From a virus (lineage: Duplodnaviria > Heunggongvirae > Uroviricota > Caudoviricetes), in the IMG/VR virus record IMGVR_UViG_2571042870_000013, positions 1-15,765 of that record: a stretch of DNA of 15,765 nucleotides. The stretch is one strand, 5' to 3'. The notes beneath the pieces were generated by a model. The model had not been told where the DNA came from and did not search any database. It saw nothing but the letters and a program-made list of their open reading frames with translations. Positions 1 through 15,765 of this stretch are shown here, one piece after another. The position numbers were made by a program, and so were the translations under genes. Numbering within the stretch: position 1 is the first letter of the stretch; the number at the start of each line of letters is the position of its first letter.

Positions 1-40
1 GACCATTACCAAATAGTTTATATGCTAAAAATTTAGGGAA

Positions 41-3000
41 TCATTTTCCTAATTCTCCAGCTAAAAGTTCAGCCTGCTTCAAAACAGTCTCTGTGGCGAG
101 CAATGACATATCAGGCGGATAACCATATTTTTTGAGCAGACGTTTTACCACCACGCGAATTTTTGCTCTTGCTGCTTCTTTCACTGTCCAGTCAAGACTG
201 ACATTGTTGCGGATAGCCTCCGTAAGTACGACTGCCAGTTCTCGTAGTTTTTCCTTTTCCATTAACTCGCGAGCACTGTCGTTATCTGCAACAGCAGAAT
301 AGAAGGCATATTCATAAGCGCTGAGGTTTAACTGGCTGGCAAGGCTGTCAGATTCCTGGATAGTCTTGGCAAGCTTGATTAGCTCATCAATTACCTCCGC
401 TGCGGTCAGTACCTTGTTCTGGTAGCCATTGATTGCAGAGGTCAGCATATCAATCAGTTTTTTGCCTTGGGTGATACTTTGATTCGAGCGAACCTTGATC
501 TCGTCAGAAAGCAGTTTTTTAAGCGTTTCCAAAGCAATATTTCTGTGTTGGTAATCCTTCATTTCCTGAAGGAATTCTTCAGAAAGAACGGAAATATCAG
601 GTTTTTGTATCCCAGCAGCGTCAAAAATATCAACAACTTTATCGGTAACCAGAGCCTGATCGATAGTCTGTTTTACCCGAACTTCGAGACTGTCATTGTG
701 TTCTTCTTCTGATCCGTCTGAGTTTTCAGTAAATTTATTCAGTCTGGCTTTTACTGCCTGGAAGAATGCTACTTCGGGTGCCGCTTCCATTGCTTTATCG
801 TGCGGTGTCGCCAATGCAAATGCCTGCGATAAGGCTGCAACCGCAGCGAGGAAACGCATTTTACCTTTACCGTTATCCAGCCCTAAAATATGGTTTTCTG
901 ATTCAAGAATAATTGTCAGGCGTTGTGAGGTAGTTGCGGCAAAGTAAGCTTTGTAATCGTATCCATGCATCATGCCTTCCAGGATTTCCAGCTTTTCCTG
1001 CATGAGCGTTACGGCTTCTTCCTGAACCTCAGCAGGATCTCCACGTCCACCTGCATCAGAGTAAAAGGAGAGGGCTTCTTTTAAATCAGAGGCAATGCCC
1101 AGATAGTCAACAACCAGACCGCCTATCTTATCTTTATACACACGGTTCACACGGGCAATTGCCTGCATAAGGTTGTGGCCTTTCATTGGTTTGTCGATAT
1201 ACAGCGTATGCATGCTGGGAGCGTCGAAGCCGGTTAACCACATATCACGCACTATCACCAGTTTCAGCTTGTCGTCGTCATCCTTCATACGGTTAGCCAG
1301 AACCTGACGTTCTTTTTTTGTGGTGTGGTGTTTGGCAATTTCTGGCCCGTCAGCAGCAGAAGAGGTCATGACGACTTTTATTATACCGTCATTTAAATCA
1401 TCGCTGTGCCATTCAGGTTTTAAGGCTATGATTTCTTTATATAGTTCAGCAGCAATACGGCGGGACATGGTAACAATCATGCCCTTACCATGATCGGCAT
1501 TGGATTTTAAGCGCTGCTCAAAGTGCAGAACCATATCCGCCGCAATCGCTTTAATACGTTTTGAACTGCCAATCAAACCTTCGATTCTGGCCCATTTAGA
1601 ACGTTCTTTTTGCGTGAGCGTCAGTTCGTCCTCGTTAAACTCATCATCAAAGTCTTCAATAAGCTGACGACCTTCATCACTGATGGCAATTTTGGCAAGA
1701 CGGCTTTCATAAAAGATACGAACTGTTGCACCATCTTCAACGGCCTGCGAGATATCGTAGATATCAACATAGTTACCAAAAACAGCAGGCGTGTTGACGT
1801 CCGTTTTTTCTATGGGGGTTCCGGTAAAGCCGAGATAGGTCGCATTAGGTAAGGCATCACGCATATATTTGGCAAAGCCGTAAACGGTGCGTTTACCTGT
1901 TACGTTGCCTTCGCTGTCTTTCACGTCAACTTCTTTGGCGCTGAAACCGTACTGGGAACGGTGTGCTTCATCAGCGATAACGACAATATTGGTTCTGTCT
2001 GACAACAACTCATAGATATTGCTGCCATCATCAGGCTGGAATTTTTGAATAGTAGTAAACACCACACCGCCAGAGGCGACACGCAAATATTCTTTGAGTT
2101 CTTCCCGGTTGTTGGCCTGTTTTGGTGTCTGACGAAGTAGCTGGGTCGCGGAAGAGAACGTACCGAATAGCTGATCATCTAAGTCGTTACGGTCAGTAAT
2201 CACAACAACTGTCGGATTATCCAGCGCCAGCACAATTTTCCCGGTATAAAACACCATCGAAAGCGATTTACCGGAACCCTGAGTATGCCAGACTACGCCC
2301 GCTTTGCGATCTCCGGTTTTTTGCGCATTAACAAGATCTTTACTGTTACGTCCCTGCTGGCGCAGTGCCACTTCGGCAGAGGGGGAGTCCGCATTCACCG
2401 CTGAGGCACGAATAGTGGAAAGAACTGCTGCATTGACCGCGTAGTACTGGTGATAAGCCGCCATTTTTTTAACAGTACGGATACTGATAATCCCTTTGCT
2501 GTCTTCATGTTTGCTGGCCTCAAACACGATAAAGTGGCGGATTATATCCAGCAGCGTTACAGGATTAAGCAACCCCTGTAATAAAACTTCAAGCTGTGGT
2601 TGGGTACTGGTGGCTTGCGTTTTACCGTTAGCAGTTTTCCACGTCATATAACGACTGAAATCGGCAGAAACCGTCCCCGCTTTGGCTTCCAGCCCGTCAG
2701 ATATCACATTAAAAGCATTGTAGTTAAACAGACCGGGGATTTGGTTCTGATAGGTTTTAATCTGATTATAGGCACCTGTTACCGTTGCATTTTCGTCAGC
2801 GGCATTTTTAAGTTCGATAACGACTAATGGCAGGCCATTGATGAATAAAATAAGATCAGGTCGGCGGGTATGGTTGCCTTCTTTGATGGTGAGCTGATTA
2901 ATGACCAGAAATGCATTATTAGTGGGATCGTTAAAGTCGATCAGGCTGGCCAGTTCTCCTTGTGTATTACCATCCTTGCTGACTTCGATATTGATTCCTT

Positions 3001-3280
3001 CGGTCAAAAGGCGATGAAAGGTTAGATTGTTTGCCATTAGGTCAGGTGAGCTGATCTGCATCACCTGTTTTAGAGCTTCTTCACACTTCTGCTCACTAAG
3101 GTGCGGGTTAATTCGTTGCAATGCTGTACGCACTTTATCTTCAAGGATAACCTGCTGATAGCTACGTAACGGATTGATTCCACTGGGTTCAATGTCCGGG
3201 CCGTAAACATACTCATAGCCCAGCCCTTGCAGGTGCTCAATTGCCATTACTTCAATATCGGATTCGGTCATCTTTGCCAT
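41..3280 (-). CDS. hsdR: Type I restriction enzyme R subunit (endonuclease/translocase) HsdR
   Basis: 1079-aa ORF. N-terminal PD-(D/E)xK-like nuclease motif (PDLILFINGLPLVVIELK), helicase motif I (HTQGSGKS) and DEAH-type motif II (VVIADEAHRSQ), which is the hallmark architecture of HsdR. SD-like AAGGA about 10 nt upstream of the ATG at 3278-3280. Lies directly downstream of hsdM-hsdS on the same strand. Confidence 0.92.
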   Translation of the reverse strand: MAKMTESDIEVMAIEHLQGLGYEYVYGPDIEPSGINPLRSYQQVILEDKVRTALQRINPHLSEQKCEEALKQVMQISSPDLMANNLTFHRLLTEGINIEVSKDGNTQGELASLIDFNDPTNNAFLVINQLTIKEGNHTRRPDLILFINGLPLVVIELKNAADENATVTGAYNQIKTYQNQIPGLFNYNAFNVISDGLEAKAGTVSADFSRYMTWKTANGKTQATSTQPQLEVLLQGLLNPVTLLDIIRHFIVFEASKHEDSKGIISIRTVKKMAAYHQYYAVNAAVLSTIRASAVNADSPSAEVALRQQGRNSKDLVNAQKTGDRKAGVVWHTQGSGKSLSMVFYTGKIVLALDNPTVVVITDRNDLDDQLFGTFSSATQLLRQTPKQANNREELKEYLRVASGGVVFTTIQKFQPDDGSNIYELLSDRTNIVVIADEAHRSQYGFSAKEVDVKDSEGNVTGKRTVYGFAKYMRDALPNATYLGFTGTPIEKTDVNTPAVFGNYVDIYDISQAVEDGATVRIFYESRLAKIAISDEGRQLIEDFDDEFNEDELTLTQKERSKWARIEGLIGSSKRIKAIAADMVLHFEQRLKSNADHGKGMIVTMSRRIAAELYKEIIALKPEWHSDDLNDGIIKVVMTSSAADGPEIAKHHTTKKERQVLANRMKDDDDKLKLVIVRDMWLTGFDAPSMHTLYIDKPMKGHNLMQAIARVNRVYKDKIGGLVVDYLGIASDLKEALSFYSDAGGRGDPAEVQEEAVTLMQEKLEILEGMMHGYDYKAYFAATTSQRLTIILESENHILGLDNGKGKMRFLAAVAALSQAFALATPHDKAMEAAPEVAFFQAVKARLNKFTENSDGSEEEHNDSLEVRVKQTIDQALVTDKVVDIFDAAGIQKPDISVLSEEFLQEMKDYQHRNIALETLKKLLSDEIKVRSNQSITQGKKLIDMLTSAINGYQNKVLTAAEVIDELIKLAKTIQESDSLASQLNLSAYEYAFYSAVADNDSARELMEKEKLRELAVVLTEAIRNNVSLDWTVKEAARAKIRVVVKRLLKKYGYPPDMSLLATETVLKQAELLAGELGK

Positions 3281-3338
3281 GCGTACTGTCCTTATTGCCG
3301 CTTAACCAGAGAGCGGGCTGTACACCCGCATAATTATT

Positions 3339-4532
3339 TTATGCTACTGATGCGATTGCTTCTTCCGCATACTGAACCCGTACTTCGCCGCTCATCAGTT
3401 TGGGAAGGAGAGTGTCGCGCAGAGATTCTATGTTTTTAATTTGTGAGTTGTTAATACTTATTTTTTTCCAGAAGAAATCAATCTGTGTAGTGAATTCTTT
3501 CACCATACACTCCGGGGGGAGTTTGAATTCTGGGCGTTGTAATCCGTCAGCCGACAGCTGATTTACAGTTGAACCGTTAGTTGCAGCAACAACTTGCTCA
3601 TGCATATCTTTGGAGCAAAGTAAATAGTACAGAAAAGCATTGGTTAAGTAACTATCGTCATTGATGCTGATTTTAAATAAATGATGCGTATATATGGATA
3701 ATTCGCTTTCTGTTTTTGGAATTATAGCAGGATACCCTATGAGTCGATATTCATGGCCCTGTTCTGTATTGGCTACAATGATATCCCCAGGCTTTATAAT
3801 ATGCCTTTCTTTAAAATCACCATTGTAGTATTTTATACCTGCACTCTTATAACCACCGCCCTCAAGTACTGAGTTCAAACTAAAAAGTGGAATGCCGTTA
3901 TCTGACGTGGTAAGGCCGGCTCCCTTGTAGCTTAATCCCTTAGCTACTGTAATATGACAATCAAGAGTCGTTATTTCCCAATCCGCATGCGTCTCTTCAA
4001 TAAACCACTGTCTAAATAGGGTTTCTGCCATGGATTCCAGAGTTTTATTCTGGCGATGAAGCAGGTCTATTTTGTCTTTAAGAGAGGACAAAATAGAGGC
4101 GATGGCTTTTTGTTCAGATTCATCAATTGGTAAGTAAAGAGGAATCAAATTTAGCGATGCTTTATTTAATTTTGGTTGAGCAGCACCTGTTAAATAAGGA
4201 GATAGATCAAGTTGTGAAAAATATTGGATTATCAATGCCGTTAAATGGGGCTTTTTAGCTTTAAGGACATGAGCGTGATTATTAACCCAAAATTTTCCAG
4301 TAGCTTCAAATGCTATAGGTGTTTTTCTGGACTTTAAGTTTTCTCCATCTTCAGAAATAAGGATGTAGCTGCCATCAAAAATATAATTGTCGATATAATC
4401 GACAATTCCTGACGCTCCATAATATGGAAAATTTCCTTTCTTATGGGCTCGTTCCATAGCACTCAAAGGAATTCTTTGTGCGTTGCAAAAATCTGCTAAT
4501 TCAGTTATACAAAAATTTCTCCACCTACTCAT
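3339..4532 (-). CDS. hsdS: Type I R-M specificity subunit HsdS (two target-recognition domains with central and C-terminal conserved spacers)
   Basis: 397-aa ORF with bipartite HsdS layout: a variable N-terminal region, a central conserved helix ([13 protein letters not shown]), a second variable region, and a C-terminal conserved segment ([14 protein letters not shown]). Its start overlaps the hsdM stop by 4 nt (ATGA at 4529-4532), indicating translational coupling. Confidence 0.88.
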
Positions 4533-6076
4533 AAAACCACCTTCGCCAGATTATCAACGATGGCTCTGTTCAGACGCGCCTCTTCTTCCAGTTGCGCTTC
4601 AAACTCAGCTTTAAGAGCCGTAAAGCGTTCTTTAAAGTCGAAATCGTCTTCTTCATCAGCAAGACCAACATAACGGCCAGGTGTCAGCACATAATCGAGT
4701 TTAGCAACTTCAGCAATGTCTACTGACGCACAGAAACCAGCGACGTCTTCGTAGTCGCCACCTTTGTTACGCCAGTTATGATAGGTATCAGCGATGGTTT
4801 TTATATCGTCGTCAGAAAGTACTTTGGTACGACGATTAATTAAATGACCGAGATTACGGGCATCAATAAACAGAATTTCTTTACTACGATCACGATACTG
4901 GTTGCTGTTATGACGGTCACGGCGCATAAACCATAATGCAGCAGGGATCTGAGTATTCAGGAACAGCTTTGCCGGTAAGTTGACGATACAGTCAATCACA
5001 TTGGCATCTTTTACCAGTGCAGCACGAATATCACCTTCACCAGAGCTTTTAGAAGTTAATGCCCCTTTTGCCAGAACAACACCCGCTTGCCCTTTAGGAG
5101 ACAAGTGATACAAAAAATGTTGCATCCATGCAAAGTTAGCGTTGCCAGCAGGTGGAATGCCATATTGCCAGCGGGCATCACCACGAAGCTGCTCACCAGA
5201 CCAGTCGGAAACGTTAAACGGTGGGTTAGCTATGATAAAATCAGATTTCAAATCTTTGTGAGCATCGTTAAGAAATGAACCTTCATTATTCCAGCGAACG
5301 TGTTCAGAATTAATCCCACGAATTGCCAGGTTCATTTTTGCCAGACGCCAAGTGGTCTGGTTGGACTCCTGCCCATAGATCGAAATATCGTCAATATTTC
5401 CCTGATGTGCTTCTACAAATTTTTCTGACTGAACGAACATACCACCAGAACCACAGCAGGGATCAAAGACACGGCCTTTATAGGGTTCCAGCATGTTAAC
5501 CAGCAGGCTTACAATAGATTTTGGCGTATAGAACTGGCCGCCTTGTTTGCCTTCTGCCAGTGCAAATTCACCTAGGAAGTATTCGAATACGTGACCTAAA
5601 ACGTCAGCAGAGCGTGCTTTGGCATCTCCTAGTGCAATGTTGCCAATCAGATCTATCAGCTCACCCAGAACAGTGGCGTCGAGGTTTTGTCGGGCATAGA
5701 CTTTCGGCAACACACCTTTTAACTGTGGATTGCCCGCTTCGATAAGCTCCATCGCATCATCAACCATCTTACCGATTTCAGGAAGCTTGGCCTTAGAAAT
5801 CAGATAGTTCCAACGTGCAAGCTCAGGGACAAAGAAAACGTTGTAAGCGGTGTACTCGTCTTTGTCTTCCGGATCAGCACCTGCGAACTCGCCTTTACCG
5901 GCTTTCAGCAACTCATAATGAGATTCAAAAGAATCAGAAATGTACTTAAGGAAAATGAGGCCTAGTACGACGTGCTTGTACTCGGCTGCATCAATGTTTT
6001 TACGCAGTTTGTCTGCCGCTTTCCACAGGATGACCTCTAACGGGTCTGTTTTGATTTCTTTAGGTTTTCTGGCCAT
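4529..6076 (-). CDS. hsdM: Type I R-M N6-adenine DNA methyltransferase subunit HsdM
   Basis: 515-aa ORF with a SAM-binding motif I ([12 protein letters not shown]) and catalytic motif IV NPPF ([12 protein letters not shown]), typical of gamma-class N6-adenine methyltransferases of Type I systems. First gene of the M-S-R operon. Confidence 0.92.
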
Positions 6077-6224
6077 TAGCGTAACCTTATGAAGGGGGAA
6101 GATGGCCCTATTTTGCCTTAAAGTTCCGCTTGTTACGAGCTTATACAGCGATTAATTATTATCTGGTTTTAGTGTGTTCGTGTAGCTCAGCAAGTGCAAT
6201 GACTCATGGAGTAAATGCTTTGTA

Positions 6225-6557
6225 GCGGGATTGTAGATGTCAGGTCATTGCCGTCAATGGAGCCAGTGTCATTGGCATAATTGCTGCACAGCCGATGCCA
6301 CGCGCACATTCGCTAGTTCACTGTGGTTCATCGTGTGTACTACACCAGTACGCAGTCCGGGAAGTAACGGCATGGCAGAATCGTTTGTAAAGACGTTCAA
6401 GCGGGATTATGTGTACGTAGATGATCTGCTGGATGCAGTCTAAATGATGGAAACAATGGCAGAATAGATAGAGGATTATAATAATCTGCATCCACACAAG
6501 GGGTTGAACATGAAATCGCCACGCGAATATCGTGATGCCATATTAGCAGTTAATTAG
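6225..6557 (+). pseudogene. Remnant of a DDE (rve/integrase-core type) IS transposase C-terminus, interrupted by two in-frame stop codons
   Basis: A single reading frame gives ...TPVRSPGSNGMAESFVKTFKRDYVY...DLLDAV(stop 6441-6443)...MAE(stop 6465-6467)IEDYNNLHPHKGLNMKSPREYRDAILAVN(stop 6555-6557). The SPxxNGxxESF...LK and YNxxRPH...SP.EY-like motifs are the conserved C-terminal signature of IS3-like DDE transposases. The N-terminal catalytic part is missing and the frame is broken. Confidence 0.6.
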
Positions 6558-6997
6558 CCGTGTCCGTTTTAGCAGGGACAACTCCAGTATTCAAAAAAGC
6601 TTTCTTAGTGCATATGCATGAGGTGAATAGATGTACAGGCTATGACAAACCATAGTTGTAATTTTTAATGTTTAAAATTCTCCGTTACAGTAGGACATTC
6701 CTTGTACATTAAATTCCATCTAAGGTTGAATTTTTAATTTAATAAGGTCGCAATCTAAAATGATGTGTATGGGGTTATTTGTAAGATGATTTTTTATTTT
6801 TGATAGTGGTGATTAAGGGAGCGGGTAATGTTTGTCTATTCAAAAATATAGAGATTCAAGGTTGGTAGCAGTTTGGCTTCTTTTATAACCGAAGGGCAGA
6901 AAAGCAAGGGGAACTCGAAGAAGCAAGCGCAGCGGCTTCGCAGAGTTAGCCCTTGCTTCTCTTATAATTGGCATTATTCATTCAAGAACAATAGGAT

Positions 6998-7017
6998 CTT
7001 CGCTTGTACAAGCGAAG
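6998..7017. repeat. Perfect 20-bp palindrome CTTCGCTTGTACAAGCGAAG
   Basis: Read directly from the sequence: arms of 9 bp around a central TA, with perfect dyad symmetry. Lies in the gene-free spacer downstream of the ParB-like operon. Confidence 0.9.
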
Positions 7018-7672
7018 CTATAATAAAAACAATCAATTAATAATTTTAAAAGTATTAAACAAGAACCTATTGACATTCATAAAATACAAGTTATTTATAA
7101 TGTATGCCATAAATAAAAAGTTTTATGTCATATGTATCCTGCACTATGTGCAGTTAATGTACCACTTGTCCCATAGATGGGAATATTGGAAAGGTTACTT
7201 TGTTTTGAAGTAGCCTTTCGTCCTTCAATATTAACGATTACTTATTGCTATTACCAAGTCCAGTCGAATCGAAGAACATCTTTTATCTGAAACGACTCCT
7301 AATACCCGGTTAAAGCCACAATATCTCTCGCATACGTAGACCAAAGAAAAATTATGATATTAACTATGTGATTTTTTTTAGTGTTAAGTTGAATAATTAA
7401 ATACTGGAGAGTTTTCTGTGCACTACCAATTGCTGGTTCATCTGTTCTGCCGCTGATGTTTCTGACGAATCTCCCGGTGACACAGAACTGTCCCTCTCTA
7501 CCAGCCTTTATTCGACTCAATGTCCGGCTGCTGATACGCAGTTATCCCTTCGTATCAATGACTGACACTTAAACGTAATGCTTTGGTTGCTGGCGTATCT
7601 GACAGCTTCTTCGGCGTGAAGGTCGTTGTGTAAGTATACTTCTTGGTTTATTTAGGCTATATAAAACCATGA

Positions 7673-8569
7673 CTATGACTTGCTGTTTTCAGTAAGAGTC
7701 TTATCATCCAAAGAATTTATTCTAGAAATTCTTTTTAACTCATTAAGATAATCAACCTCGTTTTCTAAGAACCAATGAAGAACTTTAGAATTGCCAAGTA
7801 ATTTATTAATATATGACTGGATTATAACGAATTTCAACATATCTGAACCATACTCGGTTTGAAGCTTTTTCGTTTCTTCCGAAGTTGTTGCCATTTCTTG
7901 TTCCAGACGAAGTATGGTTTTTTTTATGTCCTTTTTATAGGGAGTGTTTTTCCCTTTATTTACTATCATCGATGCCGGTGTTGCATCCAAGATGCTCATT
8001 GCAAATTTTTTACTATAATTATCAAAATTAATCATTGTACCGACTGCTTCAATTTGGCGAATTGGCTTCATTTTCCTCAAAACGTCAAATGTAGCCTTAG
8101 GTATAGGTTTATCAGAAAGTTTCGCAATTACACTTGGATCTATGCCGTTCATCACATTCGCTTTATCTTTTATGGCATCAACAGATATGCCCAAAGCAGC
8201 ACTAAGTTTTTCAATTGATACTTTTGCCAGAGACTTAATTATCATTCTATGTTCTTCAACTACATTTATATGATTCACTTGTTTGTTAGGAGTGAAAGCA
8301 TCATCTATGCTCGAAAGTATACATGGAGCTTTTTCTATACCTAAGTCTTTTAAAGCCTCAACCCTTAAATGGCCATCAAGTATCTTAGTGACATCTTTAT
8401 CTTTGTCATAGAATACTATTATTGGTTCAATAATACCTAAGCTTTCGATAGAGGTAACTATTTGATGATATTTATGGCTTCGCTTTACGTTTTCTAATAA
8501 TTCCTTAGATGGAATTAACTTATTAGTTTCCAGGTAAATAAAATTATCGCCAAAACGTATCTGAATCAT
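7673..8569 (-). CDS. Divergent ParB/Srx-fold protein (ParB-like partner 2), function unknown
   Basis: 298-aa ORF. N-terminal region resembles the ParB N-domain (IEPIIVFYDKD...ILDGHLRVEALKDLGIEKAPCIL) with a DGxxR-type box, followed by an HTH-like segment (SIEKLSAALGISVDAIKD). It lacks the arginine-rich ENxxRR box present in the upstream paralogue. Its start overlaps the upstream gene's stop (ATGA at 8566-8569). Confidence 0.6.
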   Translation of the reverse strand: MIQIRFGDNFIYLETNKLIPSKELLENVKRSHKYHQIVTSIESLGIIEPIIVFYDKDKDVTKILDGHLRVEALKDLGIEKAPCILSSIDDAFTPNKQVNHINVVEEHRMIIKSLAKVSIEKLSAALGISVDAIKDKANVMNGIDPSVIAKLSDKPIPKATFDVLRKMKPIRQIEAVGTMINFDNYSKKFAMSILDATPASMIVNKGKNTPYKKDIKKTILRLEQEMATTSEETKKLQTEYGSDMLKFVIIQSYINKLLGNSKVLHWFLENEVDYLNELKRISRINSLDDKTLTENSKS

Positions 8570-9462
8570 TTTAATACCTCTTTGTTTACTGGGGTTAATA
8601 TCTGAGATGGTAGTTCTGAAAGATTCTCTTGTTCAAGTATATGTTGAAAGCTTTTATTCATCATTATGATGTTAAAAATCTCATTTACTATTAGTAGGTT
8701 GGTTTTTATGAATTTTGAGTTGTTATAAACAGATTTATGTTCAGCGATACTATTTTCATAAAGCTCAATCAACTCCTCTGCAGTCATCCTTTTTGATGGT
8801 TTGTGATAATAAAATCCGGCTGCTTTTGCACCTTTATTCCCAACTGTTCTTTGATTTAGAATGTGTTTTATCTTTATAATGTCCCGACTTTTTATTAATT
8901 TTTTATCATATGCTTCGGTAAGAATATCTTGTGCTTCCTCAGTTTCACATCTTGCAAATTGCACTGCGAGATACAGAGGCAAATTACCCCGTTCGACTGC
9001 TGAGAGAAGTTTATGCTCTCCCTTATCAAGTAGCATATTAATACTGCTCACCCAGTTCGATGAATATCCAGTAATCTCACTTATTTCGGAGTCTGAAAGT
9101 CCTCTGATTTTCATGTCTTTAATCACCTGTAATAACTCATTAGAACGTGGTCTTCTCCTTGCAATGTTTTCAACTAAACTCATAACGTAAGCATCTTCTT
9201 CTGATACATCTCTTATAATTGCTGGAATAATAGTTTCACCTAATGCAACGAGAGCCTCTATTCTCCCTTGACCACAAATTAAAGCATATTTGAAATCGCC
9301 TTCATCAATAGCTCTTACGCTTATTGGCTTGCTTAATCCTCTTTTTTTTATGCTTTCCTTTATTTCTTCATGCACTACCTTATTTCTTGTTCGTGGGTTA
9401 AGAAATTTTATTTTTGCAATCTCAATTTGAATTATTGGGAATTCATTTTTTTCAGGCAGCAT
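8566..9462 (-). CDS. ParB/Spo0J/KorB-like DNA-binding protein with HTH (ParB-like partner 1)
   Basis: 298-aa ORF. Colinear with ParB-family N-domains: NPRTR, PISVR, GQGRIEALVALGETIIPAIIRDVSEEDA, then the arginine box LVENIARRRP, then an HTH (GLSDSEISEITGYSSNWVSSINMLL). Its start overlaps the end of the serine recombinase gene by 11 nt (9452-9462). Confidence 0.72.
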   Translation of the reverse strand: MLPEKNEFPIIQIEIAKIKFLNPRTRNKVVHEEIKESIKKRGLSKPISVRAIDEGDFKYALICGQGRIEALVALGETIIPAIIRDVSEEDAYVMSLVENIARRRPRSNELLQVIKDMKIRGLSDSEISEITGYSSNWVSSINMLLDKGEHKLLSAVERGNLPLYLAVQFARCETEEAQDILTEAYDKKLIKSRDIIKIKHILNQRTVGNKGAKAAGFYYHKPSKRMTAEELIELYENSIAEHKSVYNNSKFIKTNLLIVNEIFNIIMMNKSFQHILEQENLSELPSQILTPVNKEVLK

Positions 9463-11008
9463 ATAGTTCCCTCACTTTCATGCGAGTAATAATTTGTAGA
9501 AGTTTATCAAGATTATCAAATCTATAGAGATCTAATCGAATGTTGTTTGTTTCCGTCATGCACATTTTATTATATTCGTTTTCAATCTTTGGTATGATAT
9601 AAAAATCAAGAGGTGAAATATTTTGTGAATTCATTCGTATAACAATTGTTATGTCTGCTTTCTGTGAGTTATCAAACCGGACTTTCCATCTAAGTTTACC
9701 TGATTTCATATGTATGCATTTAGTAACAAGGACGGAAATTAAAAACTCATCATTGATGTAAAGCATTGGGGCATATTTATACTCGTCTATATGACAGTTA
9801 CTTTTTAAAATTTCACCCTTAAAATCCTCAATTATCTCTGAGTAAAATGATCTTAGTGCTTCATTTATTTTGAGATAGCTGTAATCATGTTCTGGCTTAT
9901 AACCAATCAAAGTATATGCTCTTAAAAGACCACCAAATCGGGTTCTATAAACAGAAGATGAAGGGCCTGTATCATCTTCATCAATGATAAAGCCTGATAG
10001 TTTTCCATTAGATTCTAATTTTTGTTTTAGTTTTTCTAATAGATCTTCATTAGTCAAATGAATGGATCGGAGCTGAATTATTTCTTGAGCTTTATTGTAT
10101 TTTTTCTTTGAAATAATAGGTTTATATGCCTTGTCACATCTAACCCATTCATGTTTGGGGTTTTTTACAAGCCTACTTTTTAATTTAGATGAGGTTTTGT
10201 TATATATGTTGTTTCCAATATATTTTTCATTTGTCAAAATTTGATGTATTTTTGCACGAGTCCATAATGTTCCATTTTCTGCAGGTATGTTCTGTTCATT
10301 TAATCTCTCAGCAATAATGAATTCTGGGACGTTATTATCTATAAAGAGATCATATATTCTATTTACAATTTTTATTTCATTTTTTGGTCCCGGAATTAAT
10401 ATTACCCTATCTGTTTGAATACTCTTTCTTTTGCGGAAACTCAATATTTCTTTAGCTATGCCATTTTCGTCTACTAAAAGACGTCTCAGCCCATAACCAG
10501 CCATACCGCCTTGATGATAACCAAGCTTTATTAAATTTACTTGCCCTATAAATACCTTTTCAGATAGATTCCTGCTGTGATATGCAGCACTAGATCTTTT
10601 TATATTCAGTATAACAGAGGACTCTAAAGGGAAATCTTTAGTGGGTATAGGTTCGGAACAATATATAAGATCTACACCATTTCTCTCAAATAGAAAGGAA
10701 TAATATGCCGCTTCATCACTATTTTGAAAACGACCAAAACGGCTCACATCATAAAATAATACAGCCTGTATATCTATTTTCTTTTGTTCTACATCGCTAA
10801 GTAACTGCTGCAAAGAATGCCTGCCTACGATACTGACTCCGCTCTTACCTGCATCATCGTAGGTATAAGCGATTTCCATATTGTTCTTTTCAGCATAATC
10901 TTTGATATATTCGGACTGATTATGTAAAGAATATTGCTGATGGTCGGTAGACATCCTCAAGTACTGCGCGACCCTAACTCTATGATTTTTGTCATTTTCG
11001 CTAGCCAT
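9452..11008 (-). CDS. Large serine recombinase (resolvase/invertase catalytic domain plus recombinase domain plus long C-terminal extension)
   Basis: 518-aa ORF. N-terminal catalytic motif YLRMSTDHQ (putative nucleophile Ser20), DDAGKSG, and VLFYDVSRFGR; a recombinase-domain segment (GYHQGGMAGYGLRR...LWTRAKIHQILTNEKYIGNNIY); and about 230 further residues typical of large serine recombinases. SD-like GAGG precedes the ATG at 11006-11008. Confidence 0.88.
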   Translation of the reverse strand: MASENDKNHRVRVAQYLRMSTDHQQYSLHNQSEYIKDYAEKNNMEIAYTYDDAGKSGVSIVGRHSLQQLLSDVEQKKIDIQAVLFYDVSRFGRFQNSDEAAYYSFLFERNGVDLIYCSEPIPTKDFPLESSVILNIKRSSAAYHSRNLSEKVFIGQVNLIKLGYHQGGMAGYGLRRLLVDENGIAKEILSFRKRKSIQTDRVILIPGPKNEIKIVNRIYDLFIDNNVPEFIIAERLNEQNIPAENGTLWTRAKIHQILTNEKYIGNNIYNKTSSKLKSRLVKNPKHEWVRCDKAYKPIISKKKYNKAQEIIQLRSIHLTNEDLLEKLKQKLESNGKLSGFIIDEDDTGPSSSVYRTRFGGLLRAYTLIGYKPEHDYSYLKINEALRSFYSEIIEDFKGEILKSNCHIDEYKYAPMLYINDEFLISVLVTKCIHMKSGKLRWKVRFDNSQKADITIVIRMNSQNISPLDFYIIPKIENEYNKMCMTETNNIRLDLYRFDNLDKLLQIITRMKVRELYAA

Positions 11009-11178
11009 GCACGAAACCTCATGGATGATTCAATACAATGTAGTGGATAAAATTGATCAAATTTCAACCGAATTCAACTGTTTTATCATTGATTAGAGCG
11101 AATTTGGTAGATCTTCGAGGTGTATGATAATCGAGAAGAGATGTGAATTATTTAGCTGATATGACCGACAGCTTTCGT

Positions 11179-11228
11179 TATGTGGACTCAATGTCCCCAT
11201 TTGTAAATGGCTATGCTTAGTCCACATA
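11179..11228. repeat. Nested inverted repeat: 10-bp arms (TATGTGGACT / AGTCCACATA) enclosing an inner palindrome CCATTT-GT-AAATGG
   Basis: Read directly from the sequence in the intergenic region between the P4-type integrase stop (11291) and the serine recombinase start (11008). Outer arms at 11179-11188 and 11219-11228; inner dyad at 11197-11210. Confidence 0.8.
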
Positions 11229-11290
11229 GGTTAATGGTGTGATTATTAATTCTTTAACTAAATCAAGATAGTTAATCCATCATGGGAGAG

Positions 11291-12520
11291 TTATGCGGCA
11301 ATAACTTTGCATTTTTGAGACGAAACATAGTCACTCCACCATTGCATGAGAACCACCCGTTCAGTGAGATACTCTGCACGATTGTAGGCTGCAATTATTT
11401 CATCTTTCTTCGAGTGGGCAAGGGCGGCTTCTAAGACATCAGTCCTAAACTTGCCAGACTCCTCAGCAGCCGTTCTAGCAATGGATCGCATACCGTGAGC
11501 TACAAGCTCACCTCCGAAACCCATACGGATTATGGCCGCATTAGCTGTTTGTTCATGCATGTGATTGAGTGGAGCTTTGATACTGGGGAACACCCACTCT
11601 CTATGCCCGCTGATGACTTTCATTAAATCCAAAACTCGCAAAGCTTCTTTGCTCAGTGGAACTTTGTGAGGCTTCTTCATTTTCATAAACTCCGCCGGGA
11701 TGTTCCACATGCCAGTTTCAATATCAATATCTGACCATCTTGTGCGAACAGCTTCACCTGGGCGAACCCATGTGAGAAGTTGCCACTCAATCAGTAGCCT
11801 TGTTTCCAAACGGATAGAAGCATTGTTTAGAGCAACCAAGAAGCGAGGGAGTTCGGAAGGGGGTAATGCTGGCATATTCTGTTTTTTTGGCTTGCTGAAC
11901 CGTTGCCCCAGGTTGTCTGCCGGGTTGAATTCTATGAGTTCTTCTGTTGCTGCATAGCGGAAAATTTCATTCAGGCGGGATATGATGCGGCGAAGTGTTT
12001 CAAGGACACCTCGTTTTTCTATGGGTTCTAAATGCTGTTTAAGCATTTTAGGGCGAATCTCCTTAATTGGGGTATCACCCAATGTGGAAAAGATATTTCT
12101 CTCTAGGCTTCGCCAGATGTCGTTAGCATGATCTTGGGAGATGCCTGACGTTTTGACTTTCTCATCAAGCCACTTCTTGGCTACTGCTTGAAATGTATGT
12201 TCCGTGGCATCTTTCAGTGCATTGGCTTTTTGGTTGTTATGAACTTGGGGGTCTATACCATTTGTAAGCAACGACAAGTATTCATCACGTAAAGCTCGTG
12301 CCTTCGCAAGTGTAAGGTGAGGATAGGTTCCTAAGCTCACCTTAGTTCGCTTTTTGGTCACAGGCACTGCATATCTGAAATACCAATTTTTCTTCCCTCC
12401 CTTCGCCAGGGGAGCGATTCGCAACAGCAAACCATCGCCGTCAAAAAGGTCAACCTCTTTTTCGGCAGGTTTGGTGCTTTTGATTTCAGTGTCAGTGAGC
12501 TTCTTAGCGATTTTGGCCAT
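11291..12520 (-). CDS. int: P4-type tyrosine integrase (CP4-57 IntA-like); true start taken as the ATG at 12518-12520 rather than the upstream GTG at 12601
   Basis: N-terminus MAKIAKKLTDTEIKSTKPAEKEVDLFDGDGLLLRI...WYFRY matches the characteristic N-terminus of P4-family integrases. C-terminal catalytic region has HGMRS (HxxR) and AAYNRAEY (catalytic Tyr). It is adjacent to a copy of the ssrA 3' end, the classic target of this family. Confidence 0.9.
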   Translation of the reverse strand: MAKIAKKLTDTEIKSTKPAEKEVDLFDGDGLLLRIAPLAKGGKKNWYFRYAVPVTKKRTKVSLGTYPHLTLAKARALRDEYLSLLTNGIDPQVHNNQKANALKDATEHTFQAVAKKWLDEKVKTSGISQDHANDIWRSLERNIFSTLGDTPIKEIRPKMLKQHLEPIEKRGVLETLRRIISRLNEIFRYAATEELIEFNPADNLGQRFSKPKKQNMPALPPSELPRFLVALNNASIRLETRLLIEWQLLTWVRPGEAVRTRWSDIDIETGMWNIPAEFMKMKKPHKVPLSKEALRVLDLMKVISGHREWVFPSIKAPLNHMHEQTANAAIIRMGFGGELVAHGMRSIARTAAEESGKFRTDVLEAALAHSKKDEIIAAYNRAEYLTERVVLMQWWSDYVSSQKCKVIAA

Positions 12521-12618
12521 GTTTGGGACCCTCGATTTTAGGACCCATCTTCGTGGGTCCCATTCAGGGTGCCATAACTCGTAGTTCTCAGCAATTCTCA
12601 CTAGACTACAATAGACGT

Positions 12619-12650
12619 AAAAAAGCCCGCAGAGCTTGTGCTGTGCGGGC
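12619..12650 (-). terminator. Rho-independent terminator (minus strand) between the att core and the integrase
   Basis: On the minus strand the sequence reads GCCCGCACAGCACAAGCTCTGCGGGC followed by TTTTTT: a GC-rich stem of about 7 bp with a loop, then a T-run. Confidence 0.55.
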
Positions 12651-12686
12651 TTAGTAGACTTTACTGAACTTCAGTACATCAATATT

Positions 12687-12731
12687 TGGTGGAGCTGGCG
12701 GGAGTTGAACCCGCGTCCGAAATTCCTACAT
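12687..12731 (-). repeat. ssrA: 45-nt copy of the 3' end of the tmRNA gene ssrA (attachment-site core / direct repeat); not a full ssrA gene
   Basis: The minus strand reads ATGTAGGAATTTCGGACGCGGGTTCAACTCCCGCCAGCTCCACCA, which matches the 3' terminus (T-arm, acceptor stem, CCA) of enterobacterial tmRNA as I recall it. Identity stops after these 45 nt; the adjacent sequence at 12732 onward has no resemblance to the ssrA body. Confidence 0.85.
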
Positions 12732-12846
12732 ACCATTTTCACTATAACAAAAACATTAACTTGCGTTTAAAATCATCAAGTTAGTATTATCTTATGTTTG
12801 TCCGTTTTACTCATTTTTAATGCTCTGTCGCCAATCTGTCGCCACA

Positions 12847-13497
12847 TTATCCGCTGCTTGAGTTGAAATCTGTGGGTTTACGGAGATTAGATCTTATGGT
12901 TTTTTCAGCGATACGAATAGTCGAAAATTTATGCAGGTTCATCAGTGCTATACAAATCCCAAGTGCAAAAAAGTAGCTGGACATTCCTAATCTTTGCATA
13001 TCAGTAAGTTTATTAATTTTCTCTAAAATATGTTGGGTTACTAATCCTTCGTATACAAAAGGTATGGAAGTTATAAAACCGCCAATAAAATAGAATGTTA
13101 AGCTTATCAGCTTTATAGATTTTCTATATATCCAAAAGCGATATCTTTTTTTTGTCCATTTAAATATTTGTTTTTCACTACTAATAGAAATTAGTTTTTG
13201 ACACTTGCTATAGTTATCAATGTCATTAACTGGATCGTTAACACCTAAAAGAATCTCTCTCTGTTCTGGAGTTAGGTTCTTATCTTTTGTTATTGCAGCA
13301 ATACCATAATTATATGCAACTTTCTTGATTTTGGGATCTTCAGTATTCTTATATAGATTGTATGCAAACTCGCTAATGTTTTTGCGCGAGTTGAAAATCT
13401 TATCTTTGGGGAAAACCCAGCCGGATCTTACCGCGAGCATCTGTATGATCGGGGTAATTATCGCGACAGAATACTTAATTATCTCGTTTATGTTCAT
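12847..13497 (-). CDS. Hypothetical small membrane protein (accessory 'moron'-like gene) immediately downstream of the prophage integrase
   Basis: 216-aa ORF, AT-rich relative to the neighbouring int and cI genes. Hydrophobic segments (LISLTFYFIGGFITSIPFVY, MSSYFFALGICIALMNL) suggest 2-3 transmembrane helices. Its start is only 14 nt downstream of the int stop on the same strand, so it is probably co-transcribed with cI-int. No family recognised. Confidence 0.55.
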   Translation of the reverse strand: MNINEIIKYSVAIITPIIQMLAVRSGWVFPKDKIFNSRKNISEFAYNLYKNTEDPKIKKVAYNYGIAAITKDKNLTPEQREILLGVNDPVNDIDNYSKCQKLISISSEKQIFKWTKKRYRFWIYRKSIKLISLTFYFIGGFITSIPFVYEGLVTQHILEKINKLTDMQRLGMSSYFFALGICIALMNLHKFSTIRIAEKTIRSNLRKPTDFNSSSG

Positions 13498-13511
13498 GAT
13501 CCATTGTTTAC

Positions 13512-14528
13512 TTAAATTAAGTTATAAAGAGGGTTTTTTGTTACTGCATCCTCCAGGTGGTCTGGAGAGAAGTGTGCATAAATCATCGTCATTTTAATAT
13601 CTGAGTGCCCTAAAATATCACGTAAAACGAGTATGTTCCCACCGTTCATCATAAAATGGCTGGCAAATGTATGGCGCAGGACGTGGGTGCATTGGCCTTC
13701 CGGTAGTTCAATACCGGCCCGTTTTACCGCCCGTTCAAAGGCTTTTCTGCATGGTGTGAATAATTTCCCTCGGTTTTTGGGTAGCTCGTTGTACAGATCC
13801 TGAGATATCGGTACGGTACGGTTTTTTTTACCCTTGGTCTTTGTATAGGTAATCCGGTATTTCGATAGTTGATGGCCCTGCAGGTTTTCAGCTTCACTCC
13901 AACGAGCACCGGTTGCTAGGCATATTTTTGCAATCATTAGCAGACTGGGGCTTTGAGAATCAGCACAGGCATCCAGCAGACGTTTAATTTCCTCCGGGGT
14001 TAGGAACGCCAGTTCACCCTCCGTAATTTTAAATGTTGGAAGCCCGGCAAGCGGGTTGGGGGCTGACCAGTGGCCCAGCTTTTTCAGTGTACCAAAAACA
14101 GATGATAGGTTGCGCTGTTCAAGGTTTACCGTGCGGGGCTTAACGGGTGACATGAACGAGCCGTCTTCATTTTGGACCTCCCCCTTTAATCTGGCTTCCC
14201 GATATTTTGTGAAATCACCTGCTGTCAGCTCAGAGGCGATGGGATCGCCTAGACCATTACAGATAATTCTAAGTTTCGCCATCAGGCGTTTGGGGTCTGC
14301 GAGTGTTTGACCATATAGGGAATACCACTGCTCAATCACTTCTGATAATCGCCGCCGATCTTCCTTCTCACCAAGCCATGGCTTTTTGTTTACTTCGTTC
14401 ATGGTGAAGTTTTCGAATGCTATGGCTTCGCCTTTCGTGGCAAATTGCTTACGCACGCGCTTGCCATTGCGTCCATTGGGATAGCACTCACACAACCATT
14501 TTCCGTTCGGCTGTTTTCTGATGGTCAT
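13512..14528 (-). CDS. int: P2/186-type phage integrase (tyrosine recombinase)
   Basis: 338-aa ORF. N-terminus (NGKW...RNGKRVRKQF...EAIAFE) and C-terminal catalytic region (HVLRHTFASHFMMNGGNILVLRDILGHSDIKMTMIYAHF) closely parallel P2 Int as recalled (ATHALRHSFATHFMINGGSIITLQRILGH...MVYAHF). Sits directly downstream of a CI-like gene, as in P2/186. Confidence 0.9.
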   Translation of the reverse strand: MTIRKQPNGKWLCECYPNGRNGKRVRKQFATKGEAIAFENFTMNEVNKKPWLGEKEDRRRLSEVIEQWYSLYGQTLADPKRLMAKLRIICNGLGDPIASELTAGDFTKYREARLKGEVQNEDGSFMSPVKPRTVNLEQRNLSSVFGTLKKLGHWSAPNPLAGLPTFKITEGELAFLTPEEIKRLLDACADSQSPSLLMIAKICLATGARWSEAENLQGHQLSKYRITYTKTKGKKNRTVPISQDLYNELPKNRGKLFTPCRKAFERAVKRAGIELPEGQCTHVLRHTFASHFMMNGGNILVLRDILGHSDIKMTMIYAHFSPDHLEDAVTKNPLYNLI

Positions 14529-14529
14529 A

Positions 14530-15162
14530 TCAAAGGCTCTTAATGATTTTCAGTGCACGGCCTACTACCTCAATGTCATCCAGGCCACACTCAAACGATG
14601 AATCATCCTGATGCACTACTAATCTGTTTCCCGGGAGTCGAGTCAATTTAACAATGCTTTTTATCCCGTCGATATCGACTAACCACATACCATTCACTGG
14701 TGGTGTTTGGTTGCGATCTATTAAATAAGAATCACCAGAAGTAGTCACCAGCAGTAGGTTGCTTGAGTCTGAGGGGAGTATGCTGCTATCAATGATTGCT
14801 TTTCCAGCATCGACCAATAAACCACCGTTGAGAGTCGCCTTGTCAATTTCAGGAGATACTAGTTCAGAAAGAGGTACAACCTTGCTGGAGTTCACGGAAT
14901 TGATATTTTTTTTAGGTTCAATGTTTGGACCTGGCTCCCCCTGTCCGGTGGTTAGCCACAGTAAAGAAACTCCTGTTTCCAAGGCGCACTGAATCACCCA
15001 CTCTGCAGGAAAACTATCTCTTAAGTATCTGTTTGCCATGGTGCTTTTTGATGCGCCTAAGTGATCGCAAAGTTGCTGTCTGGACTTGAAATCATAGGCT
15101 GCCATTAGTCTATGGATAGCTTCTCTTCCCCCTGTATTCTCTCCAGCCTTTACCTGTATCAT
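14530..15162 (-). CDS. cI: Phage 186-type CI immunity repressor
   Basis: 210-aa ORF with CALETGVSLLWLTTGQGE and GMWLVDIDGIKSIVKLTRLPGNRL...FECGLDDIEVVGRA, closely matching conserved blocks of coliphage 186 CI as recalled. Transcribed divergently from the Cox/Apl-like and CII-like genes. Confidence 0.85.
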   Translation of the reverse strand: MIQVKAGENTGGREAIHRLMAAYDFKSRQQLCDHLGASKSTMANRYLRDSFPAEWVIQCALETGVSLLWLTTGQGEPGPNIEPKKNINSVNSSKVVPLSELVSPEIDKATLNGGLLVDAGKAIIDSSILPSDSSNLLLVTTSGDSYLIDRNQTPPVNGMWLVDIDGIKSIVKLTRLPGNRLVVHQDDSSFECGLDDIEVVGRALKIIKSL

Positions 15163-15281
15163 TTTTTAATCCTGTTGACGTATCAAATATTGGATCGTAG
15201 TATCTCGATGTATCAAATATTGAATCAATTAAAACGAGATAAAACGACGTAAACCAAACCTTAATCGGGAGATACTGCACT
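15163..15281. promoter_or_regulatory. Prophage lysis/lysogeny switch region: candidate rightward sigma70 promoter (TTGACG 15175-15180, 17-nt spacer, TAGTAT 15198-15203) and two near-identical 17-bp operator-like repeats (15180-15196 and 15210-15226)
   Basis: Read from the sequence. GTATCAAATATTGGATC and GTATCAAATATTGAATC are each internally near-palindromic (ATCAAAT/ATTgGAT) and lie 30 bp apart, between divergent cI and cox/apl-like genes. The first repeat overlaps the candidate promoter spacer. Confidence 0.5.
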
Positions 15282-15524
15282 ATGAGCACTGATATTTCAA
15301 TTCGTGTACCAAAAGAGATGGCTACGCCTGCAGAGTTCGCGGAATGGGAAGGTATCTCCCGCGGCTCCGTGTATCAAAAAATTCACCATGGTCAGCTTGC
15401 TAAATACATGGTCAAGAAAGAAAAAAATAAAGGCCGCGTAAACCTTCGTTATCTGATGTACAAAACTGATCAGGTCCGTGAATCCCTCGGTCATTCCAAC
15501 TTCCGCGTCATTGTTGGTAAGTAA
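15282..15524 (+). CDS. Cox/Apl-family small HTH protein (excisionase / early-lytic repressor candidate)
   Basis: 80-aa ORF in the position of cox/apl (between cI and cII, divergent from cI). The segment ATPAEFAEWEGISRGSVYQKIHHGQL parallels the HTH of P2 Cox as recalled (AIPYQEFAKLIGKSTGAVRRMIDKGKL). GGGAG SD-like sequence upstream. Confidence 0.6.
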   Translation: MSTDISIRVPKEMATPAEFAEWEGISRGSVYQKIHHGQLAKYMVKKEKNKGRVNLRYLMYKTDQVRESLGHSNFRVIVGK

Positions 15525-15555
15525 GTTCAATTATGGGAACTTTCTAAGGGGGCAC

Positions 15556-15765
15556 CATGTTTGATTACAAGATTTCCAAACATCCGCATTTCGATGAAGC
15601 CTGTAGGGCTTTTGCACTGCGTCACAACCTGGTGCAACTGGCAGAACGTGCAGGCATGAATGTACAGATTCTGCGGAACAAGCTGAACCCAGCTCAGCCT
15701 CATTTATTAACCGCACCAGAAATCTGGCTGCTTACCGATCTGACTGAAGATTCAACGCTGGTAGA
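15556..15765 (+). CDS. cII: Phage 186 CII-like regulator, 3'-truncated by the window end
   Basis: ATG at 15556 is preceded by an AAGGGG SD. Translation [69 protein letters not shown] closely matches the N-terminus of coliphage 186 CII as recalled. It has no stop within the window, which is why it is absent from the supplied ORF track. Confidence 0.8.

Follow-up and report, generated by a model that had tools for sequence, protein, structure and literature searches.

Results

The palindrome at 6998–7017 of the window, the term used here for the whole 15,765-nt stretch of DNA that was analysed, is a cis element of a non-coding module of integrative mobilizable islands, in which it lies between a hairpin linked to mobilization (mob) genes and an att end. 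The module moves between genera with its island, independently of the ParB/recombinase operon that neighbours it in the window. As to function, our preferred reading, to which we assign a probability of roughly 0.4, is that the palindrome serves as a duplex-DNA binding site for a dimeric sequence-specific protein, that is, as a putative operator-type dyad at a promoter-like element, as judged from sequence comparison.

The palindrome, CTTCGCTTGTACAAGCGAAG, is perfect across all 20 bases (10+10), its central TA being self-complementary, and the 9+2+9 dyad symmetry described in the initial annotation can be read directly from the letters. Its runner-up in the window measures 14 bp. A perfect palindrome of at least 20 bp arose in 2.0% of 3000 first-order Markov simulations of the window, and the symmetry, previously called improbable by chance, is accordingly unusual yet only mildly improbable rather than extraordinary, about 2% of composition-matched windows reaching 20 bp; it is conservation, not length, that makes the palindrome more than a chance occurrence. 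A search for further copies, which had been proposed, found none in the window with up to three mismatches allowed, leaving the palindrome single-copy there, and the 9-nt half-site shows no excess in the window (4 matches at one mismatch or fewer vs 3.15 expected). The G+C content around the palindrome is 0.34–0.37. The site lies 656 bp from the stop codon of the nearest ParB-like gene (7673–8569, minus strand), in agreement with the earlier figure of about 650 bp past the 3' end of the operon, and the spacer was rightly described as gene-free, since about 6600–7672 is without a credible ORF and no feature is annotated there in identical E. coli genomes.

Genomic contexts of the module

The window represents an E. 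coli chromosomal island at the tmRNA gene and is 100% identical to many E. coli strains. Its minus strand bears hsdR, hsdS and hsdM (41–6076), genes for two ParB_N/RepB proteins (7673–9462) and a large serine recombinase (9452–11008), a P4-type integrase gene (11291–12601) and a 3' fragment of ssrA (12619–12779; the Rfam tmRNA and IsrM matches are partial). The island is eroded by IS elements, and its relaxase and HTH genes are gone. A remnant of an IS3-family transposase (about 6237–6590, plus strand; integrase core domain with an internal stop) lies between hsdM and the module. A second island (12847–15162) has its own integrase gene (13512–14528), and the ssrA fragment between the two islands reveals a tandem arrangement at the tmRNA gene.

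Searching with anchors outside the palindrome, namely a 20-mer in hairpin HP3 and a degenerate 22-mer in hairpin HP1 of the structured block described below, retrieved 65 loci with 40 distinct sequences, which fall into three contexts, types A, B and C. Type A comprises 44 loci including the window and has the order ssrA, P4-type integrase, serine recombinase, ParB, ParB, about 260 bp, module and variable cargo. Beyond the cargo, at least nine type A loci (among them L024, L027, L033, L035, L048, L050, L051 and L065) carry genes for a MOB-P-like relaxase, an accessory protein and an HTH_36 protein; type A is therefore itself mobilizable, and the copy in the window has lost these genes.

About 11 loci belong to type B, a mobilizable element of 10.4 kb that has inserted into the 5' end of mutS and is complete in L008, where tyrosine integrase, HTH_17 protein, HTH_36 protein, relaxase, accessory gene, one cargo gene, module and attR follow one another. 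Its module is 83–85% identical to that of the window, with the palindrome arms unchanged, and it encodes neither a ParB protein nor a serine recombinase, the tyrosine integrase being its sole kind of recombinase. The palindrome-bearing mutS-type loci include L008, L003, L004, L013, L036, L043, L064 and L070. The att site of type B is a 27-bp direct repeat, CCATACGCC(C/A)ATGATGCAGCAGTATCT, at 1092–1118 and 11465–11491 of L008, one copy of which lies within the first 20 codons of mutS; the inserted element supplies a replacement 5' end for the gene, and the native mutS promoter and start now point into the element. The homology of type A with type B ends with ...ATACTG, eight bases inside the 27-bp repeat, so that window positions 7403–7410 look like a fossil att junction, although we can only infer this because full type A islands hold no second copy of the junction sequence. 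An apparent second copy in an O157 island, considered as an att repeat, proved to be a chance 13-mer.

Type C (nine loci) consists of the hairpin, two to three tandem units of about 104 bp and a 74%-identical block ending at the stop codon of a P4-type integrase gene; both the operon and the exact palindrome are absent. Each tandem unit begins with AGCTTCGCTTGCA...AGCTTCTCTTGCA, followed by an imperfect relative of the palindrome, in an iteron-like arrangement (L006, 4133–4330) that is also seen in L028, L040, L053, L057, L058, L069 and L071. In type C loci, too, the hsd cargo comes with the IS3-family remnant noted in the window. A fourth group (L007, L018, L019 and L020) shares only the hairpin and has a different integration module; here the hairpin lies 109–117 bp upstream of the mobAcc-relaxase operon, and from this fixed place we conclude that the hairpin travels with the mob genes. 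The palindrome, the structured block and the tail are, on the evidence of these alignments, a unit separable from the hairpin.

Outside E. coli, copies of the module with hardly any change are found in Leclercia, Kluyvera, Enterobacter, Phytobacter and Escherichia ruysiae. An origin in plasmids or phages was rejected, as blastn of the 551-bp module against 72,556 plasmids and 50,697 phages gave no match, with a 48-mer giving chance-level matches only. We also considered PIME elements as the family to which the module belongs and dismissed them, their gene set (alpA, repA, trbJ/L) being different (bioRxiv 10.64898/2026.01.12.698999).

Architecture of the non-coding module

Alignment with diverged E. 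coli copies places the palindrome in a module of about 530 bp, at approximately 6878–7410 of the window, which is non-coding, given that indels of 1–2 nt separate diverged copies. Two ORFs were accordingly discarded as coding sequences: that at 7004–7213 is interrupted by indels of 1 and 2 nt when type A is compared with type B, and that at 7299–7520 crosses the A/B homology junction and is not conserved. The left boundary is formed by the left flank of the big hairpin, TTCTTTTATAACCGAAGGGC (6878–6897, no strand assigned), which is present in every hairpin-bearing locus, including those of the fourth group; to the left of 6878 the sequence differs from locus to locus. The big hairpin itself (6898–6962, no strand assigned) is a large imperfect structure of about 65 nt that folds and has A-rich and T-rich flanks; two of its pairs are changed on both sides (C-G to U-A and G-C to A-U), in seven sequences each. 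It marks the boundary between the backbone and the variable defence cargo. We consider it a candidate for either an oriT-type inverted repeat or a bidirectional terminator/insulator.

Between the big hairpin and the palindrome (6998–7017, no strand assigned) lies a near-invariant linker (6963–6997, plus strand) that was delimited by promoter scan and conservation profile and contains a sigma-70-like match. In strain NT1N28 (L005, about 4000–4008) the end of an IS3 copy (...GGGTAGGATCA) abuts the first base of the palindrome, corresponding to window 6997/6998. The palindrome is followed by an AT-rich spacer (7018–7069), which opens with TATAAT (7019–7024) and is the most variable part of the module in both sequence and length, with indels that include a 12-bp deletion in L014, L033 and L045. 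Next comes a TTGACA hexamer (7070–7075, plus strand), a possible −35 with no consensus −10 at 16–18 nt spacing, which is kept in types A, B and C with one exception (TTGATA in L063). The block of four hairpins (7100–7219, plus strand) comprises HP0 (7100–7135), HP1 (7140–7152), HP2 (7169–7182) and HP3 (7189–7219). Alignment then defines a non-coding tail (7220–7402), about 75% identical between types A and B, and the module closes with AAATACTG (7403–7410), where homology to the mutS-inserted element ends. In the metagenomic locus L052 the hexanucleotide TGCTAT occurs in about six copies in the tail, at the equivalent of about 7250–7262, where the window has two.

Conservation of the four-hairpin block extends over types A, B and C and over several genera. 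Its fold z-score on the plus strand is −4.2, HP0 and HP3 are paired to 97–100% on the plus strand vs 84–86% on the minus strand, and HP1, HP2 and HP3 show stem-preserving substitutions among types A, B and C, with G.U pairs on the plus strand only. This strand bias in pairing, together with the compensatory changes, makes a structured plus-strand RNA downstream of the palindrome plausible. Rfam models run over 6860–7430 gave only far sub-threshold chance matches, none near a gathering score, and a known RNA family was consequently rejected as the identity of the module; block 7100–7219 is thus a candidate novel non-coding RNA of mobilizable islands that belongs to no Rfam family.

Palindrome and operon are separable

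The initial annotation had suggested that the palindrome is a parS-like binding site for the ParB-fold proteins of the adjacent operon, or a crossover site for its recombinase. Among 5,426 complete E. coli genomes, the operon, consisting of a serine recombinase gene and two ParB_N/RepB genes (7673–11008) and without ParA, is present in 637 and the palindrome segment in 463 (about 8.5%). Approximately 428 of the latter are of the operon-linked and 35 of the operon-less type, and in about 200 genomes the operon is present and the palindrome absent. Among the retrieved loci, all those of type B (at least 10), L016 and L045 have the palindrome and lack the operon, and the arms in the mutS-type elements are identical even though these have no ParB or serine-recombinase gene, which contradicts a parS-like site dedicated to the operon. 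Conversely, the operon is present and the palindrome lacking in E. coli B derivatives (L072; owing to an IS1 deletion, homology to the window begins only at 7329), in a 94%-identity class (L073; homology only from 7622), in L029, and in a distant homologue (L074; 44–52% amino-acid identity) located beside a MobQ relaxase gene. The proposed test of whether conservation of the palindrome co-varies with the operon hence came out negative, each occurring without the other in both directions; it follows that the palindrome is missing from loci that retain the operon, the comparative outcome that had been named as speaking against the proposal.

The ORFs of the window include no ParA-type ATPase, the operon being limited to the serine recombinase and the two ParB_N/RepB proteins. 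Breakpoints among some 65 loci lie at about 6962–6966, at 6997/6998 (IS3 insertion), at about 7113 and 7335, and at 7410, and none at the palindrome centre (7007/7008), which argues against a crossover site, as does the presence of the palindrome in type B without a serine recombinase. No conserved dyad was found around the distant L074 operon. The overall reading in the initial annotation therefore stands in part: its link to ParB proteins or recombinase fails on this comparison, while of the fallbacks it listed an operator is the reading that we prefer and a terminator stem a rival.

Constraint on the palindrome and its stem

Across about 50 loci the palindrome has three alleles, with the centre GTAC in 43 loci, GCAC in eight and GCGC in L070. 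Types A and B have the same arms; the L070 palindrome, CTTCTTTTGCGCAAGAGAAG, has pair 5–16 changed from G-C to T-A on both sides, T.G at pair 6–15 and C-G at the centre. When 28 distinct type A/B sequences are aligned, all cells of the palindrome helix (100%) are paired, with one double change and one U.G pair. Over all module helices, 23 cells are changed on both sides vs 7.9 ± 2.8 in shuffles (0 of 500 reached 23), and slid controls gave at most four; the covariation within the palindrome is carried by one sequence only, L070. The stretch 6945–7028 is about as conserved as the palindrome, so that the arms do not stand out, and the chance probability that 18 arm positions remain unchanged at 15% divergence is about 0.05. 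Informative comparisons are few (type A vs B, L070 and type C), since most copies are nearly identical through recent horizontal transfer.

The stem in the window has 8 bp with four G-C pairs and a 4-nt loop, GUAC, with a predicted energy of −10.2 to −10.7 kcal/mol, and lies within the range for an intrinsic-terminator stem (5–14 bp stem, 3–8 nt loop). A U-tract scan requiring at least five U in the eight nucleotides after the stem called the window on neither strand and called L003 on the minus strand (tail AUCUUAUU). In L070 the stem is weak, both as RNA (−5.5 kcal/mol, z = −0.7) and as DNA (−2.2, z about 0), and its minus-strand version, which contains a C.A mismatch, is essentially unfolded (−2.9 kcal/mol, z = +0.7). 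The type C relative, CTTCGATTGTGCAAGTGAAA, is identical at 16 of 20 positions and does not fold at all, the motif nevertheless being kept. Motifs of the half-site family CTTC[GT][CT]TTG occur at 1.6e-5 per bp outside the modules vs two to four direct repeats in type C, copies that are not independent because they lie inside the tandem duplications of about 104 bp; the L070 arms equal an alternative variant of the type C repeat, CTTCTCTTG. Moreover, in two of the three alleles the central base pair is also symmetric, which a hairpin loop would not need. As modelled, divergent copies do not keep the hairpin stable, and this argues against a pure stem-loop.

Discussion

The operator-type reading draws on the position of the palindrome relative to a sigma-70-like match on the plus strand, TTGGCA (6968–6973) and TAGGAT (6992–6997) separated by 18 nt, which directly abuts the first base of the palindrome and recurs as TTGGCA-18-TAAGAT in the 85%-identical L003. 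The match is 9/12 and a consensus match only, and the number of such matches in the window equals the shuffle expectation. We propose that this putative promoter, immediately before the palindrome, would drive plus-strand transcription. As the palindrome starts right after the match, a bound protein would cover the predicted start site, and it may in this way control whether plus-strand transcripts enter the AT-rich spacer and the structured block; once a mutS-type element has been excised as a circle, these transcripts would cross att toward the integrase gene. The TATAAT at 7019–7024 was considered as an essential −10 and dropped, as it reads TATAAC in L052 and TATAGT in L059, with the palindrome intact in both.

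A candidate binding protein common to all contexts was not found. Types A and B share a 171-aa HTH_36 protein with faint matches to RepL, DnaD_N and the N-terminus of phage O, all below curated cut-offs, and it was rejected as the binder since it does not vary in step with the palindrome, which differs between L070 and L059 although their HTH regions are identical. Among the backbone proteins of L070, a single data point, divergence is greatest in the integrase (82%) and an HTH_17 excisionase-like protein (76%), and the value of integrase divergence as a clue is offset by type A, which has a different integrase and the same arms. In the window, where the island is eroded and the relaxase and HTH genes are gone, the palindrome may consequently be an orphan site. 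With repressor operators of mobile elements (phage and ICE immunity regulators) the palindrome shares a near-perfect dyad of about 20 bp right after a −10-like hexamer, a single copy, a tolerated centre and a half-site motif that is reused in a related element; unlike at such operators, it is followed by non-coding structured sequence, no autoregulated gene is adjacent, and its promoter is a consensus match only.

Alternatively, the palindrome could be an intrinsic-terminator-like stem-loop on the minus strand that stops transcription entering the module from the right, coming from the ParB operon in the window and from the displaced native mutS promoter in the mutS element, so that cargo and mob genes would be shielded, with the big hairpin as backup. 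Minus-strand transcription heads toward the palindrome in all three contexts, the G+C-containing stem (8 bp with four G-C pairs, a 4-nt loop and about −10 kcal/mol) resembles known terminators, as does the U-rich minus-strand stretch, the type B version in L003 passes the simple scan as terminator-like on that strand (tail AUCUUAUUGU), and the double change in L070 keeps pairing. We nonetheless regard this as unlikely: the U-tract in the window (tail AUCCUAUU) is interrupted and falls below the criterion, the scan calling no terminator there on either strand, the stem is lost on the minus strand of L070 and in type C, and the big hairpin, 35 nt further on, already has a terminator-like architecture. 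A stem-loop acting on the plus strand, in RNA or in transferred single-stranded DNA, as a processing or stability element or as a secondary oriT or leading-region repeat, would accommodate the L070 changes, for these keep the plus-strand stem (U-A, U.G), and the adjoining block clearly folds on that strand. The palindrome is also at most 40 nt from the big hairpin, which in four islands lies about 110 bp upstream of mobAcc-relaxase, the usual position of an oriT, by MOB-P-like relaxase genes as for MOB-P/MOB-Q oriT repeats. Islands carrying only an oriT, the 'iOriT' islands of Ares-Arroyo et al., are reported to be common (bioRxiv 10.64898/2026.01.13.699239), and the island in the window resembles them in lacking its own relaxase. 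Judged by location beside relaxase and accessory genes and conservation with relaxases, however, it is the big hairpin that fits an oriT-type repeat and not the palindrome: the latter does not occur in sister elements whose mob genes are homologous (L007 and L018–L020, relaxases 52–58% identical) and is therefore not in the shared transfer core. Similarity to plasmid oriTs is likewise lacking, the module having no plasmid match. The predicted start of the abutting promoter falls inside the left arm, so that the transcript would not contain the stem, and the stem of L070 is weak. No conserved nick-site motif was found beside the palindrome, the minus-strand flank ATCCTAT reading ATCTTAT in type B. 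Nor does the architecture agree with that of an Frpo/ssi promoter, in which the folded single strand pairs −35, −10 and UP each with complementary segments and so mimics a duplex promoter (PMC11541004): in the fold of plus-strand DNA at 6960–7250, TTGACA pairs with TATAAT and the palindrome forms a separate small hairpin, and an Frpo-type single-strand promoter was rejected. Taken together, we hold the plus-strand stem-loop to be quite improbable.

That the palindrome has no present function, and is a hitch-hiking remnant spread with the module by recent horizontal transfer, would fit the overall identity above 97% of most copies, the equal conservation of the neighbouring 50 bp and the erosion of the island in the window by IS elements. 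We give this a small probability only, as the arms are unchanged across the 83–85% A/B divergence, the double change in L070 keeps symmetry and type C, though more distant, retains a related motif. An initiator-binding dyad beside an AT-rich unwinding region, forming a replication origin that would operate after excision and to which the HTH_36 or phage-O-like protein would bind, appears very unlikely. About 50 bp of some 85% A+T do directly follow the palindrome, keeping their composition while sequence and length vary, the HTH_36 protein has its faint initiator-like matches, and for related islands replication following excision has been reported (bioRxiv 10.64898/2026.01.12.698999); against this, those matches are all below curated cut-offs, the HTH_36 gene lies 6.5 kb from the palindrome, the HTH region does not co-vary with it, and types A and B have a single site without iterons. 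Least credible of all, and highly improbable in our view, is the parS-like nucleation site or large-serine-recombinase crossover site. The linkage in tmRNA-site islands (about 428 of the 463 palindrome-bearing E. coli genomes) and the central TA would speak for it, and a short perfect palindrome near ParB-family genes does recall the parS of ParABS systems. Set against these are the identical arms in elements without either gene type, the absence of the palindrome from about 200 operon-bearing E. coli genomes, the B strains, the 94% class and the distant homologue, and the lack of ParA, of a central breakpoint in about 65 loci and of a conserved dyad at the distant operon; in contrast to a true parS, palindrome and ParB genes also occur without each other. 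The chromosomal parS consensus is TGTTNCACGTGAAACA, and the sequence of the palindrome is unrelated to it.

The preferred operator-type dyad could also be part of a larger arrangement, for which we see a slim chance, in which hairpin, palindrome and block would together form a transferable non-coding 'establishment' cassette made up of an oriT-type repeat, a regulated new structured plus-strand RNA and the palindrome as a helper-factor switch. In such a cassette the palindrome would couple RNA expression, and read-through into the integrase gene on the excised circle, to a factor supplied by the helper, and relaxase-less, eroded islands like that of the window would, if this is true, still respond to helpers and get moved. 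With respect to the oriT-type repeat, a nick site 3' of the big hairpin was considered and rejected, because the sequence after ...GCCCTTGCT is not conserved in hairpin-only elements, and a likeness to the ColE1 and IncP nick sites was dropped, conservation giving it no support.

Taken alone, the palindrome is a small, probably regulatory, cis element, whose value lies mainly in marking the module; it adds one more case to a familiar class of elements, and of greater interest is the module around it. This module sits where, in mobilizable islands, the backbone meets the defence-gene cargo and is carried by about 8.5% of complete E. coli genomes as well as by several other enterobacterial genera. 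If the dyad controls the RNA or the integrase, it would offer a handle on how these islands sense helpers or decide on excision.

The tempting link between the palindrome and the ParB-like proteins is, on this comparative evidence, very probably wrong, and the targets of these proteins must be sought elsewhere. A dyad upstream of the recombinase gene was considered as an alternative ParB or recombinase site and set aside, as nothing there is conserved in the distant homologue. An imperfect inverted repeat with 24-nt arms that are 75% complementary and 2 nt apart lies between the integrase and recombinase genes (11179–11228) and is retained in the 94% class and not in the distant operon. PADLOC defence models matched the recombinase-ParB-ParB triad, which is also present in the E. 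coli B strains C41(DE3), T7 Express and NEBExpress, only once and weakly, with a type II methyltransferase model. Downstream of the distant operon, next to the MobQ relaxase and TraD genes, six different short palindromes occur in a run (L074, 3242–3366); one of these, CCCCATATATGGGG, is identical to HP2 in types B and C, with a weak overall similarity to the block (65–69%).

Follow-up and report, generated by a model that had tools for sequence, protein, structure and literature searches.

The window, which is the whole stretch of DNA that was analyzed (15,765 nucleotides), corresponds to the ssrA (tmRNA) genomic island of Escherichia coli. Immediately 3' of the P4-type tyrosine integrase gene, and on the same strand, lies a trio of genes encoding a large serine recombinase (SR) and two ParB-like proteins, ParB1 and ParB2 (Table 1). 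The three minus-strand open reading frames called in the initial annotation were borne out, as was their translational coupling; the 11-nt overlap between the SR and ParB1 genes (ATGCTGCCTGA) and the ATGA overlap between the ParB1 and ParB2 genes can both be read off the sequence. The module had also been described as much more AT-rich than its flanks. The low GC content holds (0.29–0.37 across positions 7001–11000 versus 0.43–0.48 in hsdR), although the flank is about 45% GC rather than the roughly 50% first estimated. A phage origin of the trio was considered and rejected: a nucleotide comparison with 50,697 phage records gave no match, and the only protein-level match is to an unverified 7.5-kb virome contig.

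Table 1. Features of the trio and its immediate surroundings in the E. coli window
Feature	Position	Strand	Basis
SR, large serine recombinase, 518 aa	9452..11008	-	Pfam, AF2 + Foldseek, dN/dS
ParB1, ParB/Spo0J-like, 298 aa	8566..9462	-	Pfam, NCBIfam, PDB sequence search, motif conservation
ParB2, RepB-like divergent ParB-fold protein, 298 aa	7673..8569	-	Pfam, alignments, AF2 + Foldseek
Non-coding 283-bp leader, from P4-type integrase stop codon to SR start	11009..11290	-	Sequence
Conserved unit, short 3' tail	7623..7672	-	Homology to strain D7 copy
IS3-family (ISSen4-like) transposase remnant; boundary marker, outside the module	7491..7622	.	ISSen4 identity
Integrase terminator region, hairpin-rich	7130..7225	-	Comparison with trio-less sister island
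ssrA-island tyrosine integrase, P4-type; context, outside the module	11291..12601	-	Pfam; ssrA adjacent in annotated contexts

Domain architecture of the trio

SR matches the Pfam Resolvase (7.7e-22) and Recombinase (PF07508, 6e-22) domains. The catalytic serine, Ser20, is positioned within an RMSTDHQ motif, and S20, R90, and R93 are invariant in the SR family alignment. When the AF2 model was compared with known structures using Foldseek, the catalytic domain matched those of TP901-1, Sin, and IS607, and the recombinase domain aligned with the SPbeta and Bxb1 integrases, which align to the SR model over about 320–330 residues only. The C-terminal region of about 190 aa is atypical and is modeled as a helical plus beta subdomain. 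Residues 313–518 searched alone against Pfam gave zero matches, and the family alignment has neither a zinc ribbon in the C-terminus nor a conserved Cys cluster. Judged from its sequence, SR is a large serine recombinase with intact catalytic and recombinase domains that is devoid of the zinc-ribbon/coiled-coil domain, the part that normally governs synapsis and directionality in these enzymes.

The presence of two non-identical ParB-fold proteins, as first annotated, is supported by Pfam domains on both: ParB1 matches ParB_N (1.6e-13) and RepB (8.5e-8), and ParB2 matches RepB (2.2e-24) and, weakly, ParB_N (1.1e-5). The two are distant relatives that share only 30% identity across 63 aa. ParB1 is composed of an N-domain, an HTH, and a RepB-type C-terminus, and in a sequence search of the PDB it matches Spo0J (2.5e-12) as well as ParB, Noc, and KorB. 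Across 84 family members, ParB1 retains LNPRxRN as well as SLVENxARR, and its box II is conserved as GQGR (GQGRxEA) in place of GERR. In the ParB2 family alignments the corresponding features are a DGHLRxEA motif and an invariant Cys83. The GERRxR arginine patch is absent from both families, and only its last Arg is kept. ParB2 has a long, helical C-terminus; its ParB fold was confirmed at the level of the predicted structure (pLDDT 79), which Foldseek matches to ParB-CTP, Noc, and KorB over about 200 residues with E-values down to 3e-9. Strict co-occurrence, the coupling of their genes, and the shared RepB-type C-termini suggest that ParB1 and ParB2 probably act together. All three E. coli genes are intact and under purifying selection (dN/dS 0.03–0.31 overall: 0.03–0.10 for SR, 0.07–0.31 for ParB1, and 0.04–0.08 for ParB2).

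Distribution of the module and state of the E. coli copy

Recurrence of the three-gene synteny elsewhere, which the initial annotation had put forward for checking, is evident: a one-genome-per-species collection yielded at least 521 relatives, and of the 80 loci sampled among them 76 have the order SR, ParB1, ParB2. The loci span the Alpha-, Beta-, and Gammaproteobacteria; the same order is also seen in Rhodovulum, Paraburkholderia, and Dickeya, and the 4-nt ParB1/ParB2 overlap is the family norm. Homology between genera (85–93%) begins at the module and ends just past it, and near-identical modules occur in unrelated flanks. Copies of SR with 100% identity occur in Klebsiella, Citrobacter, Enterobacter, Cronobacter, and Salmonella. 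Many copies adjoin a separate tyrosine integrase, and SR is therefore not needed for island integration. Multi-copy matches on pSymA of S. meliloti trace to a ParB2 homologue that stands alone within a rearranged region, and they are uninformative.

Among 5426 complete E. coli genomes, 661 (about one in eight) contain the trio, BL21 being one of them, and so do hundreds of proteobacterial species. Its acquisition separately from the rest of the island, also proposed at the outset, is indicated by two strains: E. coli XJ6.2 carries the island and its restriction-modification (R-M) system but lacks the trio (the sister island), and BL21 has the integrase and the trio without the Type I R-M genes. 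Direct sequence comparison with the sister island delimits a 4065-bp segment (7226–11290) that is present in one and absent from the other. The terminator region that directly follows the integrase stop codon in the sister island is displaced by 4065 bp in the window; the E. coli copy is nested between the island tyrosine integrase and its terminator.

Homology with the copy in a second E. coli island (strain D7) stops at about position 7625. Several features suggest that the copy in the window has lost its mobility. The IS3 remnant, about 72% identical to ISSen4 transposase genes of numerous E. coli records, cuts off anything that once followed ParB2. A small divergent regulator gene, known from the alphaproteobacterial copies, is missing, and no excision polymorphism was seen among the E. 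coli copies, whose module ends are eroded. From its nested position between integrase and terminator, the missing regulator, the downstream IS3 cut, and the lack of excision polymorphism, the E. coli copy is probably immobilized, stranded inside the genomic island. Two candidate recombination sites were rejected. The repeat GGACATTGAGTC (11177–11196 and 7507–7525), which lies on both sides of the trio and is the sole candidate of its kind in the window, has a borderline score as a direct repeat (z~2.8) and its downstream copy is inside the IS3 remnant, so it is probably due to chance. A 50-bp imperfect palindrome in the leader upstream of SR (11179–11228; outer arms TATGTGGACT and AGTCCACATA, centre GT) is not above shuffle controls as an att site and is absent from the Enterobacter and Leclercia copies.

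Boundaries and mobility of related modules

In Agrobacterium, the trio belongs to a discrete 3904-bp module that is 96.9% identical between pAtC58-type plasmids and pAt1D1460, has unrelated flanks in each, and is bracketed by the imperfect direct repeats TCGCCTTGAAGGGAGTTGAACCGTTGGCCC and ACACCTTGAGCGGAATCGAACCTTCGGCCC; on pAtC58 of Agrobacterium fabrum C58 it spans about 40.3–44.2 kb. The plasmid pAtCFBP5507a shares the left flank and one similar site and has no module; since the right flank is not shared, it falls short of a clean empty site. In Rubrivivax, the copies of a 61-bp direct repeat (z=7) bracket the trio exactly, and a DUF45/M48-like gene has the right-hand copy as its 3' end. The marks of an integrative element, namely a discrete unit, putative att-type repeats, and an empty-site-like sequence, are therefore found in relatives from Agrobacterium and Rubrivivax, as read from their sequences; they are not demonstrable on the E. 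coli copy itself. The Agrobacterium boundaries, repeats, and empty-like site and the gene-end duplication in Rubrivivax favor one part of an earlier hypothesis, namely that the serine recombinase moves a nested element. Its other part holds that the ParB pair may segregate an excised circle; the E. coli copy, with its eroded ends, gives no sign of excision polymorphism. Repeats of this kind are weak or undetectable around most modules, with only 5 of 71 loci reaching z>3, and a synthetic attP-like circular junction had no match in PLSDB. A T-arm-like att motif shared across the family was also considered; such motifs proved to be lineage-specific only.

The alphaproteobacterial copies carry, at their 3' side, a new structured RNA of about 200 nt, and this module-linked motif represents a new candidate family of non-coding RNA. 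A guide function of the bridge/seek-RNA type was rejected, as the variable RNA loops matched their own flanks no better than those of other loci. The covariance model of the RNA detected nothing in the E. coli window or in the beta- and gammaproteobacterial copies. The region downstream of the E. coli trio, which is partly IS3 remnant, has no excess fold stability (z=-0.7), and the downstream regions of the enterobacterial copies have no sequence in common.

Function of the trio

The trio is, with a probability of roughly 0.55, the conserved core of widespread, compact (about 3.5–5 kb) integrative mobile modules with an atypical large serine recombinase. SR would excise and integrate the module at the flanking repeats, in the manner of the Ccr recombinases on SCC elements, and ParB1 and ParB2 would serve as accessory factors that bind module DNA. 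Given an SR that lacks the zinc-ribbon/coiled-coil domain, the ParB pair would most likely have the task of controlling or aiding recombination, or of holding or silencing the module, whether excised or integrated. If self-mobile, these modules would be among the smallest known serine-recombinase elements and a natural example of ParB-fold proteins that partner a recombinase and not ParA; they would bear on the repurposing of ParB clamps and on the control of large serine recombinases, which are genome-engineering tools in wide use.

The combination of genes had been thought unlike any described system, and nothing found since contradicts this: PADLOC returned no system match, NCBIfam matches were sub-threshold only, and literature searches yielded no published description of the trio. 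The genes are listed, beside an Stx2l prophage, in PMC9227347, and the trio seems to be unstudied so far. Among known systems, SCC elements (CcrA/CcrB/CcrC) resemble the module in having a large serine recombinase, short imperfect direct repeats, and insertion at the 3' end of a gene (here in Rubrivivax). In NCBIfam, SR matches CcrB best (63 bits; CcrC, 41 bits), and SR is not a Ccr because the cut-off is 900. In contrast to SCC, the trio includes one recombinase rather than a pair, a different C-terminal domain, ParB-like partners, and no cargo. An ssrA-specific island module of Dehalococcoides (DsiB/DsiA) has a CcrB-like serine recombinase and a ParB-domain protein in one operon at the ssrA end (PMC3146451). 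This module comprises six genes, including those for a second small recombinase, a RecF-like protein, a 210-aa ParB-domain protein, a Mom-like protein, and a primase-like protein; its serine recombinase itself targets ssrA, whereas in E. coli the tyrosine integrase sits at ssrA, and its single ParB-domain protein contrasts with the two ParB/RepB proteins of about 300 aa in the trio.

ParB1 and ParB2 share the N-domain and HTH fold of the CTP clamps ParB/Spo0J, Noc, and KorB, and ParB1 has the box I and box III-like motifs. Unlike these clamps, they have GQGR (ParB1) or GHLR (ParB2) in place of GERRxR, and the trio includes no ParA, KorA, or membrane-targeting partner, nor was a parS-like site identified. 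Both proteins match the C-terminal RepB domain (PF07506) of the repABC RepB, yet TIGR03454 scores 35.6, short of its cut-off of 201, repA and repC are absent, and the genes are linked to a recombinase. The par region of RK2/RP4 (parCBA plus parDE), compared by description, is a functional analogy only: in both, a serine resolvase operon also encodes accessory proteins that act on DNA, and divergent ParDE genes accompany some alphaproteobacterial copies of the trio. In RK2, the ParA protein is a small resolvase and the ParB protein a nuclease with another fold.

It is possible, if unlikely, that the trio instead stabilizes its host island or plasmid, with SR as the resolver of multimers or of tandem arrays, while the ParB pair tethers or partitions the plasmid, or the island once excised, through a ParA borrowed from the host or plasmid. 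Homologues are present on 90 PLSDB plasmids (mostly Rhizobiaceae megaplasmids), the module is often inside mobilizable islands with MobA/TraD, and ParDE toxin-antitoxin genes are located divergently upstream in about 16 alphaproteobacterial loci; moreover, the ParB of serine-integrase IMEs has been proposed to act in maintenance (PMC5704250). However, as initially reported, the window lacks ParA (none of its 10 open reading frames of at least 150 aa encodes a Walker ATPase), and neighborhood clustering of related loci, a general clustering rather than a dedicated ParA/Walker search, surfaced no ParA-like gene. The E. coli module is chromosomal in 661 of 661 genomes, the BL21 island consists of the integrase, the trio, and IS1 only and so offers nothing else to stabilize, and on Agrobacterium plasmids the module moves independently of its carrier. 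Canonical ParABS partition by ParB1 and ParB2 is unlikely. Palindromes exist lineage by lineage, and none is common to the whole family. A point against the mobile-module reading itself is that partition would serve no evident need in a module that lacks a replication function.

A role in anti-phage or anti-plasmid defense, with the ParB-like proteins clamping invading DNA, the recombinase disrupting or trapping it, and the cassette moving between defense islands, is also doubtful. The neighbors of the trio are suggestive: Type I R-M in E. coli and Rubrivivax, Type III R-M in Buttiauxella, AbiTii in Raoultella, RloB/AAA beside the E. coli D7 copy, Fic in Salmonella and on pAt1D1460, and AbiEii, Fic, and a restriction endonuclease on pAtC58. 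Purifying selection also persists in the probably immobile E. coli copy. Defense genes usually surround the insertion points of mobile elements, however, and are common cargo there in any case; flanking repeats and gene-end duplication indicate self-mobility, and an intact trio resides in E. coli B/BL21, the classical permissive host for T phages. No PADLOC system model is matched by the trio (in PADLOC-DB 2.0, SR and ParB1 have no match, and the one match of ParB2 is to the ParB_N segment within a methyltransferase model), and a published defense function was not found. The earlier suggestion of a recombinase-controlled inversion switch, for example for phase variation of the neighboring Type I R-M system, draws on the proximity of the recombinase to hsdS and is very improbable, because no significant or credible inverted repeats flank any segment, the matches listed from the 661 E. 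coli records are colinear and in a single piece apart from IS interruptions, there is just one hsdS gene, and the trio occurs without R-M genes in BL21 and most other taxa.

An extension of the mobile-module reading, which we hold only tentatively and consider improbable, is that of a minimal mobile element whose SR has lost the zinc-ribbon/coiled-coil domain and relies on a heteromeric, possibly NTP-dependent clamp of ParB-fold proteins to choose, synapse, or license its sites; in Alphaproteobacteria, the RNA of about 200 nt would join in. A serine recombinase controlled by a ParB clamp, if real, would be a form of recombination control without described precedent, spread over hundreds of species, with E. 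coli BL21 among the carriers. Annotation pipelines currently label the products of the trio as plasmid partition proteins and a generic recombinase, and for chromosomal ParB1 and ParB2 genes the "partition protein" label is probably misleading.

The three-gene unit and its proteins

The trio of a large serine recombinase (SR) and two ParB-fold proteins (ParB1 and ParB2) is a conserved, co-inherited, coupled unit with element-like boundaries. ORF calls, gene overlaps, Pfam domains and a model of ParB2 bear out the initial annotation of three coupled minus-strand genes. SR and ParB1 overlap by 11 nt (junction ...TATATGCTGCCTGA) and ParB1 and ParB2 by ATGA (...AAAATGA), both as read from the sequence. 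The module is also more AT-rich than its flank, as first noted (GC of 0.29–0.37 vs 0.43–0.48 in hsdR), and the ParB-like pair indeed stands without ParA: ORF calls and Pfam identify none among the ten long ORFs of the window.

Coordinates of the trio, the prophage end and the RNA candidate (L-numbers, loci carrying related modules)
Feature	Position	Strand	Domains or context
SR	9452-11008	minus	Pfam Resolvase and Recombinase domains
ParB1	8566-9462	minus	Pfam ParB_N and weak RepB C-terminal domain
ParB2	7673-8569	minus	Pfam strong RepB C-terminal domain and weak ParB_N
216-aa ORF (unknown)	12847-13497		prophage end
Prophage integrase	13512-14528		P2/186-like prophage end
CI-type repressor	14530-15162		P2/186-like prophage end
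RNA candidate	L020:10901-11103; L034:9377-9580; L056:10889-11092	sense	downstream of ParB2

The two ParB proteins are non-identical, as annotated, and share 30% identity over 63 aa, indicating remote kinship only. ParB1 matches Spo0J, ParB, Noc and KorB in sequence and retains the motifs LNPRxRN, GLxRPI and SLVENxARR, with GQGR where GERR is expected. For ParB2, structural matches of the AF2 model (pLDDT 79) to CTP-bound ParB, Noc and KorB extend across about 200 residues; ParB2 carries a DGHLRxEA motif and an invariant cysteine. The catalytic residues of SR are kept in the family alignment, and its model aligns with the SPbeta and Bxb1 integrases along about 320–330 residues. Conservation is high in the last ~190 residues, which the model resolves with confidence into a helical subdomain and a beta subdomain. 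Because this C-terminus has no Pfam match, cysteine cluster or structural match, the usual zinc-ribbon/coiled-coil module is missing from SR.

ParB2 has 1384 relatives in a large protein collection and at least 521 in a one-genome-per-species scan. The synteny, whose recurrence in unrelated genomes was to be checked, is widespread: the order SR, ParB1, ParB2 is kept in 76 of the 80 loci listed from that scan, across Alpha-, Beta- and Gammaproteobacteria. In these loci SR aligns over its full length, and the 4-nt ParB1/ParB2 overlap is the norm. Separate look-ups found the same order in Rhodovulum, Paraburkholderia and Dickeya. Klebsiella, Citrobacter, Enterobacter, Cronobacter and Salmonella have an SR 100% identical to that of E. 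coli. Purifying selection acts on all three genes (dN/dS of 0.04–0.10 against the copy in E. coli D7 and 0.03–0.31 against Leclercia).

Proposed mobility and rival functions

Between genera, nucleotide homology of 85–93% runs from at or shortly before SR to shortly after ParB2, and the flanks are unrelated. In Agrobacterium, the trio and a small divergent gene make up a 3904-bp block that is 96.9% identical between pAtC58-type and pAt1D1460 plasmids, which have nothing else in common; imperfect direct repeats of 22–28 bp lie on either side of the block. A third Agrobacterium plasmid lacks the block: it has the left flank in common, with a single similar sequence at its end, and differs on the right side. 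In Rubrivivax, a 61-bp imperfect direct repeat brackets exactly the trio (z=7 vs shuffles), and its right copy is the 3' end of a DUF45/M48-like gene adjoining hsdR. Duplication of a gene's 3' end is the pattern of elements that insert there and restore the gene. Enterobacterales copies sit within islands and mobilisable elements, in many cases right next to a P4-type integrase and a tRNA gene.

At the sequence level, these boundary features are consistent with an SR-driven, site-specific integrative element. The earlier proposal of a nested element moved by SR is supported in part, by the boundaries and repeats in Agrobacterium and Rubrivivax; flanking repeats are undetectable in most loci examined, and a junction search in PLSDB found no circular junction. 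SR would move the three-gene unit, with the ParB pair acting as DNA-binding accessory factors that could substitute for SR's lost control domain, or hold or silence the element.

A live rival is that the trio stabilises its carrier; some serine-integrase IMEs, which do not contain the trio, are proposed to encode ParB for maintenance (PMC5704250). A role in defence is possible, as genes for R-M, Abi, Fic or toxin-antitoxin systems frequently neighbour the trio; however, no defence model matches the trio, and E. coli B carries it. The recombinase-controlled (inversion) switch once suggested is not supported by the repeat search or the E. coli comparisons.

The gene combination was annotated as belonging to no described system, and a literature search for the trio likewise found no description. 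The Dehalococcoides ssrA-island integration module similarly combines a CcrB-like recombinase and a ParB-domain protein (PMC3146451) but does not contain the trio itself, nor do SCC/Ccr cassettes, whose NCBIfam match to SR falls far below the cut-off. The trio is best placed with serine-recombinase integrative elements, as a variant for which that search gave no earlier description.

The E. coli island

Many E. coli chromosomes match the window segment at 100% identity; there, the island is integrated at ssrA (tmRNA) in the order ssrA, P4-type tyrosine integrase, SR, ParB1, ParB2, IS remnants, Type I R-M, more IS and glaH/gab. Of 5426 complete E. coli genomes, 661 have the trio, in every case on the chromosome. 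The BL21 island is minimal (integrase, trio and IS1), XJ6.2 has the R-M system in the same island without the trio, and in D7 a trio of 94% identity lies in a different composite island. The R-M system was therefore acquired independently of the trio, in line with the initial annotation of the trio as acquired apart from the rest of the island.

Relative to XJ6.2, the window has 4065 extra bp (7226-11290), lying precisely where the stop codon of the integrase would otherwise meet its hairpin-rich terminator region. Because the trio lies between integrase and terminator on the same strand, the two may be co-transcribed. A conserved three-hairpin region lies directly 3' of the integrase stop codon in the trio-less XJ6.2 island (L002:7530-7620); in the window (7130-7225) it is displaced 4 kb downstream. 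Between the trio and the R-M system, IS transposase remnants at 6237-6443 (rve_3-like) and 7491-7622 (ISSen4-like, IS3) bracket a non-coding, AT-rich stretch.

The window's copy lacks the small divergent gene, the IS3-family remnant (7491-7622) cuts the region downstream of its ParB2, and among the matches listed every genome with this integrase allele also has the trio. This copy is probably stranded, and it is not decaying. Beyond the island integrase, 12602-15765 is the end of a P2/186-like prophage; together with an ssrA 3'-end-like motif (GGGAGTTGAACC) at 12700 and the absence of a tmRNA gene from the window, this suggests that the ssrA site is occupied in tandem.

Features of related copies

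About 54 alphaproteobacterial copies carry a ~200-nt non-coding element on the sense strand, starting 1–27 nt after the ParB2 stop; between-locus homology ends at its terminal hairpin (GGGCGTGCCGG...CCGGCACGCCC). This candidate conserved structured RNA comprises five main hairpins, counted as ten helix segments when pairs are tallied. Of its 52 predicted pairs, 17 show compensatory changes, and many G-U pairs fall on the sense strand; 97.9% of cells are paired, a value reached by none of 500 shuffles. It matches no Rfam 15 family and is absent from the E. coli window and from beta- and gammaproteobacterial copies.

The small gene (~130–170 aa) divergent from SR occurs in 55 of 90 loci, all of alphaproteobacterial type (e.g., L095:6083-6490, L005:5041-5424), and is missing from all Enterobacterales copies. 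The gene has no Pfam match, and its conserved motif, TGANEKTVKNWFxGxxGPSGEHL, makes it a likely HTH regulator for the module. An analogue lies on a low-GC virome contig (L100:4264-4773). Tandem 14-bp palindromes (TGCACAAATGTGCC N7 GGCACAACTGTGCC), candidate operator or ParB-type binding sites, lie 180–400 bp upstream of SR and are kept in one sub-lineage (L039, L053, L054, L064 and 12 other loci).

Fic-family genes lie directly beside the module, in differing orientations, in Salmonella and on two different Agrobacterium plasmids (L088:6385-7002, L095:9965-11146, L098:4381-5991), an arrangement that may reflect chance, a favoured insertion context or a functional connection. The record 'Lactiplantibacillus plantarum plasmid plas1' (L096, NZ_CP110863.1), linear, 13.5 kb long and 65% GC with an alphaproteobacterial-type module, almost certainly represents a contaminating contig and not a plasmid of Lactiplantibacillus.

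Follow-up and report, generated by a model that had tools for sequence, protein, structure and literature searches.

The window (the whole 15,765-nt stretch of DNA that was analyzed) carries two consecutive genes, A (positions 8566 to 9462) and B (7673 to 8569), whose products of 298 aa each are both named "ParB/RepB/Spo0J family partition protein" in RefSeq, and the question which this locus raises is what two unlike proteins of this kind do side by side. The original prediction viewed them as tandem ParB-fold paralogues, an active subunit and a degenerate partner which would together form a heteromer, and both open reading frames are found as claimed on the minus strand, with the quoted motifs present. 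All genes, motifs, and the leader region for which coordinates are given below are likewise located on the minus strand.

ParB fold and motif asymmetry of A and B

Assignment of both products to the ParB fold was borne out by profile, sequence, and structural comparisons. Against the Pfam ParB_N model (PF02195; cutoff, 26.3 bits), A scores above the gathering threshold (50.9 bits; E = 1.6e-13) and B slightly below it (25.8 bits; E = 1.1e-5), and both pass the gathering threshold of 30 bits for RepB (PF07506), B with 87 bits (2.2e-24) and A with 32.9 bits (8.5e-8). The best phmmer matches in the PDB are Spo0J of Thermus thermophilus for A (2.5e-12) and Noc of Bacillus subtilis for B (2.2e-5), and the AlphaFold2 models of A and B (pLDDT of 81 and 78, respectively) match ParB, Noc, Spo0J, and KorB in Foldseek over approximately 200 columns (E = 1e-10 to 5e-10). 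In both models, a ParB N-domain is followed by a helix-turn-helix (HTH) and a long C-terminal helix. The HTH, which had been predicted for both proteins and is included in the structural matches to ParB, Noc, and KorB, comprises residues 107 to 146 of A (9025 to 9144; model helices at residues 107 to 119, 124 to 131, and 135 to 146), where it aligns with that of Spo0J, and residues 103 to 140 of B (8150 to 8263). The modeled C-terminal helix spans residues 228 to 267 of A (8662 to 8781), representing a candidate dimerization element, and residues 212 to 259 of B (7793 to 7936). When compared directly, A and B share 30% over 63 aa by BLASTP (E = 0.001), while hhalign comparison of the two families yields a probability of 95.6% (E = 1.3e-8; 249 columns; 17% identity); judged from sequence, they are very distant paralogues, recognizable only at the profile level. 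The N-domain of B furthermore resembles the SerK/SbnI/sulfiredoxin branch (24 to 27% identity; rmsd of 2 to 3 Å; NCBIfam SerK, E = 1.8e-7).

Alignment to ParB proteins of solved structure upheld the proposed motif asymmetry, in that the full set of boxes is found in A only and GxxR alone in B. When set against the canonical ParB CTPase boxes (NPxQPR, GERRxR, and ENxQR), the set in A is itself partial, with NPRQPR represented by NPRTR, GERR by GQGR, and ENLQR by ENIAR. Its three nucleotide-pocket boxes are the Box I-like NPRTRNK (9379 to 9399), in which N22, R24, and R26 are invariant or near-invariant and the canonical Gln position is variable; Box II, or P-motif, GQGRIEAL (9250 to 9273; C63, G64, G66, R67, and E69 invariant); and Box III, LVENIARRRP (9148 to 9177; E98, N99, and R102 invariant). 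The last of these had been termed an arginine-rich box; it is indeed present, but corresponds to Box III (ENxxR), the canonical arginine patch being the GERRxR of Box II. As neither the Box I catalytic Gln nor the Glu residue of GERR is retained, nucleotide turnover by A is probably slow or absent.

B has lost Box I (PSKELLE) and bears GHLR, the sole element of the canonical set to be found, in the position of GERR; PNKQVNH stands where Box III would be. The P-motif, DGHLRVEAL (8351 to 8377), includes invariant D65, G66, R69, and E71, with H67 and L68 conserved in at least 90% of sequences, and the segment at the Box III position (residues 92 to 99, TPNKQVNH; 8273 to 8296) is modeled with a pLDDT below 50 and contains N95 as its only invariant residue. 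The description of B as degenerate was nevertheless not sustained: 19 columns are invariant among 103 B sequences (including S31, K33, Q36, E48, D65, G66, R69, E71, C83, and N95), compared to 24 among 112 A sequences, and B, possessing invariant residues of its own under a constraint about equal to that on A, is thus specialized rather than decaying. In a published survey (PMC12704722), the proteins tested no longer bound nucleotide once the GxxR arginine was replaced by alanine. Profile searches and alignment to the solved ParB proteins confirmed the relationship to ParB and the incompleteness of the boxes in B, and the searches returned no signal for DndB, DGQHR, or DUF262.

It is plausible that A and B form a heteromer, based on their strict 1:1 co-occurrence, translational coupling through a 4-nt overlap (ATGA), equal length, and the long C-terminal helix which is modeled for each. 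The arrangement is not a usual ParABS one, as ParA is absent: no open reading frame with a KGGxGK[ST] Walker A motif was found in 84 loci (flanks of up to 10 kb each), and no ParA-type Pfam family was detected among the ten long open reading frames of the window.

A three-gene cassette headed by a serine recombinase

Directly upstream of A, and missed by the original prediction, is a gene for an atypical large serine recombinase, Rec (518 aa; 9452 to 11008), which overlaps A by 11 nt. Rec matches the Pfam families Resolvase (PF00239; 7.7e-22) and Recombinase (PF07508; 6e-22), its best PHROG is the integrase family phrog_95 (2.7e-69), and its best NCBIfam match is CcrB. The catalytic-serine motif, read off the translation as YLRMSTDHQ (S20; 10937 to 10963), is conserved as Y.RmSt..hQ among 23 aligned homologues. 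Searching the C-terminal 197 aa of Rec for Zn_ribbon_recom (PF13408) returned no match, even at E <= 10, and no four-cysteine cluster is conserved across the 23 homologues, which share a single conserved Cys; as far as its sequence can tell, Rec is without a recognizable zinc-ribbon/coiled-coil module, the module of large serine recombinases which binds recombination directionality factors (RDFs), though it may possess a zinc-free equivalent.

The order Rec-A-B is retained in 76 of 80 species loci, the remaining four being interrupted by contig ends, and the genes are translationally coupled in every one of the 80 whose contig permits. The cassette ranges across Gamma-, Alpha-, and Betaproteobacteria, Geobacter, one Acidobacteria MAG, and conjugative plasmids such as pAtC58, and the same gene order is also seen in Geobacter, Paraburkholderia, and pAtC58. 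Clustering of flanking open reading frames and Pfam/PADLOC scans of 146 neighbors revealed no fourth conserved gene, and the heterogeneity of these neighbors, being mobile-element and defense genes, indicates that there is no further obligate partner. Rec is thus as obligate a component of the unit as A and B, and its presence alters the likeliest purpose of the ParB-like pair. A full-text literature search found no paper describing the Rec-A-B trio.

Carriers of the cassette comprise 701 of 5,426 complete Escherichia coli genomes (13%), including BL21 and 042 but not K-12, and 336 of 185,579 species, with one to two copies per genome, a low number which indicates that the cassette is not insertion-sequence-like. 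It is chiefly chromosomal in Enterobacterales, and 58 of the 90 plasmid records which harbor it are conjugative. Cassettes of Scandinavium and Erwinia share 96.7% identity from positions -203 to +19 within unrelated flanks, and comparable cases exist; by such comparisons, the cassette is a discrete, horizontally mobile three-gene unit with sharp ends. The region was counted as one self-contained mobile operon, consisting of positions 7673 to 11008 and a 283-nt leader/promoter region (11009 to 11290).

Beyond the leader, the window contains the P4-type tyrosine integrase of an ssrA island (11291 to 12601; island/ssrA junction at approximately 12731). On the opposite side of the cassette are an unannotated 795-nt tail (6878 to 7672), which moves with the trio in the lineage of the window, where cargo breakpoints are located at 6878 or approximately 7625 to 7632, and a type I restriction-modification (R-M) system (41 to 6076; hsdM, 4529 to 6076; hsdS, 3339 to 4532; hsdR, 41 to 3280), representing island cargo which differs in sister islands. 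P4-type integrases recurrently adjoin the cassette, which in a single lineage has a full int gene on one side and a directly repeated int 3' end on the other. The idea that the cassette targets integrase genes site-specifically was considered and rejected, as the int 3' remnant after B derives from a single ancestral event and thus proves nothing regarding targeting. A phage origin was similarly discarded, a single weak GenBank phage record being the only one found; the IMG/VR matches are located mostly at predicted-provirus edges or beside a tandem P2-like prophage.

Scans of positions 6000 to 11400 and of upstream regions, covering 11 other cassette lineages, revealed no conserved parS-like or operator repeats. 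The leader contains an imperfect palindrome with 24-nt arms (11179 to 11228), which is lineage specific, nothing comparable being present in those 11 lineages. No end motif or att-like sequence at the cassette boundaries is common between lineages, no recombination sites were identified, and neither an empty site nor an excised circle was observed. The window harbors no equivalent of a small divergent HTH gene, and no open reading frame fits the leader.

In a large alphaproteobacterial clade, with carriers in Paracoccus and Roseovarius among others, an additional structured RNA of approximately 128 nt, supported by covariation, is present beside the cassette, 3' of B. Rfam yielded no match for this motif and none in the window; its covariance model, R1, detected nothing in the window, other Enterobacterales, Geobacter, Paraburkholderia, or pAtC58, and the 293 nt located 3' of B in the window fold no better than shuffled sequences (z = -0.72). 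The alphaproteobacterial motif represents a separate new candidate RNA family.

Possible roles of the Rec-A-B unit

Our preferred reading, to which we give a little under an even chance, is that of a recombination module in which the A/B heteromer is a nucleotide-switched DNA-binding accessory to Rec. A and B would pair via their C-terminal helices, with A serving as a nucleotide-binding (CTP-type) switch which would load onto DNA through its own HTH, and B as a specialized, noncanonical partner which would contribute a further surface for binding DNA or a ligand. The two may jointly select or bridge the sites at which Rec recombines DNA, or gate access to them, a role that would parallel that of RDFs, or of XisH and XisI for the recombinase XisF. 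Such recombination would insert, excise, or rearrange the cassette or its carrier island or plasmid, and would not serve segregation of the ParABS type. The invariant boxes of A, the invariant GxxR of B, the lack of ParA, the conserved Rec motif, and the discrete nature of the mobile unit are consistent with such a module. Against it stand the absence of recombination sites, shared end motifs, and a conserved palindrome or parS-like site in the lineages scanned, the failure to observe an empty site or excised circle, the low copy number, the tyrosine integrase which the E. coli island possesses of its own, and a neighborhood with many R-M, Abi, NACHT, and helicase genes, which suits a defense system equally. 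A more far-reaching proposal, possible though rather unlikely, is that Rec-A-B constitutes a new class of machine in which a ParB-type nucleotide switch, in the form of an asymmetric heteromer, licenses a serine recombinase, jointly with a dedicated structured RNA in the large alphaproteobacterial clade; its role would be either a novel choice of recombination targets on mobile elements or recombinase-based defense against invading DNA.

The main rival to the recombination module, which we consider somewhat improbable, is an unrecognized anti-phage or anti-plasmid defense system in which the two ParB-like proteins would detect invading DNA or be loaded onto it, with Rec as the effector responsible for breaking or scrambling this DNA. 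The cassette is self-contained and displays the patchy, horizontally transferred distribution that is evident from the E. coli and species counts above, and a minimal island (L093) consists of int and the trio alone. The cassette occupies a hotspot which accretes defense cargo, including a type I R-M system, NACHT with RelA/SpoT, Hxs with TIGR04141, and UvrA-like/ThiF/Dcm/DUF4928 genes. AbiE and type I R-M genes adjoin the cassette in Geobacter, as do AbiEii, Fic, and restriction enzyme genes in pAtC58, and Hma-, Gabija-, and DISARM-like helicases are present among its neighbors. ParB/Srx-type NTPase domains serve in GmrSD/SspE-type restriction, which further counts in favor of defense. Yet these same neighborhoods also house mobile-element maintenance genes, and the trio is devoid of toxin, nuclease, or NADase domains. 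PADLOC-DB 2.0 returned no match for Rec or A, and the sole match for B was to the ParB domain in a model of a type II methyltransferase; no defense system is known to employ a serine recombinase as its effector.

Maintenance of the carrier plasmid or island is a distinctly unlikely alternative, according to which A and B, rather than being partners of Rec, would repress or silence the carrier as CTP switches of the KorB kind, and Rec would act as a resolvase on multimers or tandem arrays. Tandem island arrays, for which resolution would matter, are present at ssrA, the majority of plasmid records with the module are conjugative, KorB is among the best structural matches, and both proteins pass the RepB Pfam threshold. 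However, the strict coupling of three genes in overlapping frames argues for one machine, and Rec, given its 518 aa and its CcrB and PHROG integrase matches, is of the large integrase/transposase type and not a small resolvase; res-like or operator repeats were not found in the regions scanned, and the Enterobacterales cassettes are chiefly chromosomal.

The side idea of the original prediction, that A and B are ParB-fold proteins of the DGQHR/DndB-like kind with a link to DNA modification or restriction, is largely refuted and retains very little probability. The DGHLR of B is of the DGxxR type, its N-domain is close to the SerK/SbnI/sulfiredoxin branch, and a type I R-M system is located downstream in the window; however, no match to DndB, DGQHR, or DUF262 (PF03235) was obtained in Pfam at E <= 10 or in NCBIfam at E <= 0.01, A and B align over their full length, HTH included, to ParB, Noc, and KorB, and the R-M system is exchangeable cargo, being absent in sister islands. 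The window contains no dnd genes, and the lack of dnd and ssp genes agrees with what had been stated initially regarding the other components of DndB-type systems. An ordinary ParABS partition locus, as the Pfam and NCBIfam family names would suggest, is the least credible explanation of all, considering that ParA is lacking within 10 kb in 84 loci, that the E. coli locus is chromosomal and integrated, and that two divergent ParB-like genes, not one, are coupled to a recombinase. The RefSeq label "partition protein" on A and B is misleading.

ParB-type CTP switches are so far understood to act in segregation (ParB), nucleoid occlusion (Noc), and transcription control (KorB and VirB). Through its conserved association of two dissimilar ParB-fold proteins and a recombinase, the cassette would extend these roles to site-specific recombination or defense, and it would provide a naturally occurring asymmetric ParB heteromer. 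Its presence in E. coli BL21 and 042 renders the cassette directly testable in standard strains.

Comparison with known systems

ParB/Spo0J, Noc, and KorB, which are CTP-dependent DNA clamps, have their fold and domain order in common with A and B, and A retains the Box I-like NPRxR, the GxxR P-motif, and the ENxxR of Box III. The cassette differs from these systems in that GERR is GQGR in A, with the catalytic Gln and Glu positions replaced, in that Boxes I and III are absent in B, and in that the C terminus of both proteins is a long helix and not the known ParB dimerization domain. Furthermore, two obligate paralogues tied to a serine recombinase are found instead of a homodimer, the cassette is without a ParA or KorA-type neighbor, and no parS-like site was found at it. 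RepB of repABC plasmids is approached by A and B at the level of PF07506, but the cassette lacks repA and repC, its neighbors being Rec and island genes, and with the RepB equivalog model TIGR03454, A attains 35.6 bits against a cutoff of 201.5, while B is not matched. DndB/DGQHR and DUF262 proteins (GmrSD/SspE) have the N-domain superfamily in common with the pair, and B has a DGxxR-type box; they differ in profile, in their domain partners, and in the modification or HNH genes which the cassette does not encode.

IS607-type elements consist of the serine recombinase TnpA, TnpB, and a 3' omega RNA. Their likeness is to the alphaproteobacterial variant only, in which a serine-recombinase operon likewise terminates in a conserved structured RNA, situated where the conserved unit ends. 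The proteins of the variant are unrelated, its recombinase being large and not small and ParB-like proteins taking the place of TnpB, and its RNA, which is absent from the window, bears no sign of a guide segment.

Large serine recombinases whose activity depends on accessory proteins are found with RDFs and in the Anabaena fdxN element, where XisF relies on XisH and XisI, two small proteins encoded directly downstream. XisH, XisI, and known RDFs are not known to have the ParB fold. A and B differ from these accessories in being HTH proteins of 298 aa with a nucleotide pocket, and Rec may depend on them in a manner comparable to the dependence of XisF on XisH and XisI.

Composition, distribution, and mobility of the cassette

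The two ParB-like proteins of the window, A (8566-9462, minus strand, 298 aa) and B (7673-8569, minus strand, 298 aa), are encoded behind a 518-aa recombinase, Rec (9452-11008, minus strand), the genes overlapping by 11 nt (Rec/A) and 4 nt (A/B; ATGA). Rec is a large serine recombinase with Resolvase and Recombinase domains and the conserved nucleophile motif YLRMSTDHQ, its closest named relatives being CcrB and phage integrases. The original prediction, which described A and B as asymmetric paralogues, was correct in those respects but incomplete, as it missed this partner. The C-terminal 200 residues of Rec gave no zinc-ribbon match even at an E value of ≤10, and only one Cys is common to 23 aligned homologues; the zinc-ribbon/coiled-coil module that usually binds a recombination directionality factor (RDF) is, therefore, unrecognizable in Rec.

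Scanning one genome per species with a motif as seed recovered a B relative in 336 species, and, among 1.84 billion representatives, 462 clusters (50% identity) belong to the B family at an E value of ≤1e-30. The order Rec-A-B was observed in 76 of the 80 fetched loci, the remaining four being truncated by contig ends. These loci include Enterobacterales, many Alphaproteobacteria, Betaproteobacteria, and one Acidobacteria MAG; the trio also occurs in Geobacter sulfurreducens, in Paraburkholderia, on the At plasmid of Agrobacterium fabrum C58, and in 90 plasmid records, 58 of which are conjugative. The flanks (up to 10 kb) of 84 loci contained no ORF bearing a Walker A motif of the ParA/MinD type, and neither clustering of flanking ORFs nor Pfam and PADLOC scans of 146 neighbors revealed a further conserved partner, the neighbors being a mixture of integrases, transposases, helicases, Fic, AbiE, and restriction-modification (R-M) genes. 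On a 7.4-kb "Bacteriophage sp." contig (MT837206.1; locus L218), a gene for a calcineurin-like phosphoesterase (30-878, minus strand) comes after the trio; the Bxb1 RDF gp47 has this fold too, a resemblance that may be coincidental.

Among closely related copies of the cassette, DNA identity begins 80 to 450 nt upstream of Rec and ends 2 to 76 nt past the B stop codon, with unrelated flanks; the cassettes of one Scandinavium and one Erwinia genome, for example, share 96.7% identity from -203 to +19. The G+C content is approximately 33% across positions 6500-11100 of the window, versus approximately 45% in its flanks. In E. coli, the 6400-11300 stretch is present in 701 of 5,426 complete genomes, including BL21 derivatives and strain 042, and is chromosomal in every case. 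It forms part of an island with the backbone ssrA-int-Rec-A-B, which also occurs at 94 to 100% identity in Enterobacter, Kluyvera, Leclercia, and Phytobacter. In the window, the P4-type tyrosine integrase lies at 11291-12601 (minus strand), and homology to islands directly abutting ssrA ends at 12731; beyond this, the end of a P2/186-like prophage (12732-15765), inserted at ssrA in tandem with the island, encodes a 216-aa product (12847-13497; phrog_21256), the prophage integrase (13512-14528), and a CI repressor (14530-15162). An imperfect palindrome (11179-11228; 24-nt arms, 75% complementary, 2-nt spacer) between the integrase stop codon and Rec could serve as an int terminator or a binding site, and no conserved counterpart was found in other cassette lineages.

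The distal cargo of the island is variable. In the window it is a type I R-M system (41-6076, minus strand), separated from B by approximately 1.6 kb of noncoding DNA and IS debris, which includes an IS3-family transposase remnant between hsdM and the trio tail (6237-6557; an "integrase core domain" pseudogene in RefSeq). Other islands carry NACHT plus RelA/SpoT, a His-Xaa-Ser system (HxsABCD) plus TIGR04141, UvrA-like plus two ThiF, Dcm, and DUF4928, or HNH_5 plus DUF5677 and DUF6602, and some carry none. The site distal to the trio is thus a hotspot for cargo that differs between strains; examples are found at L216:2611-5621, L217:1151-6174, L085:12633-19979, and L088:11956-17986 (L numbers denote fetched loci), and several of its cargoes are themselves uncharacterized candidate defense modules. 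PADLOC identified no system for the trio, and an Rfam search of the window returned no family. Cargo breakpoints correspond to window position 6878 or approximately 7625-7632. The 795-nt unannotated AT-rich stretch at 6878-7672 accompanies the trio throughout this lineage, trimmed to strain-dependent lengths (344 nt in BL21); it harbors no integrase remnant, gives no sign of RNA folding, and is probably in decay.

In a sister E. coli island lineage, a remnant of a second P4-type integrase, spanning only residues ~341 to 436, is located approximately 50 nt past B (L008:10945-11230, L009:4335-4627, and L217:6333-6623) in the orientation of the intact upstream int; the trio is thus bracketed by direct repeats of an int 3′ end. 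This arrangement resembles the outcome of a circle inserting into an int gene or of a tandem-array deletion, and the remnant goes back to one ancestral event.

ParB fold and motif asymmetry of A and B

The prediction of tandem ParB-fold paralogues was borne out. Pfam matched A to ParB_N (1.6e-13) and RepB (8.5e-8) and B to RepB (2.2e-24), with ParB_N marginally below threshold (1.1e-5). The best PDB sequence match of A was Thermus thermophilus Spo0J (2.5e-12), followed by Myxococcus xanthus ParB, Noc, and KorB, while B matched Bacillus subtilis Noc (2.2e-5). AlphaFold2 models, built from alignments of 112 (A) and 103 (B) sequences with pLDDT values of 81 and 78, respectively, both retrieved ParB, Noc, Spo0J, and KorB as top Foldseek hits in the PDB (~200 columns; E value, ~1e-10); the N-domain by itself also resembles the serine kinase SerK, SbnI, and sulfiredoxin. 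Each model is closed by a single long helix (A, 228 to 267; B, 212 to 259). Pairwise BLASTP aligned A and B over 63 residues only (30% identity), and their family profiles aligned over 249 columns (95.6% probability; E value, 1.3e-8; 17% identity). Based on these results, A and B are ancient paralogues of one architecture.

The quoted motifs of both proteins are present where they had been placed, and alignment to solved ParBs located the asymmetry in two of the three nucleotide-pocket motifs. In A, Box I (NPRQPR in ParB) reads NPRT-R, Box II (GERR) reads GQGR, and Box III (ENLQR) reads ENIAR; B carries PSKELLE, GHLR, and PNKQVNH at the corresponding positions. The GxxR P-motif (Box II) is present in both, confining the asymmetry to Boxes I and III; in a published survey of the fold, the proteins examined lost all nucleotide binding once its Arg was replaced by Ala (PMC12704722). 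The description of B as degenerate did not hold, as B is constrained to a degree similar to A, and its own residues cluster in the pocket-forming segments of ParB. Invariant positions include R24, R26, C63, G64, G66, R67, E69, E98, N99, and R102 in the A family (n = 112) and S31, K33, Q36, E48, D65, G66, R69, E71, C83, and N95 in the B family (n = 103). The A family varies at the Gln position of Box I and almost invariably has Gln in place of the Glu of GERR. The two replaced ParB residues, Gln and Glu, are reportedly required for CTP hydrolysis by M. xanthus ParB (PDB 7bnr, Q52A; 7o0n, E93A). Judging from these substitutions, A may bind nucleotide and turn it over slowly.

A candidate RNA and a small divergent gene in alphaproteobacterial-type cassettes

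Of the 80 genome loci, approximately 33 (from Alphaproteobacteria and the Acidobacteria MAG) have a noncoding stretch behind the B stop codon, with a sharp end ~215 nt downstream. Its ~128-nt core (L047:10904-11031, plus strand; equivalently placed in, e.g., L046, L052, and L066) is predicted to form four stem-loops, behind which come two variable hairpins, and it exceeds the coding genes in conservation (85% identity in divergent pairs, versus 69% for the B gene). A covariance model retrieved it at each of these loci and gave 101 metagenomic matches (L096-L195). Covariation is strong: in a set of 97 distinct sequences, the proportion of cells that pair is 96%, versus 34 to 44% with the partners slid, and double changes occur in 21 of 36 pairs. 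The abundance of G-U pairs suggests that the RNA is encoded on the operon strand. In a search using the RNA motif only, a B gene preceded 96 of the 104 matches with sufficient upstream sequence. The motif, which matched no Rfam family and is absent from the window, is considered a new candidate structured RNA.

Nineteen loci of the same clade harbor a small gene (~120 to 135 aa) divergent from Rec, such as ATU_RS24150 of pAtC58 (L095:5083-5490, minus strand), L064:7009-7368, and L082:6983-7390. Its product has MSFPKKGxFFP as its conserved N terminus, shows a weak HTH_23 signature (..KTVAGWTGANERTVKNW..), and is probably a cassette regulator; no counterpart was found in the window, including its 283-nt leader.

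Possible function of the cassette

Four features suggest one machine centered on the recombinase: the three genes are invariably coupled, ParA is absent, Rec lacks the regulatory module typical of its class, and the two HTH proteins have long C-terminal helices that match. The favored, though tentative, proposal is a heteromer of A and B. In it, A would provide a nucleotide-gated DNA clamp or switch and B a second, specialized surface, and the heteromer would select or gate the sites, the putative recombination substrates, at which Rec acts. The strongest rival, a new defense system, would accord with the patchy distribution, the defense gene-rich neighborhoods, and the occurrence of the cassette as sole cargo of a minimal island, but it lacks an effector-type domain, and we know of no defense system that uses a serine recombinase; we regard it as only somewhat less likely than the favored reading. 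A role in plasmid or island maintenance and regulation is improbable, given the tight coupling of the three genes and the integrase-type nature of Rec. The suggested DndB-like link and classical partition are essentially excluded. No DndB, DGQHR, or DUF262 match was found for A or B. Repeat scans revealed no conserved parS-like palindrome.

A literature search returned no description of a Rec-A-B trio; the nearest paper, which surveys the ParB-CTPase fold in general, reports that mobile elements carry orphan ParBs and mentions neither recombinases nor tandem pairs. The trio is open to experiment in laboratory E. coli and represents a widespread, previously undescribed recombinase and ParB-pair cassette built from known folds.

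Follow-up and report, generated by a model that had tools for sequence, protein, structure and literature searches.

An atypical large serine recombinase encoded with two ParB-like proteins in an ssrA-integrating island, tentatively assigned to mobile-element conflict or maintenance

An atypical large serine recombinase and two ParB-like proteins, ParB1 and ParB2, are encoded as a trio behind the tyrosine integrase of an ssrA-integrating island in the window, the 15,765-nucleotide stretch of viral DNA analyzed here. We tentatively favor the explanation that the trio is a self-contained operon carried as cargo by the island, and that its products form a complex engaged in mobile-element conflict or element maintenance. 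Conflict (i.e., defense or exclusion that benefits the carrier) would be the most likely role, with stabilization of the carrier element a close second. Neither separate insertion of the trio nor a role as a switch at this locus is supported.

The recombinase gene (9452..11008, minus strand) begins with ATG and encodes 518 amino acids. Pfam searches identified a Resolvase domain (PF00239) at residues 14-152 (E = 7.7e-22) and a Recombinase domain (PF07508) at residues 210-312 (E = 6e-22), and the protein contains both the catalytic motif YLRMSTDHQ (R18, S20) and the DVSRFGR motif. The core residues of both motifs are invariant or near-invariant in family alignments of 55 and 84 sequences; S20 never varies, and R18, R90, and R93 do so rarely or not at all. 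Because the domains and catalytic motifs are present and the core residues conserved, we regard the gene as intact and not a pseudogene, and the large serine recombinase reported at this position by the first-pass annotation is real. Structure comparison confirms a resolvase catalytic domain with a serine nucleophile, and about 320 alignment columns spanning the catalytic and recombinase domains match the SPbeta integrase. Likewise, the protein matches phrog_95, annotated as “integrase,” with an E value of 2.7e-69. With 518 residues and a recombinase domain, it is unlike the small resolvases and invertases (Tn3/gamma-delta, Hin/Gin), which have approximately 180-200 amino acids and a C-terminal helix-turn-helix and work on paired res or inverted sites.

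The resemblance to phage-type large serine recombinases (SPbeta SprA/YokA, Bxb1, phiC31, and the A118/LI integrase) does not extend to the C-terminus. In those enzymes, the zinc-ribbon and coiled-coil domain provides site recognition and directionality control. In the trio recombinase, a zinc ribbon was supported by neither a Pfam match nor CxxC pairs in the sequence, and no coiled-coil motif was present; the structural model has short helices and a beta domain instead. The recombinase is thus of the integrase type by its catalytic and recombinase domains but is without the control domain of that type. Its C-terminal 200 or so residues comprise a helical region weakly similar to HNH_repeat, which is associated with homing endonucleases, followed by a nuclease-fold domain. 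Fold matches of the modeled domain to Hjc and restriction endonucleases, with the homing enzyme I-Ssp6803I also among the matches, support a restriction-endonuclease/Hjc-like (PD-(D/E)xK) fold, akin to that of Hjc/RecU Holliday-junction resolvases and type II restriction endonucleases. Of the putative PD-(D/E)xK residues, E421, D452, and D468 are conserved and the lysine position is occupied by Y470. The recombinase further departs from phage-type serine integrases in always occurring with two ParB-like proteins; attachment sites and integration junctions were looked for and not identified.

ParB1 (8566..9462, minus strand; 298 amino acids) consists of a ParB/Srx N-terminal domain, a helix-turn-helix, and a RepB C-terminal domain (Pfam: ParB_N, 1.6e-13; RepB, 8.5e-08), and its best solved relatives are Spo0J, ParB, Noc, and KorB. 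ParB2 (7673..8569, minus strand; 298 amino acids) is a second, divergent ParB/RepB paralogue (RepB, 2.2e-24; ParB_N, 1.1e-05). They match phrog_3951 and phrog_31451, respectively, both of unknown function. While the two proteins share the N-terminal ParB/Srx fold and helix-turn-helix of the ParB CTP switches (ParB/Spo0J, Noc, KorB) and have a RepB-type C-terminal domain, they are tandem paralogues, and neither carries the GERRxRA CTP-binding motif of ParABS systems. In its place, box II reads GQGRIEA in ParB1 and DGHLRVEA in ParB2. Each is conserved in its own form across the family: the LDGHxR motif is kept in 72 homologues of ParB2, and NPRxR, GQGR, and ENxARR are retained across 79 homologues of ParB1. 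A ParA partner is absent from the operon and from the recurrent neighbors of trio loci, and a repeat search of the window found no repeated centromere- or parS-like sites.

The first-pass annotation placed the recombinase in one operon with the ParB-fold genes, and the wider family bears this out. In the window, the recombinase and ParB1 genes overlap by 11 nt and the ParB1 and ParB2 genes by 4 nt; these end-to-end overlaps suggest translational coupling. The order recombinase, ParB1, ParB2 is held in nearly all of 80 species-level GTDB loci from several phyla and in 47 of 50 viral-contig loci. Recombinase-ParB1 junctions feature a 4- or 1-nt start/stop overlap at 67 of 78 loci, and at 31 of 68 ParB1-ParB2 junctions the overlap is 4 nt. 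Possible fusions include a recombinase carrying a RepB C-terminus (P0368) and a single 594-aa open reading frame spanning both the ParB1 and ParB2 matches (L010); either could be a gene-calling artifact. There is no constant fourth gene: position -1 is taken by a small and variable gene that in most loci has no Pfam domains, and no neighbor other than the trio members recurs across loci. The family is large. Its members number at least 8000 proteins, species hits reach at least 581, and the C-terminal region forms 1359 clusters at 50% identity.

The AT-rich module described in the first-pass annotation is likewise upheld: the trio has a GC content of 29-37%, compositionally foreign to the integrase at 40-47%. 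A non-coding AT-rich stretch of 1.5 kb separates ParB2 from hsdM, and scanning the AT-rich region for promoters and terminators gave results no better than chance. The leader that separates the integrase stop codon from the recombinase ATG (11009..11290, minus strand) presumably holds the operon promoter and operators. Its sequence is approximately 93% conserved between variants from E. coli and Leclercia, and the repeat search and palindrome scan revealed an imperfect 50-bp palindrome at 11179-11228, with arms of 24 nt separated by 2 nt, and a further dyad that lies some 40-80 nt ahead of the recombinase ATG. We dropped the palindrome as an attachment site; its half-site occurs only there, no partner site was found, and arm changes between variants are not compensatory. 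In Rhodobacteraceae, GCACAnnTGTGCCCAT occurs twice in tandem, with one such region per locus. It is found only upstream of the recombinase, and we therefore interpret it as a pair of operators; a role as flanking recombination sites was rejected. Neither the window nor the 21.9 kb of the ACN001 locus that span the island yielded convincing paired direct or inverted repeats.

The island itself is as the first-pass annotation described it, integrated at ssrA with a P4-type tyrosine integrase (11291..12601, minus strand; Arm-DNA-bind_3, Phage_int_M, and Phage_integrase domains; NF007246, 444 bits) beside an ssrA 3'-end fragment. This attachment-site copy (about 12687..12731, minus strand) was recognized from a partial tmRNA match at 12687-12779 and by reading the sequence; the fragment ends in ...GCTCCACCA, with the ssrA terminator next. 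It marks the end of the island, beyond which a P2-like prophage starts, with its integrase at 13512-14528 and CI at 14530-15162. Tandem elements at ssrA do occur in the window. No complete ssrA is present in the window, and the P2-like prophage is presumed, by comparison with an ACN001 locus that stops short of ssrA, to sit between the island and the intact gene. In BL21, a complete ssrA abuts the integrase, and homology with the window stops at the ssrA fragment.

Among 5426 complete E. coli genomes, 655 (12%), including BL21 and REL606, carry the trio, for a total of 656 copies (median one per genome). All are chromosomal, and each sits immediately behind an integrase of this lineage or what truncation has left of one. 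Every inspected locus with an integrase at least 90% identical has the trio or part of it, and an argW-island variant (about 1000 contigs) retains it intact though the neighboring integrase has decayed. In relatives whose integrase is about 80-83% identical, similarity breaks off 33 nt before the 3' end of the integrase gene and different cargo follows, and sister ssrA islands have AAA+PLD or ATP-binding and response-regulator genes directly after the integrase. In QL57EC, the slot of the trio is occupied by the HerA-DUF4297 anti-phage pair; there, the adjacent type I restriction system is closely related and the IS remnant is the same. On the far side, the last stretch common to all E. coli variants is the 51 nt past the ParB2 stop (7622..7672, minus strand); pairwise locus comparisons end at +51 to +54 (H5 and I2 types), and a survey of junctions agrees. 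Beyond this edge, an unchanged trio is followed by entirely different cargo from one island variant to the next.

The first-pass annotation had also offered two explanations for a serine recombinase inside a tyrosine-integrase island, namely a nested element inserted by the recombinase or a programmed inversion or excision switch, and neither is supported. The junction comparison with relatives that it recommended gave an invariant integrase side, the result that it had named as evidence against its own reading, and ParB2-side junctions scattered over many positions, several at IS elements, with no single crossover site. The trio is fixed after the integrase in 656 copies, no paired sites were found in the window or the 21.9 kb of ACN001, and searches in E. 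coli recovered neither empty sites nor second contexts. Sampled E. coli hits are contiguous and, apart from IS insertions, share a single arrangement. The earlier account thus keeps its operon link and foreign composition and loses the nested element and the switch.

Outside E. coli, the trio resides in unrelated flanks, including defense and toxin genes, Tn7-like cargo, and prophage ends. Flanking genes encode methylases, DUF499, PLD, AbiEii, Fic, HipA, and WYL proteins without a constant partner; the trio follows tnsABC-tniQ of one Tn7-like element and, on pAtC58, has AbiEii and Fic as neighbors. Near-identical cassettes (85-93% DNA identity) occur in unrelated flanks, with homology stopping near the recombinase start or about 400-530 nt upstream of it and about 130-200 nt past ParB2. 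Plasmid records encoding a near-full-length homologue number 65. In predicted prophages, the trio is found at the end, adjoining tail genes, and of 50 non-enterobacterial viral contigs, about 30 have a recombinase gene that starts no more than about 2.8 kb from the predicted provirus end and reads inward. In four loci, a tRNA-Met gene is followed by Fic and then by the trio, without an intervening tyrosine integrase; an apparent tRNA-tyrosine integrase-trio arrangement in Rhodobacteraceae was rejected, the intervening gene being Fic. Overall, a slot shared with HerA-DUF4297 and neighbors involved in restriction-modification, Abi, Fic, HipA, and PLD functions match a defense hot spot.

Many alphaproteobacterial copies are followed, after ParB2, by a covarying RNA-like element of approximately 105 nt. 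It has no match in Rfam and is a well-supported candidate for a new RNA family. In one locus (L020), two copies flank a 5-kb segment of two genes. The best hit in the window scored 4 bits (E = 7.9), and searches of E. coli and other non-alphaproteobacterial loci with filters off returned nothing significant; blastn among 38 other loci identified no alternative conserved element downstream of ParB2. Because the element was not detected in the window, it cannot belong to a universal mechanism.

We propose that the recombinase, ParB1, and ParB2 would act as one complex, in which the ParB pair may provide DNA loading or recognition as well as control, and the recombinase would then cut or recombine the bound DNA. 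In one large alphaproteobacterial branch, a conserved structured RNA, presumably transcribed after ParB2, may take part. Some observations count against the explanation we favor. The E. coli trio tracks one integrase lineage, unlike the turnover of downstream cargo, and in this respect looks more like island backbone; and repeat searches did not find a recombination site for the recombinase. To our knowledge, no serine recombinase has so far been shown to be a defense effector. A bolder version, in which a recombinase with a nuclease-fold domain works under a ParB-like heterodimer, and with an RNA in the alphaproteobacterial branch, as a new conflict or DNA-rearrangement system, is conceivable yet improbable.

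It is also unlikely that the trio serves as the integration and excision module of the entire carrier, with the recombinase as a second or alternative integrase and the ParBs as accessory or directionality factors. The integrase-like N-terminal 320 or so residues and the phrog_95 match would fit such a module, as would the inward-reading position near provirus ends, the tRNA-Met loci without a tyrosine integrase, and the distance of no more than 1.7 kb between the trio and the ssrA end of the island in E. coli. The E. coli island, however, already possesses an intact tyrosine integrase adjacent to the ssrA attachment site, and the recombinase is missing the zinc ribbon and coiled coil needed for attP/attB recognition. 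Provirus borders in such collections may be drawn with integrase markers, which would bias the position of the recombinase; the cassette is also found inside plasmids and Tn7-like cargo, far from element ends, and attachment sites were not found.

A stability module, in which multimers or tandem arrays are resolved by the recombinase at a site close to its own gene and the ParB pair functions in a partition-like or silencing capacity, strikes us as decidedly unlikely. Plasmids classically rely on ParB/RepB proteins and resolvases for stability, and the 65 plasmid records, the operator-like sites upstream of the recombinase (11179-11228 in the window; the Rhodobacteraceae pair), the backbone-like inheritance with the integrase in E. 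coli, and the tandem elements at ssrA all agree with this role. The lack of ParA, of repeated centromere-like sites in the window, and of GERRxRA in both ParBs argues against it, as do the exclusively chromosomal location of the E. coli copies (656/656), the single occurrence of the upstream sites per locus, and the carriage of the cassette by prophages and transposons, where partition is irrelevant.

Very unlikely, in our view, is a minimal selfish cassette of about 3.5-4 kb that moves by insertion or homing through its own recombinase or nuclease-like domain. Its appeal lies in the near-identical cassettes in unrelated flanks, the homing-endonuclease-associated repeat and nuclease fold with I-Ssp6803I among the matches, the AT-rich composition relative to the surroundings, and the RNA-like copies flanking the segment in L020. 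Against these stand 655 E. coli genomes in which no transposition is seen and the trio never parts from the integrase or its remnant, a ragged left boundary, and searches that recovered neither an empty site nor, in the window and 21.9 kb of ACN001, terminal repeats and target duplications. Finally, inversion or excision of an island segment to control neighbors such as the type I restriction system is extremely improbable: serine recombinases do include invertases, and a 1.5-kb non-coding stretch lies between ParB2 and hsdM, but no alternative orientation was seen in sampled hits, no repeats usable as sites were found in the window or the 21.9 kb of ACN001, and the cargo past ParB2 differs completely between variants around a constant trio.

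Returning to the cargo operon, parallels in operon logic are RK2 parCBA and Anabaena xisF-xisH-xisI, in which a serine recombinase is likewise co-expressed with two dedicated accessory proteins. RK2 parCBA, a multimer-resolution system, has its site next to the operon and an adjacent toxin-antitoxin pair; RK2 ParA is a small resolvase and RK2 ParB a staphylococcal-nuclease-type enzyme, while XisH and XisI are small proteins. The accessory proteins of both systems are of other kinds than the ParBs of the trio. Against a role in defense, PADLOC has no model that matches the recombinase or ParB1, and the match of ParB2 is confined to the ParB-like N-terminus of a type II methyltransferase model (profile positions 6-89). 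Literature searches by terms, protein accessions, and Pfam accessions returned no description of the trio, and a search on resG of SGI1 found nothing.

In summary, the cassette is present in the laboratory strains BL21 and REL606, and the literature searches found no description of it. It contrasts with the phage-type serine integrases used in genome engineering in that the recombinase lacks the control domain, has a nuclease-fold domain, and is always accompanied by two ParB-like partners. If the role of the RNA in the alphaproteobacterial branch is true, the system may include an RNA-associated serine recombinase, a kind so far undescribed. Carriage of the cassette by BL21 makes experiments easy to set up, and the substrate of the trio could reveal either a new way to direct a serine recombinase or a new defense or stability function of islands.

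The serine recombinase gene of the window (9452-11008, minus strand, 518 aa) heads a three-gene cassette, here called the trio. Its product contains Pfam Resolvase (residues 14-152) and Recombinase (210-312) domains, with both the YLRMSTDHQ nucleophile motif (S20) and DVSRFGR; at their core positions, family alignments show no or almost no variation. The recombinase stop codon is overlapped by 11 nt by the start of a ParB/RepB gene, ParB1 (8566-9462), which overlaps a second ParB/RepB gene, ParB2 (7673-8569), by 4 nt. These overlaps, together with a gene order that is kept across phyla, uphold the first-pass annotation in placing the recombinase in one operon with the ParB-fold genes. GC content is 29-37% in the trio versus 40-47% in the adjacent P4-type tyrosine integrase (11291-12601). 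As an operon of three genes, the trio is intact, fixed, and foreign in composition.

Homologues of approximately 42-49% identity, accompanied by the same two ParB genes, occur on Agrobacterium pAtC58, a Piscinibacter plasmid, a Burkholderia plasmid, and a human-gut contig. When one genome per species was scanned with 10-kb flanks, at least 581 genomic stretches proved to encode a relative. The best 80 of these represent Alpha-, Beta-, and Gammaproteobacteria, Acidobacteriota, Planctomycetota, Myxococcota, one genome of Bacteriovoracaceae, and one metagenome-assembled Clostridia genome. Recombinase, ParB1, and ParB2 follow in this order in all but two of the best 80 loci with room for the trio; ParB2 was not detected in one exception (L031), and the other retains only a ParB1 fragment (L079). 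Genes overlap by 4 or 1 nt at 67 of 78 recombinase-ParB1 junctions and by 4 nt at 31 of 68 ParB1-ParB2 junctions. Flanks of different loci are unrelated past approximately 500 nt on the upstream side and 200 nt on the downstream side, even at 85-93% cassette identity. The three genes are obligately linked across phyla. Recombinase homologues number in the thousands in the protein database, where the C-terminal 199 residues by themselves have matches in 1359 clusters (50% identity).

Mobile elements of many kinds carry the trio, in positions occupied by accessory cargo. It directly follows the integrase in ssrA and argW islands, a position held in sister islands by AAA+PLD genes or by ATP-binding and response-regulator genes. 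In E. coli QL57EC, the slot is occupied by a HerA-DUF4297 anti-phage pair (L103:10948-13847), joined to a close relative of the window's hsdRSM system and to the same IS remnant; because this locus continues into ygbA and flhA, a larger rearrangement is present there. Elsewhere, the trio lies immediately past the transposition genes of a Tn7-like element (one locus), adjoins AbiEii and Fic on pAtC58, or is surrounded by methylases, DUF499, PLD, HipA, and WYL genes. In predicted prophages it is found at the end, adjoining tail genes, with borders that may be biased by integrase markers. A rival reading, that the recombinase is the integrase of its carrier element, bears on four loci at the edge of prophage-like regions. 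There, tRNA-Met(CAT) and an opposite-strand Fic/DOC gene precede the trio (L073:35-111, L067:21-97, L259:9-85, and L294:51-127), and no tyrosine integrase lies between tRNA-Met and the trio. Instead of the control domain found in serine integrases, the recombinase has a nuclease-fold domain.

The C-terminal 219 residues were modeled with a pLDDT of 84.9. Conservation is at least 90% at E421, D452, and D468, whose spacing resembles that of the acidic residues of Hjc. The lysine position of the nuclease-fold active site is a tyrosine in the recombinase, so this domain is only a putative nuclease. A second rival, a self-mobile or homing cassette, may be set beside residues 320-375 (approximately), which weakly resemble a homing-endonuclease-associated repeat; three to five significant repeats of this type follow the recombinase domain in related recombinases (among P0245, P0272, P0288, and P0368). 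A third rival is a stability module. Both ParB proteins can be aligned to Spo0J, Noc, and KorB, but the GERRxRA motif is replaced by GQGRIEA in ParB1 and by DGHLRVEA in ParB2, each conserved family-wide, and ParA is absent from the operon and its recurrent neighbors. No PADLOC model matched the recombinase or ParB1, and ParB2 matched only the ParB-like N-terminus of a methyltransferase model; the PHROGs matches of both ParB proteins are listed as unknown function, and NCBIfam matches for the trio proteins are sub-threshold only. In P0368, a recombinase is followed by the C-terminus of a RepB protein, and a single 594-aa ORF spans the ParB1 and ParB2 matches in L010. These possible fusions hint at a physical complex, and either could be an artefact. 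The L010 record (NZ_CP110863.1, 13 kb, labelled a Lactiplantibacillus plantarum plasmid) has long ORFs in all frames, suggesting that its GC content is high and untypical for the species; the record is probably contaminated or mislabelled.

Comparative genomics in E. coli disfavors both roles that the first-pass annotation had envisaged for the recombinase, a nested mobile element or an inversion/excision switch. The trio occurs in 655 of 5426 complete genomes, including BL21 and REL606, as 656 copies, all chromosomal (median one per genome). Every E. coli context inspected reads ssrA, integrase, recombinase, ParB1, ParB2, and then differing cargo: a type I restriction system in this window and ACN001, a RelA/SpoT-domain gene pair in ML35, a Hxs radical-SAM system with TIGR04141 and a relaxase in H5 and I2, and an IS1 truncation in BL21. 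Integrases at least 90% identical to that of the window are accompanied by all or part of the trio in every locus inspected. In the next relatives (approximately 80-83% identity), homology ends 33 nt inside the integrase 3' end and other genes follow directly. An argW-island variant on approximately 1000 contigs has a truncated ssrA-type integrase and all three trio genes intact. The trio thus always follows the same integrase lineage or its remnant in the loci inspected, and its ParB2-side junctions are scattered (+51, ~+240, +300, +345, +380, +525, and +795 nt), several of them IS-associated (+345 is the IS1 junction of B strains); no single crossover point is shared among the E. coli variants. 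Nor was an alternative orientation seen among sampled E. coli hits, and no candidate paired sites emerged when the window and an island-spanning 21.9 kb of the ACN001 locus were searched for repeats. Insertion of the trio at this locus and a local switch are the least supported readings. A second P4-type integrase (66% identical) is represented in H5- and I2-type islands by its last 102 codons (L007:8712-9017 and L008:8712-8936), which begin only 51 nt past ParB2, suggesting two islands fused by deletion or recombination within integrase genes.

The type I restriction system lies on the left of the window (hsdR, 41-3280; hsdS, 3339-4532; hsdM, 4529-6076), separated from ParB2 by 1.6 kb of mostly AT-rich DNA without a convincing gene (6080-7672). 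This stretch includes a degraded transposase (integrase-core) remnant (~6290-6560), and island-variant breakpoints cluster within it. An ssrA 3' fragment with terminator is at ~12687-12731, and ARAGORN found no complete tmRNA gene in the window. Compared with ACN001 (99.9% identical), the right side is otherwise the end of a P2-like prophage, with integrase (13512-14528) and CI (14530-15162). The ssrA site appears to be occupied in tandem by the P2-like prophage, a repeated ssrA 3' end with terminator, and the island (12620-12731, 13512-15162). The prophage sits between the island and the presumed position of an intact ssrA, beyond the ACN001 locus compared; in BL21, complete ssrA directly abuts the island. 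Between the ssrA fragment and the P2-like integrase, an AT-rich 216-aa ORF (12847-13497, minus strand, ~32% GC) has no Pfam or PADLOC match and matches phrog_21256, listed as function unknown. ACN001 has a different gene (309 aa) at the corresponding position, a pattern that resembles a slot for variable cargo at the end of the prophage.

In many alphaproteobacterial cassettes, the trio is accompanied by a candidate new RNA family. This element of approximately 105 nt lies on the operon strand, its start ranging from 1 nt ahead of the end of the ParB2 stop codon to ~50 nt past it (e.g., L061:9380-9487, L039:4731-4838, and L073:5584-5689, with 31 further loci in the RNA-element alignment A8). 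Copies occur in 35 of 80 species loci (the 34 of the seed alignment and L068), 18 of 50 non-enterobacterial viral loci, and 10 plasmids, and the element has no Rfam match. Between Rhodobacteraceae groups, mean column identity is 88% versus roughly 70-75% for coding DNA. The fold comprises three hairpins, counted as five helix segments for pairing; across 26 pairs, 98.6% of cells are paired versus 25-43% with partners slid, and eight pairs show compensatory changes (47 cells). An excess of G-U (34) over A-C (~7) cells suggests that the sense strand is the one that folds. Among 80 motif-bearing metagenome contigs, 65 have ParB2 directly upstream, 5 lack room to tell, and 10 are orphans without trio genes. 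The covariance model found nothing significant in the window or in the Agrobacterium, Piscinibacter, Burkholderia, Erwinia, and Rhodobacter lacus loci. Ruegeria conchae (L020) carries two direct copies, each with a trailing hairpin (L020:13341-13449 and L020:18375-18482), around a 5-kb segment that encodes a PIN_12 protein together with a 1162-aa protein lacking Pfam domains. Changes in copy 2 preserve pairing via G-U, and the paired copies could represent cassette capture or a duplicated 3' end.

Upstream of the recombinase, a 50-bp imperfect palindrome (11179-11228) lies in the 282-nt E. coli leader, as does a second dyad close to the start codon. Changes in them from strain to strain are not compensatory, and they are possibly operators only. 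Rhodobacteraceae loci feature two tandem 16-nt sites, GCACAnnTGTGCCCAT, at 21-nt spacing (L023:1829-1869, L073:1982-2022, L061:5597-5637, and others), positioned ahead of the recombinase gene and absent from the rest of the loci. Their central dinucleotide is variable, and they lie at -200 or -400 according to which small upstream gene a locus has.

Overall, we propose that the three proteins may form one machine, in which the ParB-like pair would load on or recognize DNA and thereby license the recombinase, with an RNA that may participate in one clade. The placement pattern favors a role for the trio in mobile-element conflict, followed closely by maintenance of the element.

Follow-up and report, generated by a model that had tools for sequence, protein, structure and literature searches.

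The window, i.e. the whole stretch of 15,765 nt that was analysed, carries two sets of mobile-element genes separated by a short non-coding region, in which lies a fragment of the tmRNA gene ssrA. From left to right, the features are as follows.

41-3280, minus strand: hsdR of a type I restriction-modification (R-M) system (Pfam, PADLOC type I R-M models, RefSeq annotation of E3).
3339-4532, minus strand: hsdS of the type I R-M system (same three sources).
4529-6076, minus strand: hsdM of the type I R-M system (same three sources).
About 6288-6557, minus strand: IS fragment, within the island cargo.
7673-8569 and 8566-9462, minus strand: two ParB/RepB-like proteins (Pfam, RefSeq annotation of E3).
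9452-11008, minus strand: large serine recombinase (Pfam, RefSeq annotation of the identical E3 region).
11291-12520, minus strand: island integrase, a P4-type (CP4-57 IntA-like) tyrosine recombinase of 409 aa (Pfam, similarity to IntA).
12521-12618, minus strand: leader and presumed promoter region of the island int, from the terminator to the int ATG (assigned by position only).
12619-12652, minus strand: Rho-independent terminator, hairpin AAGCCCGCACAGCACAAGCUCUGCGGGCUU followed by U6, 35 nt downstream of the CCA (terminator scan, fold).
12687-12731, minus strand: displaced 3'-terminal 45 nt of ssrA, the putative att core (part of helix 2, T-arm, 3' acceptor strand, CCA).
12732-12845, no strand assigned: phage att arm, the int-side arm of attP, about 114 nt, non-coding (conserved alignment).
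12847-13497, minus strand: phage cargo ORF, 216 aa from the first ATG (phrog_21256, E = 2.7e-69).
13512-14528, minus strand: prophage integrase of the P2/186/Fels-2 family, 338 aa (Int_N and Phage_integrase domains; phrog_1, phrog_11531).
14530-15162, minus strand: 186-type CI immunity repressor (Pfam Phage_CI_repr and Phage_CI_C).
15282-15524, plus strand: Apl/Cox-like excisionase and repressor (phrog_6912, E = 4e-39; phrog_575, Cox-like, E = 2e-27).
15557-15765, plus strand: N-terminal part of cII, an open frame of 69 codons that runs off the window.

The minus strand of 12687-12731 reads ATGTAGGAATTTCGGACGCGGGTTCAACTCCCGCCAGCTCCACCA, which agrees at 45 of 45 positions with the end of the 363-nt ssrA annotated in Escherichia coli E3. 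The suffix identical to E3 ssrA is exactly 45 nt long; further right, a gap-free alignment of the next 318 nt with the remaining part of ssrA yields matches at scattered positions only. Judging from the sequence, such an exact identity to a gene end cannot be due to chance. What the original prediction had described, a copy of the tmRNA 3' end without the rest of the gene, is therefore what is present, and a full-length ssrA contiguous with the 45-mer, which it had named as contrary evidence, was rejected on re-examination of the window: ARAGORN returned 0 tRNA or tmRNA genes, and Rfam at gathering thresholds gave no match. A permissive Rfam scan returned a 5'-truncated tmRNA match (RF00023) scoring 41.8 bits against a gathering score of 47, with an alignment that is confident over the final ~45 nt only; the window does not hold a tmRNA gene of this family, as characterized by a tRNA-like domain, a tag reading frame and pseudoknots. 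The 45-mer is present in all 5,426 of the 5,426 complete E. coli genomes, at 5,762 places in all, and it normally lies within annotated ssrA, as it did wherever a single-copy match was listed among these genomes. An exact search with sub-words of the core of at least 11 nt found none elsewhere in the window, nor to the left of the island in E3 or in genome 01G17CRGN001, and a very permissive fuzzy search for a 14-15-mer of the core gave mostly noise, which was discarded.

The position of the two edges of the 45-mer is informative. On the right, the breakpoint at 12731/12732 is the edge of the block of identity between phage and ssrA, and it coincides to the base with the one found in free-phage attP. 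On the left, 12686/12687 is the end of ssrA, and island DNA begins just past the CCA, at 12686. Because of these two breakpoints, the 45-mer would be the host's original ssrA end, displaced from its gene. The genomes of the free phages Cartapus (an Escherichia phage) and SEN8 (a Salmonella phage) end at an attP that contains the exact 45-mer, and island DNA is absent from both. The order in these attP is int-side arm (as at 12732-12845), 45-mer, terminator arm, i.e. the same gene segment lies between the arms of the two junctions. The second arm, AATAAAxCAAGGGGTTACGTGAAAGCGTAGCCCCTTTTT, is a terminator, and it is exactly what trails full ssrA in the prophage-bearing genomes 01G17CRGN001 and LR-33. 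Since both free attP hold the same 45-mer with the same arm, the 45-mer is the phage att identity block. The prediction of a core forming the common junction of the two elements thus held, the island match breaking at 12731 and the 45-mer recurring in the Cartapus and SEN8 attP; from these comparisons, it appears to serve the prophage as its outer att junction and, at once, the island as its ssrA-proximal one.

The integrase gene to the left, originally proposed to be of the P4 type with its 5' end facing the core, proved to be just that. Its product shows the Pfam domains Arm-DNA-bind_3 (DUF4102), Phage_int_M and Phage_integrase and is 48% identical over the full length to IntA of the K-12 element CP4-57 (E = 1e-136); the same 1230-nt CDS is annotated in RefSeq. 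It starts 167 nt from the CCA, an arrangement (Arm-DNA-bind_3 N-terminus, position beside the 3' end of a target gene) that is that of P4-type integrase islands. The leader at 12521-12618 is identical in E3-type islands, and a simple scan of its minus strand found no sigma-70 match. Many E. coli chromosomes, E3 and APEC O78 among them, match positions 1-12731 of the window at 100% identity, which breaks off exactly at 12731. In E3, the sole annotation inspected, island DNA runs on into full ssrA (L003 16687-17049), which is followed by smpB; the island therefore exists alone, directly downstream of an intact ssrA. Despite the P4-type integrase, none of the P4 core genes (alpha primase, sid, delta, psu, alpA) was found in the 12.6 kb of island that are visible or in the identical E3 island, and for this reason the possibility that the island is a P4 satellite was rejected.

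As for the cargo of the island, it comprises a complete type I R-M system (41-6076, minus strand). Identical genomes have an IS1 immediately outside window position 1 (L003 3331-3995). Right behind the integrase, the serine recombinase and the two ParB/RepB proteins make up a three-gene module (7673-11008, minus strand), which is also found, with equal gene sizes and similar proteins, in a related island with other cargo and a relaxase (L002 16474-19809), and which may be a backbone or maintenance module. PADLOC gave no match for the recombinase or for one ParB, and for the other ParB a weak MTase_II match, which is presumably spurious and was not retained.

On the right-hand side, the P2/186-type prophage and the orientation of its int, the 3' end of which is towards the core, were as predicted, but the cargo ORF that lies between int and core had been overlooked. 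The window covers the int-side end of this prophage only. The gene content (int, 186-type CI, divergent apl/cox and cII) and the nucleotide similarity are those of a Fels-2/186-like prophage: the int-CI-apl-cII region displays 80-88% nucleotide identity to Cartapus and to the Salmonella phages SEN8, SopEPhi and Fels-2, and in identical prophages a Phage_CP76/CII gene occupies the position of the frame starting at 15557. When the window is aligned with two other prophage junctions and the two free-phage attP, conservation extends to column ~159, with divergence from there on, where the cargo differs. The arm includes two TGGCGACA repeats, 11 nt apart, at 12826-12833 and 12837-12844 on the minus strand, and a matching TGGCGGCAAAATGGCGACA is present in the opposite arm, beside full ssrA; the repeats (TGGCGRCA) are candidate arm-type Int-binding sites.

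The cargo ORF is annotated in RefSeq in a shorter form (12847-13440, 197 aa) and has two hydrophobic stretches near its C-terminus. It had no match in Pfam or PADLOC, and phrog_21256 has no assigned function. A minor defence hot spot has been described between int and att in P2-like phages (PMC13586616), and the variable att-int cargo observed here fits it. Because the same slot holds, in sister prophages, an anti-phage dCTP deaminase, GapS1, an HNH or a RES protein, the ORF can be considered a candidate defence or exclusion gene.

Between the core and the island integrase lies the terminator, the fold of which (12619-12652, minus strand) is an 8+3 bp hairpin followed by the U-run; the 131-nt region has a z of -3.5. 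The same terminator sequence is found downstream of full ssrA in E3, where it is the first terminator past the gene. Likewise, the other elements that follow the core, and the P' arm of the phage past full ssrA, each have their own hairpin a few tens of nt after the CCA. Since each of them supplies its own hairpin, the one at 12619-12652 is best read as a replacement ssrA terminator that would be brought by the island. It had been proposed that this terminator (then placed at 12619-12650) insulates the island integrase from read-through. The hairpin and U-run are real and, in the present layout, would also stop the phage int and cargo transcripts ahead of the island int, so that the proposal holds in part.

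The same region gave a match to the IsrM sRNA (RF02763; 12619-12762, minus strand), which was rejected: it scores 51.7 bits against a gathering score of 376 and skips 208 positions of the 329-nt model. Only the ends of the model are matched, the first ~22 nt imperfectly at about 12741-12762, and the 3' end (the terminator and the preceding ~35 nt) almost exactly. This suggests that the Salmonella isrM locus holds a related sequence, possibly an integrase-leader or att remnant.

If the 45-mer is a junction between two elements, each of them should also be met without the other, and this is what comparison with other genomes revealed. Such genomes bear on the proposal, made originally, that two independent elements have used one ssrA site. 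The island alone is found beside full ssrA in E3, and the phage is found beside native chromosomal flank, other islands or satellites. The cargo protein of the window prophage is present in identical form in many assemblies, and in the 10 loci that were read (L011-L020) the core adjoins such a prophage. The int-side genes are ordered alike in these loci, although int was not called in L016, and the prophages are complete as far as they were read (10 kb); the phage arm beside the core is alike over the 25 nt shown, one base being different in L012. The core is the exact 45-mer in 10/10 loci, and it is followed by at least 7 different sequences:

L011, L018, L019: native chromosomal flank, ATCATGATTGG...
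L013, L017: P4-like satellite.
L014: CP4-57-like leader.
L015: another Fels-2-type arm.
L012, L016: other islands.
L020: the window's own island (99.95% over 12.9 kb, +/-10 kb read).

Because the same phage adjoins at least 7 different neighbours, phage and island are independent elements, in agreement with the proposal. Among the 5,426 complete E. coli genomes, the core is joined to the phage arm in 180, and the triple junction of island leader, core and phage arm is found in 67; at least 80% of the window, which essentially means the island, is present in about 230. No genome of this complete set holds island and prophage together at near-identity, the best covering 96% of the window at 98.4%. 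The intact ssrA had been expected beyond the prophage, and this is where it lies in 01G17CRGN001, which has the same island and a sister prophage with a dCTP deaminase as cargo: the orphan copy is at L006 2337-2381 and full ssrA at L006 33031-33393, 30.7 kb further and also on the minus strand, with the prophage and its int between the two and smpB beyond. With its position taken from such relatives, the source genome's own ssrA would likewise be found beyond the prophage.

Two further arrangements were seen in these comparisons. In SCU-172 (L005 9180-20075), L013 and L017 (about 10750-20594), the same P2-family prophage directly borders a true P4-like satellite that encodes primase, Psu, Delta and AlpA and has NACHT or HATPase cargo beside int; a single ssrA site thus harbours a potential helper next to its satellite. 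In L015 (10710-10800), phage arm and core lead into another Fels-2-type terminator arm and a second 197-aa ORF. This points to a tandem at ssrA that is formed by two P2-family elements or includes a remnant.

The far end of the island was also considered. In K-12, the distal repeat of CP4-57, psaA, consists of CCGCCAGCCCACCA followed by ATCATGATTGG, with one T missing. This missing T matches the deltaT357 that CP4-57 excision is known to leave in ssrA (PMC10107115). A psaA-type repeat, CCGCCAGC(T)CCACCA followed by ATCATGATTGG, at the far end of the island would signify that the island is excisable. A distal fragment of this type is present for related islands in Z1323PEC0012, SCU-172 and K-12, and the K-12 psaA flank, ATCATGATTGGACGG..., occurs in four other loci (K-12, Z1323PEC0012, SCU-172 and LR-33); it is absent from the window, L001, L003 (E3) and L006 (01G17CRGN001), where it was searched for. 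In E3 and 01G17CRGN001, an IS1 and an IS2 lie between the truncated island end and ygaQ, and the ileY-ypjA segment is gone. In these closest relatives, the island has probably lost its far att site and become fixed; because they are without a psaA-type distal repeat, the island of the window may no longer be excisable. Of the further direct repeats that had been anticipated, the full-ssrA copy was thus found in a sister genome, but the third, psaA-type one is absent in the closest relatives.

At the core itself, two integrases of different families flank the 45-mer, and the distal fragment of the island is missing in E3 and 01G17CRGN001. The block of identity to ssrA is 45 nt for the phage versus about 15-22 nt, degenerate, for CP4-57-type elements, and the 45-mer contains the whole stretch that is common with psaA, from T-loop to CCA. 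The phage uses a long block reaching upstream of the T-arm, and CP4-57-type elements the part from the T-loop to the 3' end. The sublocation scheme of Williams reportedly agrees with two integrase families using different parts of the 45 nt.

The explanation that we favour, to which as a whole we assign a probability of about 0.93, is that integration of the phage at an island-occupied ssrA displaced the 45-mer. The chromosome would already have held the island at the 3' end of ssrA. A Fels-2/186-like phage of the P2 family, with an attP made of the exact 45-nt ssrA end and its own terminator, would then have integrated into this 3' end through Int-catalysed recombination of attP with attB inside the 45-nt block. 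In the process, ssrA would have gained a phage-derived 3' end and terminator, which in sister genomes lie some 30 kb rightward of the window, and the host's original 45 nt would have stayed joined to the DNA downstream of ssrA, that is, to the island with its own terminator and IntA-like integrase. That the island came first and the phage second is probable, since the phage sits between ssrA and the island, the identical island is widespread beside the intact gene, and the phage occurs in many backgrounds. Both junctions may still be competent for recombination. In LR-33 the prophage is a 3.9-kb remnant and ssrA is only 3.9 kb away from the orphan; the prophage of the window could be a remnant as well.

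At this point other scenarios have to be weighed. One is that the array was assembled elsewhere, and that homologous recombination or transduction then brought in the entire ssrA region from another strain. The same junction is indeed found in strains of diverse hosts and sources, and the region is a known hot spot for recombination and integration; nothing was counted against such an import, which we nevertheless hold to be rather unlikely, and which would alter where the integrations occurred, not what the 45-mer is. Another scenario reverses the order of events, with the phage arriving first and the island inserting later into the displaced 45-nt fragment, which includes the T-loop-to-3'-end segment that P4-type integrases use. 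This could work in so far as the 45-mer spans the whole stretch common with psaA, and integration into the fragment could be the reason why a core bordered by the phage arm adjoins many different islands. However, the island is 100% identical beside full ssrA in many genomes, the roughly 230 genomes with most of the window comparing with 67 for the triple junction, and the phage with the identical cargo protein is found in many backgrounds, as expected of the more recent arrival; we therefore consider the reverse order distinctly improbable. A third scenario, in which phage and island form one composite mobile element and the internal 45-mer is a relic of its assembly, draws on their adjacency and on the junction being common to 67 genomes, but the island without the phage in E3, the phage with native flank in L011, L018 and L019, and free phage genomes that end at the attP without island DNA make it very hard to maintain. 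Finally, the 45-mer could be what remains of an ssrA gene lost through insertion or deletion, i.e. a pseudogene and not an att product. This would account for a window that holds the 3' end only, but has almost no credit left given that 12731/12732 matches the edge of the free-phage attP block to the base, that the adjoining 114 nt are a conserved phage arm, and that sister genomes hold both the orphan and the full gene, the 45-mer being present in every complete E. coli genome, within an annotated ssrA wherever a single-copy match was listed.

Integration of a phage beside an island at ssrA has well-known counterparts. Fels-2 and SopEPhi integrate into ssrA, as a statement in PMC3448106 has it, citing Pelludat et al. 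2003. Phages of this type in the P2 family (Peduoviridae: Felsduovirus, Elveevirus) have the same order of att, int, 186-type CI, Apl/Cox and CII as the window prophage; the att-int slot is without cargo in SEN8 and Fels-2, and holds a RES-domain protein in Cartapus and the phrog_21256 ORF here. CP4-57 of K-12 (IntA, attL in ssrA, attR = psaA) has the same locus and orientation as the island: int comes directly after the ssrA 3' end, and the element supplies the terminator that follows the CCA. The island differs from it in its cargo (serine recombinase, two ParB/RepB, type I R-M), in having no AlpA-like gene beside int among the window ORFs scanned, in the lack of a psaA-type repeat in its closest relatives, and in adjoining an orphan fragment instead of the gene. 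Pairs of P2 helper and P4 satellite likewise consist of a P2-family prophage adjoining an element with a P4-type integrase, whereas the island of the window is without P4 core genes. Tandem arrays at tRNA and tmRNA genes, reportedly a subject of Williams 2003, 'Traffic at the tmRNA gene', have the order full target gene, first element, displaced fragment, second element, from which the layout of the window would not differ in any essential way. Such arrays are a defined category in the Islander database, in which every member has an integrase and a target-gene fragment of its own; of all targets, the tmRNA gene is reported there to show the strongest enrichment (PMC4383910). Fragment lengths differ in the present case because the integrase families use different identity blocks.

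A more speculative aspect concerns the consequences for ssrA. In K-12, excision of CP4-57 leaves ssrA with a defective, psaA-type 3' end (deltaT357), and ribosome rescue is switched to ArfA (PMC10107115). The tandem layout might shield ssrA from the island: with a functional ssrA end supplied by the phage, excision of the island, or other harm done to the former 3' end, would hit the orphan 45-mer only. We put this forward tentatively, as a possibility that we do not ourselves expect to hold. Two isolates are of interest in this respect. In LR-33 (L004), the orphan at 20001-20044 is a hybrid, in which core positions 1-38 are followed by a psaA-like degenerate tail (CCCCA) and native flank, and an intact ssrA is at L004 23901-24263, beside the phage remnant; either an island was excised after the arrival of the phage, or the phage entered a damaged ssrA and restored it. 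In the natural isolate WB61 (L021 2498-2560), the sole, unshielded ssrA copy ends ...CTCCCGCCAGCCA, followed by native flank and ypjA. Because the TCCAC of its acceptor end is missing, the tmRNA of WB61 is probably defective, as it would be after island excision. The hybrid orphan and the truncated ssrA are both compatible with shielding, without proving it.

That a P2-like prophage and an island stand side by side at the ssrA hot spot of E. coli is neither new nor rare: about 1% of the complete E. coli genomes share this very junction. Our finding brings no new principle, as ssrA integration by elements of the Fels-2 and CP4-57 types and tandem arrays at this gene were already established. 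What it provides is boundaries exact to the base for two mobile elements, which are an aid to annotation and to tracking the defence cargo of each. If shielding were true, integration of the phage into an already damaged ssrA would repair the gene, and the phage would be a modifier of a known regulatory switch that operates through prophage excision.

Follow-up and report, generated by a model that had tools for sequence, protein, structure and literature searches.

The open reading frame at 12847-13497 (minus strand) of the window, as we call the whole 15,765-nt stretch of DNA that was analysed, is a real and well-conserved gene coding for a small inner-membrane protein. It is horizontally acquired cargo and comes last, furthest from the promoter, in the cI-int lysogenic operon of a prophage. 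The host element is an ssrA-integrated 186/Fels-2-like prophage, and the gene is functional and under strong purifying selection. On balance we lean towards some anti-phage role for the cargo gene, and our preferred form of that role, offered tentatively, is that of a single-gene abortive-infection protein which would sense its cue in the cytoplasm. The finding is one of uncharacterised prophage cargo within a known hotspot, and it represents a familiar kind of system rather than a new one.

Coordinates, composition and start codon

The cargo gene is described here from the list of open reading frames, a profile match to PHROG 21256, hydropathy and an AlphaFold2 (AF2) model. It opens with ATG, encodes 216 aa and is located on the minus strand together with cI (14530-15162) and int (13512-14528). 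The stop codon of int occupies 13512-13514, and a spacer of 14 nt (13498-13511, minus strand), holding a weak GGA Shine-Dalgarno sequence and no terminator-like site, separates it from the cargo gene. An earlier note on this DNA had placed the frame 14 nt past the int stop on the same strand, as is seen here. The same note had called the frame far richer in AT than its neighbours, and the G+C contents agree with this (33.0% for the cargo gene, 47.2% for int and 44.4% for cI).

The RefSeq/PGAP product of the gene, WP_231253729.1, has a length of 197 aa and begins at an internal methionine of the cargo gene, M20. A start at M20 would delete the N-terminal hydrophobic helix, and because this helix is conserved in every homologue the 216-aa start is preferred. 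The M20 annotation issue touches 13441-13497 of the window, and likewise L001 14236-14829 and L002 8160-8753.

The lysogenic operon and its prophage

The first gene of the operon encodes a 186-type CI repressor with Phage_CI_repr and Phage_CI_C domains (14530-15162, minus strand), and the second a tyrosine integrase of 338 aa (13512-14528, minus strand) that is 54% identical to the Int of phage 186. Upstream of cI, the cI-apl interval (15163-15281) is the lytic/lysogenic switch region, in which the layout of phage 186 suggests face-to-face pR and pL promoters. A pR-like hexamer pair was found within it at 15175-15203 on the plus strand. The interval is followed on the plus strand by an 80-aa apl/cox-like excisionase-repressor gene (15282-15524; phrog_6912, phrog_575) and by the 5' part of a cII-like gene (15558-15765), which continues past the end of the window and is annotated Phage_CP76/CII in homologous loci.

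On the other side of the cargo gene, the region from the att core to the cargo stop codon (12732-12846) makes up the P' arm of the attachment site and is identical in E. coli strains LR-33 and SCU-172. The core, or else a duplicated target, is a 45-nt identical match to the 3' end of ssrA, the tmRNA gene (12687-12731, minus strand). Searches of the window with tRNA/tmRNA and Rfam scans found no complete tmRNA, only this 45-nt 3' fragment. Past the fragment lies a G+C-rich hairpin with a T-run (12623-12657, minus strand), which reads as the intrinsic terminator of ssrA. Between cI, int and the cargo gene a consensus scan gave no terminator-like site, and the hairpin is the first such site ahead of any cI-int-cargo transcript in a lysogen. 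By position, and by analogy with phage 186, the cargo gene should thus be made together with the repressor in lysogens. A transcript from pL would carry cI, int and, as its third gene, the cargo, and it would probably stop past attR, at the terminator of ssrA.

Fels-2 and SopE-phi, for both of which ssrA is a known integration site (PMC3448106), are the sequenced phages whose int region comes closest. Within E. coli SCU-172 the cI-int-cargo genes form the end part of a complete P2/186-like prophage, the opposite end of which adjoins an intact ssrA. Strain LR-33 retains only a remnant of the prophage, consisting of ssrA, a cII fragment, apl, cI, int and the cargo gene.

The SCU-172 prophage also carries a TIR-domain gene in its GpA-portal hotspot and, in the interval from ogr to attL, a gene of the ParA family, and its neighbour is a P4-like satellite with a NACHT-domain gene (together L001 24967-25569, L001 3680-13891 and L044 8271-9347). 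The ssrA site of this strain is a dense pile of candidate defence cargo. Most of the remainder of the window (41-12601) belongs to a second integrative island adjoining the ssrA 3' fragment, which is AT-rich, with 28-38% GC around 10000-11200. This island has a P4-type tyrosine integrase (11291-12601, minus strand), a large serine recombinase (9452-11008, minus strand), two adjacent ParB/RepB-like genes of 298 aa each (8566-9462 and 7673-8569, minus strand) and a complete type I restriction-modification system (hsdM 4529-6076, hsdS 3339-4532, hsdR 41-3280). No open reading frame above about 73 aa is present in the roughly 1.6 kb that separate hsdM from the ParB-like genes (6077-7672).

Direct repeats downstream of the cargo gene

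Two copies of TCTGTCGCCA are located directly past the cargo stop codon, at 12824-12833 and 12835-12844 on the plus strand. The earlier note had described a tandem repeat at 12825-12844 and had raised the possibility of integrase arm-type sites. The repeat is real, but it covers 12824-12844 and is not strictly tandem, since a single A separates the copies and gives a period of 11 nt. The suggestion of arm-type sites fared better. The word TGTCGCCA occurs three times in the window, where 0.31 occurrences would be expected, and the two copies past the cargo stop each fit the Int consensus of phage 186 (YAYCGCCAYTY) at 9 of 11 positions, with the same place and orientation as the sites of that phage. 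A pair with the 11-nt period is kept in L003, L017 and L022 behind alleles that share only about 50-80% identity with the window protein, as it is in L013, where the allele is identical. At the other end of the prophage in SCU-172 a second pair, TGTCGCCA/TGCCGCCA, adjoins ssrA. Because of the consensus fit, the 186-like placement, the conservation behind divergent alleles and the second pair, the reading of 12824-12844 as predicted Int arm-type sites of the P' arm is well supported.

The slot between int and the attachment site

The curated record of phage 186 gives a lysogenic operon from pL that consists of cI, int and Orf69, with Orf69 starting 14 nt after int. Past Orf69 come two Int arm-type sites, then Apl and IHF sites and the attP core. 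The int-att slot that Orf69 fills in phage 186 is empty in SEN8, and in Cartapus and RE2010 it holds a 401-aa protein that begins 9 nt after int and is annotated as a RES-domain protein in Cartapus (L045 1669-2874) and as 'unknown' in RE2010. Two further loci, L018 and L034, carry in the slot unrelated membrane proteins of 387 aa (L018 3139-4302) and 328 aa (L034 3336-4322). A PADLOC match was found neither for these two membrane proteins nor for the 401-aa RES-annotated protein. Comparison with related P2/186-like phages, which the earlier note had proposed, thus finds the gene present, replaced or absent at this position: the slot is conserved and its content is not. The earlier proposal of a later-acquired moron holds as well, given the low GC of the gene, its location inside the prophage between int and the arm sites and att core, and its varying presence among relatives.

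About 20 IMG/VR and genome loci have cI, int and a gene of this family in that order on one strand. Their Int proteins are 87-94% identical to that of the window, whereas the cargo products are only about 52% identical, also where the identity of Int reaches 93-94%, and synonymous sites are saturated between the alleles. Similar integrases beside such divergent cargo products, together with the saturation, point to old alleles that have been exchanged by recombination. Past the gene in L018, a Klebsiella-type locus, there is a glycine-rich hydrophobic open reading frame of 61 aa (L018 5680-5865; GAGIAGAAAGGAMAG...) that looks like a small bacteriocin or microcin-like peptide. It is overlapped by a 186-aa open reading frame on the same strand in a different frame.

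The gene is rare among complete E. coli genomes, 2 of 5426 of which carry it. In E. coli and Salmonella the exact protein is encoded on 613 contigs, a Cronobacter form is 82% identical and Klebsiella forms are 52-64% identical. A profile scan of genome contigs with the close alignment returned one locus, and hardly anything was gained when the word-indexed homologue search was run again with the broad alignment. When the query and one distant member were searched with tblastn against 50,697 phage records (INPHARED), no match was obtained. As no cultured phage in that collection has a family member, no lysogen phenotype is on record.

Nearly all prophage copies of the gene are tightly linked to cI or int, which would be expected if the gene served the phage itself by modulating lysogeny or induction, by maintaining the prophage through addiction or by timing lysis. 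We regard such a role as improbable, however. Most close relatives do without the gene, as in SEN8 with its empty slot and 186 with its unrelated Orf69; the gene is located outside the lysis cassette; and, as described below, one family member sits at the other hotspot of a P2-like genome while others belong to non-phage elements.

Protein family and predicted architecture

The earlier note had found no recognisable family for the protein. This stands for Pfam, NCBIfam and PADLOC-DB v2, none of which gave the query a family (0 PADLOC matches), but it does not stand for PHROG 21256, whose profile is matched over the full length (E=2.7e-69; residues 5-207 of 216 against profile positions 7-209 of 222). 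The function of that PHROG family is unassigned, and membership in it adds no mechanism. A match to EF-G-binding_N (E=0.031, below the cut-off) was dismissed as chance, and sequence profile matches in the PDB to designed helical proteins and GPCR helices were read as artefacts of composition. Literature searches found no paper mentioning the protein.

When 1.84 billion representatives were searched exhaustively with a profile at E<=0.001, a family of 92 proteins was obtained, counted as 50%-identity representatives. Most are 196-250 aa in length and align over most of that length, and they come from Enterobacteriaceae, Orbaceae, Burkholderia and unassigned metagenomic contigs. Searching 76 members against Pfam gave nothing meaningful, with the SLATT models unmatched at E<=0.01, and the same 76 against PADLOC gave three isolated matches, one member each, the best at E=0.0012.

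Three hydrophobic segments were located with a Kyte-Doolittle scan using a 19-residue window (approximately aa 5-24, 127-149 and 170-190), in keeping with the two to three transmembrane helices of the earlier prediction. The AF2 model, built from an alignment of 76 sequences, has a pLDDT of 92.7 and a pTM of 0.80. It consists of a helix at 3-52, in which TM1 runs on into the cytoplasm, a helical domain with a beta-hairpin at 55-114, and helices at 122-152 (TM2), 155-162 (short) and 166-203 (TM3 with a basic extension). When the model was compared with PDB folds no informative match was found. The predicted layout is accordingly TM1 at aa 5-24, a cytoplasmic helical domain at 25-126, a TM2-loop-TM3 hairpin at 127-190 and a basic C-terminal helix. 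Under the positive-inside rule the N terminus is predicted to lie outside, segment 25-126 (20 K/R) inside, the loop at 150-169 outside and the C terminus (6 K/R) inside, so that K/R-rich segments are found on both sides of the TM hairpin. Conservation peaks in the predicted cytoplasmic domain, at 1.93 bits per column over residues 53-100, and is lowest in the predicted periplasmic loop, at 0.6 bits. The core motif of the cytoplasmic domain is E-x-G-Y-A-A-L-x-G-D-x-x-L-x-x-x-Q-R-x-x-L-L.

This architecture bears on the idea that the protein acts by superinfection exclusion. T4 Imm, P22 SieA and HK97 gp15 are small inner-membrane proteins by which a resident phage excludes others, and in their manner the cargo product would block the entry of incoming phage DNA at the inner membrane and leave the cell unharmed. 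The lysogenic operon of a prophage is the typical setting for a small inner-membrane protein of this kind, and the allelic diversity of the cargo gene beside a conserved int would suit such a role. The predicted periplasmic parts are tiny and the least conserved, however, the conserved domain being predicted to be cytoplasmic, and an entry block specific to phages fits less well with members that lie outside prophages in generic defence islands. The likeness to Imm, SieA and gp15 is one of description, and we judge superinfection exclusion unlikely.

Selection and persistence after prophage decay

Comparison of the window allele with that of L017 gives a dN/dS of 0.075, and comparison of L018 with L003 gives 0.10; the gene is functional and under strong purifying selection. 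AT-rich genes can be silenced in E. coli, and the low GC of the cargo gene and its presence in so few complete E. coli genomes might suggest a silenced or non-functional AT-rich remnant with no current role. A dN/dS of about 0.08-0.10 excludes a dead gene for practical purposes. The frame is moreover intact, with the same length and architecture across the approximately 92 representatives, and the co-evolution signal gave a confident AF2 fold, all of which makes the remnant reading exceedingly improbable.

The gene also outlives the prophages that carry it. It is retained in the LR-33 remnant described above; in L034 it stands behind what is left of int, a stub of the 3' end, with a similar arrangement in L018; and a Buttiauxella fragment has it too. 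Within K. quasipneumoniae a solitary copy is found on more than 1000 contigs, where it lies among metabolic genes and its GC has risen to 45%. Orbaceae bacterium ESL0727 likewise has a solitary homologue, 38% identical, between housekeeping genes and some 280 nt past the 3' side of the tmRNA gene (L036 5356-6645). This copy appears to be all that is left of an element once integrated at ssrA.

Survival of this kind would be expected if the gene brought about a lysogenic conversion unrelated to phages, that is, a change in the host envelope or physiology (stress tolerance, a transport-associated function or colonisation) kept for its benefit to the bacterium. The fixed and ameliorated chromosomal copy in K. 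quasipneumoniae, the orphan copy in Orbaceae and the persistence in LR-33 all agree with it. We nevertheless consider it somewhat unlikely: Pfam searches of the query and the 76 members found no enzymatic, transporter or adhesin domains, little of the protein is predicted to be exposed outside the cytoplasm, and several distant homologues lie inside defence loci. The virulence determinant that the earlier note had offered as an alternative gained no support.

Distant homologues and their neighbourhoods

Some distant members of the family remain in phage settings. In 186-like elements a 33%-identical form follows directly after a 280-aa CI, without an intervening int, and a member of cluster P0039, about 31% identical to the window protein, is located between the replication gene GpA and ogr/portal of a P2-like phage. 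The GpA-portal interval of P2-like phages is a classical hotspot of defence genes, that of tin/old (PMC9122126, PMC9519451, PMC13586616), and the int-att interval of these phages, where the cargo gene of the window lies, has been described as a minor defence hotspot (PMC13586616).

Other members were found elsewhere. That of Burkholderia ubonensis comes after a cluster of a C5-methylase, a DUF2357/PDDEXK_7 nuclease and Vsr, a restriction-type island. Another adjoins a Shedu SduA_C nuclease, with integrases and a Tn3 transposase around it, and yet another is divergent from a BrxR regulator and adjoins RosmerTA on a Tn7-like element. Defence links were thus seen at four of the six distant loci, a small sample without statistical control. 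These defence-type neighbourhoods are suggestive and support a defence or exclusion reading circumstantially.

The Tn7-like element just mentioned (L042 6001-12609; TniQ, AAA_22) carries RosmerTA, BrxR and the family member together. Three large proteins, of 519 aa, 275 aa and at least 1196 aa, start 19 nt past the family member, and Pfam and PADLOC searches gave no match for any of them. At this locus the membrane protein may be part of a system of several genes that has not yet been described.

Comparison with known systems and possible function

The nearest positional equivalent of the cargo gene is Orf69 of phage 186, which is not homologous to it. Both genes begin 14 nt after the int stop on the same strand and are followed by two Int arm-type sites and attP. 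Orf69, unlike the cargo product, is 83 aa in length and has no hydrophobic helices, and homology between the two was rejected (BLASTP E=42).

The nearest functional analogy is with rexAB of lambda. These genes place a defence function in the cI (pRM) operon, so that it is made in lysogens, and RexB, which crosses the inner membrane several times, acts as an effector of abortive infection. Homology to RexB was rejected (hhalign probability 0.4%). RexB has four TM helices, while the cargo product has three and its gene stands alone, with no RexA-like partner gene found in any prophage locus examined.

Like tin/old of P2 and other GpA-portal cargo, the cargo gene is variable, low-GC cargo of P2-like prophages, and one member of its family is located at that very position. 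It differs from the catalogued hotspot systems in that the family has no homology to any of them in PADLOC. The SLATT domains offer a further comparison. They consist of a helical hairpin of two TM segments with flanking cytoplasmic helices and have been proposed as membrane-perturbing effectors of conflict systems. The cargo product also has a helical TM hairpin with flanking cytoplasmic helices, but its gene, unlike SLATT systems, has no associated nucleotide-signalling gene.

Within an anti-phage role, the abortive type is favoured because the conserved surface is predicted to face the cytoplasm and because relatives lie in generic defence islands of distant taxa. To judge from the architecture, the conserved cytoplasmic domain (aa 25-126) may sense a cue of infection, upon which the bundle of TM1, TM2 and TM3 would oligomerise or rearrange and compromise the membrane, and the resulting damage would stop the superinfecting phage. 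Counting against a defence role are the negative PADLOC, Pfam and NCBIfam searches, the uninformative fold comparison, the small number of distant loci, the orphan copy among metabolic genes and the chance that an AT-rich gene is silenced in E. coli. Carried to the whole family, this abortive-infection model would make it a new family of single-gene membrane-anchored anti-phage systems, with a novel cytoplasmic sensing domain fused to a three-helix effector, spreading via repressor operons, P2 hotspots and transposon cargo. We put this forward as a possibility that falls short of probable.

Significance

The setting of the cargo gene would not surprise a specialist. Should defence prove not to be its role, the fact that decayed prophages and the core genome of K. 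quasipneumoniae keep the gene would still point to a membrane function of benefit to the host. If lysogens are protected, it would add a small defence family that needs one gene only and whose fold is not represented in the PDB, and it would be a concrete case of the int-att defence hotspot that was recently proposed for P2-like phages. Being made with the repressor, such a defence would be on in every lysogen, and it would bear on the prediction of host range for phage therapy in E. coli, Salmonella and Klebsiella.
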